From: Streptosporangiaceae bacterium | Lineage (GTDB): Bacteria; Actinomycetota; Actinomycetes; Streptosporangiales; Streptosporangiaceae | DNA length: 64,000 bases | NCBI GenBank assembly: GCA_019245115.1 | Contig: JAFARZ010000211.1 | Span: 36,688-100,687 of the forward strand | Direction of reading: 5' to 3' | Shown here: positions 1-64,000 of the stretch, piece after piece | Position numbering within the stretch: position 1 is the stretch's first letter | How the letters are laid out: each line of letters begins with the position of its first letter | The notes under the pieces: generated by a model | What the model was told of the DNA's origin: nothing | Databases searched by the model: none | What the model saw: the letters and a program-made list of their open reading frames with translations, nothing else | Made by a program: the position numbers and the translations under genes

Positions 1-650
1 CGACCAGCGGGCTGCTGGTCGCCGCGGTGCCGATCTTCGGCGCGATCATCGCCTTGCTCATCGGCAGCTCCGACCGGCTCAGCCTGGTCCGCTGGGCCGG
101 CCTCGCGATCGGCCTGATCGGGGTCGCCGTGCTGGCCGGGCCGGGCGCGGGCCGGGGCAGCGCGCTGCCGGTCCTTGAGGTGCTGGGTACCGCGCTCGGC
201 TACTCCATCGGGCCGGTGATCGCCAACCGCAAGCTCGCCGAACTGCCGACCGTCGCGGTCAACAGTTTCTGCCTCGGCCTCGCGGCCGTGATATACCTCC
301 CGTTCGCGGCGCTGACCTGGCCTCAGCACGTGCCGTCCGCGAGGGTGCTGCTCGCGCTGGCCGGGCTGGGCGCGATCTGCACGGCCGCCGCGTTCCTCAT
401 CTTCTTCCGGCTGATCGCCGAGGTGGGTCCGGCCCGGGCCACCGTCATCACCTACATCAACCCGGCCGTGGCGGTCGCTCTCGGCGTGCTCGTCCTCGGC
501 GAGCGGCTGACCCCGGCGATCGGCGTGGCGTTCGTCCTCATACTCGGGGGATCCGTGCTCGCGACCCGGCCCAGCTCCGACCCACTGGAAGCAGGCAAAG
601 ACATGGCCACGGCGACCCCGGTGGTGGACGACCTCAGTAGGAACGGTTAA
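1..650 (+). CDS. EamA/DMT-family transporter, 5' end cut by window edge
   Basis: ORF 27..650 stays open back to position 3 (TSGLLVAAVPIFG...). Polytopic Gly/Ala/Leu-rich EamA-like sequence. Confidence 0.8.
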   Translation, partial: TSGLLVAAVPIFGAIIALLIGSSDRLSLVRWAGLAIGLIGVAVLAGPGAGRGSALPVLEVLGTALGYSIGPVIANRKLAELPTVAVNSFCLGLAAVIYLPFAALTWPQHVPSARVLLALAGLGAICTAAAFLIFFRLIAEVGPARATVITYINPAVAVALGVLVLGERLTPAIGVAFVLILGGSVLATRPSSDPLEAGKDMATATPVVDDLSRNG

Positions 651-2141
651 ATGCCTGAGCTTCGGCTGGGCACCAGCACCGGGCGCTGGGTCGTGGCCGC
701 GACCGTTCTCGGGTCCGGTATGACGTCGCTCGACGCCACCGTGGTGGGCATCGCGTTGCCAGCGGTCGGGCGGGATTTTCACGCGAGCATCAGCAGCCTC
801 CAGTGGGTGGTGGACGCGTACACGCTGGCCCTGGCCGGTTTGCTGCTGCTCGGCGGCACGCTCGGCGACAGTTACGGGCGGCGGAAGATGTTCATGGCCG
901 GCATCGTCTGGTTCGCCGCCGCGTCGTTGTGCTGCGGGCTGGCCCCGAACGCGCCGTTCCTCATCGCGGCCCGTGCGTTGCAGGGCGTCGGCGGAGCGCT
1001 GCTCATGCCGGGCAGCCTGGCCATTTTGCAGGCGTCGTTCGCGCCCGACGACCGGTCGAAGGCGATCGGCGCGTGGTCCGGGCTGGGCGGGCTCGCCACC
1101 GCGGGCGGGCCGTTTCTCGGTGGATGGCTGATCAGCGCGGTGTCGTGGCGGCTGGTGTTCTTCATCAACCTGCCGCTGGCGGCGGTGGTGCTGGCCATCT
1201 CGGCCAGGCACGTGCCCGAGTCGAAGGCGCCGGGGCCGGTGCCGAAACTGGATGTGCGCGGCGCGCTGGCGATCAGCGGCGCGCTGGCCGGGATCACCTA
1301 CGGGCTCATCGGCGCCTCCGCTTCCGGCTGGACGTCGGCGCCGGTGCTGGGTCCGTTGCTTGGCGGCCTGGTCCTGCTCGGGCTGTTCATATGGGCGGAG
1401 GCCAAGGAGCCACAGCCGATGCTGCCGCTGAACGTGTTCCGGTCCGCGCAGTTCTCCGCGGCCAACGCGGTGACGTTCGTGGTCTACGCGGCGTTGAGCG
1501 GCGCGTTGTTCCTGGTGCCTGTGGTGCTTCAGGAGGTACGCGGTTACAGTCCGCTGGAATCAGGCATCGCGCTGCTGCCGGTCACCGTGATCATGCTGGC
1601 GCTGTCGTCCCGCTCGGGTGCGCTGGCGGCACGGATCGGGCCGCGGCTGCAGATGTCGGTCGGCCCGCTGGTCATCGCGGCCGGGCTGTTGCTGTTCACC
1701 ATGATCGGCAACAGCGGCAATTACGCGACCACCGTGCTTCCCGCGGTGCTGGTGTTCGGGTTCGGGCTGGCGATCAACGTGGCGCCGCTGACCGCCACCG
1801 CGCTGGCGGCCGCGCCGGCCGAACACGCGGGAATCGCCTCGGCGGTGAACAACGACGTGGCGCGGGCGGCCGGGCTGATCGCGGTGGCCGTCCTGCCGGT
1901 CGCGGCCGGTATCACCGGCGACAGCTACCTCCATCCGGCGATGCTCGCGCACGGTTTCCGGGTCGCGGCGGTGATATCGGCGGTGTTCTGCGCGGCCGGC
2001 GGCGTGCTGGCCGCGCTGACCATCAAGAACCCGGCCCCCGAGGACTGCGAGGCCGCCACGCCCAGCGGGCTGCACTGCGGGCTCGACGCGCCGCCCCTGC
2101 ACGTTCCGCTCCGGCAGCGGCTCAGGCGAGCGGTGAGCTAA
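651..2141 (+). CDS. MFS transporter, DHA2 (EmrB/QacA-like, 14-TMS) efflux type
   Basis: 496 aa. N-terminus RWVVAATVLGSGMTSLDATVVGIALP and the motif GTLGDSYGRRKMF are typical of DHA2. ATG follows directly after the upstream TAA. Confidence 0.9.
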   Translation: MPELRLGTSTGRWVVAATVLGSGMTSLDATVVGIALPAVGRDFHASISSLQWVVDAYTLALAGLLLLGGTLGDSYGRRKMFMAGIVWFAAASLCCGLAPNAPFLIAARALQGVGGALLMPGSLAILQASFAPDDRSKAIGAWSGLGGLATAGGPFLGGWLISAVSWRLVFFINLPLAAVVLAISARHVPESKAPGPVPKLDVRGALAISGALAGITYGLIGASASGWTSAPVLGPLLGGLVLLGLFIWAEAKEPQPMLPLNVFRSAQFSAANAVTFVVYAALSGALFLVPVVLQEVRGYSPLESGIALLPVTVIMLALSSRSGALAARIGPRLQMSVGPLVIAAGLLLFTMIGNSGNYATTVLPAVLVFGFGLAINVAPLTATALAAAPAEHAGIASAVNNDVARAAGLIAVAVLPVAAGITGDSYLHPAMLAHGFRVAAVISAVFCAAGGVLAALTIKNPAPEDCEAATPSGLHCGLDAPPLHVPLRQRLRRAVS

Positions 2142-2599
2142 ACCGAGCGCTCCTCGAGCGCCTCGATGATCTTCGCGCAGACCTGCCCCAGGGCCGCCAC
2201 ATCTTCTTCGGTCAGCCGGTCGAACACCAGGTTCCGCACGGCCGCCACGTGGGCGGGCGCGGCCGACTCGATCGCGCGCCGTCCGGCCGGGGTCAGCAGG
2301 ACGAACGCGCCGCGCCCGTCGTTCGGGCAGTCCTCGCGGGCGACGAGTCCGCGCCGCTCCATCCGGCTGAGCTGGTGGGAGAGCCGGCTCTGTTCCCATT
2401 GCATGGCCTGACCGAGCTGGAACGGGCGCAACCGGCCGTCGGGTGCTTCGCTCAGGTTGACCAGCACTTCGTATTCGGGTCCGGACAGGCCGGAGCTTGC
2501 TTGCAGGTCCCGGCCGAGCAGAGCGGGCAGCAGCCGTTCCACCTGAAGGTAGCTGCGCCACACCCGCTGTTCCTCGGGGTTCAGCCACCGAACCGTCAT
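2138..2599 (-). CDS. MarR-family transcriptional regulator
   Basis: 153 aa with a winged-HTH core (LSGPEYEVLVNLSEAPDGRLRPFQLGQAMQWEQSRLSHQLSRMERRGLV). Divergent from yceI. Confidence 0.9.
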   Translation of the reverse strand: MTVRWLNPEEQRVWRSYLQVERLLPALLGRDLQASSGLSGPEYEVLVNLSEAPDGRLRPFQLGQAMQWEQSRLSHQLSRMERRGLVAREDCPNDGRGAFVLLTPAGRRAIESAAPAHVAAVRNLVFDRLTEEDVAALGQVCAKIIEALEERSV

Positions 2600-2624
2600 G
2601 ATTCAAGGGTATCCCGGGGAATGA

Positions 2625-2674
2625 ATGACGCGTCATGTATGTTGGCAGCCCTGAGAGCGTACATGACACGTCAT
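2625..2674. promoter_or_regulatory. Two ATGAC-N2-GTCAT palindromes, candidate MarR operators
   Basis: ATGACGCGTCAT at 2625-2636 and ATGACACGTCAT at 2663-2674, in the 94-bp marR/yceI divergent spacer. Confidence 0.4.
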
Positions 2675-2693
2675 CTACCAGGAGGCAGACGTT

Positions 2694-3260
2694 ATGAGCA
2701 CGACCACCGAGAACAGCACCCTGAGCGCCCTGTCCGGCACATACACGCTCGACCCGGCGCACAGCCGCATCGGGTTCGTGGCCCGGCACGCGATGGTCAC
2801 CAAGGTGCGCGGCGCGTTCAACGACTTCACCGGCGCGGCCGTGCTGGACGGCGACAACCCGGCGAGCTCAACGGCCACCGTGACGATCCAGGCCAAGAGC
2901 ATCGACACCCGCAACGCCCAGCGTGACGAGCACCTCCGCGGCAATGACTTCCTGGCCATGGACGAGTACCCGGAGATCACCTTCGTCTCCACCGCCGCCC
3001 GCCAGACCGGCAGCGACGAGTTCGAGCTCACCGGCGACCTGACCATCCGCGGCGTCACCCGGCCGGTCACGATCCCGTTCACCTTCGAGGGCGCGGCGAC
3101 CGACCCGTTCGGTAACTTCAGGGTCGGCTTCGAAGGCTCGGTCACCATCAACCGCAAGGACTACGGCGTGACCTGGAACGCGGCGCTCGAGGGCGGCGGC
3201 GTGCTGGTCAGCGACAAGGTGACCCTGGAGTTCGAGATCAGCGCCGTCCGGAACGCCTGA
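2694..3260 (+). CDS. YceI-family (polyisoprenoid-binding-like) protein
   Basis: 188 aa. YTLDPAHSRIGFVARH...VRGAFNDF...TRNAQRDEHLRGNDFL...EITF matches the YceI signature. GGAGG lies 8 nt upstream. Confidence 0.9.
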   Translation: MSTTTENSTLSALSGTYTLDPAHSRIGFVARHAMVTKVRGAFNDFTGAAVLDGDNPASSTATVTIQAKSIDTRNAQRDEHLRGNDFLAMDEYPEITFVSTAARQTGSDEFELTGDLTIRGVTRPVTIPFTFEGAATDPFGNFRVGFEGSVTINRKDYGVTWNAALEGGGVLVSDKVTLEFEISAVRNA

Positions 3261-3725
3261 TCACTCGGCGGGTTCGGGTCCGGGGGCGGCCTGAGCGGCT
3301 CGGGTGGCGAACGACAGGTGCCAGTCATCGTCGGTCTGGCCGTCGAGCTCGAGTATCCAGGTGTAGCGGTGACCGGGCGGCAGGTTGAGCACGCTGCCGA
3401 ACGTCATCGGCACGCCGATCTCGCTGCCGGGAGTTATGCCGGGCGGCCGGCCCGCCTCGAACTGCCCGTTGACCTGGACCGGCTGCGGCCCCTGCGGTCC
3501 GGGCTGGACCACCGCGTGACCATCCTCGTCAACCAGTCGCAGCAGGAAGCTCACCTTCTCGTTGGTGTGCTGCCATGGCACGTGGAACAGCACCGCCACC
3601 GCGCACGGAGTCGGCCCCGGGCCGCATGAGGACCATCCACCGCCCGAGATGAAAAGCTTGCCATCCGCGACCTGAGCATGATCGGCAAGCATCATCGTGA
3701 CCCTCATGCTTGAAAGCCTAGTCAC
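3261..3725 (-). CDS. Hypothetical protein (conserved-looking, no family recognised with confidence)
   Basis: 154-aa ORF with normal composition and high GC3. The true start may be an internal Met (MRVTMMLADHAQV). Confidence 0.6.
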   Translation of the reverse strand: MTRLSSMRVTMMLADHAQVADGKLFISGGGWSSCGPGPTPCAVAVLFHVPWQHTNEKVSFLLRLVDEDGHAVVQPGPQGPQPVQVNGQFEAGRPPGITPGSEIGVPMTFGSVLNLPPGHRYTWILELDGQTDDDWHLSFATRAAQAAPGPEPAE

Positions 3726-3729
3726 ACTG

Positions 3730-3766
3730 AACGGCTGTGGTGCCCCCTCTGGGCACCACAGCCGTT
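3730..3766 (-). terminator. Perfect 16-bp stem hairpin after the ABC-2 operon
   Basis: AACGGCTGTGGTGCCC-cctct-GGGCACCACAGCCGTT, 10 nt downstream of the permease stop at 3776. No U-tract on the minus-strand transcript. Confidence 0.5.
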
Positions 3767-3775
3767 TTCAACGGG

Positions 3776-4531
3776 TCAGGCGTCGCGCATGGCCAGCACC
3801 AGCCGGCCGAGCAGCAGCGCGCCGGCGGCCCAGGCGGCCAGCACGCCCAGCCCCGTCCACGGGCTGATGGGCTGGTTCGAGAGGTCGACGGTGTCCTGGA
3901 TGGCCAGCCCGGCCGTCATCGGCCCGATCTGCTCCAGGTGCCGCTGCCAGATCGGATCGCTGACGAAGTGCGCGACGATCGGGAACACGAACAACAGGCT
4001 GAGCACGATACCGATGGCCACCGCGGAGTCGCGCACCATGGTGGCCACGCCCAGGCTGAGCAGCCCGATGAGGCCCAGGTAGAGGATCGACCCTACCGTC
4101 ACGCGCAGCATCGGGCCGGCCGCCGGGAAGACCAGCCCGTTGCCGGGCAGGATCATCCGCCCCATCAGCACCGAAGGCAGCACCGCGATCACCCCCGCCA
4201 CCAGCACCATCCCGGTGACGACGGCCGCCTTGGCGGTCAGGACCATCCCCCTCCGCGGCATCGCGGCGAGCGTGACCCGGATCATGCCCGTGCTGTACTC
4301 GTCGCTGATCGCCAGCACGGCCAGCACCCCGACCACCGCCTGGCCGAGGTAGATGCCGGTCAGGCTGATCTTGGCCGGGTCCGCGGCGCAGGTGGCCGCG
4401 GACCCGCATTTGGTCGACGCCGTGACCAGCGCGCTCAGCATGACGGTCAGCGTGACCACGCCGCCCAGCAGCCACATGGTGGTAGGCACGGTCCGTGCCT
4501 TGGTCCACTCCGCGTGCAGCGTGGCGCCCAT
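3776..4531 (-). CDS. ABC-2 type transporter permease
   Basis: Start set at MGATLHAEWTKARTV (CAT at 4529-4531), matching the N-terminus of its paralog. About six TM segments. Confidence 0.8.
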   Translation of the reverse strand: MGATLHAEWTKARTVPTTMWLLGGVVTLTVMLSALVTASTKCGSAATCAADPAKISLTGIYLGQAVVGVLAVLAISDEYSTGMIRVTLAAMPRRGMVLTAKAAVVTGMVLVAGVIAVLPSVLMGRMILPGNGLVFPAAGPMLRVTVGSILYLGLIGLLSLGVATMVRDSAVAIGIVLSLLFVFPIVAHFVSDPIWQRHLEQIGPMTAGLAIQDTVDLSNQPISPWTGLGVLAAWAAGALLLGRLVLAMRDA

Positions 4532-4536
4532 GCTGG

Positions 4537-5997
4537 TCACGCGTCCCTGCGGCGCAGCAGGCGCGCGGCCAGCCACAGCGCGGCGGCGGTCCAGGCGCAC
4601 AGCACCGCGAACCCGGCCAGCGGCGCAAGGGGGAAGAACCCGTCGTGCGGGGCGTAATCACTGATCACCTGCGGATACCTGGGGATCGTCTGCTGGATGG
4701 CCAGCGCCGCCGACGGAGAGACTCGCAGCAGCCAGTCCGCGACGGTTGTCGGCAACGCCGGTGACGAGACGGCCAGGAACCACGGCACGATGACAACCAC
4801 GATGGCGGTTGTCACCGCGTCGGCGCCGCGCCGGAATACCGCTCCGAGGGCGACGCCCAGCACCGCTGTCGCGGCGAACACGGCGGCGGTGCCGGCTTCC
4901 ACCCGCAGCAAGGTCAGGCTGGTGACCGGCTCCAGGACGTTGCCGTGGGAGCGCAGCAGATGCGAGCCGAGCGGCTCCGCGATCGCGCAGCCGATGAACC
5001 CGGCCGCGAACGTGGCCGCTCCGGCCACGACCGCCTTGGCCGCGAGCACACGGCCGCGCCGCGGGCAGGCGGCCAGCGTGGTGCGGATCATGCCGCGCCG
5101 GTATTCGGCGGTTATGAACGACGTCCCCAGCACGATCGCCACGATCATCCCGGCGAACAGCCCGTCGAGGGTGTGCGAGATCGGCGTGGCGGTGCCGCCC
5201 GCTCCCTCGCCGGTATCCGGCGCGATGTCACCATGTCCGCTGACCGACAAACCAGCCCCGGTCTGCTGGTATGCCCCGGTCGGCAGTCCGTCCGGTCCCT
5301 CTCCGATACTGGTGCCGGCCCACGATCCGCGGGTGGCTCCGGCGACGATGATCTGATCGAAGGTCCCGGTGGCGTTCACGGTCTGGCCGACCGACACCGC
5401 GGCCGCTCCGCTTTGCGGCTGCGGTGTGGTGGCGAACAGCCCCACCTGCGCGGTCGAGCGCAATCCGCCGAGCGTGACGGCGCCGACCTTGGTCCATCGC
5501 GCGCCATCGGCGGAGTCGTAGCCGGTAATCGTGTCGCCGGAGCGGACCAGCCGCAGCCAATGCGCCCCTGGCATACCCGCCGTGTCCTGGGTGAAGTTCC
5601 ACTGCATCCGCACGCCGCGGGCGCCGGTGACCATCATCGCGGCATATGCCGACCCCGGTACGGTATTTGCCTTGATGATGATCCCGGCTTTCGCCCACGG
5701 CTGCAGGTTGGAGCTGGTCAGCGCCGTGATCCGGGCGGTGATGCTGCCATTACCAGCCAGCGCCTGGTGCACGAAGTAGAACTTGTCCTGCACCAGTTCG
5801 CCCCCGGGGCCAGTCGGCGCCGAGCAGCCGCCAGACAGCATCTGCCCGTTAGGGCCGGGAAACTGGTAACCGCACTCGCTGCCCGACGAGATCAGCGCGC
5901 TCAGCCCCACGGTCATGATCGGCACGAACAACATGGCGATGACCCAGCCGCGGACGGTGCGGAGCTTGGTCCACTCCGCGTGCAGCAAGGCCGTCAT
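4537..5997 (-). CDS. ABC-2 type permease with a large extracytoplasmic lectin/LamG-like insertion
   Basis: Start MTALLHAEWTKLRTV overlaps the ATPase stop (ATGA at 5994-5997). About 200 soluble residues follow TM1 (WAKAGIIIKANTVPGSAY...HWLRLVRSGDTITGYDSADGARWTKVGAV...VGLFATTP). Confidence 0.8.
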   Translation of the reverse strand: MTALLHAEWTKLRTVRGWVIAMLFVPIMTVGLSALISSGSECGYQFPGPNGQMLSGGCSAPTGPGGELVQDKFYFVHQALAGNGSITARITALTSSNLQPWAKAGIIIKANTVPGSAYAAMMVTGARGVRMQWNFTQDTAGMPGAHWLRLVRSGDTITGYDSADGARWTKVGAVTLGGLRSTAQVGLFATTPQPQSGAAAVSVGQTVNATGTFDQIIVAGATRGSWAGTSIGEGPDGLPTGAYQQTGAGLSVSGHGDIAPDTGEGAGGTATPISHTLDGLFAGMIVAIVLGTSFITAEYRRGMIRTTLAACPRRGRVLAAKAVVAGAATFAAGFIGCAIAEPLGSHLLRSHGNVLEPVTSLTLLRVEAGTAAVFAATAVLGVALGAVFRRGADAVTTAIVVVIVPWFLAVSSPALPTTVADWLLRVSPSAALAIQQTIPRYPQVISDYAPHDGFFPLAPLAGFAVLCAWTAAALWLAARLLRRRDA

Positions 5998-6923
5998 GGT
6001 GCCGCCTTGAATTCGACCGCGTCCCTGGTCAGCTCCATGTAGGCCTCCTCGAGTGAGGCGCGGTGGGCCGATATCTCGCTGAACGGGACAGCGTTCCCGG
6101 ATAGGAGCGCCACCGTCCGTTCGGTCGAAATGCCAGAAATGGTGAGCACGTCGGAACCAGTGGCGGCGACAGTAGCCCCGGCATGGGCCAGCACGGCCGT
6201 CGCCTCGTTCCGCGCGGCGGTGCGCAGCGTGATCCGGTCGGCCGAGGCGGCTGAGATCAGGTCCGCGACGGTAGTGTCGGCGAGGACCCTGCCCTGGCCC
6301 ACTACGATCAGGTGGTCGGCGCCATCTTCGGTAGATAGAGCTTCGAGTTCGCTCATCAGGTGGCTGGATACCAGGATGGCGCGGCCCTGATCGGCGAGCG
6401 AGCGCAGGAAGCGGCGCATCCAGACGATGCCTTCGGGATCCAGGCCGTTGAACGGTTCGTCCAGCAGGAGCACTGGCGGGTCGCCGAGCATCGCGGCGGC
6501 CAGGCCCAGCCGCTGCCGCATACCCAGGGAGTATCCGCCGGCCTTGCGCCGGATCGCGGCTCGCAGGCCGGCCGCCTCGATGACCTCGTCGACCCGCTTC
6601 GCGGTCAGGCCCTGCGAGTAAGCCAGCCACAGCAGGTGGTTGCGGGCGGAGCGGCTCGGCTGCAGCGCCCCCGCGTCGAGCAGCGATCCGACGTGGCTCA
6701 GCGGCTGCTTCAAGGTCCAGTAGGGGCGGCCGCCGATCAGCGCGGTGCCTTTGTCGGCCGCGTCCAGGCCGAGGATCACCCGCATCGTGGTGGACTTCCC
6801 GGCTCCGTTGGGACCGACGAAGCCGGTGACCTGGCCCGGCTCGACGGTGAACGTCATGCCGTCCAGGGCAAGCGTCGATCCGAACCGCTTGGACAGCCCG
6901 GCGACCTCAATGGTTGCTTCCAT
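5994..6923 (-). CDS. ABC transporter ATP-binding protein
   Basis: Start MEATIEVAGLSKRFG. Walker A GPNGAGKST, signature YSLGMRQRL, Walker B LLLDEP. The longer ORF to 7229 is an Arg/Ser/Pro-rich extension. Confidence 0.9.
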   Translation of the reverse strand: MEATIEVAGLSKRFGSTLALDGMTFTVEPGQVTGFVGPNGAGKSTTMRVILGLDAADKGTALIGGRPYWTLKQPLSHVGSLLDAGALQPSRSARNHLLWLAYSQGLTAKRVDEVIEAAGLRAAIRRKAGGYSLGMRQRLGLAAAMLGDPPVLLLDEPFNGLDPEGIVWMRRFLRSLADQGRAILVSSHLMSELEALSTEDGADHLIVVGQGRVLADTTVADLISAASADRITLRTAARNEATAVLAHAGATVAATGSDVLTISGISTERTVALLSGNAVPFSEISAHRASLEEAYMELTRDAVEFKAAP

Positions 6924-7264
6924 GGTTCGCAACAGTAGGGATCCGGGACCGGGGCGGTCGTCCCGCTGCCGAGCCGTCTTAGCGCCGGTGCTTGTCCCCC
7001 GCGCGAGGGACGGCGGAATTCCTCGCCAGGGCGACGCTAGTCTGTCTGCCTGCGGCGACAATGGGTAGGTGGACCTGGACCTGGACCGACGGCCGGCTCG
7101 ATGGGCGGCGCCCGCGCTGAGCGTGGCGGCGCTGGTCGAGCTGGCCGGGCGGCTGGACATCGGAGAGCATGTCCGGGCCGGGTCGCCGCTGCCGGGGACG
7201 TCGAGCATCCGCCTGATGGGCCCGGGCACCCTGATGACCCCCCCAGGGAGTCCTGGCGCTCGCG

Positions 7265-8299
7265 GTGCTGTGCCTGCTCACCACCGTGCCGCTCTGGTTC
7301 TCGCGGTCGGCCGTGGCGGCTGTGGTCACCTTTGCCGCCGCGTTCGCGTCGCTCGGGTCCTTTAGCCTGCTCACCGGAGCGGGGCTGGTCGCGCTGCTGC
7401 TGGCGGCTTACCGTCTCGGCCGAGGGCCGGTGTGGTCGGTCGGCCTCGGCGGGGCACTGGTGCTGCCGTTCACCGGACTCGCGCTGGCTGGGGCCTTCGG
7501 CGGCGAGACGCGGGTCATAGTGATGCTGATGGCGTCGCTTGGGCCTGCCGCCGTCGTGGCTGGGGTCGCGTCGCACCGGGAAGCGACCGCGCGCGGGGCG
7601 GTGGAGCAAGCGGTGGCGGGTATCTCATTCGAGCACATGGCCCGCGGCGAACGCGCGCGGATCGCTCGTGAGCTGCACGATGTGGTCGCCCATCACATCT
7701 CGATGGTGTCCGTCCAGGCGGAGACGGCCCGGCTCACCACGCCGGGGATGCCCGAACTCGGCGAACGCCGGCTGCGGGAGATCGGCGACACCGCCCGGGC
7801 CAGCCTGACCGAGATGCGCCGCCTGCTCGGCGTGCTGCGCGAGGACGCGGCCGGCCAGCAACCTGCGCGTCAGCCCGCCGCGCGCCAGCCCCAGCCAGGG
7901 CTGCCGCAGCTCAACGACCTGATCGACGAAGCAAGGAAGGCGTCAGGCGCGGGGGTCCGGCTAATCGTCTCCGGGCAGGTGACCAGGCTGGACCCGGGAG
8001 TGGAACTGGCCGTGTACCGGATCGTGCAGGAGGCGCTGACCAACTCACGGCGGCACGCGCCAGGCGCCGCGGTCGACGTCGAGTTGCGGTACGGACCCGA
8101 CGCGCTGCTGCTGCGCGTCCGGGACAACGGGCCAGGCGGTGCGTCGGCCGGTAGCGGTCACGGGCTGATCGGCATGCGCGAGCGCGCCCAGGCGGTCGGC
8201 GGCGAGTTGCGCGCCGGACCCGCGGCGGGCGGCGGCTTCCTGGTGGAGGCCACCCTTCCCGCGGCCGGTCAGCCGGTTTCAGCCGGGACCGCCGCATGA
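7265..8299 (+). CDS. Sensor histidine kinase, HisKA_3 (NarX/DesK-like) class
   Basis: TM-rich N-terminus, H-box ARELHDVVAHHIS and HATPase region (RDNGPG...GHGLIGMRERA). GTG start is the first start codon after the in-frame stop at 7235. Confidence 0.85.
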   Translation: MLCLLTTVPLWFSRSAVAAVVTFAAAFASLGSFSLLTGAGLVALLLAAYRLGRGPVWSVGLGGALVLPFTGLALAGAFGGETRVIVMLMASLGPAAVVAGVASHREATARGAVEQAVAGISFEHMARGERARIARELHDVVAHHISMVSVQAETARLTTPGMPELGERRLREIGDTARASLTEMRRLLGVLREDAAGQQPARQPAARQPQPGLPQLNDLIDEARKASGAGVRLIVSGQVTRLDPGVELAVYRIVQEALTNSRRHAPGAAVDVELRYGPDALLLRVRDNGPGGASAGSGHGLIGMRERAQAVGGELRAGPAAGGGFLVEATLPAAGQPVSAGTAA

Positions 8300-9024
8300 T
8301 CAGCGTTGTCGTCGCCGACGATCATGAGGTGGTTCGCAGCGGTTTCGCGGCGCTGCTCGGCACCCAGCCGGACTTCGCCGTGGTGGGCACCGCCGCGGAC
8401 GGGATCGAGGCGGTACAGGTATGCGGGGTGGTCGAGCCGGATGTCGTGCTGATGGATGTCCGGATGCCGGGCATGGATGGGATCGAGGCCACGCGGCGGT
8501 TGTCCGGTTCGGGTTCGGGCTCGGGCTCGGGCGGCCATGGGCCGCGGGTGCTGATCCTGACGACGTTCGACCTGGACGAGTACGTCTTCGACGCGCTGCG
8601 GGCCGGTGCGAGCGGCTTCCTGCTCAAGGACGTCACCGCCGAGCGGCTCTTCGACGCCGTCCGCGTGGTCGCGGCGGGCGACGCGCTGCTCGCCCCGGCC
8701 GTCACGCGGCGTCTCATCGGCGAGTTCACCCGCCTGAAGCCCAGTCCGCCATCGGCGACGGACGCGGCGGCGCTGGCCTCGCTGACCCCGCGCGAGACCG
8801 AGGTGCTCAAGCTGGTCGCCGAAGGCTTGTCCAATCCCGAGATCGCCGCCCGGCTGGTGGTCACCGAGGAGACGGTGAAGACGCACGTCAGCCGCATACT
8901 GGGCAAGCTCGGGCTGCGCGACCGCACCCAGGCCGTGGTGATGGCCTACGAGTCGGGACTGGTGGTCCCTCGCTCGGCCAGCGACTCTACGCCGGCCAGG
9001 AACAGGTCGACACCCACCCGGTAA
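8296..9024 (+). CDS. NarL/LuxR-family response regulator
   Basis: ATGA overlap with the kinase stop. Receiver domain (VVVADDHEVVR...DVVLMDVRMPGMDG) and LuxR HTH (LTPRETEVLKLVAEGLSNPEIA). The 3' end overlaps the tetR 3' end by 79 nt. Confidence 0.9.
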   Translation: MISVVVADDHEVVRSGFAALLGTQPDFAVVGTAADGIEAVQVCGVVEPDVVLMDVRMPGMDGIEATRRLSGSGSGSGSGGHGPRVLILTTFDLDEYVFDALRAGASGFLLKDVTAERLFDAVRVVAAGDALLAPAVTRRLIGEFTRLKPSPPSATDAAALASLTPRETEVLKLVAEGLSNPEIAARLVVTEETVKTHVSRILGKLGLRDRTQAVVMAYESGLVVPRSASDSTPARNRSTPTR

Positions 9025-9635
9025 TGGAATTCCGGATCGTCGCATGACGTCATCGGTACGGCGCACTCGATCAGCCGGGGGAACTTTCGTTCCGGCAGCA
9101 TGGACAACTCGATCCGGGCCCGCCGCATCTCCTCGGCGTTTTCCTCGGCGGACAGGCCGGCCTTGTTCCCCGGTTCGCTCATCACCAGCATGATCGCGGT
9201 CCATAGCGTGCTCCGGGCGATTTCGGCGGCCTGCCAGGGGTCGAACCCGGCACCACGAAGGATCTCCAGCGCGGCCTCGGCGGCGGCGAGCGCCGCTTCG
9301 TTCCGCTTCTCGTGCTCCAGCAAGAGCTGGGGCGCGGCCGGATGGGCGCGCAGCACCCCGATGAGGGACTCCAGGCCGCCGCGCAGCTGATCCGGCCACG
9401 GGACGGAGCTGTCGGTGGTCACCTGGACCTCGCTCCAGACCCGCTCGGCGAGGCACTCCATCAGATCGTCCTTGCTGCGGAAATGCCAGTACAGCGCCAT
9501 CGCCGTGACGCCGAGGTGGTGAGCGAGCTTGCGGATGGTCAGCGCGTCAAGCCCTTCGGCATCGGCGAGCTTGAGCGCATGGTCAACCACGGTGGCCTTG
9601 CTCAGCCGTGGCCGCGCGGCTTCGTCGTCTGCCAA
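8946..9635 (-). CDS. TetR-family transcriptional regulator
   Basis: 229 aa with N-terminal HTH (LDALTIRKLAHHLGVTAMALYWHFRSKDDL). TTG start. Divergent from an MFS gene. Confidence 0.9.
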   Translation of the reverse strand: MADDEAARPRLSKATVVDHALKLADAEGLDALTIRKLAHHLGVTAMALYWHFRSKDDLMECLAERVWSEVQVTTDSSVPWPDQLRGGLESLIGVLRAHPAAPQLLLEHEKRNEAALAAAEAALEILRGAGFDPWQAAEIARSTLWTAIMLVMSEPGNKAGLSAEENAEEMRRARIELSMLPERKFPRLIECAVPMTSCDDPEFHYRVGVDLFLAGVESLAERGTTSPDS

Positions 9636-9688
9636 CTAATTCGCCATCCCTTCTGGCCTTCATGGTCCGCTCCTCGCCCTTGACAACT

Positions 9689-9761
9689 ATACGACGTACA
9701 AGTGATGATGGCGAGCATGTCCTATACAAGGTACAAGAACGATGTACAGATACGACGTACA
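9689..9761. promoter_or_regulatory. Duplicated 12-mer ATACGACGTACA, candidate TetR operators
   Basis: Exact copies at 9689-9700 and 9750-9761, each containing the TACGnCGTA palindrome. TTGACA lies at 9680-9685. Confidence 0.4.
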
Positions 9762-11186
9762 GCCGAGGGTGCGGACCCTCGCAGATGGCTGACTCTGGTG
9801 GCGGTCAGCCTCGCCACCTTCATGGCCTACCTGGACAACAACGTGACCAATGTCGCGATCCCCACGATCCAGCGGAGCCTGCACCTGTCGGTGGCCGGCC
9901 TGGAGTGGGTGGTCAGCAGCTACCTGCTGACGCTGGCCGGACTGCTGCTGGTCGGCGGCCGGCTCGCCGACCTGTACGGCCGCCGTCGCCTGTTCCTGAT
10001 CGGGCTGGCCATGTTCACGCTGTCCTCGCTGTCCGCCGGACTGGCCGGCAGCGGCGGCATGCTGATCGCGAGCCGGGCAGTGCAAGGGGTCGGCGCCGCG
10101 TTCTTGATGCCCACCACGCTGGCCATCATCATGGCCACCTTCACCAGCGTGCGGGAGCGCACCACCGCGATAGGTATCTGGACCGCGATCGGTGCCATGG
10201 GCCTGGCGCTCGGCCCGGTGATCGGCGGCCTGATCAGCCAGCACATCCGCTGGGGCTGGATCTTCCTGATCAACGTCCCGGTCGGGGTGGTCACGTTCGG
10301 GATCGCCGCTCCGGTCATGCGCGAGTCGCGGGCCCCATCAGCGGTACGAAGCCTCGACGCCGGCGGCCTGATCACCTCGGCGGTCGCCCTGTTCGCGCTG
10401 ACCTACGCGCTGATCGAGGGGCACGACAAGGGCTGGACCTCGGCGCAGATCATGGCGTCGTTCGCGGTCGCCGCGGTGGCCGCGGTGATCTTCTGGGGCG
10501 TCGAATCCCGCGTCGAGCACCCCATGGTGGACCTGCGGATCTTCGGCATCCGCCAGTTCAGCGGCGGTACCAGCACGATGATGATCTGGGCGTTCGGGAT
10601 TCTCGGCATCTACTTCTTCACGTCGCTCTACCTCCAGGGCATCCTCGGCTTCTCGCCGACCAGGGCTGGCCTGGCCTTCGTCCCGATGGCGATCACCCTG
10701 GCCGTGTTCGCCGGGATCGCCCCCCGGGTCGAGGCGCGGGTCGGCGGCCATCGCGCGGTCGCGCTCGGCATGGCGCTGATGGTCGCCGGCCTGGTCCTGT
10801 TCGCCCGGCTCGGCCAGCAGGCGAGCTTCGGTTCGCTGGTGCCCGGGTTCATGGTGTTCGGCGCCGGAGCGGGCCTGATGAACGTGCCGGTGACCAACGC
10901 GGTGCTGGAAGCGATCCCGCAGGCGCGCGCCGGGGTCGCCTCCGCGCTGCTCAATGCCTCGCGTGAGGTCGCCGGGCTGCTGGGGATCACGGTCATCGGG
11001 GCGGTCCTGCGGTCCAGCCAGGCCGCCGCGCTGCGGAGCGGCTCGAACCCGGTGCACGCCTTCGTCGACGGTTACCACAGCGGTCTGTGGGTCACCATTG
11101 CCCTGCTGGCGGTCGGTGTGGTCCTCAGCTACCTGACGTTGCGGCCCGCTGCGGCGGATCGCCCGATAGCAGGCGTTCCGGAATAG
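9702..11186 (+). CDS. MFS transporter, DHA2 efflux type
   Basis: RRWLTLVAVSLATFMAYLDNNVTNVAIP and GGRLADLYGRRRLF motifs. Start ambiguous between ATG 9702/9705/9708 and 9717. Confidence 0.85.
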   Translation: MMMASMSYTRYKNDVQIRRTAEGADPRRWLTLVAVSLATFMAYLDNNVTNVAIPTIQRSLHLSVAGLEWVVSSYLLTLAGLLLVGGRLADLYGRRRLFLIGLAMFTLSSLSAGLAGSGGMLIASRAVQGVGAAFLMPTTLAIIMATFTSVRERTTAIGIWTAIGAMGLALGPVIGGLISQHIRWGWIFLINVPVGVVTFGIAAPVMRESRAPSAVRSLDAGGLITSAVALFALTYALIEGHDKGWTSAQIMASFAVAAVAAVIFWGVESRVEHPMVDLRIFGIRQFSGGTSTMMIWAFGILGIYFFTSLYLQGILGFSPTRAGLAFVPMAITLAVFAGIAPRVEARVGGHRAVALGMALMVAGLVLFARLGQQASFGSLVPGFMVFGAGAGLMNVPVTNAVLEAIPQARAGVASALLNASREVAGLLGITVIGAVLRSSQAAALRSGSNPVHAFVDGYHSGLWVTIALLAVGVVLSYLTLRPAAADRPIAGVPE

Positions 11187-11196
11187 TGGTTGATGT

Positions 11197-11245
11197 GGTG
11201 AGTGTGCCATTACAGACAACATGAGGTATGCAATGGCACATGCAC
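11197..11245. repeat. Degenerate member of the GGTGAATGTGCCAT palindrome family (copy P3)
   Basis: GGTGAGTGTGCCAT-N22-ATGGCACATGCAC, 11 nt after the MFS stop. Arms differ from P1/P2 at 1-2 positions. Confidence 0.5.
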
Positions 11246-11440
11246 TACATGGAGGCGATGGTGCTGTCGTGTACGAGTCGCCCGTATTGTCCGATTGTGA
11301 CCACCTTTGCGGGTGCCGTCGCCGAGTGGCCGCGAAGCGCGGCGGAAGACCCGGCGATAACGGCCGCACCTTCTGGCGGCAGAGACGTGACCGCCGGGCG
11401 TCGAATGCGGCACAATCGGCATATTCACTAGAGGAGGGGC

Positions 11441-12337
11441 TTGGTGGTGAATTCGGGCAATCGTGGCTCCGTTAGTTCTTCCGTCGGAGGTACCCCTGCT
11501 CCCGAGCCCCGGCAGGGGATGCCCTCCACGGGATCTCCCGGGCTGGACTGGCGGACGAACTTCCGGCCAGACATCCCCAGCGCGGCCCGCGTCTACGACT
11601 ACCTGCTCGGGGGCAAGGATAATTACCCGGTCGACCGGGAATTGGCCCGGTCGATGATGGCCAAGCTGCCGAATGTGCGGACCGCCGCGCAGTGGAACCG
11701 GGCGTTTCTCCAGCGTGTTGTCCGCTACCTGGTCGGCGAGATCGGCATCAGGCAGATCATCGACATCGGCGCGGGACTGCCTTCGGTCGGAAACACCCAC
11801 GAAGTGGCGTTCGACGTGGCGCGAGATGCGAGGGTGGTCTATGTGGACCATGATCCTGTGGTCCTCGCACATGGCCGGGACATGCTCCAGGGAATCCGGA
11901 ACGCGGTGATTATCGAGCACGATCTGCTGGAGCCGGAAGCCATACTGGCCGATCCCGTGCTGACCAAGCTGATCGATTTCTCCGAGCCGGCCCTGCTCAT
12001 GTTCCTTGGCATCCTCCACTTTGTTTCGGACGACGCGGATCCGGCGGACCTCATAACGCGCTTGCACGCGCCGTTCCCGTCTGGCAGCCATGTAGCGATC
12101 TCGCACGCCACATCGGATGCCACTCCCGAGGTGCGCGACGTGGGGCGGGACTTCGACCGGGCGACCGAGCAGGTACATATCCGCACCCGGGCCGAGGTGC
12201 TGGACCTGGCCGCGGGGCTTGAGCCGGTCCCGCCCGGTCTGGTCTGGCTACCCGAGTGGCGGCCCGATCCAGGCACCGACATGCCCGGAAACGTCACCGA
12301 GTCCTACGTCTGCGCCCTGGTAGCCACCAAGCCCTAG
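11441..12337 (+). CDS. SAM-dependent methyltransferase (DUF574-type)
   Basis: PSAARVYDYLLGGKDNYPVDRE...IRQIIDIGAGLPS is characteristic. RBS GAGGAGGGG at 11431-11439. Start is TTG 11441 or GTG 11444/11447. Confidence 0.85.
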   Translation: MVVNSGNRGSVSSSVGGTPAPEPRQGMPSTGSPGLDWRTNFRPDIPSAARVYDYLLGGKDNYPVDRELARSMMAKLPNVRTAAQWNRAFLQRVVRYLVGEIGIRQIIDIGAGLPSVGNTHEVAFDVARDARVVYVDHDPVVLAHGRDMLQGIRNAVIIEHDLLEPEAILADPVLTKLIDFSEPALLMFLGILHFVSDDADPADLITRLHAPFPSGSHVAISHATSDATPEVRDVGRDFDRATEQVHIRTRAEVLDLAAGLEPVPPGLVWLPEWRPDPGTDMPGNVTESYVCALVATKP

Positions 12338-12483
12338 CGGCAGCCTGAGGTATAGGAGTACCGCTCACATGCGCTGTTCTTGACGCCGACCGCGGTGGAA
12401 AGCCAGATGATCGCCAGGACCGAAAGCGCTAGGGCGAGAAGCACGGCGATTGCCGCCTGGACGGTTATACGTTGCACGCGCAT
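12334..12483 (-). CDS. Unannotated 49-aa single-TM small protein, last gene of the arc operon
   Basis: Below the ORF-track cutoff. GGAGG lies 3 nt before the ATG (12483), which is 13 nt after the arcA stop. MRVQRITVQAAIAVLLALALSVLAIIWLSTAVGVKNSACERYSYTSGCR, GC3 about 77%. Confidence 0.4.
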   Translation of the reverse strand: MRVQRITVQAAIAVLLALALSVLAIIWLSTAVGVKNSACERYSYTSGCR

Positions 12484-12496
12484 GCCTCCGGTTCGG

Positions 12497-13753
12497 CTAG
12501 TAGTCCACCGCGTCGCGGATCAGCGGGCAGGTCATGCAGTGCCCTCCGCCACGGCCACGGCCCAGTTCGGCGCCGACGATGGTAATAACCTCGATCCCGG
12601 CCTTGCGCAGCAGGGAATTGGTACGGGTGTTCCGGTCGTAGGCGACCACCACGCCAGGTGAGACGGCGACGAGGTTGTTGCCACTGTCCCATTGCTGCCG
12701 TTCGTCGGCGTATGCCTCGCCATCGAGGTTGACGACCCGCATCCGTGGGAGGTTCAAGGCGGCGGCCACCACGTCGGTGAACGAGTCTTTCTCGGCGGTG
12801 ACCTCGACCTGGGTTTTGTCGCCGGGCCTGAGCGTGAACGCTTCGATGCCGTCGACGATCTTCGGGAAGGTGGTCACGCAGTCGCGGTCGGCGAAGGTGA
12901 AGACCGTGTCCAGGTGCATGGCCGCGCGCAGTTTCGGCATGCCCGCCACGATCACCCGCTCGGCCGCGCCGTGATCGAACAGGGCCGCCGCGACCTGGGT
13001 GATCGCCTGGCGAGAGGTGCGCTCGCTCATCCCGATCAGTACTACGCCGTTGCCGGCCGGCATCACGTCTCCGCCCTCGAACGTGGCCTGGCCCCAGTCC
13101 TTTTCCGGATCGCCCCACCAGATCCGCGCACCGGTAAAGTCAGGATGGAAGGTGTAGATCGCCTTCATCAGCAGGGTCTCGTCGTGCCTTGCCGGCCAGT
13201 ACAGCGGGTTGAGCGTCACGCCGCCGTAGATCCAGCAGGTGGTGTCGCGGGTGTACAGAGTGTTCGGCAGCGGTGGCATGAGGTACTCGCGGATGCCGGT
13301 GTGCTCGCGGGCCAGCGCGAGATAGCCCGAGCGGAAATCCTGGGGTAGATCGGCGGTAGACAGCCCGCCGATCAGGAACTCCGCTAGCTTTCGTGGTTCA
13401 AGGCCGTCCAGGAAGGACCGCGTGTCGGCGACCAGCCCGAGGCCCACCTCGTTGGCGGTGACCTTGCGGTCGAGCAACCAGCGCTTCGCCTCCGGGCTGG
13501 CCAGGATTTCGGTCAGCAGGGTGTGAAGTTCCACCACCTCGACGCCGCGCTCGCGCATCCTGCTGACGAAGTCGAAGTGGTCACGACGGGCGTTCTGCAC
13601 CCATAGCACGTCATCGAACAGCAGGTCATCGCAGTTCGTCGGGGTCAGCCGCTCGTGAGCCAGCCCCGGGGCGCATACCAGGACTTTACGCAGCCAGCCG
13701 ACTTCGGAGTACACGCCGTACGATGCGGCCGGGGACGGAGTGGTATCTGTCAT
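12497..13753 (-). CDS. arcA: Arginine deiminase
   Basis: 418 aa. [17 protein letters not shown] near the N-terminus and the catalytic-Cys C-terminus [13 protein letters not shown]. Confidence 0.95.
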
Positions 13754-13763
13754 TCCGGTTCTC

Positions 13764-15215
13764 CTAGATGGTGATCGCGCCGCTCGCCAGCGCTACGATC
13801 CCGGTGATGAAGCCGGCGACGGCGATGACGAGGATGACTAGCTCCGCCGCGGAGAAGAGCCGCCGATTCTGCTCCCGCCGGGACATGATGAACAAGATCG
13901 TGCCGGGCGTGTAGATGATGAGCGACAGCAGCAGGAAGGTGACGCCCGCGGCGAAGACCAGGAACACGGTGTAGAAGGTGGCCAGCCCAGCGGCGAACAC
14001 TGCCCTGTTCCGGCTGCGCGGTGCCGTATCGTACGTTTCCCCGCTGGCCCCGAGCTTCAGGGCGTACCCGGCGGCGAGCAGGTAGGGGACGAGCGACAGC
14101 GAGCTGCATAGCTTCAGCATGAACGTGAAGGCATCGGAGGAGACCAGCGTGACCAGCAGCGCGGCCTGGATCAGGATGCTGGTCATCACCAGCGCGGGGA
14201 CCGGGACGCTTTTATCGCTGGTCCGGCGGAGGAAGGACGGCATGTCCTTGTCCTTGGCCGCCACGAACAGCACCTCGGCGGCCATCATCGTCCACGCCAG
14301 GTACGCGCCGAGCACTGACACGATCACCCCGACGCTGATGAACGCCAGCCCCCAGTGACCGACCACCGCTTCCATCGCTCCGGCCATCGACGGCTGCCGC
14401 AACTTCTCCAGCTCCGCACGGGACAAAATGCCATAGGAGAAGATCGTCACCGCGGCGAACAGCGCCAGCACGCCGAGGAACCCCATAACGGTGGCGCGGC
14501 CCACGTCTTGCCGCCGTCTGGCATACCTCGAGTACACGCTGGCGCCCTCGATGCCCAAGAACACGAACACCGTGATCAGCATGGTTCCCCGCACCTGGTC
14601 AAACAGGGCGCTGGCGGTCTTCGGCTCGCCACCCCAGAAGTTCGCACTGAACACGTGCGCCTTCAGCGCGAAGATCGCGACGACGACGAAAGTCAGGATC
14701 GGGACTATCTTGGCCACGGTCACGACCTTGTTGATCGTCGCGGCCTCCCGCATCCCGCGAGTGATCAGGATGTGGAAGATCCACAAGCCCGCTGATCCCA
14801 GTGCCACCGCGGCCAGCGTGTCGCCATGACCGAACACCCCCGGCCACAGCAGCCCCAGGGTAGAGGTGATCAGCACCCAGTAGGTGACGTTGCCGATGCA
14901 CGCGCTGGCCCAGTACCCGAAGGCGGAGAAGAAGCCCAGGTACTCACCGAAACCGGCCTTCGCGTAGGCGTACACTCCCGCGTCCAGTTCAGGCTTGCGC
15001 ACCGCCAGCGTCTGGAACACGAACGCCAGCATCAGCATCCCGGTGCCCGCGATCACCCACGCGATCAGGGCGCCAAATATTCCAGTGGACAGGGCGAAGT
15101 TACGGGGCAGCGAGAAGACCCCCGCGCCGACCATCGACCCCACCACCATCGCGGTCAGCGTGGTCAGCGGGAACTTCCGCACCTCCGCCGGGGCCTCGGC
15201 CTTGACGGTTGTCAC
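13764..15215 (-). CDS. arcD: Arginine/ornithine antiporter (APC superfamily, APA family)
   Basis: 483 aa. [22 protein letters not shown]...[29 protein letters not shown] resembles ArcD/YdgI. GTGA overlap with the upstream gene. Confidence 0.9.
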
Positions 15216-16771
15216 TCGCCCGCCCCCTGAACGTGGGCCGGATCATCACCCGGGTTGATGGTCGTGGAGAACTCCCGGGGCGCGGCGCCGGACCGCCCCG
15301 GCTCGACGGGCGCCGTTTTCTCGATCCTGAATCCGGTGATCCCGTACAGGACGCTCAGCGCCGGGCTCGCGTAACAGAAGATCGCGAACGGCAGGTATCG
15401 GAACGCCGAGACACCAAGCACGGCGCCCATGTACGCACCGCACGAGTTCCAGGCGATCAATGGCGAGCTGACCGTCGCGCTGTCGGCTGCCAGCCGGGAG
15501 AGATTGAACGGGGCTAGGCCGCGGCGGGCGAACTCGGCCCGGAACACCTTCACCGGCAGCACCAGGGCGATGTATTGATCGCCGGCGACGACATTGAGTC
15601 CGAAGGCTATGGCGAAAACGGTAGCGAAAAGCCTGCCCGTGCTCCTGGCCGCACGTATGAGCGGGTCGACCAGCCGGGAGATCAACCCGAAATGTTCAAG
15701 CAGCGTGCCGAACGTCACCGCGCCGATGATCAGCCAGACGGTCAGCAGCACGCTGTGCATGCCGCCCCGCGACAGCAGCCGGTCGATCTCTCCGGTGCCG
15801 GATCTGATCGAGAACCCGTTCGCCATTGCCAGCCAGATGCCCTTGATCGAGCCGACCACCGCTCCGGTGTCCTTGCCCACGAAATCCGCCATCACCTGGG
15901 GCTGCAGGAAGGCCCCCAGCACGCCCGCGAACAGCGCCGCGGCCGTCAGTGCCAGCGGAGCCGCCACCTTGCGGAAGGACAGCACGCCGAGTAGTAGCAG
16001 CGGCAGCAGATTCCAGCCGTTGACGTGGTAAATCTCGCCGATCTTTTTCAGCTCGATGTCTGTCGGCACCGGCGCGTGCACCTGCGCGCCCTTGACCAGG
16101 CCGAACACGAGCAGCACCACAAGGGCGATCATGAACGCCGGTACCGAGGTCCACGCCTGGCGCTTGACATGGTCCTCGACCCGGACCTTGACCAGCTGGG
16201 CGGTCAGGACCGTCGTCTCCGACAACGGTGAGAGCTTGTCTCCCAGGTAAGCACCCGAAACCACCGCCCCCGCGGTGATCGCGGTGGAGACGCCGATCCC
16301 GGAAGCCACGGCGACAAGGCCGACGCCGATCGTCCCCGCTGTGGTCCACGAGCTGCCGATGGTCAGCGAGACGATCCCGCAGATCAGCGCGCTGGCCCCG
16401 TAATACCACGCGGGCGAGAGAATTTTGATGCCGTAGTAGATGAGGGTCGGGATCGTACCGGACAGATTCCACACGCCGATCAATGCGCCAACCGCGAGCA
16501 GGATGAAAATCGCGCTCGCGATTGACGCCAGAGAATTCTGTGCCGCGTGCTGCACCTCATCCCAGGAATAACCGTTCTTCAGAACGATCACCGCGACGGC
16601 CAGTACGCACAGGATCAGCGCCACCTGGATCGGGCCATCCAGAGCGTCAAGACCAAACAATGCCAGCGAGCCAGCTATGAGCACGACCAGGGTGACCAGC
16701 GGGATGATGGCATCCGCCAGCGACGGATCGCGGACCTGTCCCGGCCCCCCAGGCGCGTCTGCGGTGATCAT
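15212..16771 (-). CDS. NhaC-family antiporter-type membrane carrier
   Basis: Start MITADAPGG with GGAGG 9 nt upstream. Polytopic sequence with NhaC-like architecture. First gene of the arc operon. Confidence 0.8.
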   Translation of the reverse strand: MITADAPGGPGQVRDPSLADAIIPLVTLVVLIAGSLALFGLDALDGPIQVALILCVLAVAVIVLKNGYSWDEVQHAAQNSLASIASAIFILLAVGALIGVWNLSGTIPTLIYYGIKILSPAWYYGASALICGIVSLTIGSSWTTAGTIGVGLVAVASGIGVSTAITAGAVVSGAYLGDKLSPLSETTVLTAQLVKVRVEDHVKRQAWTSVPAFMIALVVLLVFGLVKGAQVHAPVPTDIELKKIGEIYHVNGWNLLPLLLLGVLSFRKVAAPLALTAAALFAGVLGAFLQPQVMADFVGKDTGAVVGSIKGIWLAMANGFSIRSGTGEIDRLLSRGGMHSVLLTVWLIIGAVTFGTLLEHFGLISRLVDPLIRAARSTGRLFATVFAIAFGLNVVAGDQYIALVLPVKVFRAEFARRGLAPFNLSRLAADSATVSSPLIAWNSCGAYMGAVLGVSAFRYLPFAIFCYASPALSVLYGITGFRIEKTAPVEPGRSGAAPREFSTTINPGDDPAHVQGAGE

Positions 16772-16956
16772 TGTCGCTAACCTCCGGATGCGGACCTCCC
16801 GAACCATCCCCCGTGGCGGTGATCGCAAACGAAAGTCCCAGGTAGGCGACCTAATGGCCTTTCCGTTATGTACCAATTGTCGCACGCGGCAATCGCCTCA
16901 ATTCCATTTGGTACCTCTCCGGTGACGCCGATCGCCGGGAACACGATGTCTGGTAT

Positions 16957-18039
16957 ATGCTCCCGTGTCCGCTTACACTCGAAAATGTAGACGAGTACGG
17001 TGTCAGGCATCTGGTCGCGGTCACCCGGGCCGCGGCCCGGTTCTTCGCTTGCCTGGCCGAGGGCAGCTGGGTGCCGGGATACTTGGCCAGTCGCGGGTTC
17101 GAGCCTGACACGTGGCGGTGGCGGGGTGTCGGCTACGCGCCGGCGGCATGGGACGAGCTCACCGCTCATCTACGCGACCTCGGTTTCACCGATCCGGCGA
17201 TCCGCGCCGCTGGTCTGGCAAAGTGGTCAGGACGCGGCGCCCTGATCGACATATTCCGGGACCGTGTCATGTTTCCGATCCGGTCCATGGACGGCACCGT
17301 GGCCGGCTTCATCGGTCGCGCGCCACCTGGCGCCGACCCATCCATACCGGCCTACCTGAATAGCCCCACGAGCGCCCTTTACCGGAAAGGGCAAGTGCTG
17401 TTCGGCCTCTGTGAGGCACAGCCAGCAGTCGCCACCGGCAGCCGCCTGGTGATTACCGAGGGTCCACTGGACGCCATGGCGGTTACCGTCGCCGATCCGG
17501 CCAGGTACGCGGGAGTGGCCCTTTGCGGCACCGCGCTGACCCACGGGCAAGCCCGTCTGCTCGCCACCCTCGACTGGGCACGTGTTCCCGCGCGGCATGA
17601 TCCCTGCCTTGGCGCGGCGGGTGTGGTGGTCGCGCTGGACGGGGATCGGGCCGGCCGCCTCGCGGCGGTCCGGGCCCATCGGCTGTTGCGAGGGGTAACC
17701 GACGATCTCGCCGCCGTTTCCTTCCCGCCCGGTTCGGACCCAGCGAGTTACTTCCGCGAGCACGGCTCCGCGGCTCTGGCCGGGCTGCTCGATTCGTCGG
17801 CGCGCCCGCTGGCGGACCTGGTCATCGACGGGACCGCCGCCAGGTTCGACCGATGGGTGGAGTTCACCGACGGGAAGTTCCTCGCGCTCCGCGCGGTCGC
17901 GCCGCTGATCGCCGGGCTGCCGCCCGGCCAGGTGGCCCGTCAGGTCGCCCGCGTCGCGGAACGCCTGGCCCTCACCCACGCCGAAGTGACCGAAGCCGTG
18001 ACCACCGCCCTCTCCGAGTCACCCCCGCCAGCCCCTTGA
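16957..18039 (+). CDS. DnaG-like primase core / Toprim-domain protein lacking the zinc-finger domain
   Basis: YLASRGF...RDRVMFPIRSMDGTVAGFIGR...YLNSP...LYRKGQVLFG...ITEGPLDAMAV...VALDGDRAGR. An in-frame stop at 16852 leaves no room for a CHC2 finger. Confidence 0.7.
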   Translation: MLPCPLTLENVDEYGVRHLVAVTRAAARFFACLAEGSWVPGYLASRGFEPDTWRWRGVGYAPAAWDELTAHLRDLGFTDPAIRAAGLAKWSGRGALIDIFRDRVMFPIRSMDGTVAGFIGRAPPGADPSIPAYLNSPTSALYRKGQVLFGLCEAQPAVATGSRLVITEGPLDAMAVTVADPARYAGVALCGTALTHGQARLLATLDWARVPARHDPCLGAAGVVVALDGDRAGRLAAVRAHRLLRGVTDDLAAVSFPPGSDPASYFREHGSAALAGLLDSSARPLADLVIDGTAARFDRWVEFTDGKFLALRAVAPLIAGLPPGQVARQVARVAERLALTHAEVTEAVTTALSESPPPAP

Positions 18040-18329
18040 CCGCCGCCGAGCCCGGCACCGGCGCCGCGGCTCGCGGCGAGCTTGGCTTCGATCTCCTCCT
18101 GAAGGTCGACGCCGGTCATCTGGGCCAGGCCGAAAAGGTAGATGGCGGCGCCGGCGAGTTCTTCCCCGACATCGACGCGACCTTTGCGCCACGAATCGAA
18201 GGCTTCGGCTACCTCACCTTGAAGCAGGCAGAACTCCAGCGGCACATCGGCGAGGTTGAATCCCCTGGCCGTCTTGTCATCCCATGCGAGTTGCTGCGCT
18301 GACCGGATCTCCACATCCCCTCCGATCAT
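17940..18329 (-). CDS. MazG-like nucleotide pyrophosphohydrolase domain protein
   Basis: Start MIGGDVEIRSAQQLAWDDKTARGF. Core LEFCLLQGEVAEAFDSWRKG...GEELAGAAIYLFGLAQMTGVDL. The Gly-rich C-terminal tail overlaps the Toprim 3' end by 100 nt. Confidence 0.65.
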   Translation of the reverse strand: MIGGDVEIRSAQQLAWDDKTARGFNLADVPLEFCLLQGEVAEAFDSWRKGRVDVGEELAGAAIYLFGLAQMTGVDLQEEIEAKLAASRGAGAGLGGGQGAGGGDSERAVVTASVTSAWVRARRSATRAT

Positions 18330-18361
18330 CGGTTCCCAGGTCGGCACGGTACCGCGCGCCG

Positions 18362-18501
18362 CCTGTGCATCACCATGTGCATAACCCGCCATCTCCTGTG
18401 GACCGACCGCCGCTTCCGGTGCGATGCGGTGTGCACAGCCAGGGATGAACGACCGACTGGCCTGTGCAGTCGCCTGTGGACAGGTTGTGCCGGCCTGTGG
18501 A
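18362..18501. promoter_or_regulatory. Five phased CCTGTGSA motifs
   Basis: Copies start at 18362, 18395, 18461, 18473 and 18494, with spacings of 33, 66, 12 and 21 nt. A near inverted copy lies at 18432-18438. Confidence 0.4.
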
Positions 18502-18572
18502 CGAGGATCCGCGAGAAAACTTCCCGCAATTCTCGCGCTGCCCAAGCCGGTCGGCTAAGCCGGTCGGCCCAA

Positions 18573-18628
18573 GGTGGTGAATGTGCCATAGCACCCCCTC
18601 TATGGGGGACGATGGCACATTCACCCCC
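18573..18628. repeat. Nested palindromic element, copy P1
   Basis: GGTGAATGTGCCAT (18576-18589) and ATGGCACATTCACC (18612-18625) are perfect 14-bp arms. Inner CCCCC-tctat-GGGGG hairpin. Confidence 0.75.
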
Positions 18629-18691
18629 TAAAGAGCGCGCACACAGGAGGACGGCTGTGGCGACGGGTACCACGGATCCCTCCCGAGTGCT

Positions 18692-18706
18692 ATACATCGG
18701 ATGTAT
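18692..18706. promoter_or_regulatory. Perfect palindrome ATACATCGGATGTAT, candidate operator of the cluster GntR
   Basis: Shares the exact 11-mer ACATCGGATGT with 26490-26504. Overlaps the SDR ATG at 18705. Confidence 0.5.
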
Positions 18707-19505
18707 GACGGAGCAATCTGCCGAATTCGCCGGGCTGACCGCGCTGGTTACCGGCGGCGCCTCGGGTATCGGCTTGGCCACCGCGCGCCTGCTCGCCGCA
18801 CGCGGGGCCCAGGTCGCCGTGCTGGATCGGGTCAAACCCGCCGAAAGCGCCAACCCCGCCGAAAGCGCCGACCTTTATCCGGTTGTAGCCGACGTCACCA
18901 ACGATGAACAGGTCCGCGCCGCACTGGCGCAGGCCACGCAAGCCCTCGGAGGACTGGCCATCCTGGTCAACAACGCCGGCATCGGCGCCGCCGGCACGGT
19001 GGCGGACAACGATGACGACGAGTGGCGCCGGGTGCTCGACGTGAACGTGCTCGGGATCGTGCGCACGACCCGGGCCGCGCTCCCTCTCCTCAAAGAAGCT
19101 GCGAAACGACACGGCCAGGCGGCCATCGTCAACACGTGCTCGATCGCCGCGATCGCCGGCCTGCCGAACCGGGCCTTGTACTCGGCCAGCAAGGGAGCCG
19201 TCTACGCGCTCACCCTCGCCATGGCGGCCGACCACATCGCCGAGAACATCAGGGTCAACTGCGTGACCCCGGGGACGGCCGATACCCCGTGGGTGCGGCG
19301 CCTGCTTGACTCGGCGCCCGAGCCAGAAAAGGAACGCGAGGCCCTGGCCGCCCGCCAGCCCATGGGCCGGCTGGTGACCGCCGGCGAGGTGGCCGCGGCC
19401 ATCGCCTATCTGGCCAGTCCGCTGGCGGGTGCGACCACTGGCACCGCGCTCGCCGTGGACGGCGGGATGCAGGGTTTGCGGATAAGACCACCAAAGATCG
19501 GATGA
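18705..19505 (+). CDS. SDR-family oxidoreductase (candidate 2-keto-3-deoxy-L-fuconate dehydrogenase)
   Basis: TALVTGGASGIGLATA, NNAG and YSASKGAV motifs. The specific role is inferred from cluster context only. Confidence 0.85.
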   Translation: MTEQSAEFAGLTALVTGGASGIGLATARLLAARGAQVAVLDRVKPAESANPAESADLYPVVADVTNDEQVRAALAQATQALGGLAILVNNAGIGAAGTVADNDDDEWRRVLDVNVLGIVRTTRAALPLLKEAAKRHGQAAIVNTCSIAAIAGLPNRALYSASKGAVYALTLAMAADHIAENIRVNCVTPGTADTPWVRRLLDSAPEPEKEREALAARQPMGRLVTAGEVAAAIAYLASPLAGATTGTALAVDGGMQGLRIRPPKIG

Positions 19506-19567
19506 CACCCCGTGTATCACTAGTGTATCGAACCGACATAGCGGGCTTTCAACCCATTGACACGCAA

Positions 19568-19582
19568 AGACATCCGATCTAT
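19568..19582. promoter_or_regulatory. Weaker operator-like site AGACATCCGATCTAT
   Basis: Matches the 15-mer at 26490 at 11/15 positions. Lies 75 nt upstream of the ABC importer operon. Confidence 0.25.
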
Positions 19583-19656
19583 TTTCCTGGCACAGGACCT
19601 CAACCCCGACCCCTCCCCGAACTGGACTTGACTGGAGGGGTCCGCCAGGAGGCACT

Positions 19657-20832
19657 ATGACCGTGCGCAGACGCGCGGGTTCCCTCCGCGCCATCACTGC
19701 CGCGGCCGCCGCGGCGGTCGCGGTGACTCTCATCGCCGCTTGTAGCTCCAGCTCCAGTTCCGGCTCCAACGCGTCCGCCGGCTCCAGCACGTCGGGCGGC
19801 ACGTCGGGCAGCACAAGCGGCACGACCATCGGCGTCGACCTCACCTACAATGACACCGCTTTCTGGGCTGCCTACATCAACTACGAGACGCAGTACGCCC
19901 AGCAACTGCACATCCATCTGCTCGGCCCGCTGCTCGCGGCAGCCAATGCGAGCCTGCAGAACCAGCAGATCCAGACGCTGGTCAACGAAGGCGCCAAGGC
20001 GATCGTCGTCAACCCCGAGACCGCCACCAGCCTGGGCCCGGCGATCGCGTACGCCAGCGCGCACCACGTGCAGCTGATCTCCGTCGACACGATCGTCGGC
20101 GTCGGCAAGGTGTACATGGTGGTCCGCGCGTCCAACCTTCTGTACGGCCTGGATGCCTGCGCCTACATCAGCTCAAAGGTCAAGTCCGGCTACGTACTCG
20201 ATCTGGAAGGCGACCTGACCAGCTCCAACGGCGCCGACCGGACCAACGCGTTCAACGACTGCATGGCCAAGAACGCCCCCAACGTCAAGGTCCTCAAGGA
20301 TCCGACGGTGTGGACCGAAGCCACCGCTGTCACCGACGCGCAGAACGCGGTGAACGCCTATGGCAGCCAGCTCAAGGCGATCTACTCGCAGTGGTCGAGC
20401 CCGGACACGGGTGTGCTGCCCCTGCTGAAGTCCAAGGGCCTGGCGGGCAAGGTGATCGTGGTCAGCGACGACGGCGTCCCGTTCGAGATGTGCGACGTCG
20501 GCAACGGCACGCTCGACGCCTCGCAGTCCCAGCCGGCCAACCTGTACGCGTACTGGGCGCTGAAGTACGCCCTCGACGCGGCCAACGGCGTCCAGCACAG
20601 CGCCGGCCAGCCCGGCGGCGGTGCCCCGGCATTGCAGATGGTCAGCTATCAGGGCGACAGCAACCTGGCCGACCCGATCGTCGCCCCCTTCGTCACCAAG
20701 GCGCAGCAGACGCTCAGCATCACTCCGGTGGATGGAGAGTCCGGAACGGTGACGACCACGCCGGTGTCCGACACCAGCCTGTGGGGCAACGTCTACGGGA
20801 CTGCGCACGGCGGCGTGTGCAAGTCCACATGA
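19657..20832 (+). CDS. Sugar ABC transporter substrate-binding lipoprotein (type I periplasmic binding fold)
   Basis: AGGAGG RBS. Signal peptide with lipobox LIAAC followed by a Ser/Gly linker. Confidence 0.9.
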   Translation: MTVRRRAGSLRAITAAAAAAVAVTLIAACSSSSSSGSNASAGSSTSGGTSGSTSGTTIGVDLTYNDTAFWAAYINYETQYAQQLHIHLLGPLLAAANASLQNQQIQTLVNEGAKAIVVNPETATSLGPAIAYASAHHVQLISVDTIVGVGKVYMVVRASNLLYGLDACAYISSKVKSGYVLDLEGDLTSSNGADRTNAFNDCMAKNAPNVKVLKDPTVWTEATAVTDAQNAVNAYGSQLKAIYSQWSSPDTGVLPLLKSKGLAGKVIVVSDDGVPFEMCDVGNGTLDASQSQPANLYAYWALKYALDAANGVQHSAGQPGGGAPALQMVSYQGDSNLADPIVAPFVTKAQQTLSITPVDGESGTVTTTPVSDTSLWGNVYGTAHGGVCKST

Positions 20833-22313
20833 CCGAACCAGCGGTCGAGGCGGCCGGGATCCAGAAGCGGTTCGGCAGCACGCGCGCGCTGCGCGGCGTC
20901 GATCTCACCCTGGAGCCCGGCCGCTGCCTCGGCCTGATCGGCCGTAACGGGGCGGGGAAGTCCACCCTGGTCTCGATCCTGTCCGGCATCTACCCGCCGG
21001 ACGCCGGAGAAGTACGGCTGAACGCCCCGCTGGCCACCGTTTTCCAGCACTCGATGGTCGTGCCCGGCATGACCGTCGCGGAGAACGTGTTCCTCGGCCG
21101 GCAGCCCCGCCGCCGCTTCGGTGTCATCGACTGGCGCGCGATGCGGGAGCAGGCCCGGCAGGTGATGGCCGACTGGGGGTTCGACGTGGACGCCGGCACC
21201 CCGTCCGGGAACCTCACGGTGGAGCAGCGCCAGGTAGTGGAGATCGCCCGCGCGCTGGCGGCCGGCACGCGCTGCCTGCTGCTTGACGAGCCGACCGCCG
21301 CGCTGGAGCGCGGCGCGACCCAGCGCCTGTTCGAGCGCATCCGCCAGCTGCGGGCTCAGGAGGTCGCGATCTTGTACATCTCCCATCATCTGGAGGAGGT
21401 TTTCGAGATCTGCACCGACGTCGCGGTGCTCCGCGACGGGGAGAAGGTGCTGACCGCGCCAATGGCCGAGGTCAGCAAAGCTGAGCTGGTCACCGCCATG
21501 GTCGGAAAGCCTTACAACGAACGGTCTGTGGTTCCCCCTCCGCGACCCACCGCCGCCACCGGGGCGACGGTTCGCCCCGCGCTGACCGTGGACGGGATCA
21601 GCTTCGCGTCGCCGGGTGTCCTGCTCAGCGACGTGTCGCTGACCGTGCGACCCGGCGAGCGGGTCGGAGTCACCGGTTTGCGCGGTTCCGGGGCGACGAC
21701 GCTGGCCAGGATCGTGGCCGGGGCGACCGCGCCGGATGCCGGCGCCGTCCGGCTGGGGGGTCGCCCGCTCAAGCCCGGCGACCGGGCCGCGGCGCTGCGG
21801 GAAGGGATCGGTTACATACCGGAGGACCGGCAGGCGGATGGGTTCGTGCCGCTGCTCGGGTCGGCGGAGAACATCGCGATGACCGTCACCGACCGGATCG
21901 CGCGGGCTGGCTTCGTCGGTCCCAGGCGCCGGGAGAGGATGGCGGCGCCGCTGGCCCGCCGCCTGTCCCTGGTGGCGGCCGGTCTCGGCCAGCCGGTGCG
22001 GGAACTGTCCGGCGGGAACCAGCAGAAGGTGACGGTCGCCCGCGCGCTGGCCCGGGACCCGGTGCTGATCGTGGCCATCACCCCGACCCGGGGGGTGGAT
22101 GTGGCGTCCAAGGAACTGCTGCTGGCCGAGCTGGACCGGGTGACAAGGGAAACCGGGGCGAGCCTGCTGCTGGCCAGCGACGAGCTCGACGACCTGGTCA
22201 TCTGCGATCGCGTGGTGGTCCTGGTCCGCGGCGAGGTCTTCACCGAGTTCACCGATCCGCCGTTCGACCGCGAGGCGCTGATCGCGGCGACGGAAGGTAT
22301 GGGAGTTAAATGA
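20829..22313 (+). CDS. Sugar ABC transporter ATP-binding protein (duplicated ATPase)
   Basis: ATGA overlap with the binding-protein gene. First Walker A GRNGAGKST, LLLDEPTAAL, second signature LSGGNQQK. Confidence 0.95.
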   Translation: MTEPAVEAAGIQKRFGSTRALRGVDLTLEPGRCLGLIGRNGAGKSTLVSILSGIYPPDAGEVRLNAPLATVFQHSMVVPGMTVAENVFLGRQPRRRFGVIDWRAMREQARQVMADWGFDVDAGTPSGNLTVEQRQVVEIARALAAGTRCLLLDEPTAALERGATQRLFERIRQLRAQEVAILYISHHLEEVFEICTDVAVLRDGEKVLTAPMAEVSKAELVTAMVGKPYNERSVVPPPRPTAATGATVRPALTVDGISFASPGVLLSDVSLTVRPGERVGVTGLRGSGATTLARIVAGATAPDAGAVRLGGRPLKPGDRAAALREGIGYIPEDRQADGFVPLLGSAENIAMTVTDRIARAGFVGPRRRERMAAPLARRLSLVAAGLGQPVRELSGGNQQKVTVARALARDPVLIVAITPTRGVDVASKELLLAELDRVTRETGASLLLASDELDDLVICDRVVVLVRGEVFTEFTDPPFDREALIAATEGMGVK

Positions 22314-23407
22314 GCGAGCCAAAGGGGCGCGGCGTCGCCTGGGATGCGGAGGCGCGCGGAGAGCAGAGCACGAGCGACGAGGGAAGGCGAGGCCTCGAGG
22401 CGCCCCGGAGGCGAGCGGCAAGCACTGCGGCGATCAATTGGGTGCGCGAGGCCGCGCTGGTGCCGGTGCTGGCCGTGCTGCTGATCGTCGGCGCGGTGCT
22501 GAACAGCCACTTCCTGACCGTGTCGAACATGACCGGCATCGGGCAGCAGATCTCCGCCCTGGGTGTTGTGGTGGTGGGCGAGTCGCTGATCTTGCTGATC
22601 GGCGGTATGGACCTGTCGCTGGAGTCCACCTACGGGCTCGCGCCCATGGTGGCCGCGTGGCTGATCGTGCCGGTCGCCTCGTTCGGCAACGGCATGCTGC
22701 TCGGCCCCTATGTCGGCATCCTCATCCTGCTGGCGATCGGCGTCGCGGCCGGTTTCGCCAACGGCTTGCTGATCGTCAAGGGACGGCTGAACGGGTTCAT
22801 CGTCACGCTCGGCATGACGATCCTGCTGGCTGGCCTCCAGGACGGTATCGTCAAGGGCCAGGCGCCGTTCAACCTACCCAGCGCGTTCAGCTACCTGGGT
22901 TCGGCCAGCTTCGGCGCGTTCCCGGTGTCGCTGATCGTCACCGCGATCATCTTCATCGGCACCGGCCTGTTCCTGCGCTATCACCGCGTCGGCCGGGCGA
23001 TTTACGCGATAGGCGGCAACCGCGCGGCGGCCCGGGCCGCGGGTATCAAGGTGGACCGGATCCGGATCGGCGTCTACGTGGCCGGCAGCGTGCTGGCCGC
23101 GGTCGGTGGCCTGATGGAGGCCGGCCGGGTCTCGTCGGTCACTCCGCAGCAGGGGTATGGCGAGGGCATCATCTTCGCGGTGTTCGCGGCGGCCGTCATC
23201 GGCGGCGTGTCCCTCCAGGGCGGCCGTGGCAACATGGTGGGCGCGGCGTCCGGCGTGATCCTGCTTGGCCTGGTGCAGAACATCCTGGACCTGGAGAACG
23301 CGCCGAACTACTGGATCGACGCGATCAATGGCGGCGTGATCTTGTTCGCCCTGCTCCTGGCCCGCATCATAGGCGGCGAAGCGAGCGCGGAATTATGTGG
23401 GGGGTAA
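22310..23407 (+). CDS. Sugar ABC transporter permease (RbsC/AraH-like)
   Basis: ATGA overlap with the ATPase gene. 365 aa, polytopic, ending in a [13 protein letters not shown]-type motif. Confidence 0.9.
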
Positions 23408-23555
23408 ACACCAACCCCCCACACCCCCCGGCCCGCGACGCGACCCGCCGCAGTGTCGCCCGGCCGGGAGACCCTCCGGGCCTCCGCAGCCGGGCGACCC
23501 GCGAAGCTCGCTGGCGCTCGCCGCGGAGCTACCCGACGTTTCGACTGGGGGCGCT

Positions 23556-24854
23556 GTGACTAAAGTCGTTAGGCTTGAGACGTGTGACGTGCGGTTTCCG
23601 ACGTCGCGGACGCTGGCTGGATCCGATGCGATGAACCCGGCCCCGGATTACTCCGCGGCGTATGTGGTCATCCGGACCGATGACCCGGGTGGCCTGGCCG
23701 GTCACGGGTTCGCGTTCACCATCGGGCTTGGCAACGAGGTGCAGCTCGCCGCCATCCGCCTGCTGGAGCCGTTCCTGGCCGGCCAGGACGTGGACGAGCT
23801 GATATCGGATCTCGGCGGCCTGTACCGGCGGCTGATCAGCGACAGTCCGCTGCACTGGCTCGGCCCGGACTGCGGGGTCGTGTACATGGCGATCGGCGCG
23901 GTGCTCAACGCGTGCTGGGACCTCGCCGCGCGCCGGGCCGGCAAGCCGCTGTGGCTGCTGCTCGCCGAGCTGACCCCGGAGCAGATCGTCGGCCTGGTGG
24001 ACTTCCGTTACCTGACCGACGTGCTCACCCCGGACCAGGCCTTTGACCTGCTGGAGCGAGCCGCTCCCGGCCGCGCCGGACGGGTCGCCGCGCTGAAGCG
24101 GGACGGCTACCCGGCCTACTCGACCGCGCCCGGCTGGCTCGGCTACTCCGACGAGCGCCTCGCGGCGCTGTGCCGGCAGGCCGCGGACGAGGGCTTCACC
24201 CAGGTCAAGCTCAAGGTCGGCGCCGCGCTCGACGACGACAAACGCCGGATCACGATCGCGCGGGACGTGCTGGGGGAGGACTTCGACATCGCGCTGGACG
24301 CCAACCAGGTCTGGGACGTGCCGACCGCGATCTCGTGGATCACCGAGCTGGCGCCGTTCCGGCCCGCCTGGATCGAGGAGCCGACCGCACCGGAGGACGT
24401 CCTGGGCACCGCGGCGATCCGCGCCGCGGTGCGGCCGGTCAGGGTGGCGACCGGGGAGCATGTCGCCAACCGGGTCATGTTCAAGCAGTTGCTGCAGGCC
24501 GACGGCATCGACATCATGCAGATCGACGCGTGCCGGGTCGCCGGCGTGAACGAGAACATCGCCAACCTCCTGCTCGCCGCGAAGTTCGGCGTGCCGGTCT
24601 GCCCGCACGCTGGCGGGGTCGGGCTGTGCGAGATCGTCCAGCATCTGTCGCTGTTCGATTACGTCGCGGTGTCCGGGCAGATGGCGGGCAGGAAGATCGA
24701 GTGGGTGGATCACCTGCACGAGCACTTCACCGCGCCCGCGGTGGTCTCGGGCGGCAGGTATATAGCGCCGCGGGCGCCGGGCGCGTCCACCGAGATGCTG
24801 GCCGGATCGATCGCCGAATACTCGTATCCATCGGGCGCGGTATGGCGCGGCTAG
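23556..24854 (+). CDS. fucD: L-fuconate dehydratase-like enolase-superfamily enzyme
   Basis: GTG start after a GGGGG run. [31 protein letters not shown]...KLKVG...[10 protein letters not shown]...WIEEPT...ATGEH...[11 protein letters not shown]. Confidence 0.85.
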
Positions 24855-25750
24855 GTCCCCTGGTGTTCGGGGGCGCACCGATCGGCGGGCTGTACGAGCC
24901 GGTCAGCGAGGCGCAGGCCGATGCCACGCTCGCCGCTGCCTGGGACGTCGGCATCCGTGCGTTCGACACCGCGCCGCACTATGGTGTCGGCCTGTCCGAG
25001 CGGCGGATCGGCGAATTCCTGGCCGGGCGGCCGCGCGACGAGTTCATCGTGTCCACCAAGGTGGGCCGGCGCCTGCTGCCGGCATCCGGTCCGGTGGAGG
25101 AGGGTGTCGCCGGCTTCCACGGGACACCGGCGCTGTCCCGGGTCCGCGACTACAGTCGGGATGGCGTACTGCGCACGGTCGAGGACAGCCTGCGCCGCCT
25201 CCGGCTGGACCGCCTGGACATAGTGCTGATTCACGATCCGGAGGAGCACCTGACCGAGACGATGGAGGCCGCCTACCCGGCGCTGGCCGGACTCCGGTCC
25301 CAGGGCGTCGTCGGGGCCGTTGGCGCGGGCATGAACTTCGCGGAGCCGCTGGCCTGGCTCGTCGCGCACACCGACTTCGACTGCGTGCTCATCGCGGGCC
25401 GCTACACGCTGCTGGATGACTCGGCCGCTACGACCTTGTTGCCGCTGTGTGCCGAACGCGGCGTGGCGGTACTGGCCGGCGGCGTCTTCAACAGCGGCAT
25501 CCTGGCCGGCGGCGACCACTACGACTACGCCCCGGCCCCCGCCGAGGTGGTCGGCCGTGTCGGACGCCTCCGCGAGGTCTGCGCCAAATACGAGGTGCCG
25601 CTTCCCGCCGCGGCGCTGCGCTACGCGCTGCGGCACCCGGCCGTTTCCGCCGCCGTGGTCGGCGCCCGCAGTCCTGGGGAAATCCGCGCTGACGCGGGCT
25701 ACCTCACGCTGCCGATACCGGATGCCCTCTGGGCCGATCTGGCCGGCTAG
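24842..25750 (+). CDS. Aldo/keto reductase (candidate L-fucose dehydrogenase)
   Basis: Start [18 protein letters not shown], 13-nt overlap with fucD. FDTAPHYG and [10 protein letters not shown] motifs. Confidence 0.85.
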
Positions 25751-25797
25751 GGGCGCCGGTCACGCCGCGGGGGTACCGGGGGGACGGCTCCCCCCGG

Positions 25798-26469
25798 TCA
25801 AGGAACAGTGGCCAGCCATTGCTCGACGCCGGCGATGTGGACGGTGGCCCAGGAGCGGGCGATCTCGGGCTCGTGCGCGGCGAGCGCGTCGAGGATGGCC
25901 CGGTGCTCGGCGAGCGTCCGGGTCATCGCCCCGGTCTGGGTGAGTCCCCGCCACACCCGCGCCCTGGTCGTGGGCCCGGCCATCGAGTCGAGCAGCGAGG
26001 CGAGCACCGAGTTCCCCGAACACGCCACTATCCGGCGGTGGAACTCCAGGTCGTTCGTTACCAGGGTTTCTGCCTGCGGGCTGGGACCGGCGCTGTCCAG
26101 CAGTTCTCGGAGATCCTCGACCTCGTCCGCGGTTATCCGCTCCGCCGCCATGGCGGTGGCGGCGGGCTCCAGGATGCGGCGGACGCGGAGGAACTCCAGG
26201 AGCGTGTCGTCGCGGTGGAAATCGACGATGAAGCTCAGCGCCTCCAGCAGCAGGCGCGGTTCCAGGCTGGTCACATAGGTCCCGTCGCCGCGCCGCACGT
26301 CCAGTATGTTGACCAGGGACAGGGCGCGCACCGCCTCGCGCAGCGAGTTCCTGGACAGTCCCAGGTCGGCGGCGAGGTCGGCTTCCCGCGGCAGCCGGTC
26401 CCCGGCGCGCAGCGCACCGGATGTGATCATGGCCTTGATCTTCTCGATGGCTTCGTCGGTAACCGCCAC
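25798..26469 (-). CDS. GntR-family regulator, FadR (FCD) subfamily
   Basis: 223 aa. ITSGALRAGDRLPREADLAADLGLSRNSLREAVRAL plus an all-helical C-terminal domain. GTG start. Confidence 0.9.
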   Translation of the reverse strand: MAVTDEAIEKIKAMITSGALRAGDRLPREADLAADLGLSRNSLREAVRALSLVNILDVRRGDGTYVTSLEPRLLLEALSFIVDFHRDDTLLEFLRVRRILEPAATAMAAERITADEVEDLRELLDSAGPSPQAETLVTNDLEFHRRIVACSGNSVLASLLDSMAGPTTRARVWRGLTQTGAMTRTLAEHRAILDALAAHEPEIARSWATVHIAGVEQWLATVP

Positions 26470-26489
26470 GGTTGGCCCCCCACTTGTGG

Positions 26490-26504
26490 AAACATCGGAT
26501 GTTT
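26490..26504. promoter_or_regulatory. Palindrome AAACATCGGATGTTT, candidate GntR operator
   Basis: 7-bp arms around one central nt, in the 47-bp gntR/amidohydrolase divergent spacer. Confidence 0.5.
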
Positions 26505-26516
26505 GCGGAGAATTAT

Positions 26517-27440
26517 ATGTTGGTCGACGCTCACCATCATGTGTGGGATCTCCGGGTCCGCGATCAGGACTGGATCGCCGGAGCCGAGTTGGCGCCGCTG
26601 CGCCGGAACTTCCTGGTCAGCGACTACGAACTGGTGGCCGCGGCGGCGGGCGTGACGGCGAGCGTGGTGGTGCAGACCGTCACCGTTCCCGGTGAAACTT
26701 CCGAACTGCTCGAGCTGGCTGATGCCAGTGCGCTGATCGCGGGCGTGGTCGGGTGGGTCGACCTGACCGCCGGTGATGTCGCCGATCGTCTAGCCGCGCT
26801 GCGCGCGCTGCCGGGAGGTTCGTGGCTGCGCGGCGTCCGCCACCAGGTGCAGAGCGAACCCGATCCCGGCTGGCTTATGCGCCCCGACGTCCTGCGCGGC
26901 CTGCGCGCCGTCGCCGCCGAAGGGCTGGTATATGACCTGGTCATCACGTCTGGCCAGTTGCCGGTCTCGGCGCGGGCCGCCAGCGCGGTGCCCGGACTGA
27001 CGTTCGTGCTCGATCACCTGGGTAAGCCGCCCATCGCCTCGGGTCAGATCGAGCCGTGGGCATCGGACCTGCGCCGTCTGGCCGCGCTGCCGAACACCGT
27101 GGCCAAACTGTCCGGCCTGGTCACCGAGGCTGACTGGAAACGCTGGCAGCGCGGCGACCTGCGCCCCTATGCCGAGGCGGCACTGGAGTCCTTCGGGCCT
27201 TCCCGGCTGATGTTCGGCTCCGACTGGCCGGTCTGCACGCTCGCCGCCAGCTACGACGACGTCCGGCGGGCCGCCCTCGACCTGACCGCCGCGCTGAGCC
27301 CCGCCGAACGCGACGCCCTGTTTCACGGCAGCGCCACACGTACCTACCGCCTCTCCCAGCCTTTACCCTCTCCCAGCCTTTCGCCTCTTCCAGAACGCCG
27401 GTCAGGTATCCGGCCGTCAATTTGTCGCTTTGTGCAGTGA
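26517..27440 (+). CDS. Amidohydrolase_2-family protein (candidate L-fucono-1,5-lactonase)
   Basis: Start MLVDAHHHVWDL (metal-binding HxH). FGSDWPV near the C-terminus. The Pro/Ser-rich tail may be a read-through extension. Confidence 0.85.
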   Translation: MLVDAHHHVWDLRVRDQDWIAGAELAPLRRNFLVSDYELVAAAAGVTASVVVQTVTVPGETSELLELADASALIAGVVGWVDLTAGDVADRLAALRALPGGSWLRGVRHQVQSEPDPGWLMRPDVLRGLRAVAAEGLVYDLVITSGQLPVSARAASAVPGLTFVLDHLGKPPIASGQIEPWASDLRRLAALPNTVAKLSGLVTEADWKRWQRGDLRPYAEAALESFGPSRLMFGSDWPVCTLAASYDDVRRAALDLTAALSPAERDALFHGSATRTYRLSQPLPSPSLSPLPERRSGIRPSICRFVQ

Positions 27441-27523
27441 CTTTTCCGTACCGTGGCGACATTTCACGATAACGTGCGTTCGCGGGTTTTTGGCAATTCC
27501 GTCTCCGCTGAGATGCCCAGCCC

Positions 27524-27682
27524 GGTGAACTTGCAAATATCGCCGCATAGCGGGCACCGGGCTGGGCATCTCGTGGAAGATCGGAGCCCTCCGGAAGAAA
27601 AGGTGCCGGAAACCAGCACCCTTTCCTCCGCGAGGCCCTTTTCTTCCACCTCGTCCACCGCAACCGCCACCCACATACAAAG
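27524..27682 (+). repeat. Structured intergenic repeat, copy A
   Basis: Aligns end to end with 31625-31798 (reverse strand) and 60998-61172. Core nested hairpin at 27575-27647. Confidence 0.75.
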
Positions 27683-27932
27683 TTTTAAGATCCAGGATCC
27701 CCAGCGTGCCATTGACGCCATCGGCTCGGGGTGGCCGGTCGGCCAGATCGTTGCCCTTCACCTCCATATAGCGCGGAAATTACATGCTACGTGGAATTTT
27801 GCCCGCCGTATTTGTGCATTTAATTTCCGTGCAGCATGGATGTTCCGCCTTAATCCACACCTAGTTCAAGACTTACCGGACATTCAGGGAAATCCAGCGG
27901 CGGCGGGAAGCGCGGCTGCGGGCCGGAGAATG

Positions 27933-28328
27933 CTATCCGCGCGGGCCGTCCTGCCAGATGCCGATGACGTTGCCGGCCGGGTCGCGGATGGTGGCTACCC
28001 ACAGGTTCCCTTCCGGGTAGGGCGGGGTGACCAACTCGGCGCCGCGGCCGATCGCCGCGCGCATCGTGGCGTCGAGGTCGGTGACGTAGATGTAGGGCAG
28101 CACGCCGGCTTCCCCGGCGGCGGGCAGATCGGTGCGCCAGTGCCCGATGACGTGGCCGGTGCCGTCGCTGAAGCTCGGCTCCGCCGCGGAGCCGCGCAGT
28201 TGCCATCCGAAGACGGCCCGGTAGAAGTCCGCTGATTCCGGCACGTCGCGGGCGGGGATGCGCAGGTAAGACACGCCGCCTGGCCGGGCCACCGTGCCCT
28301 CTACCCCCGGGTCACTCTGATCGGTCAT
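27933..28328 (-). CDS. VOC/glyoxalase-family protein
   Basis: Start MTDQSDPG. YLRIPARDVPESADFYRAVFGW...RDPAGNVIGIWQ is typical of the family. Confidence 0.85.
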   Translation of the reverse strand: MTDQSDPGVEGTVARPGGVSYLRIPARDVPESADFYRAVFGWQLRGSAAEPSFSDGTGHVIGHWRTDLPAAGEAGVLPYIYVTDLDATMRAAIGRGAELVTPPYPEGNLWVATIRDPAGNVIGIWQDGPRG

Positions 28329-28359
28329 CGCTGGTCGCCTCCTGCCTGCGTGACGCCTC

Positions 28360-28809
28360 TTACTCGAAACGGTATCCGCCGTCGGTGGTGAGCCAGACCG
28401 GGGTCCGGCCGTGACGCAGCGCGGGAATCCGCTCGGGGTCATGGGTAGGTTTGAGGATGTAGCCCTTTGCCTCATCCAGCGGATCGTGGCCTTCCAGCCG
28501 TTCCATGCAACCCGTCGAGGGGGTGCCCAGGACCGTGATGAGGTTCGCCGGGGAATCGCCGCGGGTGCGGTTGCGCCGCCAGATCGTGTACCGCTGCCCG
28601 ATGACGCTTTCCCCGCAGCAGAAGCACCGGTAACCGTCCCGCTCCAGCACGAGCCACATCGTCTGCGGGGAAAGGTGTCTCGGCCGCGACGTGTTCGGCC
28701 CGGGCGTCTCCCCGCGATAGTGGTCGTTCTCGGCCGCGACGCGGCGGCTCAGCGCGTTGTAGTAAATCAGGTGCGAGCGACTGTGGGTCATATTGATGTG
28801 ACTGGCCAA
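28360..28809 (-). CDS. HNH-endonuclease-like protein, possibly degenerate
   Basis: ERDGYRCFCCGESV...YTIWRRNRTRGDSPANLITVLG...TGCMERLE has an HNH zinc-ribbon layout. The usual His positions read W/R and M. Confidence 0.55.
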   Translation of the reverse strand: MASHINMTHSRSHLIYYNALSRRVAAENDHYRGETPGPNTSRPRHLSPQTMWLVLERDGYRCFCCGESVIGQRYTIWRRNRTRGDSPANLITVLGTPSTGCMERLEGHDPLDEAKGYILKPTHDPERIPALRHGRTPVWLTTDGGYRFE

Positions 28810-28856
28810 CGGCCGGATTATGACGCGGCATGCGCCGGACGTCAGCCATCAGGCGA

Positions 28857-28883
28857 GCCGCCCGTGGTTGTTCCACGGGCGGC
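28857..28883 (-). terminator. 11-bp perfect-stem hairpin after the chitinase gene
   Basis: GCCGCCCGTGG-ttgtt-CCACGGGCGGC, 12 nt downstream of the chitinase stop. Confidence 0.5.
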
Positions 28884-28894
28884 CCGCCATGGGA

Positions 28895-30670
28895 TCACGG
28901 AAGCGTCGTCAGGTGGGGCGCCACCGTGCTGGCGAAGTTGTAGCCGTTGGACGCGTCCCAGTTGATGGACCACGTCATCACGCCGCGGATGCCCGGGTAG
29001 CTGCTGGATGGGACGAAGCTGCCGCAATTGGTTCGTGCGGCCAGGCAGTCCAGGGCCGCGTTGACCACCGAAGGCGACACGTAACCACTGCCGGCCGCCG
29101 AGGGGGAGGAGGGCAGCCCGAGGCCCACCTGGGAGGCCGAGAGCCCGCCCTGCAACTCGGTGCAGGCCAGCGCGGTCATGAAGTTCTCGGTGCCTTCGGA
29201 GTAGACGTTCCCGTCACAGCCGTTCATTGAGCCCGAGTTGTAGTACTGCGTGTTGATCATCGTGAGGATGGACTTGATGTTCAGCGCGAGCTGGAAGTAG
29301 TCGTTGCCGGTGGACTGCGTGTCCACGGTCTGCGGCGCCAGCGTGATGATCAGGCTGGAGCCCACGTCGCTTTCCAGCTGCTCCAGCGCTGACGCCATGA
29401 ACTGCGGGTTGACGCCGTTCTCCAGGTCGATGTCGACGCCGTTGAACCCGTACTGCTGAATGATCGAGTCCACGCTGCTGGCGAAGCTGGCGGCGCTGGT
29501 GGCGTCGTTGACGCTGATCGTGCCGTTCTGGCCGCCGACCGACAGGATGACCTTCTGGCCACGGGCCTGGAGCGTGTGGATGTCGCTGATGAACTGCTGC
29601 TGGGTGTAGCCGCCGAGCGCCGAGGACAGGCCGGAGTCGAGGCTGAACGTGACCTGCCCCGGCGTGCTGTCCGAATCGCCGAACGCGACCGCGATCAGGT
29701 TGTAGCTGGCCGGCGCGTCGGCCAGGGTCAGCGGCTGGGCGCCGTTGGTGAAGTCCTGCCAGTAACCCATCAGCAGATGCGCGGGGAGCCCGCTCCCACC
29801 GCCGCCCCCGCCACCCGACGCGGTGGTGGCGTTGACCTGGCTGGACTGCGGGGACTGGCCGGCCGGGTTGTAGGCGGCCACGGTGAAGGTGTAGGTGGTC
29901 GATGCGGCGAGGCCGGTCACCGTGTCACTGGTTCCGGTCACGTTGGCCACCTGGGAACCATTGGAGTACACGAGGTAGCCGGTGACGGTCCCGGACGGAG
30001 CGGTCCAGGACAGCGACACCGACGACGACGTGGTACCGGTGACCGTCAGGCCGGTCGGGGCCGCTGGCGCGGTCCCGCCGCCTCCGCCGCCGTTGCCCGC
30101 CGGTCCGGTCAGCGACAGGTTACCGGCGTAGAAGGTCGGCTGGGCGTACCAGCCATGGACGTACACGGTCACGCTGGTCGTGCTGGCACCGGTGGTGAAG
30201 CTGGTGGACAGCTGCGTCCACGAAGTGGCCGAAGGCGTCCAGGCGTCGGTGTCGCTGCTCCCGGTTCCGCTGTCACCGAGGAAGACGTAGTCGCCTTGCA
30301 CCAAGCCGGTCAGCGTATAGGAAGAATCGGGCTGAACGCTGACGACCTGGCTGCACTGCGCGTCGTCGCTGCTGGTCGGCGTCCCGGCCAGCGCGTGCGA
30401 CGAACCCGGGGCGACCGGCGAGGACACCACCGTGTCGCCGGACGAGCACGTCCACCCGGCGGTGCTTCCGGTCGCGAAGTCGCCGTTGGTGAGCAAGCTG
30501 GACTGCGCCGACGCGGCGGGCGCCGTGAACCCCACGGCCAACCCCACCGCCAGCAACGCGGCCGGAACAAGCGACCCCGCCAGCCGCAGCCGCCGGCGGG
30601 CGCGGAACGGGCGCGAGAGAACCGCTCGAAGGCGGCCATTACTCAGGCGGGAACGGGACGGATCTCTCAC
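28895..30670 (-). CDS. Secreted GH18 chitinase with N-terminal carbohydrate-binding module and Fn3 domain
   Basis: Signal peptide ending ...APAASAQS, CBM-like beta-sandwich, Fn3 (APTGLTVTGTTSSSVSLSWTAP) and catalytic FNGVDIDLE (DxDxE). Confidence 0.9.
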   Translation of the reverse strand: MRDPSRSRLSNGRLRAVLSRPFRARRRLRLAGSLVPAALLAVGLAVGFTAPAASAQSSLLTNGDFATGSTAGWTCSSGDTVVSSPVAPGSSHALAGTPTSSDDAQCSQVVSVQPDSSYTLTGLVQGDYVFLGDSGTGSSDTDAWTPSATSWTQLSTSFTTGASTTSVTVYVHGWYAQPTFYAGNLSLTGPAGNGGGGGGTAPAAPTGLTVTGTTSSSVSLSWTAPSGTVTGYLVYSNGSQVANVTGTSDTVTGLAASTTYTFTVAAYNPAGQSPQSSQVNATTASGGGGGGGSGLPAHLLMGYWQDFTNGAQPLTLADAPASYNLIAVAFGDSDSTPGQVTFSLDSGLSSALGGYTQQQFISDIHTLQARGQKVILSVGGQNGTISVNDATSAASFASSVDSIIQQYGFNGVDIDLENGVNPQFMASALEQLESDVGSSLIITLAPQTVDTQSTGNDYFQLALNIKSILTMINTQYYNSGSMNGCDGNVYSEGTENFMTALACTELQGGLSASQVGLGLPSSPSAAGSGYVSPSVVNAALDCLAARTNCGSFVPSSSYPGIRGVMTWSINWDASNGYNFASTVAPHLTTLP

Positions 30671-30782
30671 ATGACCTCCAGCGCGGTGAGGCCGCTCCCC
30701 AATTAATAGTAAAGTTTCTTAAAAGTTAATGCATAGCGTAACTCCAGCACCGCCCCCCGTCAATCCCTCCCCGTCGGCCCGC

Positions 30783-30912
30783 CGCAACGGCAGGGCCCAC
30801 CGGCCGCCCGGCAACAGCAGGCCCACCGGCCGCCCGGCAACAGCACACCCACCGGCGGCGCGGCAACAGCAGGCCCACCGGCGGCGCGGCAACGGCAAGG
30901 GCCGTCGGCTAC
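30783..30912. repeat. About five tandem copies of a 26-bp unit CGGCAACAGCAGGCCCACCGGCSGCS
   Basis: Units begin at 30783, 30809, 30835, 30861 and 30887. The period is not a multiple of 3. Lies 110-240 nt upstream of the chitinase start. Confidence 0.8.
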
Positions 30913-31173
30913 TACCGGAAGTCCGCGCGCAGTGCCCTGGGGACTAATCCAGAAATGTCGGGTATCGCCGACGAGGCGTAGCTGATGATCCGTAAATAGG
31001 TGCGGAGCGAGACTCTTGTGTTAGGCGTGGTGCTACCTACACGCCGCACAGCGTCGGGGGCGTCGGCGGCTATTCACCAAGCGTCGTGGGCTTGTACCAG
31101 CCCGGCAGGTCCAGGCGCAGGGAGCCCAGGTACACATCTTGCCACGCTCATCCCGCCTGCATCAGGGAGCGCG

Positions 31174-31227
31174 CGGATGGATGTGGCAGCGACCCGGTTA
31201 TAACCGGGTCGCTGCCACATCCATCCG
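31174..31227. repeat. 54-bp perfect palindrome
   Basis: cGGATGGATGTGGCAGCGACCCGGTTA|TAACCGGGTCGCTGCCACATCCATCCg, with no mismatch and no spacer. Confidence 0.9.
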
Positions 31228-31300
31228 ACAAGGATCCGAATTTGGATCGCTGACGCTACCTGAATAGTCGCCACGACGAGGGTGCAATACGCGAGGCGTA

Positions 31301-31367
31301 TCGATGGCGCCATCGATGTCGTTACGGCGGACAATTTCGGGCGCCATCGACATGGATGGCGCCATCG
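31301..31367. repeat. Cluster of GATGGCGCCATC palindromes
   Basis: TCGATGGCGCCATCGA at 31301-31316, GGCGCCATCGA at 31340-31350 and GATGGCGCCATC at 31355-31366. Confidence 0.65.
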
Positions 31368-31419
31368 TCGCATGTGCGGAGGAACGCAGCCGGAAGCATG
31401 CATCGCGGGAGCGGCGGAG

Positions 31420-31620
31420 TCGCGGGCGGCCGCGGGCCTGCGACCCGGGTGCCGGCCTGCCGGCCCGACCCGGCGCTGGCACGCGGACCCGGCCGCGGGC
31501 CTACGGACCCGGGTGCGCCCTGGGACCCGGGCGCCGGCCTGCGGACCCGGGTGCCGGGCTGCCGGCCCCGACCCGGGTGCCGGGCTGCCGGCCCGACTGG
31601 GGCGCCGGGCTGCTGCTGGC
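31420..31620. repeat. Degenerate GC-rich tandem array of about eight GACCCGGG-initiated 18-26-bp units
   Basis: Unit starts at 31442, 31467, 31486, 31506, 31524, 31544, 31570 and 31595. Irregular period, non-coding. Confidence 0.7.
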
Positions 31621-31624
31621 GTCC

Positions 31625-31798
31625 GGTTTGCTGGGACGTGACCGTTATGTGTACGGCGGTTGTGCCGGAAGATGCGGAAGAAAGGGGCCTCGTGGAAAGT
31701 TGGGCGCTGGTTTCCAGCACCTTTTTCTCCAAGGGGCTCCTTTTTTCCATGAGATGGCGGGCGGGTGCCCCGTTGTGCGGTGATATGCGTAGCTCACC
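31625..31798 (-). repeat. Structured intergenic repeat, copy B (reverse orientation)
   Basis: The reverse complement aligns with copies A and C. Core hairpin at 31667-31748. Confidence 0.75.
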
Positions 31799-32008
31799 GT
31801 ATCCCTTCGCATACCCAGTGACATAAGCTGACCGGGGGCGCGGAGCGTGCGAGGGTCGCTGCAGGTTACACGGGACCGGGCGAGGGGCGTGTGGCGGGTC
31901 GGCTGCCGGGACTGTATGTGTGACTGCGGATGATCTCCCGTGCTGTTGACGGCGATCGTGATCTGTGCTTACTTACAGAGTAGGGTCGATACGAACAGGA
32001 CAGGTCTA

Positions 32009-32212
32009 ATGGCTACGAGTAATGACCCCCTGCTGGAGACGCGTTTCTTCACCGTGGGCGAGATCGCCAGGATCGCACGGGTATCGAAGATGACCGTGTA
32101 CCGCGAAGTTCACGCGGGGCGGCTTGACTCGGTGCGCATCGGACGATCATTCCGCATACCAGAGGAATCAGTACGTCGGTGGCTGGGCGGCCCGCTCGCT
32201 GCCACGGCCTGA
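32009..32212 (+). CDS. Small excisionase-family (MerR-like HTH) DNA-binding protein
   Basis: 67 aa. FFTVGEIARIARVSKMTVYREVHAGRLDSVRIGRSFRIPEESVRRWL. No integrase nearby. Confidence 0.75.
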   Translation: MATSNDPLLETRFFTVGEIARIARVSKMTVYREVHAGRLDSVRIGRSFRIPEESVRRWLGGPLAATA

Positions 32213-33079
32213 CTGAGCTGACGCTGAACCAGGAACCGCGGCCAGCGCCAGGGGGAACCGCTCCCGCACCGTCGCCGCGGTCCGATCTGGCGACGCTTCC
32301 CATACGTCGGCGTTGAAGATCTCGACTTCGATGTAACCGTCATATCCGGCCGCCGTCACGGCGGCCGATATCGGCGGGAAGTCGATCACGCCGTCGCCCA
32401 CATGCCCCCGGCCCAGAAGCACGTCGGCGGGCAGCGGCAGCACCCAGTCGCACACCTGGTAACTGACGATCCGTCCGGCCGCGCGGGCGATGTCATCCAG
32501 CACCCGAGCGTCCCACCAGACGTGATACGTGTCCACGACGACGCCCACCGCGTCCGCGGGGAACCGCAGCGCGAGTTCCACCGCCTCGCCCAGCGAGCTG
32601 ATCACGCACCGGTCGGCGCAGAACATGGGATGCAGGGCCTCGATCCCCAGCCGGACCCCCAGTCGCTGCGCGTCCGGCACCAGGTCGCCCATCGCGTCGG
32701 CGATCAGGCGCCGGGCCAGGGCTAGATCGTGGCATCCGGTCGGCAGGCCACCGGACACCAGGACGAGCGTGTCAGCGCCGAGTTCGGCCGCTTCGGCGAT
32801 GGCGGCGCGGTTGTCCGCCAGCGCGGCGGCGCGCTCTCGCGGATCGATGTGCGTGAAGAACCCGCCCCGGCACAGGCTTGACACGTAGAGCCCGGCGGCG
32901 CGTACCGCGGCCGCCGACTCGGCCAGGCCGAACTCGGCGACCCGGTCCCGCCACAGTCCGATCGCCGGGATGCCGTGACGGACACACAGGTCCGCTGTCT
33001 GCGCCACCGTCAGCTTCTTGACCGTCGCCTGGTTCAGCGACAGCCGGCGCAGGCCGAGACCGTCCTCCTCCCAAGCCAT
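32168..33079 (-). CDS. Sugar phosphate isomerase/epimerase (xylose-isomerase-like TIM barrel)
   Basis: Start MAWEEDGLGLRRLSLNQATV. ATGA overlap with the DUF993 stop. LGIEALHP and IEVEIFN motifs. Confidence 0.85.
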   Translation of the reverse strand: MAWEEDGLGLRRLSLNQATVKKLTVAQTADLCVRHGIPAIGLWRDRVAEFGLAESAAAVRAAGLYVSSLCRGGFFTHIDPRERAAALADNRAAIAEAAELGADTLVLVSGGLPTGCHDLALARRLIADAMGDLVPDAQRLGVRLGIEALHPMFCADRCVISSLGEAVELALRFPADAVGVVVDTYHVWWDARVLDDIARAAGRIVSYQVCDWVLPLPADVLLGRGHVGDGVIDFPPISAAVTAAGYDGYIEVEIFNADVWEASPDRTAATVRERFPLALAAVPGSASAQSGRGSERAAQPPTY

Positions 33080-34248
33080 CACGACAGACCTCTCAGCAGC
33101 CCGGTCATCCGGTCGACGGCCAATCCGGGATCGGCCAGCGCACCCGCCTCGGCGGCCAGCTCGAACAGCCGGATCAGATGACCGGCGGGCCGCGCCCGTT
33201 CCAGCCCGCCCACCATGGCGAAATGCGGCTGCAGTCCGTTCAGCCACGCGAGAAACGCCACGCCGGTCTTGTAGTAGGGCGTCGGCTCCTCGAAGATCAG
33301 CCTGCTGAGCGGAACTGTCGGCCCGATGGCGGCGTCGTAGCCGGCCACGTCGTCGGCGTCCAGCGCTCGCAGCGCCGCGGCGGCCGGGCGGGTGATGGCG
33401 GCGAAGGCGCCGAGCAGGGCGTCGCTGTGCCCGGTCGCGTCCCCGCGAATCAGGTCGGCGTAGTTGAAGTCGTCGCCGGTGTAGAGCCGCACACCCGGCG
33501 GCAGCCGCCGCCGCAGCGAGACCTCCTGGGCGGCGTCCAGCACCGACAGCTTGATGCCGTCGATCTTTTCCCCGGCGTGGCTGGCCAGCTCCAGCACCGT
33601 GCGGGACGCGGTATCGAAATCCACGCCACCCCAGTAGCCGCGCAGGGCCGGGTCGAACGCCTCGCCGAGCCAGTGCAGGATCACCGGCCGGTCGGCCTGC
33701 TTCAGCAGGGTGCGGTACACCTCGATGTAGTCGTTCGGCCCGGTTGCGTCCGCGGCGAGCGCCCGGCTCGCCATCAAGATCACGTCGGCCCCTTGCGACT
33801 GCACGAACTCCATCTGCTCGGTGTACGCGCGGATGATCTCGCCGATGGAGTAACCGCCGTCCGCGAGCAGGTGATCGGTGCCGGCCCCGCAGGCGAGGCT
33901 CGCGTAGCGGCCCTCCGCGCGGCGCTGCGCCGCCAGCGCCGACGATCGCGTGATCAGCTCGCGGGCCTGCCGCCATTTCAGCCCCATGCCGCGCTGCGCC
34001 GTGTCCATCGCCTCGGCCACGCCGAACCCGTGCGACCACAGGTGATCACGGAAGCCCAGTGTGGCCTCCCAGTCGACTGTGTTGACTTTGCCTGGGCCTG
34101 CGGCCGCGGCGCCTTCGGCCGGCGTGGCGGCCACGTGGGCCGCGGCGTAGACCCGCCGGGAGGCCGGCGGCGGATAGCCGGCCGCCCAGCCCGGCAGGCT
34201 GATCTCGGTCGGTTCCGGTCGTCCCGGCAGCTGGATACGAGCGGTCAT
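33079..34248 (-). CDS. DUF993 / dihydrodipicolinate-synthase-like family protein (family name recalled from memory)
   Basis: 389-aa TIM-barrel-like sequence (VDWEATLGFRDHLWSHGFGVAEAMDTAQRGMGL...). ATGA overlap with the upstream oxidoreductase. Confidence 0.75.
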   Translation of the reverse strand: MTARIQLPGRPEPTEISLPGWAAGYPPPASRRVYAAAHVAATPAEGAAAAGPGKVNTVDWEATLGFRDHLWSHGFGVAEAMDTAQRGMGLKWRQARELITRSSALAAQRRAEGRYASLACGAGTDHLLADGGYSIGEIIRAYTEQMEFVQSQGADVILMASRALAADATGPNDYIEVYRTLLKQADRPVILHWLGEAFDPALRGYWGGVDFDTASRTVLELASHAGEKIDGIKLSVLDAAQEVSLRRRLPPGVRLYTGDDFNYADLIRGDATGHSDALLGAFAAITRPAAAALRALDADDVAGYDAAIGPTVPLSRLIFEEPTPYYKTGVAFLAWLNGLQPHFAMVGGLERARPAGHLIRLFELAAEAGALADPGLAVDRMTGLLRGLS

Positions 34249-35438
34249 CCGTCGAGCCCGGCCGAAGGCGGAGACGAAGAAGGAGACGAAGAAGGAGACG
34301 AAGACGAGGGCACCTCGATCCGCCGGCCTTCGGCCGACGACCGCAGGGCCAGGTGAGCCAGTTCAACGCCGCGCGCGCCAGCGGCCAGATCCCAGCGGAA
34401 CGGCCCGCCCAGGGCCTTGAGGAACAGCTCCCACTCCGCCTTGAACCCGTTGTCGAACGTCATGTTGTCCGGCACGTCGGTCCACTGGGCCGGGTAGTCG
34501 AGCGGATCCGGCAGGTCCGGGTTCCACACCGGCAGCGGCGTGGACACCCGGTGCTGCACCGCGCAGTGCCTCAGGCCGGCCACCGCGCTCCCCCTCGTAC
34601 CGTCCACCTGCAATTCCAGCAGCTCGCGCCGGTTCACCCGCACCGTCCAGGACGCGTTGACCGAGGCGAGCGCGCCGCTGGCGAATTCGAAGACCGCGTA
34701 GGCGGCGTCGTCCGCGGTGACGTCGTACGGCTTGCCCGACTCGTCCCAGCGGCGCGGCACGTGCGTCGTGTTCCGCGCGTACAGCGCGGTGATCGGGCCG
34801 AACAGGTCCTCGAGCAGGTACTGCCAGTGCGGGAACATGTCGAGGACGATCCCGCCGCCCTCTTCCGCGCGGTAGTTCCACGAAGGCCGCTGGGCGGCGA
34901 TCTCGTCACCCTCGAACACCCAGTAGCCGAACTCCAGCCGGACCGAGAGCACCCGGCCGAAGAAGCCCTCGCGGATCAGCCGCCGCAGCTTGATCACTCC
35001 GGGCAGGAACAGCTTGTCCTGGACCACGCCGTGCGTGATGCCGGCGTCGCGAGCCAGGCGAGCCAGCCGCACCGCGCCATCCACCGAGTCGGCGGTCGGC
35101 TTCTCGGCGTAGATGTGCTTGCCGGCCTCGATGGCTTTGGCCAGGCTGACCTCGCGCGCGCTGGTGAGCTGGGCGTCGAAGTAGACGTCGATGGCCGGGT
35201 CGGCCAGCACTTCGTCCAGGCTCGTCGTCCACCGCTCGAGGCCGTGCCGCTCGGCGATAGCGCGCAGCCGTTCCGCGTTGCGGCCGACGAGCACCGGCTC
35301 CGGGAACAAGGCCGTGCCGTCGTCGAGCTGGATGCCACCTTGCTCGCGGATGCTCAGCAGGGAACGAACGAGGTGCTGGTTATAGCCCATCCGGCCGGTG
35401 ACGCCGTTCATGGCGACGTGGATGACCTTACGGGTCAT
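34245..35438 (-). CDS. Gfo/Idh/MocA-family oxidoreductase
   Basis: Start MTRKVIHVAMNGVTGRMG (Rossmann fold). EKPTADS motif. C-terminal SSSSPSSSPSSSPPS tail. Confidence 0.9.
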   Translation of the reverse strand: MTRKVIHVAMNGVTGRMGYNQHLVRSLLSIREQGGIQLDDGTALFPEPVLVGRNAERLRAIAERHGLERWTTSLDEVLADPAIDVYFDAQLTSAREVSLAKAIEAGKHIYAEKPTADSVDGAVRLARLARDAGITHGVVQDKLFLPGVIKLRRLIREGFFGRVLSVRLEFGYWVFEGDEIAAQRPSWNYRAEEGGGIVLDMFPHWQYLLEDLFGPITALYARNTTHVPRRWDESGKPYDVTADDAAYAVFEFASGALASVNASWTVRVNRRELLELQVDGTRGSAVAGLRHCAVQHRVSTPLPVWNPDLPDPLDYPAQWTDVPDNMTFDNGFKAEWELFLKALGGPFRWDLAAGARGVELAHLALRSSAEGRRIEVPSSSSPSSSPSSSPPSAGLDG

Positions 35439-35477
35439 TATGAGCCTCGGGTTCGGACGATACTCTGTTACGACGTT

Positions 35478-35494
35478 TGGGCAAGCGCTTTCCA
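35478..35494. promoter_or_regulatory. LacI-type operator TGGGCAAGCGCTTTCCA
   Basis: The AGCGCT-centred core GGCAAGCGCTTTCC (35480-35493) recurs exactly, as its reverse complement, at 36642-36655. Confidence 0.55.
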
Positions 35495-35536
35495 GATATG
35501 AGGGTACAGTAGCAGACGCCGGTGAGGGAGGGGCGG

Positions 35537-36628
35537 GTGACCGAGGCGAGGGGGCTGACACCGCAACGGGTTACGCTGCAGGACGTCGCCGACCGGGCGG
35601 GCGTCTCGCTGACAACCGCTTCCCGGGTGGTGAACCACGGGTCGCGCCGGGTGGGACGCTCGCTGGCCGAGCGGGTCAACAAGGCGGTCGCTGAGTTGGG
35701 GTATACCGCCAACTTGCAGGCCAGGGCGGTCGCCACCGGGCAGAGCACGATGGTGGGCGTGGTCGTCCACGACATCGCCGACCCGTACTTCTCCTCGATA
35801 GCGGCCGGGCTGATCGAGTCACTGGACGCCAAACGGCTGCTGGTGTGCATGTCGAGCACGTCGGCCACCGAGAGGGCCGAACGGGAGTACGTGGCGCTGA
35901 TGCGCGCGCAGCGAGCGCGGGCGGTGGTGCTGATCGGCAGCAGGTCCGACGACAGCGCGGCCAGGGACGCGCTGCGGGCCGAGATCGAGGCGTTCACCCG
36001 GTCCGGCAGCCAGGCCGTCTGCGTGGGCCAGGACCTGCTGGGCGTGGACACCATCATGCCGGACAACCGGGCGGGCGCCGATGCGCTGGCCAGGGCGCTG
36101 GCGGCGCTCGGGCACCGGGAGTTCGCGGTGCTCGCCGGACCGCGCGGCCTGCTCACGGCGCGGGACCGGCGCGACGGCTTCCTGACCGGGCTGCGAGCAT
36201 GGTCGATCGGGCTGGACCCGGCCCGGGTGGTGCACGGCGAGCTCAGCAGGGACGGCGGTTACGAGGCGATGAGCGCGATCCTGGCCGCCGGCGAGCCGCT
36301 GCCGGACTGCGTGTTCGCGGTGACCGACGTCATGGCGGTCGGCGCGCTGGCCCGGCTACGCGCCGCGGGCATCGACGTGCCGACCGGAATCGCGCTGGCC
36401 GGATTCGACGACATCCTCACCCTGCGCGATGTCTACCCGCCGCTCACCACCGTACGGCTGCCGCTGAAACGGATGGGGGAGATGGCCGCTGAACTGCTAC
36501 TAAGCGGCAGCGGCACCGGAACCGGCGGCCCCCGGGTCCTCCCGGTCCCGGGCGAGGTGATCCTGCGGGAGAGCACGCACCCGCGCCCGCCAAGATCAAC
36601 TCTTGCGCCGCCTGGGACCATCCGATAG
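35537..36628 (+). CDS. LacI-family transcriptional regulator
   Basis: VTLQDVADRAGVSLTTASRVVN HTH plus a periplasmic-binding-like core. GTG 35537 follows GAGGGAGGGG; the track ORF starts at 35522. Confidence 0.9.
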   Translation: MTEARGLTPQRVTLQDVADRAGVSLTTASRVVNHGSRRVGRSLAERVNKAVAELGYTANLQARAVATGQSTMVGVVVHDIADPYFSSIAAGLIESLDAKRLLVCMSSTSATERAEREYVALMRAQRARAVVLIGSRSDDSAARDALRAEIEAFTRSGSQAVCVGQDLLGVDTIMPDNRAGADALARALAALGHREFAVLAGPRGLLTARDRRDGFLTGLRAWSIGLDPARVVHGELSRDGGYEAMSAILAAGEPLPDCVFAVTDVMAVGALARLRAAGIDVPTGIALAGFDDILTLRDVYPPLTTVRLPLKRMGEMAAELLLSGSGTGTGGPRVLPVPGEVILRESTHPRPPRSTLAPPGTIR

Positions 36629-36641
36629 TTTCGAGCTTATC

Positions 36642-36655
36642 GGAAAGCGCTTGCC
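36642..36655. promoter_or_regulatory. Second copy of the LacI-type operator core (GGAAAGCGCTTGCC)
   Basis: Exact reverse complement of 35480-35493, lying between the lacI stop (36628) and the permease start (36673). Confidence 0.55.
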
Positions 36656-36672
36656 TGGCGGTGGGAGCGAAC

Positions 36673-38142
36673 ATGAGCGAAGCGGCACCGGTTCCGTTCA
36701 CCGAGACGAAAGCACCCGAGTCCCCGGAGCGGCTGCACCGGGGTGCGCTGCGGCTGATCGACATCTCGGCCTCGACGATGGCGAACATCGGCCCGGCGTA
36801 CAGTTTCTTCTTCGCCTTCGGCCTCATCGTCAGCACGGCCGGCATCGCGGCGCCGCTGACCATCATCGCGGCCATAGTCGCCGTGGCGCTGCTGGGGAAC
36901 ACGCTGTCCCAGTTCTCCCGGGCGCACCCGTCCACCGGCGGGTTCATCACCTTCGTCGGCAAGACGTTCGGCGGCGGCAGCGCGGTGACGACTGCGTTGC
37001 TGGCCGGCGCCGGCTACATCATCGCGATCTCGTCGGTGCTGGTGGTCTCCGGCGGGTTCCTGTCGCTGATGCTGAACTACTACCTCGGCTGGAACGTCCC
37101 GTGGGTCGTGTTCACCATCCTGCTCACCGCCGGCGCGATGGCCATGATGATCCGCGGCGTCGCCCCGTCCACGAAGCTGGCCGGCTTCTTCTTCGGCTTC
37201 GAACTGATCGTGCTCCTGGTGGTGGCTGTCGCCACGCTGATCAAGAACGGCGGCCACCTGGCCGGCTCGCCGTTCAACCCGCATCACATCAACAACGGCT
37301 TCAGCGGCCTGGCGGCCGGCTTCCCGCTGGCCGTCTACCTGTTCATCGGCTGGGAGAACTCGGCCGCGCTGGCCGAGGAAACCGGCAACCCGCGGCGCAA
37401 CGTGCCGCGAGCCGTCTACATGTCCGTCGCGCTGATGGGATTCACCTACCTGCTGCTCGCCTACGCCACGGTCAGCGGATTCAAGTACAACGGGGCGGCA
37501 CTGACCAGCACCAGCGTCACCATCCCCTTCATCACCGTCGCCCACGGCGTCGCCGGCTGGCTGGCCTTCATCGCCTACCTGGCCGGCACGACCTCCACCG
37601 TGGGTGTGCTGATCGCGGCGGTGAACTCGCAGTGCAGGCTGGTCTTCAACGCGGGCCGCGAAGGACTGCTGCCGCGCTGGATCGGGAGGGTGCACCCGAC
37701 CCGGCTGACCCCGATCAACGCGATCTTCGCGTTCGTCGCCATCGCCGGCGTCATCGTGGTGGGCTGGGCGCTCGGGCACCTGATCGGCGGCAGCACCGGC
37801 AGCCTCAACCCGTTCAACTACTTCAACGAGTCCGGCACCATGGGGACCATCCTGATCCTGGTCGTCTACTTCCTGGCCAACCTCGCGCTGCCGTTCTACT
37901 ACCGCCGGTACCGTCCGGCCGAGTTCAACGTCGTCAAGCACGGCGTCCTGCCGGTGCTCGGCATGGCGGCCATCGCCGTCCCCGTCTACTACCTGTGCAA
38001 GCCCGGTCAGCCGGATCCCTACAACTGGTTCCCGTACATGGCGCTCGGCCTGGCCGTCGTCTTCGTCGCCTACGCCGTGCTCGCCACCAGGCGCGACCCT
38101 GCCCTCGGCGACCGGGTCGGTTCCATCATCGCCGACGACTAG
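36673..38142 (+). CDS. APC-superfamily amino acid/amine permease
   Basis: About 12 TM segments (IDISASTMANIGPAYSFFFAFG...). ATG 36673 is preferred over GTG 36661. Confidence 0.9.
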   Translation: MSEAAPVPFTETKAPESPERLHRGALRLIDISASTMANIGPAYSFFFAFGLIVSTAGIAAPLTIIAAIVAVALLGNTLSQFSRAHPSTGGFITFVGKTFGGGSAVTTALLAGAGYIIAISSVLVVSGGFLSLMLNYYLGWNVPWVVFTILLTAGAMAMMIRGVAPSTKLAGFFFGFELIVLLVVAVATLIKNGGHLAGSPFNPHHINNGFSGLAAGFPLAVYLFIGWENSAALAEETGNPRRNVPRAVYMSVALMGFTYLLLAYATVSGFKYNGAALTSTSVTIPFITVAHGVAGWLAFIAYLAGTTSTVGVLIAAVNSQCRLVFNAGREGLLPRWIGRVHPTRLTPINAIFAFVAIAGVIVVGWALGHLIGGSTGSLNPFNYFNESGTMGTILILVVYFLANLALPFYYRRYRPAEFNVVKHGVLPVLGMAAIAVPVYYLCKPGQPDPYNWFPYMALGLAVVFVAYAVLATRRDPALGDRVGSIIADD

Positions 38143-38205
38143 CCCGGTGGCGGCGCGGGAAAACAGACCGCAAACCACAGCCGTTCGCTGTAATGGAGAT
38201 TTTTA

Positions 38206-40086
38206 GTGGCTGACCCTCATCCGCTCGATCCGGCGACAGCGGCGGAATACCTGGCCGGCCGGGAGATCGTGGTAGCGGCCGGGCTGCTTTCCGAGCCGGT
38301 CAGGTTCGCCTATTACGGGCTGGAGGAGCCGCCCAAGGACGAGGTCCTGGCCGCGGACGGAACACCCGATCGCAGGCTGCGGGCCTTCCTGATCAACACG
38401 GAGACCGGCGAGTCGGCGGACGTGGTGGTGTCGCTGACCGAGCGGCGGGTGGTCAGCGAGCACCGGCTCGACACCAAGACCGACGGCCAGCTTCCGATCG
38501 TCGATTCAGACTTCGGGGTGGTCGAAGAGGTGGTCCGGGCCGATCCCGGCTGGCAGGCCGCCATGGCCAGGCGCGGGCTGACCGATATGAGCAAGCTCCG
38601 GATCGCCCCGATCACCGCCGGCGCGTACGGGCCAGGCGCCGACGACCAGAGAAGGATGGTGCGCGTGCTGGCCTTCGTCCAGGCGCGGGAGCACGACCTT
38701 GCCTGGGCGCACCCGGTTGACGGCGTGACCGCCTACGTCGACCTCGTCGAGAAGCGGGTGTTCAAGGTCGTCGACGAGTTCACGCTGCCGGTGCCCGCGG
38801 AGTCCGGCGACTACGACGACCCGGCCGTGCGCGGACCTCAACGGACCACGCTGAAGCCGATCGAGATCACCCAGCCCGAAGGTCCCAGCTTCACCCTGGA
38901 CGGCAACCTGCTGCGGTGGCAGGACTGGTCGATGCGGGTCGGGTTCGACCTCCGCGAAGGCCTCACCCTGCACCAGATCGCTCTCGCCAGCCGCCCGGTC
39001 ATCTACCGCGCGTCGGTACCGGAGATGGTCGTGCCCTACGGCGACCCGCGGTTCCGTTACTGGCAGGCCTACTTCGACACCGGCGAGTACCTGGTCGGGA
39101 AGTGGGTCAACTCGCTGGAATTCGGCTGCGACTGCCTGGGCGAGATCGCCTATCTGGACGCCACCGTGACCGACGACACGGGCGAGCCCCGGGTGGTCGG
39201 CAACGCCATCTGCGTCCACGAGGAAGATTCCGGGATCTTGTGGAAGCATACCGACATCTTCAACGGATCGGCCCAGTCCCGGCGGCAGCGGCGGCTGGTC
39301 GTGTCGTACTTCACCACGGTCGGCAACTACGACTACGGTTTCTACTGGTACTTCTACCTCGACGGCACGATCGAATGCGAAGTCAAGATGACCGGGGTGC
39401 TGTTCACCTCGGGCTATTACGGGCAGCCGTATGCGGCCGAGGTCGCGCCGGGGCTCGGTGCGCCCGTGCATCAGCACCTGTTCAGCGCCCGGCTGGACAT
39501 GACCGTGGACGGCCTGGCCAACGCGGTCGAGGAGGTCGACTATTGCGGGCTGCCGATCGGGCCGGACAACCCGTACGGCAACGCCATCGCGCGGCAGGTG
39601 ACCAGGCTGGCCAGTGAATCGCGGGCCGCCCGGCGGGCGGACGCGTCGCGGGGGCGGACCTGGCGGGTGATCAGCACCTCGCGGACGAACCGGTTCGGCC
39701 AGCCGACCGCCTACACCCTGTATCCCGAGGCGGCCCCGGCGCTACTGGCCGATCCGGGCGCGCCGCTGGCCGCGCGCGCCGGGTTCGCGGCCAGCCACCT
39801 GTGGGTGACCAGGTACGATCCGGCCCACCGTTATCCGGCGGGCGACTTCGTGAACCAGAACCCTGGGGGAGCGGGGCTGCCCGCCTTCGTCGCGGGGGAC
39901 TCCGACATCGACGGCGCGGACATCGTCGTCTGGCACACGTTCGGGCCGGTCCACTTCCCGCGGCCCGAAGACTGGCCGGTCATGCCGGTGACCCGGTGCG
40001 GCTTCACGCTGAAGCCGGCCGGCTTCTTCGACCGCAACCCCACCCTCGACATCCCGCCCCCAGCCCCGCACTGCCACCCCGGCTGA
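38206..40086 (+). CDS. Copper-containing primary-amine oxidase (topaquinone enzyme)
   Basis: 626 aa. TPQ consensus TTVGNYDYGFYWYFYLDG and His ligands (HQH...). GGAG RBS before the GTG start. Confidence 0.95.
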   Translation: MADPHPLDPATAAEYLAGREIVVAAGLLSEPVRFAYYGLEEPPKDEVLAADGTPDRRLRAFLINTETGESADVVVSLTERRVVSEHRLDTKTDGQLPIVDSDFGVVEEVVRADPGWQAAMARRGLTDMSKLRIAPITAGAYGPGADDQRRMVRVLAFVQAREHDLAWAHPVDGVTAYVDLVEKRVFKVVDEFTLPVPAESGDYDDPAVRGPQRTTLKPIEITQPEGPSFTLDGNLLRWQDWSMRVGFDLREGLTLHQIALASRPVIYRASVPEMVVPYGDPRFRYWQAYFDTGEYLVGKWVNSLEFGCDCLGEIAYLDATVTDDTGEPRVVGNAICVHEEDSGILWKHTDIFNGSAQSRRQRRLVVSYFTTVGNYDYGFYWYFYLDGTIECEVKMTGVLFTSGYYGQPYAAEVAPGLGAPVHQHLFSARLDMTVDGLANAVEEVDYCGLPIGPDNPYGNAIARQVTRLASESRAARRADASRGRTWRVISTSRTNRFGQPTAYTLYPEAAPALLADPGAPLAARAGFAASHLWVTRYDPAHRYPAGDFVNQNPGGAGLPAFVAGDSDIDGADIVVWHTFGPVHFPRPEDWPVMPVTRCGFTLKPAGFFDRNPTLDIPPPAPHCHPG

Positions 40087-40089
40087 ACC

Positions 40090-40143
40090 GGGGTGAATGT
40101 GCCATCGTCCCCCCTATGGGGCGTGCGATGGCACATTCACCCC
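40090..40143. repeat. Nested palindromic element, copy P2 (inverted relative to P1)
   Basis: Perfect 18-bp arms GGGGTGAATGTGCCATCG / CGATGGCACATTCACCCC. Starts 4 nt after the amine oxidase stop and contains the enolase-family gene's TGA (40137-40139). Confidence 0.75.
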
Positions 40144-41273
40144 CCGCTGCCGTAGACGCGGTAGCGCTCCAGGTCGGCCCAGCGGACGGAAAGCCCGAGC
40201 CCGGGCCGGCCCGGGTCGGGCCGCAGTGCTCCGCCGCCTGGCGACAGGACGCCGTCGAACGCCATCGACTCCAGGCGGACGTGGGTGTGGAAGTACTCCA
40301 GATGCCGCAGCCGCGGGACACCGCAGAAGGCGTGTGCGCTGACCGCGGGCGCGCAGTGCGCGGACAGATCCAGCTGACGGGCCTCGCAAAGCCCGCCGAC
40401 CTGCAGCAGCCCGGTGATGCCGCCGCACCGGGTGACGTCCGCCTGCAGGCAGTCGACCGCCCCGAGCAGCGTGCCGAAATCCGGTGTCAGGTACCCGTAC
40501 TCACCGGCCGCGATGTCCAGCCCGGCCGGGCCGTGGTCGCGGAGCAGCCGCAGCCCTTCGACGTCGAGAGAACTCACCGGCTCCTCGAACCAGGACACCC
40601 GCCATTCGCCGGCGAACCGGTCCGCCCAGTACAGGGCGGCCTTCCGGCTCAGCGCGCCGTTGGCGTCGGTGAACAGTTCGACGCCGTCGCCCGCCTCTTT
40701 GCGCACCGCCGACAGCCGTGCCGGGTCGGCCGACGGATCCCGGGAGGTCTTGATCTTCATCCGGGGAATCCCCGCCGCCGCCCACCCGGAGACCTGCGAA
40801 ATGAGCCGGGGCAGCGGATAGTTGGTGAGCCCGCCGCTGCCGTAGACCGGCACCTCATCGCGGAATCCCGGTAGCGCCCGGTACAGCGGCTCGCCGGTGA
40901 GCCGCGCCTTGAGGTCCCACAGCGCGATGTCGACCGCGGATACCGCCATCGCCCCGATGCCGGGCTGGCCGGCGTTGCGTAGCTCGGCGAACATGGTGCG
41001 CCAGGCCGAGGCCGGCGCCAGCGCGTCCATGCCGGTAACGACCGAAACCAGTTTGGATTGCACCAGCGTCGCGGTAGCCACGTCGCCGTAGGTGTAGCCG
41101 AGGCCGGTGACACCGCCCGCGGTCGCCTCGACCAGCACGAGGACGGTGGACGACCAGGACAGCGTGCCGTCCTGTTCCATACCGTCCGGGCCGTCCACCG
41201 GGATCTCGAACGCGTGGACGGCGACATTCTCTACAGGTATGGTCCCGGCCGGGACATTTGATGGGATCACCAT
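40137..41273 (-). CDS. Enolase-superfamily enzyme (mandelate racemase/muconate lactonizing family), substrate unknown
   Basis: Start MVIPSNVPAG after AAGGAA. MAVSAVDIALWDLKARL, KIKTSRD, FTDANGA, WFEEP and AAGEY motifs. Confidence 0.85.
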   Translation of the reverse strand: MVIPSNVPAGTIPVENVAVHAFEIPVDGPDGMEQDGTLSWSSTVLVLVEATAGGVTGLGYTYGDVATATLVQSKLVSVVTGMDALAPASAWRTMFAELRNAGQPGIGAMAVSAVDIALWDLKARLTGEPLYRALPGFRDEVPVYGSGGLTNYPLPRLISQVSGWAAAGIPRMKIKTSRDPSADPARLSAVRKEAGDGVELFTDANGALSRKAALYWADRFAGEWRVSWFEEPVSSLDVEGLRLLRDHGPAGLDIAAGEYGYLTPDFGTLLGAVDCLQADVTRCGGITGLLQVGGLCEARQLDLSAHCAPAVSAHAFCGVPRLRHLEYFHTHVRLESMAFDGVLSPGGGALRPDPGRPGLGLSVRWADLERYRVYGSGG

Positions 41274-41293
41274 GGCGACTGCTGTTCCTTGGG

Positions 41294-41830
41294 TTACTTG
41301 CCCCGGCCGGGAAACTTCTCGCTGACCAGGTCGCGGACCCGGTCGGCTGGTCCGAGCACCGGCATGGCCAGCCGGTTGGCCAGCGCCCCGTTGACCCGCG
41401 GATGCGGCCGGGTGGGCGCCAGTTCGCGCGCCAGCCGCACCTCGAGGCCGAGCATCCAGCGGCGGGCGTGGCTCAACCGCGTCAGGCCGGGGAGCTCGTC
41501 CCGTTCCTCCCGCGCGGCATGGGCCAGCACCTCCCGGCGGAGTGCGCGCAGGCCGGAAAGGTACCCGTGACCGTAGGGACCGATCTGCCACAGCCGGGCG
41601 AGCAGTTGCTTGGCCTGCTCCTCCTCGCCTTCCCGGGCCGTCGCGGCCGCGATCCGCCCGGCTCGCCGCGCGGCCGGGTGCACGTGAACCTGCTCGGCGG
41701 CCTCATGCGTCGCCAGCATCCGGACCAGCCGCCGGAACTCGCCATCCCGGCGCCGCCCGGGCACCGCTGCCCGCCAGAACGCGCGGCGGATGGCGGCGTG
41801 CTGGTCCTTGACCACGCTGGTCACTTCCAT
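41294..41830 (-). CDS. Hemerythrin (HHE cation-binding) domain protein
   Basis: Start MEVTSVVKDQHAAIRRAF after GGGAG. HEAAEQVHVHP and HAAREERDELP motifs. Confidence 0.7.
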   Translation of the reverse strand: MEVTSVVKDQHAAIRRAFWRAAVPGRRRDGEFRRLVRMLATHEAAEQVHVHPAARRAGRIAAATAREGEEEQAKQLLARLWQIGPYGHGYLSGLRALRREVLAHAAREERDELPGLTRLSHARRWMLGLEVRLARELAPTRPHPRVNGALANRLAMPVLGPADRVRDLVSEKFPGRGK

Positions 41831-41892
41831 GCGGCCGGTCTCCCTTTCTTTATAACGAACGGCGGTGGTTCCTCCTGCCCGCCCGATCCTCG

Positions 41893-41989
41893 GTCGGCTG
41901 ATCAGCGTCGGCTGATCGGCTCGTCGGCCGGCTACCCAGGCGCCGCCGGAATATGTCGCGCTGCGAAGAGATTCCGCGGTCGGCTGAAT
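41893..41989. promoter_or_regulatory. Three GTCGGCTGA(T/A) repeats and a GCTGATCAGC palindrome
   Basis: Copies at 41893-41903, 41907-41917 and 41979-41989, the last overlapping the marR ATG. Located in the hemerythrin/marR divergent spacer. Confidence 0.3.
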
Positions 41990-42515
41990 GACGATACATT
42001 CAGACAAGCTGGCATCCGCACGCGGACGTGAGGAGGGCCGCCTCATTCAGCCGACCCGGCAGGAGTTCGAGAACCTGCTCTCGTTCCGCACCGCGCTGCG
42101 CCGGTTTCAGCGGTGGAGTGAAAATCAGGCGATCGCGGTCGGCCTGACCCACGTCCAGCACCAGTTGCTGGTGGCGATCAAGGGCCACCCGGGGGACGTG
42201 GCGCCATCCGTCCGGGAGATCGCCGACTACCTGATGCTGCAGAGTCACAGCGCGGTCGGCCTGGTTGACCGGGCCGAGGCGGCGGGGTTCGTGCGGCGCC
42301 GCCCGGATCGCGACGACGCTCGCGTGGTACGCATCGAGCTCACCGAGAAGGGTGACAAGCTGGTGACCGAGCTGGCCGAGGAGCACCTGCTCGAGGTTCA
42401 CAAGCTCGCGGTGGCGTTGAGCAGCCTGCTCCCGGCCGACGGCATGGGAAAGTTACATAGGAGCTGGCTGGTGGGACGGCGCTGGTGGGGCGCGCTATTG
42501 ACCGGTCGGCCGTGA
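41988..42515 (+). CDS. MarR-family transcriptional regulator
   Basis: LTHVQHQLLVAIKGHPGDVAPSVREIADYLMLQSHSAVGLVDRAEAAGFVRR. Confidence 0.85.
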   Translation: MTIHSDKLASARGREEGRLIQPTRQEFENLLSFRTALRRFQRWSENQAIAVGLTHVQHQLLVAIKGHPGDVAPSVREIADYLMLQSHSAVGLVDRAEAAGFVRRRPDRDDARVVRIELTEKGDKLVTELAEEHLLEVHKLAVALSSLLPADGMGKLHRSWLVGRRWWGALLTGRP

Positions 42516-42577
42516 TTTTCTTAGCGTCCGGGCAGCGCGGCGCGCACCGGAGCGTGCCGCGCCGACTGGAGGCCGCG

Positions 42578-43888
42578 ATGAAACGCGTTCTTGTTCCGAT
42601 GGCGGCACTCGCCGTCGCCGCCCTCGGACTGCCCCTGACTGCGTCCGCCTCCGTCGCTGCCGGGGTGACGGGGAGCCTGCCGGCCGGGACGGTGTTCTAC
42701 ACGAACCCGGACTCGAACGTCGAGCAGTGGATCGCCGCCAATCCGGGCGACTCTCGCGAGCCGGTCATCGCCGCGAAGGTCGCCAGCCAGCCGCAGGCGA
42801 CCTGGTACACCACCTACAACCCGTCCGCGATCCAGTCTCAGGTCTCGGCGGTCGCCTCGGCCGCGGCGGCCAAGGGCCAGGTGCCCATCCTGGTCGCCTA
42901 CGACATCCCGAACCGCGACTGCGGCGGTGCCTCGGCGGGTGGCGCGCCGACCATCGCCGCCTACGAGACGTGGATCTCTGACTTCGCGGCCGGCCTCGGC
43001 AACGCGACCGCGATCGTGCTGGTCGAACCGGACTCGCTGGCCCTGCAGAGCTGCCTGTCGAGCTCGGACGCGAGCGCGCGGGACGCGGCGATCGCCTTCG
43101 CCGGCCAGGTCCTGCACACCGACGATCCCAACGCCAAGGTGTACTTCGACGGCGGCCACTCGAACTGGAACTCCGCCGCGCAGCAGGCGGCGGTGCTGAA
43201 AGCCGCCGGGGTCACGACCGACGCCAATGGCGTATTCACCAACGTGTCCAACTTCGAGTGGACCAACGACGAGCTGTACTACGGCCAGCAGATCCTGACC
43301 GATCTCGGTGACGCCAGCCTGCACCTGGTGATCGACACCAGCCGTAACGGCATCGGCCCCGGCAACACGTGGTGTGACCCGTCCGGGCGCACGCTCGGTC
43401 TCAATCCGACGGCGAACACCGGCTACTCCTACGTGGATGCCTTCTTGTGGGTGAAGCCGCCGGGCGAGGCGGACGGGTGCGCCGACAAGGCCGGCACGTT
43501 CGACCCGGCTCTCGCCAGCGCGCTCGCCACCAACCCCGCGGCGGGAACGCCGGGCTGCAAGGTGACGTACACGATCGCCAGCTCGTGGACCGGCGGCTTC
43601 ACCGCCAATGTCACGCTGGCCAACACCGGCACCGAGCCGTTCGGTGGCTGGACGGTCACCTGGACCTACCCGGGCGACCAGACGGTCACCAACCTGTGGA
43701 GCGCCTTCTACACGCAGACCGGGGAGACGATCGCGGCACACGACCCGTTCGATACGAACGCCACGGTGGCCGCGGGGAGTAGCGCGTCGTTCGGAATGCA
43801 GGGGACCTTCTCCGCCAGCGACGCGTCGCCGGCATCATTCACTCTGACCGCCGACAACGGCCAGACCGTCATCTGCACCGCGGGGTGA
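42578..43888 (+). CDS. Secreted GH6 cellulase with C-terminal CBM2
   Basis: Start MKRVLVPMAALAV after CTGGAGG. ILVAYDIPNRDCGG and LVEPDSLA (GH6). The C-terminus ...SSWTGGFTANVTLANTG...W... is CBM2-like. Confidence 0.9.
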   Translation: MKRVLVPMAALAVAALGLPLTASASVAAGVTGSLPAGTVFYTNPDSNVEQWIAANPGDSREPVIAAKVASQPQATWYTTYNPSAIQSQVSAVASAAAAKGQVPILVAYDIPNRDCGGASAGGAPTIAAYETWISDFAAGLGNATAIVLVEPDSLALQSCLSSSDASARDAAIAFAGQVLHTDDPNAKVYFDGGHSNWNSAAQQAAVLKAAGVTTDANGVFTNVSNFEWTNDELYYGQQILTDLGDASLHLVIDTSRNGIGPGNTWCDPSGRTLGLNPTANTGYSYVDAFLWVKPPGEADGCADKAGTFDPALASALATNPAAGTPGCKVTYTIASSWTGGFTANVTLANTGTEPFGGWTVTWTYPGDQTVTNLWSAFYTQTGETIAAHDPFDTNATVAAGSSASFGMQGTFSASDASPASFTLTADNGQTVICTAG

Positions 43889-43895
43889 GGCGAAC

Positions 43896-46800
43896 ATGTA
43901 CCCATCATCAACCCGCCGCGGCCGGAGGCCCAGGCCAATTCAACACAGCCGGTTCGCCGCGGGCGCGGCGGCGCTCGGGCTCGGCCTGCTGACCCTGGTC
44001 GCCGTGCCGCGAGTCGCGCACGCGGCGCACGCGGCGCAGGCGGCGCCTTCCACGGGTGGCGCTTTCGACTACACGGAGGCGCTGCAGGACGCGATGTACT
44101 TCTATGAGGCGCAGCGATCCGGCCAGCTTCCGCCGGACAACCCGGTGGACTGGCGTGGTGACTCCGACCTGAGCGACGGGTCCGACAACGGGGTGAACCT
44201 GACCGGCGGATATCACGACGCCGGGGACCTGGTGAAGTTCGGGCTGCCGGAGGCGTGGGCGATGAACATGCTCGCCTGGAGCCTGCTCGACTATCCGGCC
44301 GGTTACACCGCCGCCGGCCAGACCCAGACCGCCATGGAGAACCTGCGCTGGGGAGACGACTACATCCTGGCCGCGGCGACCGGGCCTGACACGTTCTACG
44401 GACAGGTCGCCAACCCGAACACCGACCACCAGTACTGGGGCCCCGCGGAGACCAACCCGACCGTACGGCCGTCCTCCGCGGTGACCGCCTCATGTGCGGG
44501 TTCGGACCTGGTCGGGCAGGCATCCGCCGCCCTGGCCGCGTCGTCGATCGTCTTCAAGACCGCGGACCCCAAGTACTCCGCCGCGCTGCTGTCGCAGGCG
44601 CAATCGCTGTTCACGTTCGCCGACACCCACCTCGGCGACTACGCGAACTGCATCACCTCCGCGCAGGGCTTCTACAACTCCTTCAGCGGCTACTGGACCC
44701 AGCTGGTCGCCGCGGAGATCTGGCTCTACAAAGCCACCGGCACGGCGAGCTGGCTGACCAAGGCGGAGACCGACTTCGCCAGCATGCCGCTGGCTCAGCA
44801 GTCCACGCTGCACGAATACAACTGGACCGTGAACTGGGATGACGACAGCTTCGCCGACTACGTCTGGATGGCCCAGCTGACCGGTCAGCAGCAGTACATC
44901 ACCGACGCGGAGAACAACCTGGACTGGTGGACGACCGGGTTCAACGGATCCGCGGTTTCGTATTCGCCCGGCGGGGAGGCCTTCCTCAACCAGTGGGGAT
45001 CGCTGCGCTACTCCTCGAACGCGGCGTACCTGGCGCTGGAGTTCAGCAACTACCTGACGTCCGCGGGGCTGGATCCGGCGCGGGCGACCACGTACCACAA
45101 CTTCGCCGTCCAGCAGATCAACTACATCCTCGGCCAGAACCCGAACAACATGAGCTATGAGGTCGGGTTCACCAATAACGGCAAGAACAGCGCCTGGTCC
45201 CAGTTCCCGCACAACGCTCCCGCGCACGATGCGTGGTCGGACAACCTGACCACGCCTGCGCAGACCCGGCATCTCGACTACGGGCTGCTGGTGGGCGGGC
45301 CAGCGTCGAACAACGACCAGTTCACCGATCAGCGGCCCAACTACCAGGAGACCGAGGGCGCGCTCGACTACAACGCGCTGTTCTCCGGCGACCTGGCCGC
45401 TTTGACGGCTCAGTACGGCGGCACGCCGGTGGCTGGTTTCCCGGCCCCGGAGACGCCCGACGGGCCGCAGATCTACGTGCAGGCCGCGGTCAACAACTCC
45501 GCTTCGAACTTCGTCGAGATCAAGGCGCTGATCAACAACCAGTCGGCCTGGCCGGCGCGGCAGATGCCGGACGCCAGCTTCCGCTACTACTTCACCCTGG
45601 ATCCGGGCGAGACACCGAGCCAGATCACGCTGAGCTCGTCCTACAGCCAGTGCGAGCCCGCGACGGGCCCGACGTTGTATGCCGGCTCCACGTACTACAT
45701 CCAGGTGTCGTGCGCCAACCTCGACATCGAGCCGGTGGGTGAGGCCGACTATTCCGGTGACGATTACCAGGCCCAGGTGCAGTTCCGCATCACGTTCCCG
45801 TCGGCGCACAACCCGGCCGAGGACTGGTCGTTCCAGGGCATACCGACGACGGCGAACGCGACGCCGGTAACGGTCAGCGACATCACGCTCTACTCGGGCA
45901 ACACGCTGATATGGGGCACCCCGCCCTCGTCCTCGTCGTCCTCGGCGGAGGCGCCGTCGGCGCCGGGCGCCCTGACGGCCGGTTCGGTTACCTCGACCGG
46001 CGCCACGCTGTCGTGGACCGCCTCGACGGCGGGAAGTTCTCCGGTTGCCTCCTACGACGTGTACACCTCGGCCGGGACGCTGGTCGGGACGACCACGGGC
46101 ACGTCCTTCGCGGTAACCGGGCTCAACGCGAGCCGGACCTCGCCGTACGGGTACTACGTGACGGCGGTGGACAGCCAGGGCGTCGCGTCGGCGGCGTCCA
46201 GCATCGCCCAGTTCATCACGTCTTCGGCGACCTCGCTGACCGCGTCGTCGCCGGTGCCGCCGTCGGTGCCCGGGACGGCCCTGGCCAGCGGGGTCTCGGC
46301 GACCGGCGCCACGCTGTCCTGGTCGGCGTCGACGGCCGGGAGTTCGCCGATCGCGGGCTACCGGGTGTACGAACTCGCTCCTTCCGCTGGCCTGGTGGCC
46401 ACGACGACGGCGACGTCTTATACGTTGTCCGGGCTGTCCGGTGGCACGGGCTATGCGTACATGGTCGAGGCCATCGACGGCCAGGGCAGGACGTCCGGCT
46501 TCGCGGCGCCCGCCACGTTCTACACCGGTGCCCCCGCCGCGGGCGGCACCCCGTCGCCGACCCCGACCCCCACCCCCACGCCAACCCCCACCCCGACACC
46601 AACTCCCACCCCGACACCGACGCCCACCCCCACGCCGACTCCGACGCCCACCTCGTCCTCTCCGCCTGGGCCGCTGGCCTGCTCGGCCGTGTACTCGCTG
46701 GTCAACTCCTGGAGCGGCGGCTTCCAGGGCCAGATCACGCTGACCAACACCGGCAGTTCGGCGATCAGCCCGTGGACGCTGACCTGGACGTTCCCGGGAG

Positions 46801-46988
46801 ATCAGCAGATCTCCACGATGTGGAACGCCACCGGAACGCAGTCGGGTGAGCAGGCCACCGCGGCCGCCGAGTCGTACAACTCCACGATCCCCCCGGCGAG
46901 TTCGGTCACGATCGGCTTCACCGGAACCTTTACGAACAGCAACACGCCCCCAGCCACCTTCGCCGTAAACGGAACCACATGCACGTAA
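43896..46988 (+). CDS. Secreted multidomain GH9 endoglucanase (GH9-CBM3-Fn3-Fn3-PT linker-CBM2)
   Basis: FDYTEALQDAMYFYEAQRSG...GGYHDAGDLVKF (GH9), two Fn3 repeats, (PT)n at about 46549-46652, and a CBM2-like C-terminus. Confidence 0.9.
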   Translation: MYPSSTRRGRRPRPIQHSRFAAGAAALGLGLLTLVAVPRVAHAAHAAQAAPSTGGAFDYTEALQDAMYFYEAQRSGQLPPDNPVDWRGDSDLSDGSDNGVNLTGGYHDAGDLVKFGLPEAWAMNMLAWSLLDYPAGYTAAGQTQTAMENLRWGDDYILAAATGPDTFYGQVANPNTDHQYWGPAETNPTVRPSSAVTASCAGSDLVGQASAALAASSIVFKTADPKYSAALLSQAQSLFTFADTHLGDYANCITSAQGFYNSFSGYWTQLVAAEIWLYKATGTASWLTKAETDFASMPLAQQSTLHEYNWTVNWDDDSFADYVWMAQLTGQQQYITDAENNLDWWTTGFNGSAVSYSPGGEAFLNQWGSLRYSSNAAYLALEFSNYLTSAGLDPARATTYHNFAVQQINYILGQNPNNMSYEVGFTNNGKNSAWSQFPHNAPAHDAWSDNLTTPAQTRHLDYGLLVGGPASNNDQFTDQRPNYQETEGALDYNALFSGDLAALTAQYGGTPVAGFPAPETPDGPQIYVQAAVNNSASNFVEIKALINNQSAWPARQMPDASFRYYFTLDPGETPSQITLSSSYSQCEPATGPTLYAGSTYYIQVSCANLDIEPVGEADYSGDDYQAQVQFRITFPSAHNPAEDWSFQGIPTTANATPVTVSDITLYSGNTLIWGTPPSSSSSSAEAPSAPGALTAGSVTSTGATLSWTASTAGSSPVASYDVYTSAGTLVGTTTGTSFAVTGLNASRTSPYGYYVTAVDSQGVASAASSIAQFITSSATSLTASSPVPPSVPGTALASGVSATGATLSWSASTAGSSPIAGYRVYELAPSAGLVATTTATSYTLSGLSGGTGYAYMVEAIDGQGRTSGFAAPATFYTGAPAAGGTPSPTPTPTPTPTPTPTPTPTPTPTPTPTPTPTPTSSSPPGPLACSAVYSLVNSWSGGFQGQITLTNTGSSAISPWTLTWTFPGDQQISTMWNATGTQSGEQATAAAESYNSTIPPASSVTIGFTGTFTNSNTPPATFAVNGTTCT

Positions 46989-47093
46989 CCCCCACATGCA
47001 CGTAAGCCACCACGAGAGCGCCCAGCTTTGACCCTGTTGGCTTATCCAGGACGCTGAGCGTGTTTAGAACGTGGGCCGGGGTGGATGCCGCTA

Positions 47094-47152
47094 GGGGATG
47101 GTTGGCGCAACGTGCCCCTTGGGTGGGGGTGGTTGGCGCAACGTACCCCTTG
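47094..47152. repeat. Two direct copies (26/28 identical, period 31) of GGGGRTGGTTGGCGCAACGTRCCCCTTG
   Basis: 47094-47121 and 47125-47152. The 10-mer TTGGCGCAAC recurs at 61330-61339. Confidence 0.6.
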
Positions 47153-47172
47153 ATACCCCGGGTGCGGTCTGG

Positions 47173-47344
47173 CTAGGGGGTTAGGAGGCGGCGGAGGAGT
47201 TCCTGGACGGGGGCGCGGCCGGTGTCCATGGCCGCGCGGGGGGCGTCGGCGCGCGCGATCACCAGCGCGATCTCGTCGATGGCGGCCAGGATCATGTGGG
47301 CGAACGCGTCGACTAGATCCGCCCCTCCGCCGTCACTGGCGACG
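47173..47344 (-). pseudogene. Possible C-terminal remnant of a TetR-like regulator
   Basis: The tail of ORF 47173..47448 (ADLVDAFAHMILAAIDEIALVIARADAPRAAMDTGRAPVQELLRRLL) resembles a TetR C-terminus. No HTH-encoding part is present. Confidence 0.3.
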
Positions 47345-47914
47345 CTAACCACTGGCGACGACAACCAGCAGGGACGATAAGCCCAGCGCCCCGATGGGAT
47401 GTATGGCGTGGCCGGACTTCGGGCAGCACCACAGCGCGCGGCTGTCACGCACCTCCGGAGTCAGCGGGTGGGAGTCCGGATGCTCCGGGCACTCCGGCCA
47501 GGTGGCCGGACGTCCCTCGGCGGCCAGTTCCTCGACCTCCCACTCCTGAACCTGATCGGCCACATCCGCCAATCGCTCCGCGGCGGAAAGGCCGAGCTGG
47601 ATCCGGATGCCGAGCCCGCTCGAAGCGGACTCGATCCAGCCGAACACGAAATCCGGGTCGTCGTCCCACGGCTGTTCCCGGACGTCCGGCACGATCGCCC
47701 CGCTCATCCGCAGGTCATGGAGCACCGGGTCCAGCGCCGTCCGGAACTCTCTGCTCTCGGAGTCGGTCAGTTCCCTCGGGTGCTGCCGCCGCTCGCGCGA
47801 TAGCCGGAGGGCCTCGGCGGCCTCCGGCCCTAGCTCGCTCTCGATGGTACTGAGCAGATCATCGGCATTGTCGAAGAAACCGCCGCCGTTGGAGCTGATT
47901 TCCACGGTGTCCAA
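47345..47914 (-). CDS. Hypothetical protein
   Basis: 189-aa acidic protein of normal composition with Cys/His-containing C-terminal motifs (WPECPEHPDSHPL...WCCPKSGH). Confidence 0.6.
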   Translation of the reverse strand: MDTVEISSNGGGFFDNADDLLSTIESELGPEAAEALRLSRERRQHPRELTDSESREFRTALDPVLHDLRMSGAIVPDVREQPWDDDPDFVFGWIESASSGLGIRIQLGLSAAERLADVADQVQEWEVEELAAEGRPATWPECPEHPDSHPLTPEVRDSRALWCCPKSGHAIHPIGALGLSSLLVVVASG

Positions 47915-47943
47915 GTCTAGTGTCGCCCGCGCTCGGGCGGCGC

Positions 47944-49176
47944 TCAGGTGAGCGGGCCGAGTTCCGTGGCGGGGTCAGCCCACCGCTCGTTGGGTACGAG
48001 GGGGTACCAGCCGGGACGGCCGGGGTCGCGGTCGTAAGGGTAGCCGCCAAGCTCGCGGTACAGCTCGGCGTACCGCGCGACCTTGCCGGGGTCGAGGCGC
48101 ACGCCCAGACCCGGGCCGTCGGGCACGTCGATCCGGCCTCCCGCGTACTTCAGCTTGCCACCGGTTATGACGTCGTCGGCCAGGTGATGGTAGTGCGCGT
48201 CGGCGGCATAACTCAGCCCGGGCAGAACCGCGCCGAGGTGCAGCATGGTGGCCAGCTGGACGCCGAGTTCGCCGGAGGAGTGCACGGCCATGCCCAGCTG
48301 GAACGTCTCGCACACCACGGCGGCCCGCAGGCAGGCGCGGATTCCTCCCCACAGCGTGGTGTCGAGCAGGATCACGTCCGCGGCACGCCGCAGGACGTTG
48401 GCGGCGAGCTGCTCGGCGTTCACCACCACGGTGTTGGTGGCGAGCGGAACCGAGATCCTGTCCCGGACCTGCCGGAGACCCTCGAGGCCGAACACCGGAT
48501 CTTCGAGGTAGTCGTTGTCCAGATCCGCTATCGCCTGCCCGAAGCGGATCCCGTCGCCCAGGCTCAGCACCGCGTTCGGGTCGTAGCGCAGCCGGTCGCC
48601 CGGCAGCGCGGCGGCCAGCGCCCGGTAACAATCCAGCTCGTAGCCGGGCGGGAACACGCCGCCCTTCAGCTTGTGCACGGTGAACCCGTGTTCGGCCTTC
48701 AGCGCCCTGGCGTGCGCGACGAGCTGCTCCGGGGTGCGTACCTCGGTCACACCGCTGGCCGGGTAGCGGAAGAACAGGTACGCGGCGAACGGGACGGAGT
48801 CGCGCAGCTTGCCACCGAGCAGGTCATACACCGGCACGCCGAGGTGCTGCCCGATCAGGTCCAGGCAGGCGAACTCGATCGCCGCGTGCAGCTGGGTCCG
48901 GTCCCCGTACAGCGCCGCTGTCGGATTGGCGATCTTGAAGCGGAGCGCCTCGAGCTGGAAGGGGTCGTGCCCGGCGAGATAGGGCCGCAGAGCGCGGAAG
49001 GCCTGCTCGGCGCTCTGCCCGCCGCCGCCCATCTCGCCCAGCCCGACCAGCCCGTTGTCGGTCTCCACCTCCACGATCGTCCGGACAAACCGGCCCCAGT
49101 GCGCTCCGTTGCCGTGCAGCAGCGGCGCCTCCAGCGGAACGGTGACCGTCGTGGCGCGGATGTCAGCTATCTTCAC
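47944..49176 (-). CDS. Glucarate-dehydratase-related enolase-superfamily enzyme
   Basis: 410 aa. [15 protein letters not shown]...[10 protein letters not shown]...HKLKGG...YDPN...NDYLEDP...LATN...HSSGELG. Confidence 0.85.
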
Positions 49177-49183
49177 GTTCTCC

Positions 49184-52100
49184 CTACCGATCGTTCCGCT
49201 GTCCGGCGCTGAGCGTGACCTCCGCCGTGCCGCACGCGGGTACGGCTACCCTGATCGGCTCGCCGAATACGGTGACTGTGGCGGAAACCGGCTCGGGTGC
49301 CAGCGATCGGACCCGGAGCCGCAACTCGCCGGCTGATCGGCCCGCCGATGTCAGATGCACGTCGGGATGATCGACCGAGGCGAACACGCCGGAAGGTGCG
49401 CTGGCCGTACCGGTCCCGGTAGCGGGGATCGCGGTGAACGGATCGGTGAGGCCTGCCGCCGTCGCGGCGCCCAGCCTGCGGGCCGGCACGCCCGCCGCCG
49501 ATGACACCGCGTACCGGAACATCATCTCGCCCTGCTGGGCGGACGGGAAGTTGGTGTCCCAGATGTTGTTCAGGGCCCACGAATAAATGGTTCCCGGCTC
49601 GGCGTCCAGCGTGGGAGGGAACGGGGCGTACGGCACGTGAATGGTGCCGAGCTGGACCAGCGGCGCCTCCAGCGTGGCCCAGGCAATGGTCAGCTCGGGA
49701 TCGGAAAAACCGGCCCAGTGCCGGATCGGGATCATGTGGGTGGCCGAGCCGGGAACGCGGGGCACCGAGGCGCCCCCGACACCGCCGGTCAGCTCCCACG
49801 CCGCGGGCGGCGCCCCGGCAGCGAACGGGAACGCGAAGAACACCGACTCCTTGGCGGGGGTGTTCTGCTTGACCAGCCGGAAGGTGAGGTCCACCCGGGG
49901 CACGCCCGGGTACAGGTCAATGGTCGTGCGGAGCAGGTCGGTTCCCCTGGCGGTCATCGAGACGACCAGCCGCTCACCGGCCGGGGTCCGCCTGGCCCGG
50001 GTGATCACCGCGCTCTCGCCTACGTACCGGCCGCCAAGCAGCGGCGAGCCGTGCGCGGCGATATGCCCGGACAGATGGTTGAAATGCGGCGCCGTGGCGT
50101 ATCTGTCGTAGATGTACTGCCCGAACCGGGCGGCCGCCGAGTCGTTGACCAGTTCCCGTCCGGCCGTCTTGTCGAACACCGACGAGATGCCGCCCGCCTC
50201 AGCGTCAAAGCTGACCCGGTAATACTCGTTCTCGACGGCGCCGACCGCGCCGACCGCGCCGCCACCATCGGCGCTGGCCGCGATGTCACCAGTCCCCCTG
50301 ACCATATCGAGCCTGACGTAACCGAGGGAAGGCACGTCCGGCACCACGACCGCCAGGCGCCGCCCGATCGGCCGGGTGGGCCAGTCGTCGGGGTGCACGA
50401 CCGTCTCATGGTGGCCGAGCTCGCGTCCGGTTCGCGCGTCGGTCAGCGTAACCGGGACATCGAGCGGCAGGACATCCCGGGGGAGGAAGACCTCGGCGAT
50501 GTCGGTCCGCCCGACCGGACCGGGGTTGATCACCACGTAGGAAGCGGCGGCGTCCGGTGACCGGGCGAAGGTCGCGCCGAGCCGGCGGCGTCCGGACTGC
50601 TCCAGGTCGGCGGCCGCGTCGTAAGCCTGGTAGCCGATCGCGGATTTCAGCGTCCACTGGATCCCGCCGGAGTCACGCCCCGATTCGGCGTCCTCCCACG
50701 GGTCCGCGGCCCCCCAGGTGTGCTCGTTGAACAGCGCGATCTTGTCATAGGCCTCCGCCACCGCGGCGTCGGCGGACTCATCCGAGGCGAGCGCGTGCAT
50801 GGTCTCCGCGGTGCGCAGCGTGGCCTGCGCCCGTCGCACGTAACCGAGCGGCCGCGCGCCCGACCCCATGCCGTCGGCCCACCAGTCGGTCCAGTCGCCT
50901 TCGTGTACCGCGAGACGGTCGCCGTAGCACTGCTCGACATGGGCGAAGAAATCGCTGTTGACCGCCATCCGCAGGCGGGGGTAGGTCCAGCTCTCGCTCC
51001 ACCGCCGGACGATGTCGGCCGGGATGATGCTGGGCCCGGCGTTGTCGGCATGCGCGCCTTGCAGCCGCAGGTGTACCGCGTCGAACGGATAAGGCGCCCG
51101 GGCTATCGTCGCGTCGGCCGGGATGCCGTTCCAGCCGAAGGCCTCCTGGCCGTACGGGTAGGGCCGCCGGGCCAGCGCGTCCAGGTAGCGGGGCAGCATG
51201 TCGAGGGCCAGGTCGTAGCCGTCGGCCAGGCCGACCGTGTTGCCCTCCATGTAGGCCATGCCGTGCGGCGTGTCGGTGAACCAGGTCAGCAGCTCGTTGC
51301 CGCTCGGCGCGCGCCAGCGGAACGGCCTGGTGAGCGTCTCGCCGCCGACCAGGTACGGCACCGACCGTCCGGCCCAGTTGTGCGCGGCGGACAGGTAACG
51401 GACACCGGCCCGGGTCAGCGCGTCGATCAGGCCCACCACGGCGCCCGGCACGTCGGTGTGCATGGCCGACCGGATCGTCATGCCGAACCGGTCGCGAAGC
51501 TGGCCGGCGAACCGCAGTTGCCGGTCCAGTTCCTCGGTCGAGCAAGCCTCGGTGTGCAGCTGGAACGGCAGCGCGGTCACCTCGATCCGGCCCTCCGCGA
51601 CCCGGTCGGTGAACTCGCGCACCGCCGCCGTCGGCCTGGCTGCCAGCCAGCGCAGCGCGGGCAGGGCCGACTCCACGGTCCAGCGGAAGCGCGCGTCGTC
51701 CGGCCACGAGTCGGTGGCGCGGGCCAGCGACAGCGCGGAGTCCAGGTACTCCTGGTGGTAGCGGAGCACGGCGCCCTGCGGGTCGGTGTAGCCGATGTCC
51801 AGGTGGGAGTGGTGCACGACGAAAACGGTCCACTTGCGCTGCGGGGTGATCGTCACCGTGCCCGTGGCCACCTCGGCGGACCCGTCGCGCAGTTCAAGCC
51901 GGCCGGCGGTCGGCTCGGTGACCTCGGGCACCAGTAGCAGCGCGCCGGTCCCCGGGGTCACCTCGACCGTGTCCACCACGTTGCCGTGGACACTGATCAG
52001 GGCGGTGAGCAACCGACGTTCGGTGTTCATGGAGACGTCCAGCCGGATCGCCTGCCGCAGGTTGCCTATGGCGTCCCGCCGCAGCAGCGGCAGCACGGCC

Positions 52101-52219
52101 GCTCGCGCCGAGAGGCCGCGTGCGGAAGCGACGATGACGGAGCTGTCCCGGCGCAGCGTGTCCCTGATCTCGTCGTAGTCCGGCGAGCCGAGCGACGCGC
52201 GCAGCAGACGGCTGGTCAT
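49184..52219 (-). CDS. GH38-family glycoside hydrolase (alpha-mannosidase-like)
   Basis: Start [11 protein letters not shown] (CAT at 52217-52219). [15 protein letters not shown] is the GH38 N-domain signature. The ORF upstream of that Met runs through the permease gene in another frame. Confidence 0.85.
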
Positions 52220-52236
52220 GGTGAACGGACCCCTTT

Positions 52237-53070
52237 CTACAGCTGGCCCAGCGCGAGCCCGCGGGCGAAATATCGCTGCGTGACCAGGAACAACAGGACG
52301 GGGGGAGCGGAGACGACCAGACCGGCGGCGAGCGCGATCGGCACCGGCGTGCCGGCGTAGACGTCGCTTTGCAGCGCGGCCAGCGCGGTCATCACCGGGC
52401 GGGTGCCCTGGCTCTGCGTCAGCGTAAGCCCGAACAGCAGGTCGTTCCAGACGAACGTGAACTCCAGGATGAACACGGCGGTGAGCGCGGAGCGCGCCAA
52501 CGGCAGGTAGATCTGCCGGAACACGCGGAACGTGGACGCGCCGTCCATGCGGGCGGCCTCGAACATGGAGAACGCCACCCCGGTGAAGAAGTTCCGCATC
52601 ACGAACGCCGCGAACGGCACGCTGATCGCGGTGTAGATGACGATCATCCCGAGGCGGCTGTCGTACAGGTTCGCCTTGCTGTAGCTGACGAACAGCGGGA
52701 TCAGCAGCATCTGCGCGGGGAAGATCGTGCCGCCGAAGATGATCATGAACCAGGCGAACCCGTGGCGCAGCCGCAGCACCACGATCGCGTACCCGGCCAG
52801 GGCCCCGATCAGGCAGGCCAGCACTGGTGCCACGATGGCGTAGAGCAGCGAGCTGCCCAGGCTCTGGCCGATCTGTGACGCGCTCCACGCTTTCGCGATG
52901 TTCGACCACAGCCCGAGATGCGCGGACGGCACCCACGCCCGGCTGGGATCGAAGCTGTCCGCCGGGCGCAGCGCGCTGACCAGGATCAGGTACACAGGGA
53001 AGAGCCAGATCATGCCCATCACGATGAGCACGGCGCGCCGCGTCACCCCCGACATCAGCCGGCTACGCAC
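52237..53070 (-). CDS. Carbohydrate ABC transporter permease (MalG-like)
   Basis: 277 aa, six TM segments, EAA-loop region EAARMDGAS. Confidence 0.9.
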   Translation of the reverse strand: MRSRLMSGVTRRAVLIVMGMIWLFPVYLILVSALRPADSFDPSRAWVPSAHLGLWSNIAKAWSASQIGQSLGSSLLYAIVAPVLACLIGALAGYAIVVLRLRHGFAWFMIIFGGTIFPAQMLLIPLFVSYSKANLYDSRLGMIVIYTAISVPFAAFVMRNFFTGVAFSMFEAARMDGASTFRVFRQIYLPLARSALTAVFILEFTFVWNDLLFGLTLTQSQGTRPVMTALAALQSDVYAGTPVPIALAAGLVVSAPPVLLFLVTQRYFARGLALGQL

Positions 53071-54022
53071 CGATCGCCCTCCTGCTGCTGAGCTGACGCC
53101 GTAGGTAGAGCCACGAGACGATACCGGTGACGACGGTGAGGAAGATCGCCACCGCGGACCCGTAGCCGTACTGGTCGGCGACGAACGTGTCCTTGTACAT
53201 CGTGATCGCGAGCGTCTCCGACGACCGGCCGGGACCGCCCTGGGTCATCACCCAGACGATGTCGAACGTCTTCAGGCTCGCCACCAGGGCCAGCCCGACC
53301 ACGACCGTGGTCAGCGGGGCCAGCAGCGGCCAGATGATCCGGCGGAACAACGTCCAGCCGGACGCGCCGTCCAGCCTGGCCGCCTCGATCGGCTCGCGGG
53401 GTATCGACTGTAGCCCGACCACGAACAGCAGCGCGTTGACCCCGAGCTGCTGCCAGGTCGACGCGATTATCATGGCGATGCTGTTCTGCGGCGCGTACAG
53501 CAGGAACGACTCACCGCCGCCCGGCAGCCCGATGGCGCTGAGCAGGTTGTTGGCGATGCCGCCGTGCTCCAGGATGATCCCCCAGGCCACCGCCACGCCG
53601 GTACCCGACATGGCGTACGGCAGCAGGAAGGGCAGCCGGTACCAGCCGCCGTGCGGCAGGTTGTAGGACAGCACGGCCACCAGCAGGCCCAGCGCCACCG
53701 GCAGCACCAGCGTGCCCGCGACCCACAGCAGCGTGTTCCTGATCGCGGACAGCAGGTACGGGTCGTGCAGCAGCGTCCGGTAGTTGGCCAGGCCGGTCCA
53801 CGTCATCGGGCCAAGGCCGCTGTAGCTGGTGAAGCTCTGATACACCGTCCACAGGAACGGCAGGTACAGCAGCACGGCGACCAGCAGCACGGCGGGCGAC
53901 ACGTAGCCGTACCGGAAGCGGCCTACCAGCGGCGCCGCTCTCCGCCGTCGCCGCTGCCGGGCCGCGCCGCCCGGCGCCTGCTGGAGGCGCCGGCCGGGGT
54001 TGGTGAGGGTCTGGCTCCACAC
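53063..54022 (-). CDS. Carbohydrate ABC transporter permease (MalF-like)
   Basis: 319 aa, EAA-loop region EAARLDGASGW. The true start may be internal. Confidence 0.9.
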   Translation of the reverse strand: MWSQTLTNPGRRLQQAPGGAARQRRRRRAAPLVGRFRYGYVSPAVLLVAVLLYLPFLWTVYQSFTSYSGLGPMTWTGLANYRTLLHDPYLLSAIRNTLLWVAGTLVLPVALGLLVAVLSYNLPHGGWYRLPFLLPYAMSGTGVAVAWGIILEHGGIANNLLSAIGLPGGGESFLLYAPQNSIAMIIASTWQQLGVNALLFVVGLQSIPREPIEAARLDGASGWTLFRRIIWPLLAPLTTVVVGLALVASLKTFDIVWVMTQGGPGRSSETLAITMYKDTFVADQYGYGSAVAIFLTVVTGIVSWLYLRRQLSSRRAIGA

Positions 54023-54029
54023 GGGTCGG

Positions 54030-55313
54030 CTAGCTCCCGGCCTTGTGCGTGCTCCAGTACGACTGGGCGGACGTCTGGATCTGCTGGAGCACGCTCATGT
54101 AGGTGCCGGGGTGCACCATGAAGGCGGCGAAGGCATCCAGGGCGGTGGCCAGGACGGGCGCCGGCGCCGCCTCGAAGTAGCGCAGCAGCAGGTTGTATTT
54201 GCCGGCGCGCACCTCGCTGGTCACCGCGCTGAGGTCGGCGTCACCGGACAGCGTGACCTTGGGGTTGGCCGACAGGTCACCCCGGGAGGTGGACCACTGC
54301 TGCTGGGGGCCCTGCTTGAGCCACCAGCTCATGTACTCCGTGCTGGCCGCGGGATCCGGCGCGTTGGTCAGCGAGCACAGCGGGCCGCTCTCGAAGATCA
54401 GCGAGGTCTGGGCCAGCGACGGGTTGACGTTCGGGATGATGAAGAAGCCGTAGTCGGTTCCCGCCTTCAGCTTCAGCTGGGTCATGCTGGTGTTGAACCA
54501 GCTCCCGTCGGGGACCATCGCGACCTGGCCCTGCTGGAGCATGACCGACGGGTCGGTGGTGACACCGGGGTTGGACATGTAGCCGTCGTTGATGAAGGAC
54601 TGCCACAGCTTCATCACGCTGACCACACCCGGGCTGGTGTATGACGCCTTCCCGGTCGACAGGTCGTTGTACAGCGTCGGGTCGCTGCCGGCCAGCAGCT
54701 GCTCGAACCAGACGAACGTGAACAGCGTCGAGGTCTCATAGAACGGTGTCACGCCGTGGCTCTTCAGCGTCTGGGCGACGTTCAGGAACTGCGCCCAGGT
54801 GGTCGGCGGCGTCAGCCCGTACTTGCCGAAGACGTGCTTGTTGTAGAACATGCCCCAGTAGGAGACGTTCAGCGGCACGCAGTACTGCTGGCCGTTGACC
54901 GTGTAGTACGGCTCCAGGCTGGGCGACAGGTTGCCGGCGGCGATCGCCTGCTTCCACAGCGCCGAGGTGCTGGCGACCTGCCCGAGGCTGACGATCTGCT
55001 GGAGCCGGCCGCCGGTCGTCCAGGTGAACAGGTCCGGCTTGACGTCGGTGCGGAATGACGCGTCGATGAACGCCTGGTAGGTGTTCTCGTCGGTGTAGCC
55101 GACCGGCGTCATCCCGATACCGATCTGCTGCTTGGACAGCGAGCCCATCTGCTGAAAGAACGGGGTCCACGCGCCCTTGTCGTTGTACAACTTGAGCTGG
55201 GTCTTGTGCGGCGCCGATCCGGAGCCGGACGCGGACGCGCAGCCCGCGATGGCGGGAACCAGCATGACCGCGGCGGCACCCGCCGCCGCGAGCAGTCGAT
55301 GCGATCTGTTCAT
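54030..55313 (-). CDS. Carbohydrate ABC transporter substrate-binding lipoprotein
   Basis: Start MNRSHRLLAAAGAAAVMLVPAIAGCASASGSGS (lipobox IAGC) after AGGAG. Confidence 0.9.
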   Translation of the reverse strand: MNRSHRLLAAAGAAAVMLVPAIAGCASASGSGSAPHKTQLKLYNDKGAWTPFFQQMGSLSKQQIGIGMTPVGYTDENTYQAFIDASFRTDVKPDLFTWTTGGRLQQIVSLGQVASTSALWKQAIAAGNLSPSLEPYYTVNGQQYCVPLNVSYWGMFYNKHVFGKYGLTPPTTWAQFLNVAQTLKSHGVTPFYETSTLFTFVWFEQLLAGSDPTLYNDLSTGKASYTSPGVVSVMKLWQSFINDGYMSNPGVTTDPSVMLQQGQVAMVPDGSWFNTSMTQLKLKAGTDYGFFIIPNVNPSLAQTSLIFESGPLCSLTNAPDPAASTEYMSWWLKQGPQQQWSTSRGDLSANPKVTLSGDADLSAVTSEVRAGKYNLLLRYFEAAPAPVLATALDAFAAFMVHPGTYMSVLQQIQTSAQSYWSTHKAGS

Positions 55314-56100
55314 GTAAGCCGGTCTCCTCTTCCTCAGGGAATTCCGTCGCGTCGGCCGAGCCGTCGGCGGTGGCCCCGCCGACGGCCAGGGAGCCGTCGG
55401 CCGGAGCGGCCAGGCGGCGCTGGATGATCGCGCGCACGTCGCGCAGATGCGACCGCATGTGCGTTTCCGCGGCTTCGGCGTCACCGCTCGCGATCGCGTC
55501 GAGGATCTCCCGATGCTGCTCGTGGTCACGGCGCCGGTCGTCGAAGATCCGCAGGATCTCCCGCTGTTCCGCCGCGTGCACGGTGAGCAGCGAGTCCACG
55601 ACCTCATCGAGCACGATGTTGCCCGCGGCGCCCGCCGTGGCCCGGTGGAACGCCATGGTCGCTTCGTGGAGTCTTTCGTCATCACCCCTGAGGTGGCGGC
55701 CGGCTTCGGTCAGGATGCCTTCCAGCCTGGCCAGATGCTCAGGTGTGGCTAGGCTGGCCGCCAGGCCGGCCAGCGGCGGTTCGATCAGCAGCCGGGCGTC
55801 GAGAAGCTGGAGTAGCTGGCCGCCCCGCAACTCGCCGATGTTCGGATTGGGCAGCACCATGCGGCCGAGGCTTGATCCGACGTAGATGCCCGAACCATGC
55901 CGGATCTCGATCGCGCCGGTGGCCTCCAGGCCGCGTAGCGCCTCGCGCAGCGTCGGGGTGGTCACCGCGAAACGCTGCGACAGCACGCGGGTCGAAGGCA
56001 GCCGGTCCCCGGGCCGCAGCCCTTCCGTGCGAATGAGGTCGAGCATGCGTTCGGTGAGCGCGCCGGACAAGCTCGGCCGGATGACCTCGCTCTGCGCCAT
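54736..56100 (-). CDS. GntR-family (FadR/FCD) regulator whose frame has no stop until 577 nt inside the downstream gene
   Basis: Start MAQSEVIRPSL. ATGA overlap with the phyH stop. wHTH LPSTRVLSQRFAVTTPTLREALRGL, and an FCD-like domain ending about ...HLRDVRAIIQRRL (near 55410). The frame then stays open to 54736. Confidence 0.75.
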   Translation of the reverse strand: MAQSEVIRPSLSGALTERMLDLIRTEGLRPGDRLPSTRVLSQRFAVTTPTLREALRGLEATGAIEIRHGSGIYVGSSLGRMVLPNPNIGELRGGQLLQLLDARLLIEPPLAGLAASLATPEHLARLEGILTEAGRHLRGDDERLHEATMAFHRATAGAAGNIVLDEVVDSLLTVHAAEQREILRIFDDRRRDHEQHREILDAIASGDAEAAETHMRSHLRDVRAIIQRRLAAPADGSLAVGGATADGSADATEFPEEEETGLHEQIASTARGGGCRRGHAGSRHRGLRVRVRLRIGAAQDPAQVVQRQGRVDPVLSADGLAVQAADRYRDDAGRLHRREHLPGVHRRVIPHRRQAGPVHLDDRRPAPADRQPRAGRQHLGAVEAGDRRRQPVAQPGAVLHGQRPAVLRAAERLLLGHVLQQARLRQVRADAADHLGAVPERRPDAEEPRRDTVL

Positions 56101-56897
56101 CACGCCACCCACTGCTCGCAGCCCCGGAACGGGAAGTCCCGCCCCGCGACGTAACGCGGCCATGGCTGGTAGCCGTTGACTCCCGGGTCGCCGCGCAGCA
56201 GCAGCGCGCTGGGGAACGGTTGCTCCCGCGACGTGATCCGGGTTGAGGTCGGGATGTAACGGATGGTCAGGCCGCATCGCCGCCGTGGCGAGGTGTTCGG
56301 GTTGCTGCCATGCATGATGTTCGGGTGGTGGACCTCGACGTCGCCCGGCTCGAGGATGAGGTCGACCGCCTTCGATTCGTCGATCGCGACGTCGCTCTCC
56401 ACGTCGAACACCGCCTCGCCGCCGTGGCGCTCGCGGACGCCGTGGAGGTCCTCGGCGTGCGTTCCGGGGATGACGCGCAGGCAGCCGTTCTCCGGCGTGG
56501 CCCGGTCCACGGCCAGCCACAGGGTCACCACGGTCATGGGCTCGAGCGGCCAAAACGCGCCGTCCTGATGCCAGGGCACCAGCTGTCCGGAGAACGGCGG
56601 CTTGGATATGTAGTGCGAGGCGAACAGCGCGATGTCGGGCCCGACGAAGATGCTCGCGACGTCGAGCAGCCGGTCGTCGCTGACCAGACGCACCCAGAAC
56701 GGGTCCTTTGCCACCAGTTCGGTGGACAGATCCTCGCCGCGGCGGTCGGGGTACCGCTCCTGTAGCCAGCGGACGTGCGCGTCGGCTTCCCGGATCAGGT
56801 CGGGGCTGATCACCTCACGGAAGATCACGTAGCCGTCGTCCCGGTACTTCCGCAAGACCGCGTCGCGGTCGGACTGGACGGCCTTTGTGGTGCTCAT
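56100..56897 (-). CDS. Phytanoyl-CoA dioxygenase (PhyH) family Fe(II)/2-oxoglutarate oxygenase
   Basis: Start MSTTKAVQSDRD after GAGGAGG. VPWHQDGAFWPLEP and HGSNPN motifs. Confidence 0.85.
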   Translation of the reverse strand: MSTTKAVQSDRDAVLRKYRDDGYVIFREVISPDLIREADAHVRWLQERYPDRRGEDLSTELVAKDPFWVRLVSDDRLLDVASIFVGPDIALFASHYISKPPFSGQLVPWHQDGAFWPLEPMTVVTLWLAVDRATPENGCLRVIPGTHAEDLHGVRERHGGEAVFDVESDVAIDESKAVDLILEPGDVEVHHPNIMHGSNPNTSPRRRCGLTIRYIPTSTRITSREQPFPSALLLRGDPGVNGYQPWPRYVAGRDFPFRGCEQWVA

Positions 56898-56942
56898 GCG
56901 CCGGGCCTCCTCGGCCTCGTCGGAAACCAACCCTCGAAGTGG

Positions 56943-56969
56943 TCTAGACAGTAACTGATCTGATCACTT
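56943..56969. promoter_or_regulatory. Conserved 27-mer TCTAGACAGTAACTGATCTGATCACTT, candidate operator/promoter
   Basis: 24/27 identical to 58644-58670. Lies 46 nt upstream of phyH. Confidence 0.5.
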
Positions 56970-57023
56970 TGCCGCAAGATCATCTTTTTAACTGGGAACG
57001 GCTGTGGTTTCACGAACCCGCTC

Positions 57024-57977
57024 CTACCCCTCGGGCGGGAGCAGGGCGCCAGGCTGGGTTATGACCTCGGCCGCCAGGGCGTTGCCGGCTTTGGCGGCGG
57101 CGAGCGGCGGCGCGCCGGCGAGGCGCGCGGCCAGGTACGCGCCGTTGAAGGCGTCGCCGGCGGCGGTCGTGTCCACCACAGCGACGCCCGGCACGGCGGG
57201 AACCAGGGTGCCAGCGGGACCATCGGGGTGGACCACCAGGCAGCCGCCGACGCCCAGCTTCACCGCGATCTCAGCCACGCCCGCGTTCTGGAACCTGCGC
57301 ACGCAGGCATCCGCGTCCGGGTCGCCGAATACCTGCTGCTCGTCGGCCAGGGTGGGCAGCGCGATGTCGACGAACGGGAGTATGTCCGTGATCGCCGCGC
57401 GGGCCGCGGTCCTCGACGGCCATCCGCTGGCCCGGAAGTCGCCGTCGAACGCCACCAGGGCGCCGCGCTTCCCGGCCTGGCGCAGCGCGGCGGCGAACCG
57501 CGCGCGTGCGGCCGGGGCGAGGATCGACAACGTGATCGCCGAGAAGTACACCAGGTCATGGCCTGTCACCGCCTCGTCGATCCACGACGGCTGGCCCGGA
57601 CCGAACAGCTGACGGGCCGCCGACTCCGACCGGTAGTGGTAGAACGTGCGCTCACCGGCGGCGTCGCGGCGGATCAGGTACAGGCCGGGGCGGCCGCCGG
57701 GCAGCGTCGGCGCGTAACCGTCGCCGACTCCGTACCGCCGCCACACAGCGCGCATCTGGGCGCTGTAGAAATCGTCGCCGGTGAGGGTGACGAACTCGAC
57801 GTCCGCCTGGCCCGTTGCCTGCCTGGCCAGGTACGCGGCGGTGTTGAAGACGTCGCCGCCGAAGCTCTGCCGCATCGTCCCGTCGCCGAGATCGAGCAGC
57901 TCGATCATGCACTCGCCGACACACGCGACCTTCACTGCCGGCCGATCGGCCCTGGCCGGCGGCCGGCCAGGCGTCAC
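57024..57977 (-). CDS. kdgK: PfkB-family sugar kinase (2-dehydro-3-deoxygluconokinase-like)
   Basis: VACVGECMIEL...GGDVFNTAAY...DTTAAGDAFNGAYLA. GTGA overlap with eda. Confidence 0.85.
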   Translation of the reverse strand: MTPGRPPARADRPAVKVACVGECMIELLDLGDGTMRQSFGGDVFNTAAYLARQATGQADVEFVTLTGDDFYSAQMRAVWRRYGVGDGYAPTLPGGRPGLYLIRRDAAGERTFYHYRSESAARQLFGPGQPSWIDEAVTGHDLVYFSAITLSILAPAARARFAAALRQAGKRGALVAFDGDFRASGWPSRTAARAAITDILPFVDIALPTLADEQQVFGDPDADACVRRFQNAGVAEIAVKLGVGGCLVVHPDGPAGTLVPAVPGVAVVDTTAAGDAFNGAYLAARLAGAPPLAAAKAGNALAAEVITQPGALLPPEG

Positions 57978-58642
57978 CGGCGGCCGGCCAGCGCGGCGGC
58001 GAGCAGGCCAGCCGCGTCCGGGCGGCTCACCAGGCCGCCGCCGGCGCCGACCGCGTAGGCGCCGGCCGCGAGCCAGTCGCCGACCCGGTCCAGGCCGATG
58101 CCCCCGGTGGGAATCACCCGGGCACCGGGAATGACGTCGAGCACGGAACGGAGGTATCCCGGGCCGGCCGACGCGGCCGGGAACAGCTTGGCCACGCCGT
58201 GCCGCGCGCTCGCGGCGATCTCGCCGGGCGTGAACCCGCCTTCGATGAACGGGACGCCGGCCGCATCCGCGACCGACCGGACCTCGGCGGCCGGATAGGG
58301 ACTGACTAGGAACGACGCGCCGGTATCGATGGCCAGGGCGGCCGTTTCGCCGTCGGTCACGGTGCCGAGGCCGGTCACGACGTGCGGTACGGCCGCCCGG
58401 ACCGAGGCGAGCACCCGCGGCCAGTCCGGTGTGGTGGCGGTCAGCTCGATGATCTCCGGCCAGCCCGCGACCAGTTCAGCGCCGGTTTCCCGCGCCGCCG
58501 CTTCCCCCAGGGCCAGCACGGCGTGACACGCCTCGATCGCACTGTCCGGGTCCGGCCGCCGGATCACCGGGATGACCCGCGTCAAACGATGCAGCTCAAG
58601 CACATCAGTCATGATCAAAATTCTGTCATGACGCGAAGACAC
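57974..58642 (-). CDS. eda: KDPG / 4-hydroxy-2-oxoglutarate aldolase
   Basis: VIPVIR, GLGTV, KLFPA and PTGGI motifs. ATG 58612 (MTDVLELH) is a plausible alternative start. Confidence 0.85.
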   Translation of the reverse strand: MSSRHDRILIMTDVLELHRLTRVIPVIRRPDPDSAIEACHAVLALGEAAARETGAELVAGWPEIIELTATTPDWPRVLASVRAAVPHVVTGLGTVTDGETAALAIDTGASFLVSPYPAAEVRSVADAAGVPFIEGGFTPGEIAASARHGVAKLFPAASAGPGYLRSVLDVIPGARVIPTGGIGLDRVGDWLAAGAYAVGAGGGLVSRPDAAGLLAAALAGRR

Positions 58643-58643
58643 A

Positions 58644-58670
58644 TCTAGACAGCAAGTGATCTAATCACTT
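58644..58670. promoter_or_regulatory. Second copy of the 27-mer (TCTAGACAGCAAGTGATCTAATCACTT)
   Basis: Contains the perfect inverted repeat AAGTGAT-cta-ATCACTT. Lies between eda and the divergent secreted-protein gene. Confidence 0.5.
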
Positions 58671-58712
58671 AGGTTACCGGAGTTGTCACAGGTGACGACG
58701 AGGAGGGCGGCC

Positions 58713-59960
58713 ATGCTACGGATAACACGGCAGATGACCAGGATCAAGATGGGGGCGCTCGCCGCCACCCTGACCGCGACCCTAGCGCTGGTGGTCCCCT
58801 CGGCAGCTACAGCGGCCACAGCGGCTACAAGGGCCACAGCCGCTGCCGCGGTCCCGCTTGTCTGCCCCGGCACCCCGGCGCCGGCCGTGACCACCGCGAC
58901 GCCGGATGCTCCGCTTGACGACATGTTCGTCAACTACGCCGATCACGGCGCCGGAAACGATCACTGGACAGGCGCGGACGGAACGTACTCGGCGGCGCTG
59001 CCCGGCGACCGCGAGCTCTGGATCTACTCCGACACCTTCCTCGGGCACGTGAACCCGGACGGGTCACGCTCGCCGACGATCTCCGACGGGGGCACCACGC
59101 CGTTCATCAACAACTCGTTCGTCGAGGAAACCGGCCACGCCAGCATCGACCTGAAAACAATCCACGGCGGGTCAGCATCCGACCCGAAGGCACTCATGCC
59201 TCCCCCCGACTCCACCCACTGGTACTGGGCGGGCGACGCCATCGTGGCCGATGGCACGCTGCAGGCCGTTTACCAGGAGTACGACAGCTTCGGATCCGCT
59301 GCGTTCGACTTCGCGTTCGAGCGCAACGTCCTGGCCCGCTACCATCTCGGCGATCTGTCACATCCGTTCGACGTGCGGCAGCTGCCTTCGTCCGCCGGGA
59401 TCGCCTGGGGTGTATGGATCGCCCGCGACGGCGGCTACACCTACGTTTATGGCGTCGAGGATCTGGGCGCGAACAAGTACATGCACGTCGCCCGCGTCCG
59501 CGGCGATGACCTGCTCGGCGGCGCGTGGCAGTACTACACGGTCAAGGGGACCTGGTCGCCGGATGAGTCCGCGTCGGCCCGGATAGCCGAGCCCGCGGCG
59601 TCTGACGGGACGCTGCGCGTCGCCAACGAGTACAGCGTGACCCGGGTCGGCAACGTGTACGTGCTGGTCACACAGAACATCCTTCAGGCGTTCAGCCCGG
59701 AGATCGATGTCCTGTTCTCGTGCTCGCCGGCCGGGCCGTTCACCGACCGCACCGCGATCTACGACGAGCCGGAGCACAACCTGTACGCCGGCCTCGGCGA
59801 CCCGGACGTGTACGCCTACAACGCGCACGCCCACCCGGAGGTCAGCCCGCCCGGCCACCTGGTCATCTCCTACAACGTGAACAGCTTGGTCAACACCGAC
59901 CTGTATCGCGACGCGGCGATCTACCGTGCGCGCTTCATCGACCTCAGACTGGGAGAATGA
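58713..59960 (+). CDS. Secreted protein, beta-propeller-like putative glycoside hydrolase (DUF4185/DUF5005-like; tentative)
   Basis: Start MLRITRQ after GAGGAGGG. Signal peptide. [27 protein letters not shown]...HWYWAGDA... repeats. Confidence 0.7.
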
Positions 59961-60790
59961 CGCATCTCATGGGTGAGTTCGACGGGAAGGTCGCGCTGGT
60001 CACCGGCGGTTCGACGGGGATCGGGCTGGCTGTGACGCGGCGGCTGGCAGGCGCCGGCGCCGCCGTGGTGTTCTGCGGGATCGGAGACGAGGTCAGCGCC
60101 GCCGAGGCGCAGCTGAAGTCCGACGGCCGTACCGCTGTTACCGGCGTGGTGGCCGATGTCAGCGACGCCGCCGCGGTCGGCGATCTCGTCGAGGCGGCGG
60201 TGAGCCGGTACGGCGGGCTGGACGTGGTGGTCACCTGCGCGGGCATCCAGCGCCATGGCACGGTGCCGGAGACCTCGGAGGAGGTGTGGGACGAGGTGCT
60301 CGGCGTCAACCTCAAGGGCGTGTTCCTGGTGTGCAAGGCCGCGATACCGCACCTACGCGCCCGCGACGGCGCCCGCGACGGCGGCGCGATCGTCGCGATC
60401 TCTTCGGTGCAAGCGTTTGCGGCCCAGGATGGGGTGGCCGCGTACAGCACGAGTAAGGCCGGTGTCAACGGGCTTGTCCGCGCGATCGCCCTCGACCATG
60501 CGGCCGAAGGCATCAGGGCGAACGCCGTCTGCCCCGGCTCGGTCGACACACCCATGCTCCGCTGGGCGGCCGACCAGTTCACGGACGGCCCCGGCGGCGG
60601 GCGGAGCCAGGATGACCTGGTGGCCGAGTGGGGCCGCGCCCATCCGCTGGGTCGCGTCGCCCGTCCCGAGGAGGTCGCGGAGGTCGTGGCGTTTCTCGCC
60701 AGCCCGCGTGCGTCGTTCGTCACCGGCGCGGCTTACGTGGTCGACGGCGGGCTCCTCGCCCGACTGCATGTCCTCCTCCCCGATGAGTGA
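59957..60790 (+). CDS. SDR-family oxidoreductase
   Basis: ATGA overlap with the upstream gene. [15 protein letters not shown] and YSTSKAGV motifs. Confidence 0.9.
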
Positions 60791-60973
60791 GCGGATCACG
60801 GGAAAGCCGATGGTGGTCGTTGGCGGCGGGGCCTGGACCGCGGCGGTGACCCCGAGCAGGATCTCGACGGTGAGATGGCGGCCTGCGCTCGCCTGATCGC
60901 CGCCCAGGCGCGGCCGGCCCCCGGCGCGCTGGCCGACACCCGCACCGACATCTGGTCACTGGTCCGGCCCTGA
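60783..60973 (+). pseudogene. Possible remnant of a downstream gene (N-terminal and C-terminal pieces in different frames)
   Basis: The ATG at 60783 overlaps the SDR stop. [17 protein letters not shown]... stops at 60896. Another frame reads ...DLDGEMAACARLIAAQARPAPGALADTRTDIWSLVRP* (stop at 60971-60973). Confidence 0.25.
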
Positions 60974-60997
60974 ACGCGACCTGGTCCTGGTCGGCCT

Positions 60998-61172
60998 AGT
61001 GAACTACGCGTACCGATACATAGCGGCACATGGCCATCCCTCAGCGGGAAGAAAAGAGCCCTCTGGAAGAAAGGGCGCCGGAAACCGGCGCCCTATGCTC
61101 CGCGAAGCTCTTTTCTTCCGCGTCTTCCACCGCAGTCGCCGTCACATAACGGTCATATCCTGGCAAAATCGG
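60998..61172 (+). repeat. Structured intergenic repeat, copy C
   Basis: Best-folding copy. Outer stem GGAAGAAAAGAGC/GCTCTTTTCTTCC (13 bp perfect), apical stem AGGGCGCCGG-aaa-CCGGCGCCCT (10 bp perfect). Core at 61046-61119. Confidence 0.75.
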
Positions 61173-61489
61173 CGCCCGCCACGACACGTCGCGAACTCGA
61201 TTTGCTTTGGACGCTCACGTGGTGCAAGGAAAGCACCGCTAAGCCATTGACAGCTACTTTTTGACGGCATTTAAGGTGGAAATATGCGGAAGCGGCGGAC
61301 GTTTCACCGCCAGTTGGCCTAATAGCTGATTGGCGCAACCAGCCCTGCTCGCGATATCACCAATAGGGGCACCAAACCTTGCGCCGAATCGGCTTATAAC
61401 TTAAAGTAGCAATGAAATTACCGCTAGCTACCCTCCGCTGGCTGGGCGCCCTCGTAGTCCCGTTACATCACTCAATGAGGGGAATTTCC

Positions 61490-62083
61490 ATGTCCCGCAA
61501 ACGCCTGTACACCATCTCAATCAGCGCCTCGATCATCACAGCAGCCGTCGCCGCCGCATCGCTACTGACCGGTCCGGCCTCCGCCGCGCCAAAACAAATA
61601 CAACAGCCACCTACCGTCGTCATCGGACCCGACTCGGGCCCTGGCGGCTGGTCCGAAGCGACATGCCCGGCCGGTACCCAGCTCGTCGGCGGCGGCTATG
61701 AAAGTAGCCCCGTCCGGGACGGCTATGGCAATCCCGTCGATGCCCTTAGGGCAAGCGCGCCTTCTCTCAACCCCAACGCCTGGCTGGCCCACATGGACAA
61801 AGGCAGCGTCAGGGCCACTGCCATGTGCGTCACGTCTTCGGCCCCGCCACCCCTGATCGTCACGGGCCCGCCCGGGACGGCCGGCTACTGGTCCATCGCG
61901 ACCTGCCCGGCCGGCACAGTACTCGCCGGCGGCGGCTTCATCGCCACCGCCATCGCCCACAACGGCCTCGGGAACCCGGTCGACACTGAAACCGGCGGCA
62001 CCGCCACCATGAGTCCCCCGAATTCCTGGGCGGACAGGTGGTTCGCGGGCACGGTCATAGCCAGGGCTATGTGTACTTCGTAG
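61490..62083 (+). CDS. Secreted protein made of two tandem Cys-containing repeats, unknown family
   Basis: Start MSRKRLYTISISASIITAAVAAASLL after GAGGGG. Both halves carry ATCPAGTxLxGGG...GNPVD...AMC. Confidence 0.7.
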   Translation: MSRKRLYTISISASIITAAVAAASLLTGPASAAPKQIQQPPTVVIGPDSGPGGWSEATCPAGTQLVGGGYESSPVRDGYGNPVDALRASAPSLNPNAWLAHMDKGSVRATAMCVTSSAPPPLIVTGPPGTAGYWSIATCPAGTVLAGGGFIATAIAHNGLGNPVDTETGGTATMSPPNSWADRWFAGTVIARAMCTS

Positions 62084-62105
62084 ACCTCGAAGGAAAAGGC
62101 CCCAT

Positions 62106-62144
62106 GGAAGATAAGGCGCCTCGGGTTCCGGCACCTTATCTTCC
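62106..62144. terminator. Hairpin-only member (copy D) of the structured repeat family, likely bidirectional terminator
   Basis: GGAAGATAAGGCGCC-tcgggttcc-GGCACCTTATCTTCC, preceded by GGAAAAGGCCCC. Sits in the 69-bp gap between convergent genes. Confidence 0.55.
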
Positions 62145-62152
62145 ACGGATCC

Positions 62153-62881
62153 CTACGCGTTCGAGAACAGCGGGATGTTGGCGCCGCTGGCGGCGGCCAG
62201 CGGACTGTCCAGTAGCGCGACGATCAGTTCAGCGACGTCGTCCGGAGTCAGGCCGGGGCGCAGCGCCGGATTGGCGCGGCGCAGCATCTCGGTGTCGACA
62301 GCGCCCGGACTCAGGCAAACAGCGCTGATGCCGTGCACCTTGCCTTCGACCGCGATCGCCTCGGTGAGGCCGATGACCCCGTACTTGGACACGTTGTACG
62401 CGGCCAGGCCCGGGACTTTCTCGGTGGCGTACACGCCAGACAGCGACGCGATGTTGACGATCCGGCCCTCACCGGCGTGCATCATGGCGGAGAACGCGGC
62501 ACGGCAGCACAGGAACGCGCCCGTCAGGTTCACGCCGAGTGTCTCACCCCACATGGCCGACGTCGTCTTGGCGAACGGTGCGGGCGTCAGCACGCCGGCC
62601 GCGCATACCAGTGCGCTCAGCCGGCCGAAGCCGGCCACGACAGCGAACAGGCGCGCCACCGCGGCCTCGTCGCTCACGTCCGTCGGCACGGGCGTGGCCT
62701 GGCCGCCAGCGTCCTTGATCCAGCCCGCCACGCGGTCGAGAGCCTGACCGTCACGGGCGGCCAGCACCACATGAGCACCGGCCGCCGCCACGGCCGCGGC
62801 GGTGGCGGCACCGATGCCGCGGCTGGCCCCGGTGACCACCATCAGGCGTCCTGCCAGCCAGTGCATCGCGTCAGCCACCAA
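62153..62881 (-). CDS. SDR-family oxidoreductase
   Basis: MVVTGASRGIGAATA and YNVSKYGV motifs. Confidence 0.9.
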   Translation of the reverse strand: MVADAMHWLAGRLMVVTGASRGIGAATAAAVAAAGAHVVLAARDGQALDRVAGWIKDAGGQATPVPTDVSDEAAVARLFAVVAGFGRLSALVCAAGVLTPAPFAKTTSAMWGETLGVNLTGAFLCCRAAFSAMMHAGEGRIVNIASLSGVYATEKVPGLAAYNVSKYGVIGLTEAIAVEGKVHGISAVCLSPGAVDTEMLRRANPALRPGLTPDDVAELIVALLDSPLAAASGANIPLFSNA

Positions 62882-63162
62882 TCACTCGTTCGTAGAGATG
62901 CTCATGTGCGTCCGGCGCCGGCATCGTCGGGCGGCACGGGGAAGCCAGTTACGCCGTCCACGATCACCCCGCTGAGTCCCGTGCCTGAACGCGACAACGG
63001 GAGCCCCGCACGCCTGCGCCTCGGCGGCGGCCGGGTCCGCCGAGGCGGCGGAGTCGGATGCCCGGTACAGCGTGCCGGCCAGAGATCGAGGATCGACTCC
63101 GGTGGCGATCACTTCGGCTCCCGGATCGCCGTCACCAGCGGCGCCATGATCGCGATCTTCAT
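62882..63162 (-). pseudogene. Degraded GT4-type glycosyltransferase (internal deletion plus frameshift)
   Basis: MKIAIMAPLVTAIREPK* (63162-63109) is a GT4-like N-terminus whose ATG overlaps the methyltransferase stop. It is followed by ...AEAQACGAPVVAF and, one frame over, GLSGVIVDGVTGFPVPPDD. Confidence 0.5.
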
Positions 63163-63941
63163 CCCGGCAGCACCTTGAAGGCCAGGTCGCGCGGCGGATT
63201 GATGCCCAGGACCTCGAAGGGAACGCTCCGCCAGCCGTGTCGCCTTACCTCGTCGGCCGCCTTCGGGTAGAAGATCTCGGCCATCTCCACCGCCTCGTCG
63301 TGGCTGCCGAACTCCACTGACATCGACCCTGGGAAGCTGACGTACCGGTAGCCGCGGGAGGTGAGCCACTTGAGGCGGTTCGGCCAGATGATGGCCACGC
63401 ACCCGCCCGGCCTGCATACCCGTTCCATCTCGGTCAGGCCGGCCTCGCCGCCATGCCCCGGCGAGGGGGTGAAGGCAGAGCAGGCGACGACCAGGTCGGC
63501 GAAATCGTCGGGCAGCGGCATCCGGTCGAAGAACCCGCTGATCACCCGCACCCGGTCCCCATGGTCGGCTGCCGCGAGCTTCCGCCGCAGGATGCGGCGC
63601 AGCGGCAGCGCGGGCTCCACGGCCACGATGCGCTGCCCTCGCTCGATCAGCTCCATGGTCAGCCGTCCAGTGCCCGCGCCGACCTCGGCGATCCGGTCCA
63701 CGTGGCACGGCAGCCAGTCCACCACAGCGGGATGGAGCTGTTCAGCGCTCGCCAGCCGGTCATAGAGCTCCGGTTCGAGCCGGTACACCAGTTCCCAGGC
63801 CAGCGCGATGTCGGTTTGCGGATCACCGTCCCCCCGCGGGACGAACCGCCTCGCCTCGTCACAGGTGAACACGCTCAGGTCCGCGGCCGTGTACCGTCTG
63901 CGCAGCTCGCGGCCCACCACGACCTCCACGACGGTCATCAC
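63159..63941 (-). CDS. Class I SAM-dependent methyltransferase
   Basis: Motif I IAEVGAGTGRLT. 260 aa. GTG-ATG start. Confidence 0.85.
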   Translation of the reverse strand: MMTVVEVVVGRELRRRYTAADLSVFTCDEARRFVPRGDGDPQTDIALAWELVYRLEPELYDRLASAEQLHPAVVDWLPCHVDRIAEVGAGTGRLTMELIERGQRIVAVEPALPLRRILRRKLAAADHGDRVRVISGFFDRMPLPDDFADLVVACSAFTPSPGHGGEAGLTEMERVCRPGGCVAIIWPNRLKWLTSRGYRYVSFPGSMSVEFGSHDEAVEMAEIFYPKAADEVRRHGWRSVPFEVLGINPPRDLAFKVLPG

Positions 63942-64000
63942 CCTCGTCTCTTTCGCGAGTTTTCACTATCGATAGACTACAACAGTGGGTTTGTCGCGGA

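What the first reader, a model, noticed from the sequence alone, without database searches (positions are those of the whole stretch)
27524..27682. Dispersed about 170-nt structured intergenic repeat: three full copies and one hairpin-only copy in 64 kb
Copies A (27524-27682, +), B (31625-31798, -) and C (60998-61172, +) align over their whole length. Each has a 5' block (GGTGAACTnCGC..CCGCAnAGCGGGCAC), a central long nested hairpin (GGAAGAAAAGRGCC..GGAAGAAARGG-YGCCGG-AAA-CCRGYRCC..GCYCTTTTCTTCC) and a 3' block (CTTCCRSCRCARYCGCCGTnCACATAACGGTCA). One-nt indels and equal conservation of all frames argue against coding. The apical 8-bp stem shows compensatory variation: C-G pairs in C correspond to T-A, T.G or C.A in A and B. 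Copy D (62106-62144) keeps only the hairpin and sits between convergent genes. I see no terminal inverted repeats, no transposase, and no match to any RNA or IS family I know. One full copy per about 20 kb implies a high genomic copy number.
Basis: seen in the sequence. Interest (0 to 1): 0.7.

Follow-up and report, generated by a model that had tools for sequence, protein, structure and literature searches.

The report
Decayed copies of a palindrome-seeking MITE
The repeated 170-base "structured RNA" is the middle part of a roughly 300-base non-coding jumping element (a MITE) that has multiplied to over 100 copies in an uncultured soil or rock actinobacterium and inserts at the tips of DNA hairpins; the copies in this window are broken relics, so it is a new example of a known kind of genomic parasite.

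Summary
The repeat is real. Copies A, B and C match each other at nhmmer E 1e-50 to 1e-56, and D is a hairpin-only match. I recovered about 100 further copies from metagenome contigs of the same population (JGI Ga0213881/Ga0213875; a Streptosporangiaceae MAG). These show a complete element of 299 nt with imperfect terminal inverted repeats of about 36 nt (GTGCGCG…/…CGTTCAC). All 14 complete copies are flanked by a 2-bp direct target duplication of variable sequence. The element has no conserved ORF and no Rfam match. Its GC content is 56% against 68% for the genome, and 106 of 107 copies are intergenic. Each complete copy sits at the dyad of a pre-existing palindrome, and one uninterrupted copy of the usual host palindrome was found. 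The window copies are truncated relics: A covers core positions 10-227, B 76-251, C 69-299, and D only the hairpin. Across 76 copies the central hairpin shows no covariation beyond shuffled controls, so an RNA role is not supported. Best reading: a new MITE family whose insertion resembles IS30 (2-bp duplication at the centre of palindromic targets). The partner transposase was not found. Interest is moderate to low.

The parts
27428..27677 (+). Copy A: decayed, 3'-truncated element. It holds a left host-palindrome arm remnant (about 27428-27454) plus core positions 10-227 (27464-27676). The right third and the right terminal repeat are missing. They are replaced by sequence shared only with L065.
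   Evidence: nhmmer against the 393-nt profile gives positions 15-269, E 2.5e-36. Against the 299-nt core profile it gives positions 10-227, E 3.4e-33. The 3' flank is homologous to L065.
27574..27650 (+). Central nested hairpin of copy A.
   Evidence: MFE -38.5 kcal/mol, z -5.67 against 200 shuffles.
31624..31798 (-). Copy B: middle fragment only (core positions 76-251). Both terminal repeats are missing. It lies in a 1.5-kb non-coding stretch full of other repeats.
   Evidence: nhmmer core profile E 2e-23. Identical to L045. Hairpin 31674-31750 folds at -37.7 kcal/mol, z -6.39.
60992..61218 (+). Copy C: 5'-truncated element (core positions 69-299) with an intact right terminal repeat ending ...GGACGCTCAC at 61218.
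   Evidence: nhmmer core profile E 1e-63, alignment shown. 89% identical over 222 nt to the copy in MAG contig L001.
61219..61251 (+). Remnant of the right arm of the host palindrome next to copy C (GTGGTGCAAGGAAAGCACCGC...).
   Evidence: The 393-nt profile match extends to position 373, window 61251. Compare the ATGGTGCACAAAAGTCACCAC arms.
61046..61122 (+). Central nested hairpin of copy C.
   Evidence: MFE -48.7 kcal/mol, z -7.49.
62083..62149 (.). Copy D: solo hairpin (core positions about 140-204) between convergent genes 61412-62083 (+) and 62153-62881 (-). It folds best as minus-strand RNA and is followed there by CCUUUUCCUUC, so it may act as the terminator of the SDR gene.
   Evidence: nhmmer E 1e-7. 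Minus strand -40.8 kcal/mol, z -6.1; plus strand -28.3, z -2.6. Weak terminator-like call on the minus strand. Conserved at the orthologous site in L077 with two A-T to G-C pair changes.

Best explanation
The window holds four dead fragments of a non-autonomous DNA transposon (MITE) family. The complete element is 299 nt, starts GTGCGCG[T/C]GCCAAAATAACGTGCG and ends CGGAACG[TT/CG]CAC. It has imperfect terminal inverted repeats of about 36 nt, a central nested double hairpin and no gene. It is presumably moved in trans by a DDE-type transposase encoded elsewhere in the genome. That enzyme would bind the terminal repeats and cut the target with a 2-bp stagger, leaving a 2-bp duplication.

The element inserts preferentially at the symmetry axis of palindromic, hairpin-forming intergenic DNA, such as terminator-like palindromes and other palindromic repeats. 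This produces nested, onion-like palindromes. Old copies lose one or both ends and drift, which gives the A, B, C and D pattern.

Shown: the repeat family, its true boundaries, the terminal repeats, the 2-bp duplication, the palindromic flanks, an uninterrupted copy of the host palindrome family at another locus, the intergenic bias, and the lack of ORF or covariation.

Inferred: mobilisation in trans, the DDE chemistry, and the IS30-like affiliation.
For: (1) Boundaries and terminal repeats. Eleven young copies average 91% pairwise identity over 297-300 nt. The ends match as an inverted repeat at 25 of 36 positions.

(2) Target duplication. All 14 complete copies carry the same dinucleotide on both sides: AT in 7, GG in 3, and AG, CG, CT, CC once each (L074 after a 2-nt register correction seen). 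The 6 dinucleotides that are not self-complementary are direct, not inverted, so flank symmetry does not explain them.

(3) Palindromic targets. Flanks joined with one duplicate removed fold as hairpins. The junction lies in the apical loop in 11 of 14 copies, against 79 of 400 random sites. Ungapped complementarity of the 30-nt flanks averages 18.3, against 8.5 (maximum 17) in controls. At least five unrelated or diverged host palindromes are used, for example in L062 and L055.

(4) Uninterrupted host palindrome. One paralogous copy of the usual host palindrome, without the core, lies in L020 near 790-930...GGTGACTTTTGTGCAGCATAGTGCACCAAAGTCACC.... It shows that this palindrome family exists without the core. 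The core occurs in both orientations within this host type.

(5) Non-coding. The longest open frame changes frame and strand among copies, and lengths differ by 1-2 nt.

(6) Distribution. 106 of 107 copies are intergenic although about 66% of the DNA is coding. Flanking genes are convergent in 22, tandem in 15 and divergent in 9. Core GC is 55.7% against 67.9%.

(7) Variable truncations, as in known MITE families (PMC10969869).

(8) A syntenic relative about 85% identical (L002, 13.8 kb) has no copy.

(9) IS30 inserts at the central 2 bp of near-palindromic hot spots and makes 2-bp direct repeats (PMC9333248). IS elements of five families target REP palindromes, and ISRm22 does so at the palindromy axis (PMC1525189).
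Against: No autonomous partner carrying these terminal repeats was found in 614 kb of related loci, in the window, or in viral contigs.

No clean filled-versus-empty comparison exists for any window copy. At the A site the relative L002 lacks about 1 kb that includes a glyoxalase gene, not just the element.

Many complete copies share the same host palindrome and the same AT duplication. Some of the 14 may therefore be amplifications of a composite (palindrome plus core) rather than independent insertions. Independent events are probably 6-8.

A second subfamily shares the 5' block and hairpin but has different outer parts, so the family is mosaic and its history is not fully resolved.

The terminal repeats are only about 70% identical.
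Confidence: 0.8

Rival explanations
1. A family of structured non-coding RNA genes or cis-regulatory RNAs. The nested hairpin would be the functional fold, kept by selection.
For: The hairpins are very stable (z -5.7 to -7.5). The centre is the best conserved part of the family. It is shared by two subfamilies with different flanks. The orthologous D hairpins in the window and in L077 differ by two A-T to G-C pair swaps.
Against: There is no covariation above shuffled controls in 76 copies. There is no Rfam match even at E<=1 apart from chance miRNA hairpin hits. Copies are truncated at arbitrary points. They lie in any orientation to neighbouring genes and are enriched between convergent genes. 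Terminal repeats and target duplications have no RNA explanation. Caveat: the 3' arm of the hairpin was fixed by my search pattern, which weakens the covariation test.
Confidence: 0.06
2. A REP/REPIN-type palindromic repeat spread by a RAYT (IS200/IS605-like Y1 transposase) acting on single-stranded hairpins.
For: The repeat is palindromic, intergenic, high in copy number and often lies between convergent genes. Solo hairpin copies such as D exist. It forms mosaic clusters with other repeats, like BIMEs.
Against: Complete copies have a 2-bp direct target duplication. By my knowledge of IS200/IS605-type Y1 transposition, that mechanism does not produce one. The unit is 299 nt with terminal repeats, much larger than the REPINs I know of (my recollection, about 70-130 nt). 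No RAYT was seen, though I did not search for one systematically.
Confidence: 0.05
3. The hairpins are host transcription terminators or mRNA-stabilising 3' structures that were duplicated with their surroundings. On this view the repeat reflects function, not mobility. This may hold for individual copies (exaptation), especially D.
For: D lies 4 nt downstream of the stop of the minus-strand SDR gene. It folds at -40.8 kcal/mol on that strand, is followed by CCUUUUCCUUC, and keeps its stem in the 90%-identical relative through paired changes. Copies are enriched between convergent genes.
Against: This does not explain the 299-nt unit, the terminal repeats or the target duplications. The terminator-like calls in the region do not exceed shuffles: 3 against 1.4 +/- 1.2. 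A, B and C are not placed as terminators of a specific gene. C lies 200 nt after one gene and 190 nt before the next, both on the same strand.
Confidence: 0.07
4. Insertion by a site-specific recombinase (IS110/IS1111-like or serine-recombinase IS607-like). In that case the flanking dinucleotide would be a shared crossover core rather than a true duplication.
For: IS110-family elements are the commonest REP-targeting insertion sequences (PMC1525189). Identical dinucleotides at both junctions are also what a 2-bp crossover would leave.
Against: The dinucleotide varies among copies (AT, GG, AG, CG, CT, CC), whereas a crossover core is fixed for a given element (my knowledge of IS110, IS621 and IS607). 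The element has clear terminal inverted repeats, which most IS110 members lack (PMC1525189).
Confidence: 0.02

Closest known systems
Prokaryotic MITEs (e.g. Chunjie of Geobacter uraniireducens, QMITE1/2 of Coxiella, Correia elements of Neisseria)
   Same: Under 500 bp, terminal inverted repeats, short direct target duplication in young copies, no transposase, intergenic, lower GC than the genome, stable stem-loop when single-stranded. There are a few full-length copies and many truncated ones that look like REPs (PMC10969869, section 2).
   Different: No sequence similarity to any of them is known to me, and I had no MITE/IS library to test this. The host is a high-GC uncultured Streptosporangiaceae; the 2024 review does not mention Actinobacteria, Streptomyces or Mycobacterium at all. 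The terminal repeats are long (about 36 nt) and imperfect. Insertion is at palindrome apices. The partner IS is unknown.
IS30-family transposition (E. coli IS30)
   Same: The target strands are attacked 2 bp apart, giving 2-bp direct repeats. Preferred non-IR targets are nearly palindromic hot spots, with insertion at the central 2 bp (PMC9333248). Here there is a 2-bp duplication at the dyad of palindromic flanks.
   Different: No IS30-family transposase was found, and the terminal repeats were not compared with IS30-family ends. Other families with small duplications (IS5 subgroups, from memory) are not excluded. The targets here are long hairpins of unrelated sequence rather than one consensus.
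REP-targeting insertion sequences (IS1397, ISKpn1, ISPsy8, ISRm22, ISPpu9/10, IS621)
   Same: Insertion into extragenic palindromes, for ISRm22 exactly at the palindromy axis. Host palindromes often lie between convergent genes (PMC1525189).
   Different: Those are autonomous elements with 3- or 6-bp duplications or none, and each targets one REP family. Here a non-autonomous element with a 2-bp duplication uses several unrelated palindromes.
REP / BIME / REPIN and pneumococcal BOX mosaic repeats
   Same: Palindromic, intergenic and modular. Central module, arms and other repeats combine in different ways. Solo hairpins exist.
   Different: REPINs lack target duplications and depend on RAYTs. 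BOX and BIME modules are shorter. The complete unit here behaves as one terminal-repeat-bounded transposon.

Membership tests
MITE (miniature inverted-repeat transposable element) | Small size (typically <500 bp) and no transposase gene | tested here: met
   The complete core is 297-300 nt in 10 of 11 young copies. No open frame is conserved in frame or strand.
MITE (miniature inverted-repeat transposable element) | Terminal inverted repeats | tested here: met
   The first 36 nt match the reverse complement of the last 36 nt at 25 positions. Both termini read GTG...CAC.
MITE (miniature inverted-repeat transposable element) | Direct target-site duplication flanking young copies | tested here: met
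   A 2-bp duplication is present in 14 of 14 complete copies, with 6 different dinucleotides.
MITE (miniature inverted-repeat transposable element) | Multiple dispersed copies, with evidence of insertion (empty sites) | tested here: met
   107 distinct copies on 74 contig stretches. One paralogous, uninterrupted copy of the usual host palindrome was found in L020. No orthologous empty site was obtained for any copy.
MITE (miniature inverted-repeat transposable element) | A related autonomous IS with matching terminal repeats that supplies the transposase | tested here: inconclusive
   None was found in the window, in 614 kb of loci or in viral contigs.
IS30-family derivative | 2-bp target duplication at the centre of a near-palindromic target | tested here: met
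   compared with PMC9333248.
IS30-family derivative | Terminal repeats homologous to those of an IS30-family element; IS30-type DDE transposase in the genome | not testable with these tools
   No IS-end library (ISfinder) was available and no partner element was recovered.
REP/REPIN (RAYT-dependent) | No target duplication; short palindromic unit; associated RAYT gene | tested here: not met
   A 2-bp duplication is present. The unit is 299 nt with terminal repeats. I did not search for a RAYT.
Structured RNA family (Rfam or novel) | Match to a curated covariance model | tested here: not met
   0 hits at gathering score in the window. On a complete copy only chance miRNA-hairpin hits appeared, far below their gathering scores.
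Structured RNA family (Rfam or novel) | Covariation supporting the fold | tested here: not met
   76 copies, 30 pairs: paired cells 84.6% against 84.8% shuffled, covariation score 0.097 against 0.095, reached by 155 of 500 shuffles. Caveat: ascertainment fixed the 3' arm.

The most novel reading that the evidence does not exclude
The element may be a structure-seeking transposon that recognises hairpin or cruciform DNA, or palindromic symmetry as such, rather than a sequence. It inserts at the apex with a 2-bp stagger. Repeated insertions into palindromes, including other mobile palindromes and possibly its own hairpin, would build the nested onion-like palindromes seen here. The partner could be an uncharacterised actinobacterial transposase. 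The conserved central double hairpin, shared by two subfamilies and kept by paired changes at D, might be a functional module (terminator or protein-binding site) that the host has recruited.
Probability: 0.3. Interest if true: 0.55.

Novelty: new member of a known kind. Interest (0 to 1): 0.35.

Why it matters
Practical value. The family explains why this genome assembles into fragments. It marks over 100 intergenic sites in one uncultured Streptosporangiaceae lineage and should be masked before searches for non-coding RNA, because a partial copy looks convincingly like a structured RNA.

Biological value. The 2024 MITE review I read does not mention Actinobacteria at all. An element with a 2-bp duplication that lands on the symmetry axis of several unrelated palindromes is a clean natural data set for studying how transposases choose symmetric or hairpin targets. 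It also shows how nested mosaic repeats (BIME-like) arise. If some insertions sit in terminators between convergent genes, they may alter termination or mRNA stability.

None of this overturns current understanding.

Tried and rejected
(1) Rfam at gathering score on the window, and at E<=1 on a complete copy. Nothing relevant.

(2) A strict 28-nt apical-stem pattern against GTDB genomes. It gave only one locus, the MAG. In hindsight it was too narrow, and it used the only genome scan.

(3) BLAST of copy C against PLSDB plasmids. No match.

(4) Exact-protein look-up of the amidohydrolase next to A. Not on record. Its homologue P0002 gave the syntenic relative L002. There the A site differs by a 1-kb indel that includes a glyoxalase gene, so it is not a clean empty site.

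(5) Search for an autonomous partner. Terminal-repeat BLAST over all loci found only MITE copies. All-against-all megablast found no IS-sized repeats. A degenerate terminal-repeat pattern against IMG/VR gave 0 hits. The 4.6-kb window-specific block 12341-16947 encodes arginine deiminase, an amino-acid permease and an antiporter, not a transposase.

(6) Coding hypothesis. Rejected.

(7) The idea that the 393-nt unit (core plus arms) is the element. Rejected, because the arms differ completely in L062 and L055 while the core and the 2-bp duplication stay the same, and the arm palindrome exists without the core.

(8) A fuzzy-regex terminal-repeat search timed out.

(9) Terminator and promoter scans around the copies gave nothing above shuffles.

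Full report
OBSERVATION. The four stretches exist as described. A profile built from A, B and C finds exactly those three in the 64-kb window: E 1.2e-50 to 1.4e-56. It also finds a hairpin-only match at D (E 4e-8), and the reverse-strand echoes expected of a palindrome. The central hairpins are far more stable than shuffled sequence, z -5.7 to -7.5. The window is 68.8% G+C. Rfam gives no hit at gathering score.

CONTEXT IN THE WINDOW.
- A lies between an amidohydrolase gene (26472-27440, +) and a glyoxalase-like gene (27933-28475, -).
- B lies in a 1.5-kb non-coding, repeat-rich gap between a GH18/fn3/CBM gene (28895-30670, -) and a xylose-isomerase-like TIM-barrel gene (within 32168-34039, -).
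- C lies between an SDR gene (ends 60790, +) and a secreted repeat protein gene (61412-62083, +).
- D lies between that gene and a convergent SDR gene (62153-62881, -).

MORE COPIES.
- A strict apical-stem pattern found one locus among GTDB genomes: a Streptosporangiaceae MAG, CP_BM_RX_R8_33 (L001).
- A looser pattern (GGAAACCNGCNCC, 12-16 nt, GCYCYTTTCTTCC) found 74 contig stretches in JGI metagenomes, nearly all from Ga0213881 and Ga0213875.
- The window belongs to this population. Window 1-1015 is 99.9% identical to L050, window 30960-32099 is 100% identical to L045, and the MAG locus L001 is 99.2% identical to L022.
- nhmmer finds about 110 non-overlapping matches, 107 of them distinct, in 614 kb. 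The prediction of high copy number is therefore correct.

TRUE ANATOMY.
- Aligning copies with 100-300-nt flanks shows conservation well beyond the 170-nt unit on both sides.
- Among the youngest copies (mean 91% pairwise identity), a sharply bounded core of 297-300 nt stands out. It runs from 5'-GTGCGCG[T/C]GCCAAAATAACGTGCGTTTGCGGCATG... to ...GACACGCCGCAGACTCGATTTGTTTCGGAACGTTCAC-3'.
- Its ends are an imperfect inverted repeat, with 25 of the first 36 positions identical.
- Against this model the window copies are fragments: A covers core 10-227 (27464-27676, with a host-arm remnant from 27428); B covers 76-251 (31624-31798); C covers 69-299 (60992-61218, right end intact); D covers only about 140-204.
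- Truncation points across the family are scattered.

TRANSPOSITION SIGNATURES.
- In all 14 complete copies the dinucleotide just before GTGCGCG equals the dinucleotide just after ...CAC: AT in 7, GG in 3, and AG, CG, CT, CC once each. L074 needs a 2-nt register shift, visible.
- Because the flanks are palindromic, AT and CG would repeat anyway. GG, AG, CT and CC (6 copies) would become their complements under mere symmetry, yet they are direct repeats. This is a 2-bp target-site duplication.
- Outside the duplication, the two flanks of each copy are inverted complements of each other. This holds for flanks of quite different sequence: the common 'P' type ...GGTGACTTTTGTGCACCAT|core|ATGGTGCACAAAAGTCACC..., a related type with GTAGGAC arms, and unrelated ones in L062 (GGGCTGTGGCCC...CCCCCG) and L055 (GCCGCGGCGGTTACCGTCCC).
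- Joining the flanks and removing one duplicate gives hairpins with the junction in the apical loop in 11 of 14 copies, against 79 of 400 random positions. Ungapped arm complementarity averages 18.3 of 30, against 8.5 (maximum 17) in controls.
- One paralogous, uninterrupted copy of the P palindrome lies in L020 near 790-930. It reads ...GTGCAGCATAGTGCAC... where filled sites read ...GTGCACCAT[core]ATGGTGCAC....
- The core occurs in both orientations within P-type hosts: L063 and L052 against L014, L047, L061 and L068.
- The whole of arms plus core folds into a rod of about 400 nt, -177 to -187 kcal/mol. I take this to be a consequence of nesting.

NOT AN RNA, NOT CODING.
- Open frames are not conserved in frame or strand, and copy lengths differ by 1-2 nt.
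- A complete copy hits only miRNA-hairpin models in Rfam, far below their thresholds.
- On 76 distinct hairpins with the 30-pair nested structure, paired cells are 84.6% against 84.8% in shuffles. The covariation score is 0.097 against 0.095, reached by 155 of 500 shuffles.
- At the two stem columns left free by my pattern, changes are independent transitions: C-G in 47, U-G in 20, U-A in 2, C·A in 7.
- Caveat: the pattern fixed most of the 3' arm, so compensated variants were under-sampled. A few unselected copies do carry matched variant arms.

DISTRIBUTION.
- Only 1 of 107 copies lies mostly inside a predicted CDS, although about 66% of the DNA is coding.
- Flanking genes are convergent in 22 cases, tandem in 15 and divergent in 9. 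This fits insertion into 3'-end palindromes.
- Core G+C is 55.7% against 67.9%.
- A syntenic relative about 85% identical (L002, 13.8 kb) has no copy. At the A site it lacks about 1 kb that includes the glyoxalase gene, so this is not a clean empty site.
- A 90%-identical relative (L077) has a different subfamily copy at the C site. It keeps D with two A-T to G-C pair swaps.
- That second subfamily shares the 5' block and hairpin but has other outer parts. The family is therefore mosaic.

MECHANISM.
- The best-supported reading is a MITE moved in trans by a transposase that makes 2-bp staggered cuts at the dyad of palindromic DNA.
- IS30 does exactly this at its near-palindromic hot spots: it inserts at the central 2 bp and leaves 2-bp direct repeats (PMC9333248).
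- Insertion into extragenic palindromes, sometimes at the palindromy axis, is documented for IS elements of five families (PMC1525189).
- The family fits the published definition of prokaryotic MITEs, including the mix of a few full-length and many truncated REP-like copies (PMC10969869).
- The partner element was not found, so the IS30 affiliation is an inference about how it works, not a membership claim.
- D, and perhaps other copies, may have been recruited as terminators. This is suggestive only.

VERDICT. The repeat is real and abundant but was misdelimited and misread. It is a new MITE family in an uncultured Streptosporangiaceae with an interesting preference for palindrome apices, and the window holds only relics. 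Novelty: new member of a known kind. Interest: about 0.35.

Noticed in passing
window 18573-18627 and 40090-40144 (weaker: 11197-11249, 31176-31228): A second palindromic repeat family of about 55 nt (GGTGAATGTGCCAT...ATGGCACATTCACC), 89% alike between the two best copies. The stretch around the 18573 copy (about 130 nt) is absent at the orthologous site of the relative L002, but the boundaries are not clean.
   Followed up: partly
window 31174-31227; window 30990-31267 and L071 1105-1405: A perfect 54-nt palindrome (27-nt arms, no spacer) lies 400 nt from copy B. The surrounding 280 nt is 83% identical to a stretch next to a complete element in L071. This is another repeat family that co-occurs with the MITE.
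   Followed up: no
window 30770-30897 and 31441-31597: Tandem arrays with a 26-nt period and related G+C-rich direct repeats fill the non-coding gap around copy B, upstream of the GH18 gene.
   Followed up: no
L020 about 790-930; flanks of L014, L037, L052, L063, L047, L061, L068: The usual host palindrome 'P' is itself a dispersed repeat of at least 140 nt. In some copies it is enclosed by a further inverted-repeat layer that starts CTAGAGC...GGTCAAGTA and ends ...TACTTGACC...GCTCTAG. These are nested palindromic elements, possibly other MITEs.
   Followed up: partly
L005 4865-4986, L077 100-330, L073 12648-12865, L054 6709-6822, L046 3040-3183: A second subfamily shares the 5' block and double hairpin. 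It has a different 5' leader (GGGCGGCACAAATCCC) and 3' part (GGCYCTTAATTTCCACGCAAYTGGACGG...). Its ends and any duplication were not defined.
   Followed up: partly
window 62083-62149 and L077 1282-1340: The orthologous D hairpins differ by two paired A-T to G-C changes that keep a 15-17-bp stem. This is compatible with selection on a terminator, or with gene conversion from another family member.
   Followed up: partly
window 27357-28360 and 12341-16947, compared with L002: There are two window-specific blocks relative to the 85%-identical syntenic contig. One is about 1 kb with copy A and a glyoxalase-family gene. The other is 4.6 kb encoding arginine deiminase, an amino-acid permease and a Na+/H+ antiporter-family protein.
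   Followed up: partly
L009 1812-3069 and 4243-5512: A 1.27-kb direct duplication (90% identical) brackets an element copy at 3699-4044.
   Followed up: no
window 61412-62083 (internal repeat 61643-61697 / 61883-61937): The gene between C and D encodes a secreted 223-aa protein with two copies of a Cys-containing module (ATCPAGT..GGG). It has no Pfam match. Its homologues are few, and distant Streptomyces relatives carry PF07936.
   Followed up: partly
window 46531-46638: A 12-nt periodic Pro/Thr-rich repeat lies inside the 1030-aa ORF 43896-46988, probably a linker region.
   Followed up: no

Follow-up and report, generated by a model that had tools for sequence, protein, structure and literature searches.

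A divergent chitinase/HTH promoter spacer in a Streptosporangiaceae bacterium, very probably an ordinary spacer swollen by lineage-specific non-coding repeats

Nested and target-specific insertion is familiar among bacterial repeats, one example being the insertion of IS elements into REP sequences. The described systems that lie closest to the repeats considered here are, on the one hand, the prokaryotic MITEs, such as the Correia elements of Neisseria, RUP of Streptococcus pneumoniae and ERIC/IRU of the enterobacteria (PMC3184786), and, on the other, the proteobacterial BIMEs, which are built from REP sequences, together with the REPIN/RAYT systems (PMC2817692, PMC3116915, PMC3733652). A REP sequence is a short imperfect palindrome of 20–40 bp with a GTAG or CGTC tag at one end (PMC3733652). 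In this work, we describe an intergenic gap of a Streptosporangiaceae bacterium that is a BIME-like mosaic of selfish repeats, and as such of a kind already known. We consider the gap to be, with high probability, an ordinary divergent promoter spacer that has been swollen by ~1.1 kb of lineage-specific non-coding repeats.

The gap lies in a window of 64,000 nucleotides (the whole stretch of DNA that was analysed), which is part of a 152-kb contig in a draft genome of 9.5 Mb and 444 contigs (90.6% completeness, 6.2% contamination). The source run, i.e., the sequencing run that best matches the window, is a rock metagenome, and the host is a soil/rock actinomycete; the sole run labelled RNA behaves like DNA. 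On its left the gap is bordered by a GH18 chitinase gene on the minus strand (28895–30670; Pfam domains CBM_4_9, fn3 and Glyco_hydro_18), and on its right by a plus-strand HTH_17 gene that encodes a protein of 67 aa (32009–32212; PF12728, E = 2.4e-12). The flanking genes are ordinary chromosomal sugar-metabolism genes. Since the chitinase begins with the GTG codon at 30670 and the HTH_17 gene with the ATG at 32009, the gap comprises positions 30671–32008, or 1338 bp. The preliminary description of this DNA had called it a 1.3-kb gene-free region with five repeat systems and three AT-rich patches, in a setting where spacers are usually under 150 bp, and these statements are largely borne out. 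The gap contains 11 ORFs of 55–159 aa, all of which overlap repeats; none has a significant match in Pfam (the best, to DUF5551 with E = 0.04, falls short of the curated cut-off), and the Pfam search of these ORFs revealed no relic of a transposase. The five repeat systems are all present and in place, and the AT-rich patches are real but mild, with a GC content of 0.59–0.62 versus ~0.70 elsewhere. The figure for the spacers holds roughly: their median in the window is ~50 bp, as estimated from a crude GC3-based gene call, and it is this that makes a gap of 1338 bp unusual. When the gap is compared with its own genome by BLAST, three blocks are multi-copy (31069–31267, 31290–31373 and 31615–31800), and the remainder is unique.

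Element A (31066–31271, plus strand, ~200–206 bp) is bounded by 20-nt terminal inverted repeats at 31066–31085 and 31252–31271, whose consensus, based on an alignment of 14 copies and on the DNA fold, is GTAGCTATTCAssWAGCGTC. There are ~19–20 copies on different contigs, with 82–92% identity and sharp ends, and the ORFs that overlap the element have no Pfam match. Folded as single-stranded DNA, its ends pair and its centre forms a palindrome (z = -9.7). Target duplications of 8 bp are found in 7 of 14 other copies, and are perfect in three of them (C353, C332 and C145), with one mismatch in the other four. Based on the sharp borders, the inverted termini, the duplications at other copies and the fold, we assign element A to the MITEs, and refer to it below as MITE A. 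It is like the described MITEs in being short, non-coding, multi-copy and intergenic, with inverted ends of ~20 nt and, at 7 of 14 other copies, duplications of 8 bp. It differs from them in that no autonomous IS was found for it and that the gap copy has no clean target duplication, and also in that it carries a 54-bp perfect palindrome that exists on its own as well; the families are, in addition, restricted to the lineage. The search for an autonomous IS revealed no matching pair of MITE A ends lying kilobases apart in the draft, which is 90.6% complete and of a kind in which repeats are often unassembled. As the draft yielded no autonomous transposase gene that shares these ends, the mobility of MITE A is presumptive. 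An 8-bp direct repeat, CGACGAGG, does bracket MITE A of the gap together with its neighbor, module X (30969–30976 and 31274–31281), but it lies 1–2 nt off the element ends, and the left one of its two copies could be a piece of a shared module. In the source run, the summed depth over MITE A and the palindrome is 300–1065, and the summed k-mer depth for MITE A is ~20–70 times the unique depth.

Module X (30985–31065, plus strand, ~80–95 bp) abuts the end of MITE A. It is present at five loci (the coverage corresponds to ~4 copies), and solely in this arrangement, although it can occur at either end of the MITE. The 54-bp palindrome (31174–31227) consists of 27 + 27 nt without a spacer, is 100% complementary, and occurs inside MITE A as one of its modules as well as on its own, as a dispersed element. 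The palindrome family has 46–58 loci with the sharp ends CGGATG...CATCCG, and its copies often show paired changes in the two arms that preserve complementarity. Such compensating changes could reflect selection for the hairpin, which would leave room for a host function. When 60 further genomes from the family were searched, with up to 3 mismatches allowed, none had a copy of the palindrome, which argues that its expansion is recent and lineage-specific; it is present on differently flanked contigs in the soil runs X2 and X3.

Element B (31290–31373) is a dispersed element with 37–39 loci in the genome (74–88% identity), each of which contains two GATGGCGCCATC boxes. In the gap copy, the boxes are exact at 31303–31314 and 31355–31366, with a half site at 31340–31349, and both are located within a 20-nt inverted repeat (31302–31321 and 31348–31367). 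The genome contains the GATGGCGCCATC 12-mer 67 times versus ~1 expected, and this excess of ~60-fold is fully explained by the copies of element B. Two of the MITE A copies (C353:30298 and C332:42571) are inside B elements, and their target duplications (CTGGAACC and CCGGAACC) are B sequence.

The hairpin element C is the structured repeat of the preliminary description, which had listed the copy in the gap as its copy B. This copy (31602–31801, plus strand) is truncated and diverged: it matches positions 26–226 of an nhmmer profile of 325 positions, built from 55 copies, with the central hairpin at ~31676–31750 and the right third missing. Its identity to other near-full-length copies is 72–77%, and reaches 81–86% over shorter matches; given this divergence and its partial extent, we regard it as a decayed fragment. 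With the profile, 415 distinct C loci are found in the genome, which span a range from hairpin-only units of 60–90 nt up to ~300 profile positions. A young subfamily (~400 bp, inverted arms of ~110 nt, 90–98% identity) is found at many contig ends and breaks contigs; in its length and its long inverted arms, it too is similar to the MITEs. The fold of element C has z-scores of -3.4 and -3.9 on its two strands.

The fifth dispersed module is motif D (30940–30965, plus strand), of the GGAC-AATCC-GAAATGTCGGG type, a short terminal-type motif. It has ~60–100 loci, and 80 of 101 are within 300 bp of a match to the hairpin element. At C199, C312 and C291 it lies 15–65 bp from a MITE A copy, as it does in the window. 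We considered motif D as an obligate terminus of element C, and rejected this, as it is near an end in just 16 of 49 full-length C copies.

The two tandem repeats of the gap are of a different, local kind. The 26-bp array at 30775–30897 (4.7 copies with 85% matches, from TRF and a repeat search) has no further copy in its own genome, and is absent from the relatives L106 and L108. The GC-rich minisatellite of GACCCGGG type at 31427–31613 (period 20/26, 69–87% matches) is likewise specific to the locus, with only weak low-complexity matches elsewhere, and GACCCGGG is not enriched genome-wide (628 occurrences found versus ~816 expected). Tandem arrays as such are frequent in this genome, which has 663 with a TRF score of at least 100.

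The dispersed modules are strongly clustered. When loci of the repeat families were merged within 400 bp, the assembly yielded 469 clusters, of which 90 contain two families and 11 contain three or more; random placement would be expected to give 10.5 and 0.13, respectively. The gap locus is the only one of the 469 that holds all five dispersed modules. We attribute this pile-up to the insertion of elements in or beside one another, and to the tolerance for insertions of a spacer that lies between outward-facing promoters. MITE A copies that lie within B, or 15–65 bp from a D motif, are comparable to the nested insertions known from other systems, and suggest (from ~7 of 19 copies) that MITE A prefers other repeats as its target. 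The arrangement is similar to that of the BIMEs, in that unrelated short modules co-occur in extragenic mosaics beyond chance (101 clusters vs ~11). In addition, the palindrome and element B resemble REP units in location and in copy number (tens to hundreds). The palindrome differs from a REP in its length of 54 bp and in its CGGATG start, with a GTAG start being present only at the termini of MITE A, and there is no regular array of REP units in alternating orientation within 30771–31863. The Y1 (RAYT) transposase (PF01797) has no match in the incomplete draft of this genome; the same search matches 6 of 14 control genomes.

At the two ends of the gap, the DNA is of a different character. 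The native control region of the chitinase (30671–30770, minus strand, ~100 bp) was identified by its conservation upstream of orthologous genes, and contains an RBS (GGAGG), a palindromic operator at 30701–30729, which is placed between the RBS and the promoter, and a putative promoter with a -35 element TTGACG (30758–30763), a 17-nt spacer and a -10 element TACGCT (30735–30740). A scan for the sigma-70 consensus detected no promoter, and the promoters named here are thus based on conservation rather than on the scan. The operator has a consensus of about CTAATAGGAAAGTTTCCTATTAG. Its layout with the promoter is kept upstream of the chitinase orthologues of L007, L033, L009, L012, L013, L008, G001 and G002, and the operator is present at a minimum of eight other chitinase loci in the Streptosporangiaceae. 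The chitinase orthologues in genomes of this family are 68–83% identical. Tandem arrays of 25–27 bp occur upstream of the chitinase promoter at three of nine orthologous loci, with unrelated units.

On the opposite side, the native DNA preceding the HTH gene (31864–32008, plus strand) is recognizable by its near-invariance among related contigs: the ~135–145 bp before the ATG hardly vary in eight of them, although their flanks are only 83–92% identical. This region contains TTGACG at 31946–31951, with the AT-rich TTACTTACAGAGTAGGGT downstream; the likeness to G001 on this side begins at 31936. The HTH protein, of 67 aa, is identical on 11 public contigs. The GATGGCGCCATC box was considered as the operator of this protein and rejected: it is not present at any of the relatives' loci, and its absence from all 110 other loci that were fetched, which include the upstream regions of the HTH genes of relatives, argues against such a role.

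These two ends, 30671–30770 and 31864–32008, are the only parts of the gap that relatives conserve. The spacers between chitinase and HTH genes in relatives are ~370, ~400 and 767 bp long, versus 1338 bp here. In L108, the two ends are ~160 bp apart, with this DNA replacing 30745–31871 (spacer of ~370 bp), and in L106, which is 91% identical, 30771 is joined to 31792 via 83 bp. The spacer of 767 bp is from a 72-kb JGI contig, where the two genes are also adjacent and divergent. In the soil and mine metagenomes X2, X3 and X9, the likeness of the relatives ends at 30745–30768 and resumes at 31864, and over all relatives from other metagenomes its left limit is 30745–30771; contigs from these runs that match the middle block contain only palindrome and C-hairpin copies, with other flanks. 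The two same-genus genomes differ from this pattern, as the chitinase is not beside the HTH gene in either, and its upstream spacer is 184 bp in G001 and 409 bp in G002, the latter with a 52-bp palindrome and a 25-bp array of its own. Synteny with G001 and G002 stops at 32254 and at 27335, and the flanks are not joined in these drafts, so that a simple "empty site" cannot be read from them. In both, the gene order departs from that of the window leftward of 32254 and rightward of 27335, so that the chitinase and the HTH gene are both missing from this place.

Taken with the absence of the palindrome from the 60 other family genomes, the lack of the middle 1.0–1.1 kb in relatives indicates that this part is a recent, lineage-specific addition. 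A strain-specific insertion was among the possibilities that the preliminary description had proposed to check, and this is what is found: the middle is missing in close relatives and consists of dispersed repeats. A complete absence of conservation is observed for this middle block only. The suggestion that the gap is a large regulatory region is accordingly correct in part, as both ends are conserved regulatory DNA, and is unlikely to hold for the 1.0–1.1 kb between them.

The observations that the repeats are dispersed genome-wide, that close relatives do not have the block while the ends are conserved, and that there is no coding potential are all accommodated by the swollen spacer. Under this explanation, only the ends of the gap would be functional, i.e., the ~100-bp promoter and operator of the chitinase and the ~145-bp upstream region of the HTH gene. 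The 1.0–1.1 kb of filler would have built up as mobile or repeat elements of a non-autonomous kind became inserted, and as the two local minisatellites grew by slippage. The inserted pieces would be motif D, module X fused to the 206-bp MITE A with its palindrome, element B, and the decayed fragment of C. Their clustering would come about by landing in or beside one another, as is suggested by the several MITE A copies that are within B or beside D. We infer from the inverted ends and the target duplications of other copies that each piece originated by transposition, and infer likewise the order of the insertion events; the block presumably has no function of its own.

A bolder interpretation of the same modules would be that they constitute an undescribed, RAYT-independent BIME-like system of the Streptosporangiaceae, in which a MITE specifically targets the termini of other repeats and the mosaics are hot spots of genome rearrangement, as the different gene order in G001 and G002 might suggest. 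Alternatively, the palindromes with their conserved arms and the GATGGCGCCATC boxes may have been domesticated as protein-binding sites. We consider this interpretation to be improbable. If it were true, the gap locus would be the richest of such mosaics.

A more limited possibility is co-option, in which the host would use the block, or individual modules of it, as regulatory or architectural DNA. A dimeric DNA-binding or nucleoid protein might bind to the GATGGCGCCATC boxes or the palindrome, the block might be an insulator between the two promoters, or the 26-bp array might provide activator iterons that serve the chitinase promoter. The ~60-fold over-representation of GATGGCGCCATC, the complementarity that the palindrome arms keep through paired changes, and the 25–27-bp arrays at three of the nine orthologous chitinase loci would be consistent with this. 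However, the excess of GATGGCGCCATC is wholly due to the B copies, the box is lacking from all 110 other loci that were fetched, and tandem arrays are common in the genome. Further, close relatives that do not have the block retain both promoters and an identical HTH protein. We therefore regard co-option as unlikely, and the swollen spacer as the preferred explanation for these modules as well.

The strong predicted folds of the C hairpin (on each of its strands) and of the MITE A palindrome (as DNA) make these two the candidates for a small RNA or a terminator encoded by the block, and there is one terminator-like match within the C hairpin. The folds, however, follow from the DNA being an inverted repeat, and are similarly strong on both strands, and the number of terminators is no higher than in shuffled sequences. 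The C copy in the gap is also a truncated relic, at 72–77% identity, and is positioned upstream of the HTH promoter and between divergent genes, where there is nothing to terminate. Non-coding RNAs had been suggested for this region, and a known one finds no support: Rfam 15 has no match at the gathering score in the whole 64-kb window, and with E-values of up to 5 the gap gives only generic hairpin (miRNA-precursor) matches, which are far below the cut-off. An RNA or terminator function is, in our view, very unlikely.

Because the sequence comes from a metagenome-assembled genome, we also considered that the gap might be an assembly artefact, in which two loci are joined chimerically across the high-copy repeats. 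In the source run, the gap is tiled by independent Logan contigs (30073–30877, 30864–31098, 31110–31202 and 31199–32459), and none of them crosses MITE A, the breaks being at 30864–30877, 31068–31098 and 31197–31202; such breaks, and the fact that G001 and G002 do not have the chitinase beside the HTH gene, are what would be expected from a chimera. The piece at 31110–31202 is, however, copy-specific (one difference, depth 12) and bridges the interior of the MITE, and the depth of the unique parts on both sides matches (13.4–17.2). MITE A copies differ from one another by 8–18%, so that long k-mers resolve them. The 1261-nt contig at 31199–32459 has zero differences from the window, the minisatellite included, and L107, which is from a different assembly, reproduces 31476–33500 at 99.85%. 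Together with the adjacency of chitinase and HTH genes, which is found independently on the 72-kb JGI contig and in L108, this agreement makes a chimeric join most improbable.

Finally, a function in replication origin, partition or site-specific recombination has in its favor only that the gap is long and non-coding and looks, in general, like DNA made of iterons and palindromes. Such a function has virtually no chance of being correct, as the gap contains no DnaA box (1 mismatch allowed) or parS (3 mismatches allowed), with counts in the window at or below the shuffle expectation, and as no dnaA, dnaN, parAB, integrase or recombinase gene is among the neighbors examined. The flanks are ordinary chromosomal genes, the repeats are copies of genome-wide families rather than locus-specific iterons, and close relatives lack the block.

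The swollen-spacer explanation removes a false lead, in that the gap would harbor neither an origin or partition site nor a hidden gene or a known RNA. It depicts instead how selfish DNA can, over a time span at the level of a species, separate a compact and conserved pair of divergent promoters by 1 kb. The five repeat modules make up, to an order of magnitude, ~1% of the genome; they break its assembly, and will yield spurious ORF calls. For the biology of the organism, the useful outcomes are the conserved operator of the chitinase, the small HTH regulator with its invariant sequence, and a MITE that apparently prefers other repeats as its target.

The collinearity of the window with both same-genus genomes (G001 and G002) ends at two points, 27335 and 32254. 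The 4.9 kb segment between them (27335-32254), which is arranged differently in G001 and G002, contains a copy of the dispersed hairpin element C (27445-27677), an unnamed ORF, the GH18 chitinase gene, the gap and the small HTH gene. The chitinase gene is bracketed by element C copies in inverted orientation. Many contig ends of the draft genome itself fall within copies of element C or of the inverted-end element MITE A (e.g., contigs C144, C65, C291, C427, C371 and C251), and these two elements are a leading reason why the assembly is fragmented.

Three of nine orthologous chitinase loci carry a tandem array with a period of 25-27 bp directly upstream of the promoter (30775-30897 in the window, L103:3587-3680 and L012:3664-3730), and the unit sequences of the three arrays are unrelated to one another. 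Such arrays could reflect chance in array-rich genomes, or they could be a recurrent feature. In the G002 congener (C277; L103:3450-3510), the chitinase spacer also holds a 52-bp perfect palindrome, ATTATTGCGGACACTTACCCCCCCGATCCGGGGGGGTAAGTGTCCGCAATAAT, whose sequence shows no relation to that of the 54-bp palindrome in the window. Two tandem copies of a 31-bp motif, GGGGATGGTTGGCGCAACGTACCCC..., lie at 47094-47152; the chitinase-HTH spacer of a relative with 91% identity (L106:85-147) likewise contains the motif as a tandem pair. A further dispersed repeat, intergenic and about 105 bp long, lies at 22311-22417; unlike the repeat families of the gap, it is present in many copies (72-81% identity) in G001, G002 and a genome of another genus, G006.

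The 67-aa HTH_17 protein (31864-32212, including the upstream region) has the same sequence (100% identity) on 11 public contigs, although the DNA flanking its gene is only 83-92% identical on them, and the 135 bp upstream of the gene are nearly invariant among related contigs. The protein appears to be a chromosomal regulator under strong constraint, and not a mobile-element excisionase. Its gene is convergent with an AP_endonuc_2 (xylose-isomerase-like TIM barrel) gene on the minus strand (32168-33079), located between the HTH and DUF993 genes; the 3' ends overlap by about 45 bp in the longest call of AP_endonuc_2.

A putative palindromic operator, approximately CTAATAGGAAAGTTTCCTATTAG, is located at 30701-30729, between the -10 element and the RBS of the chitinase gene. 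The same palindrome is found upstream of GH18 chitinase orthologues at L007, L033, L009, L012, L013, L008, L098 and L103, and is conserved across the Streptosporangiaceae at the orthologous loci compared. It differs from the DasR box of Streptomyces. Because two further sites of this type occur in the same genome (C76:10207 and C406:1672), the operator sites may define a small regulon.
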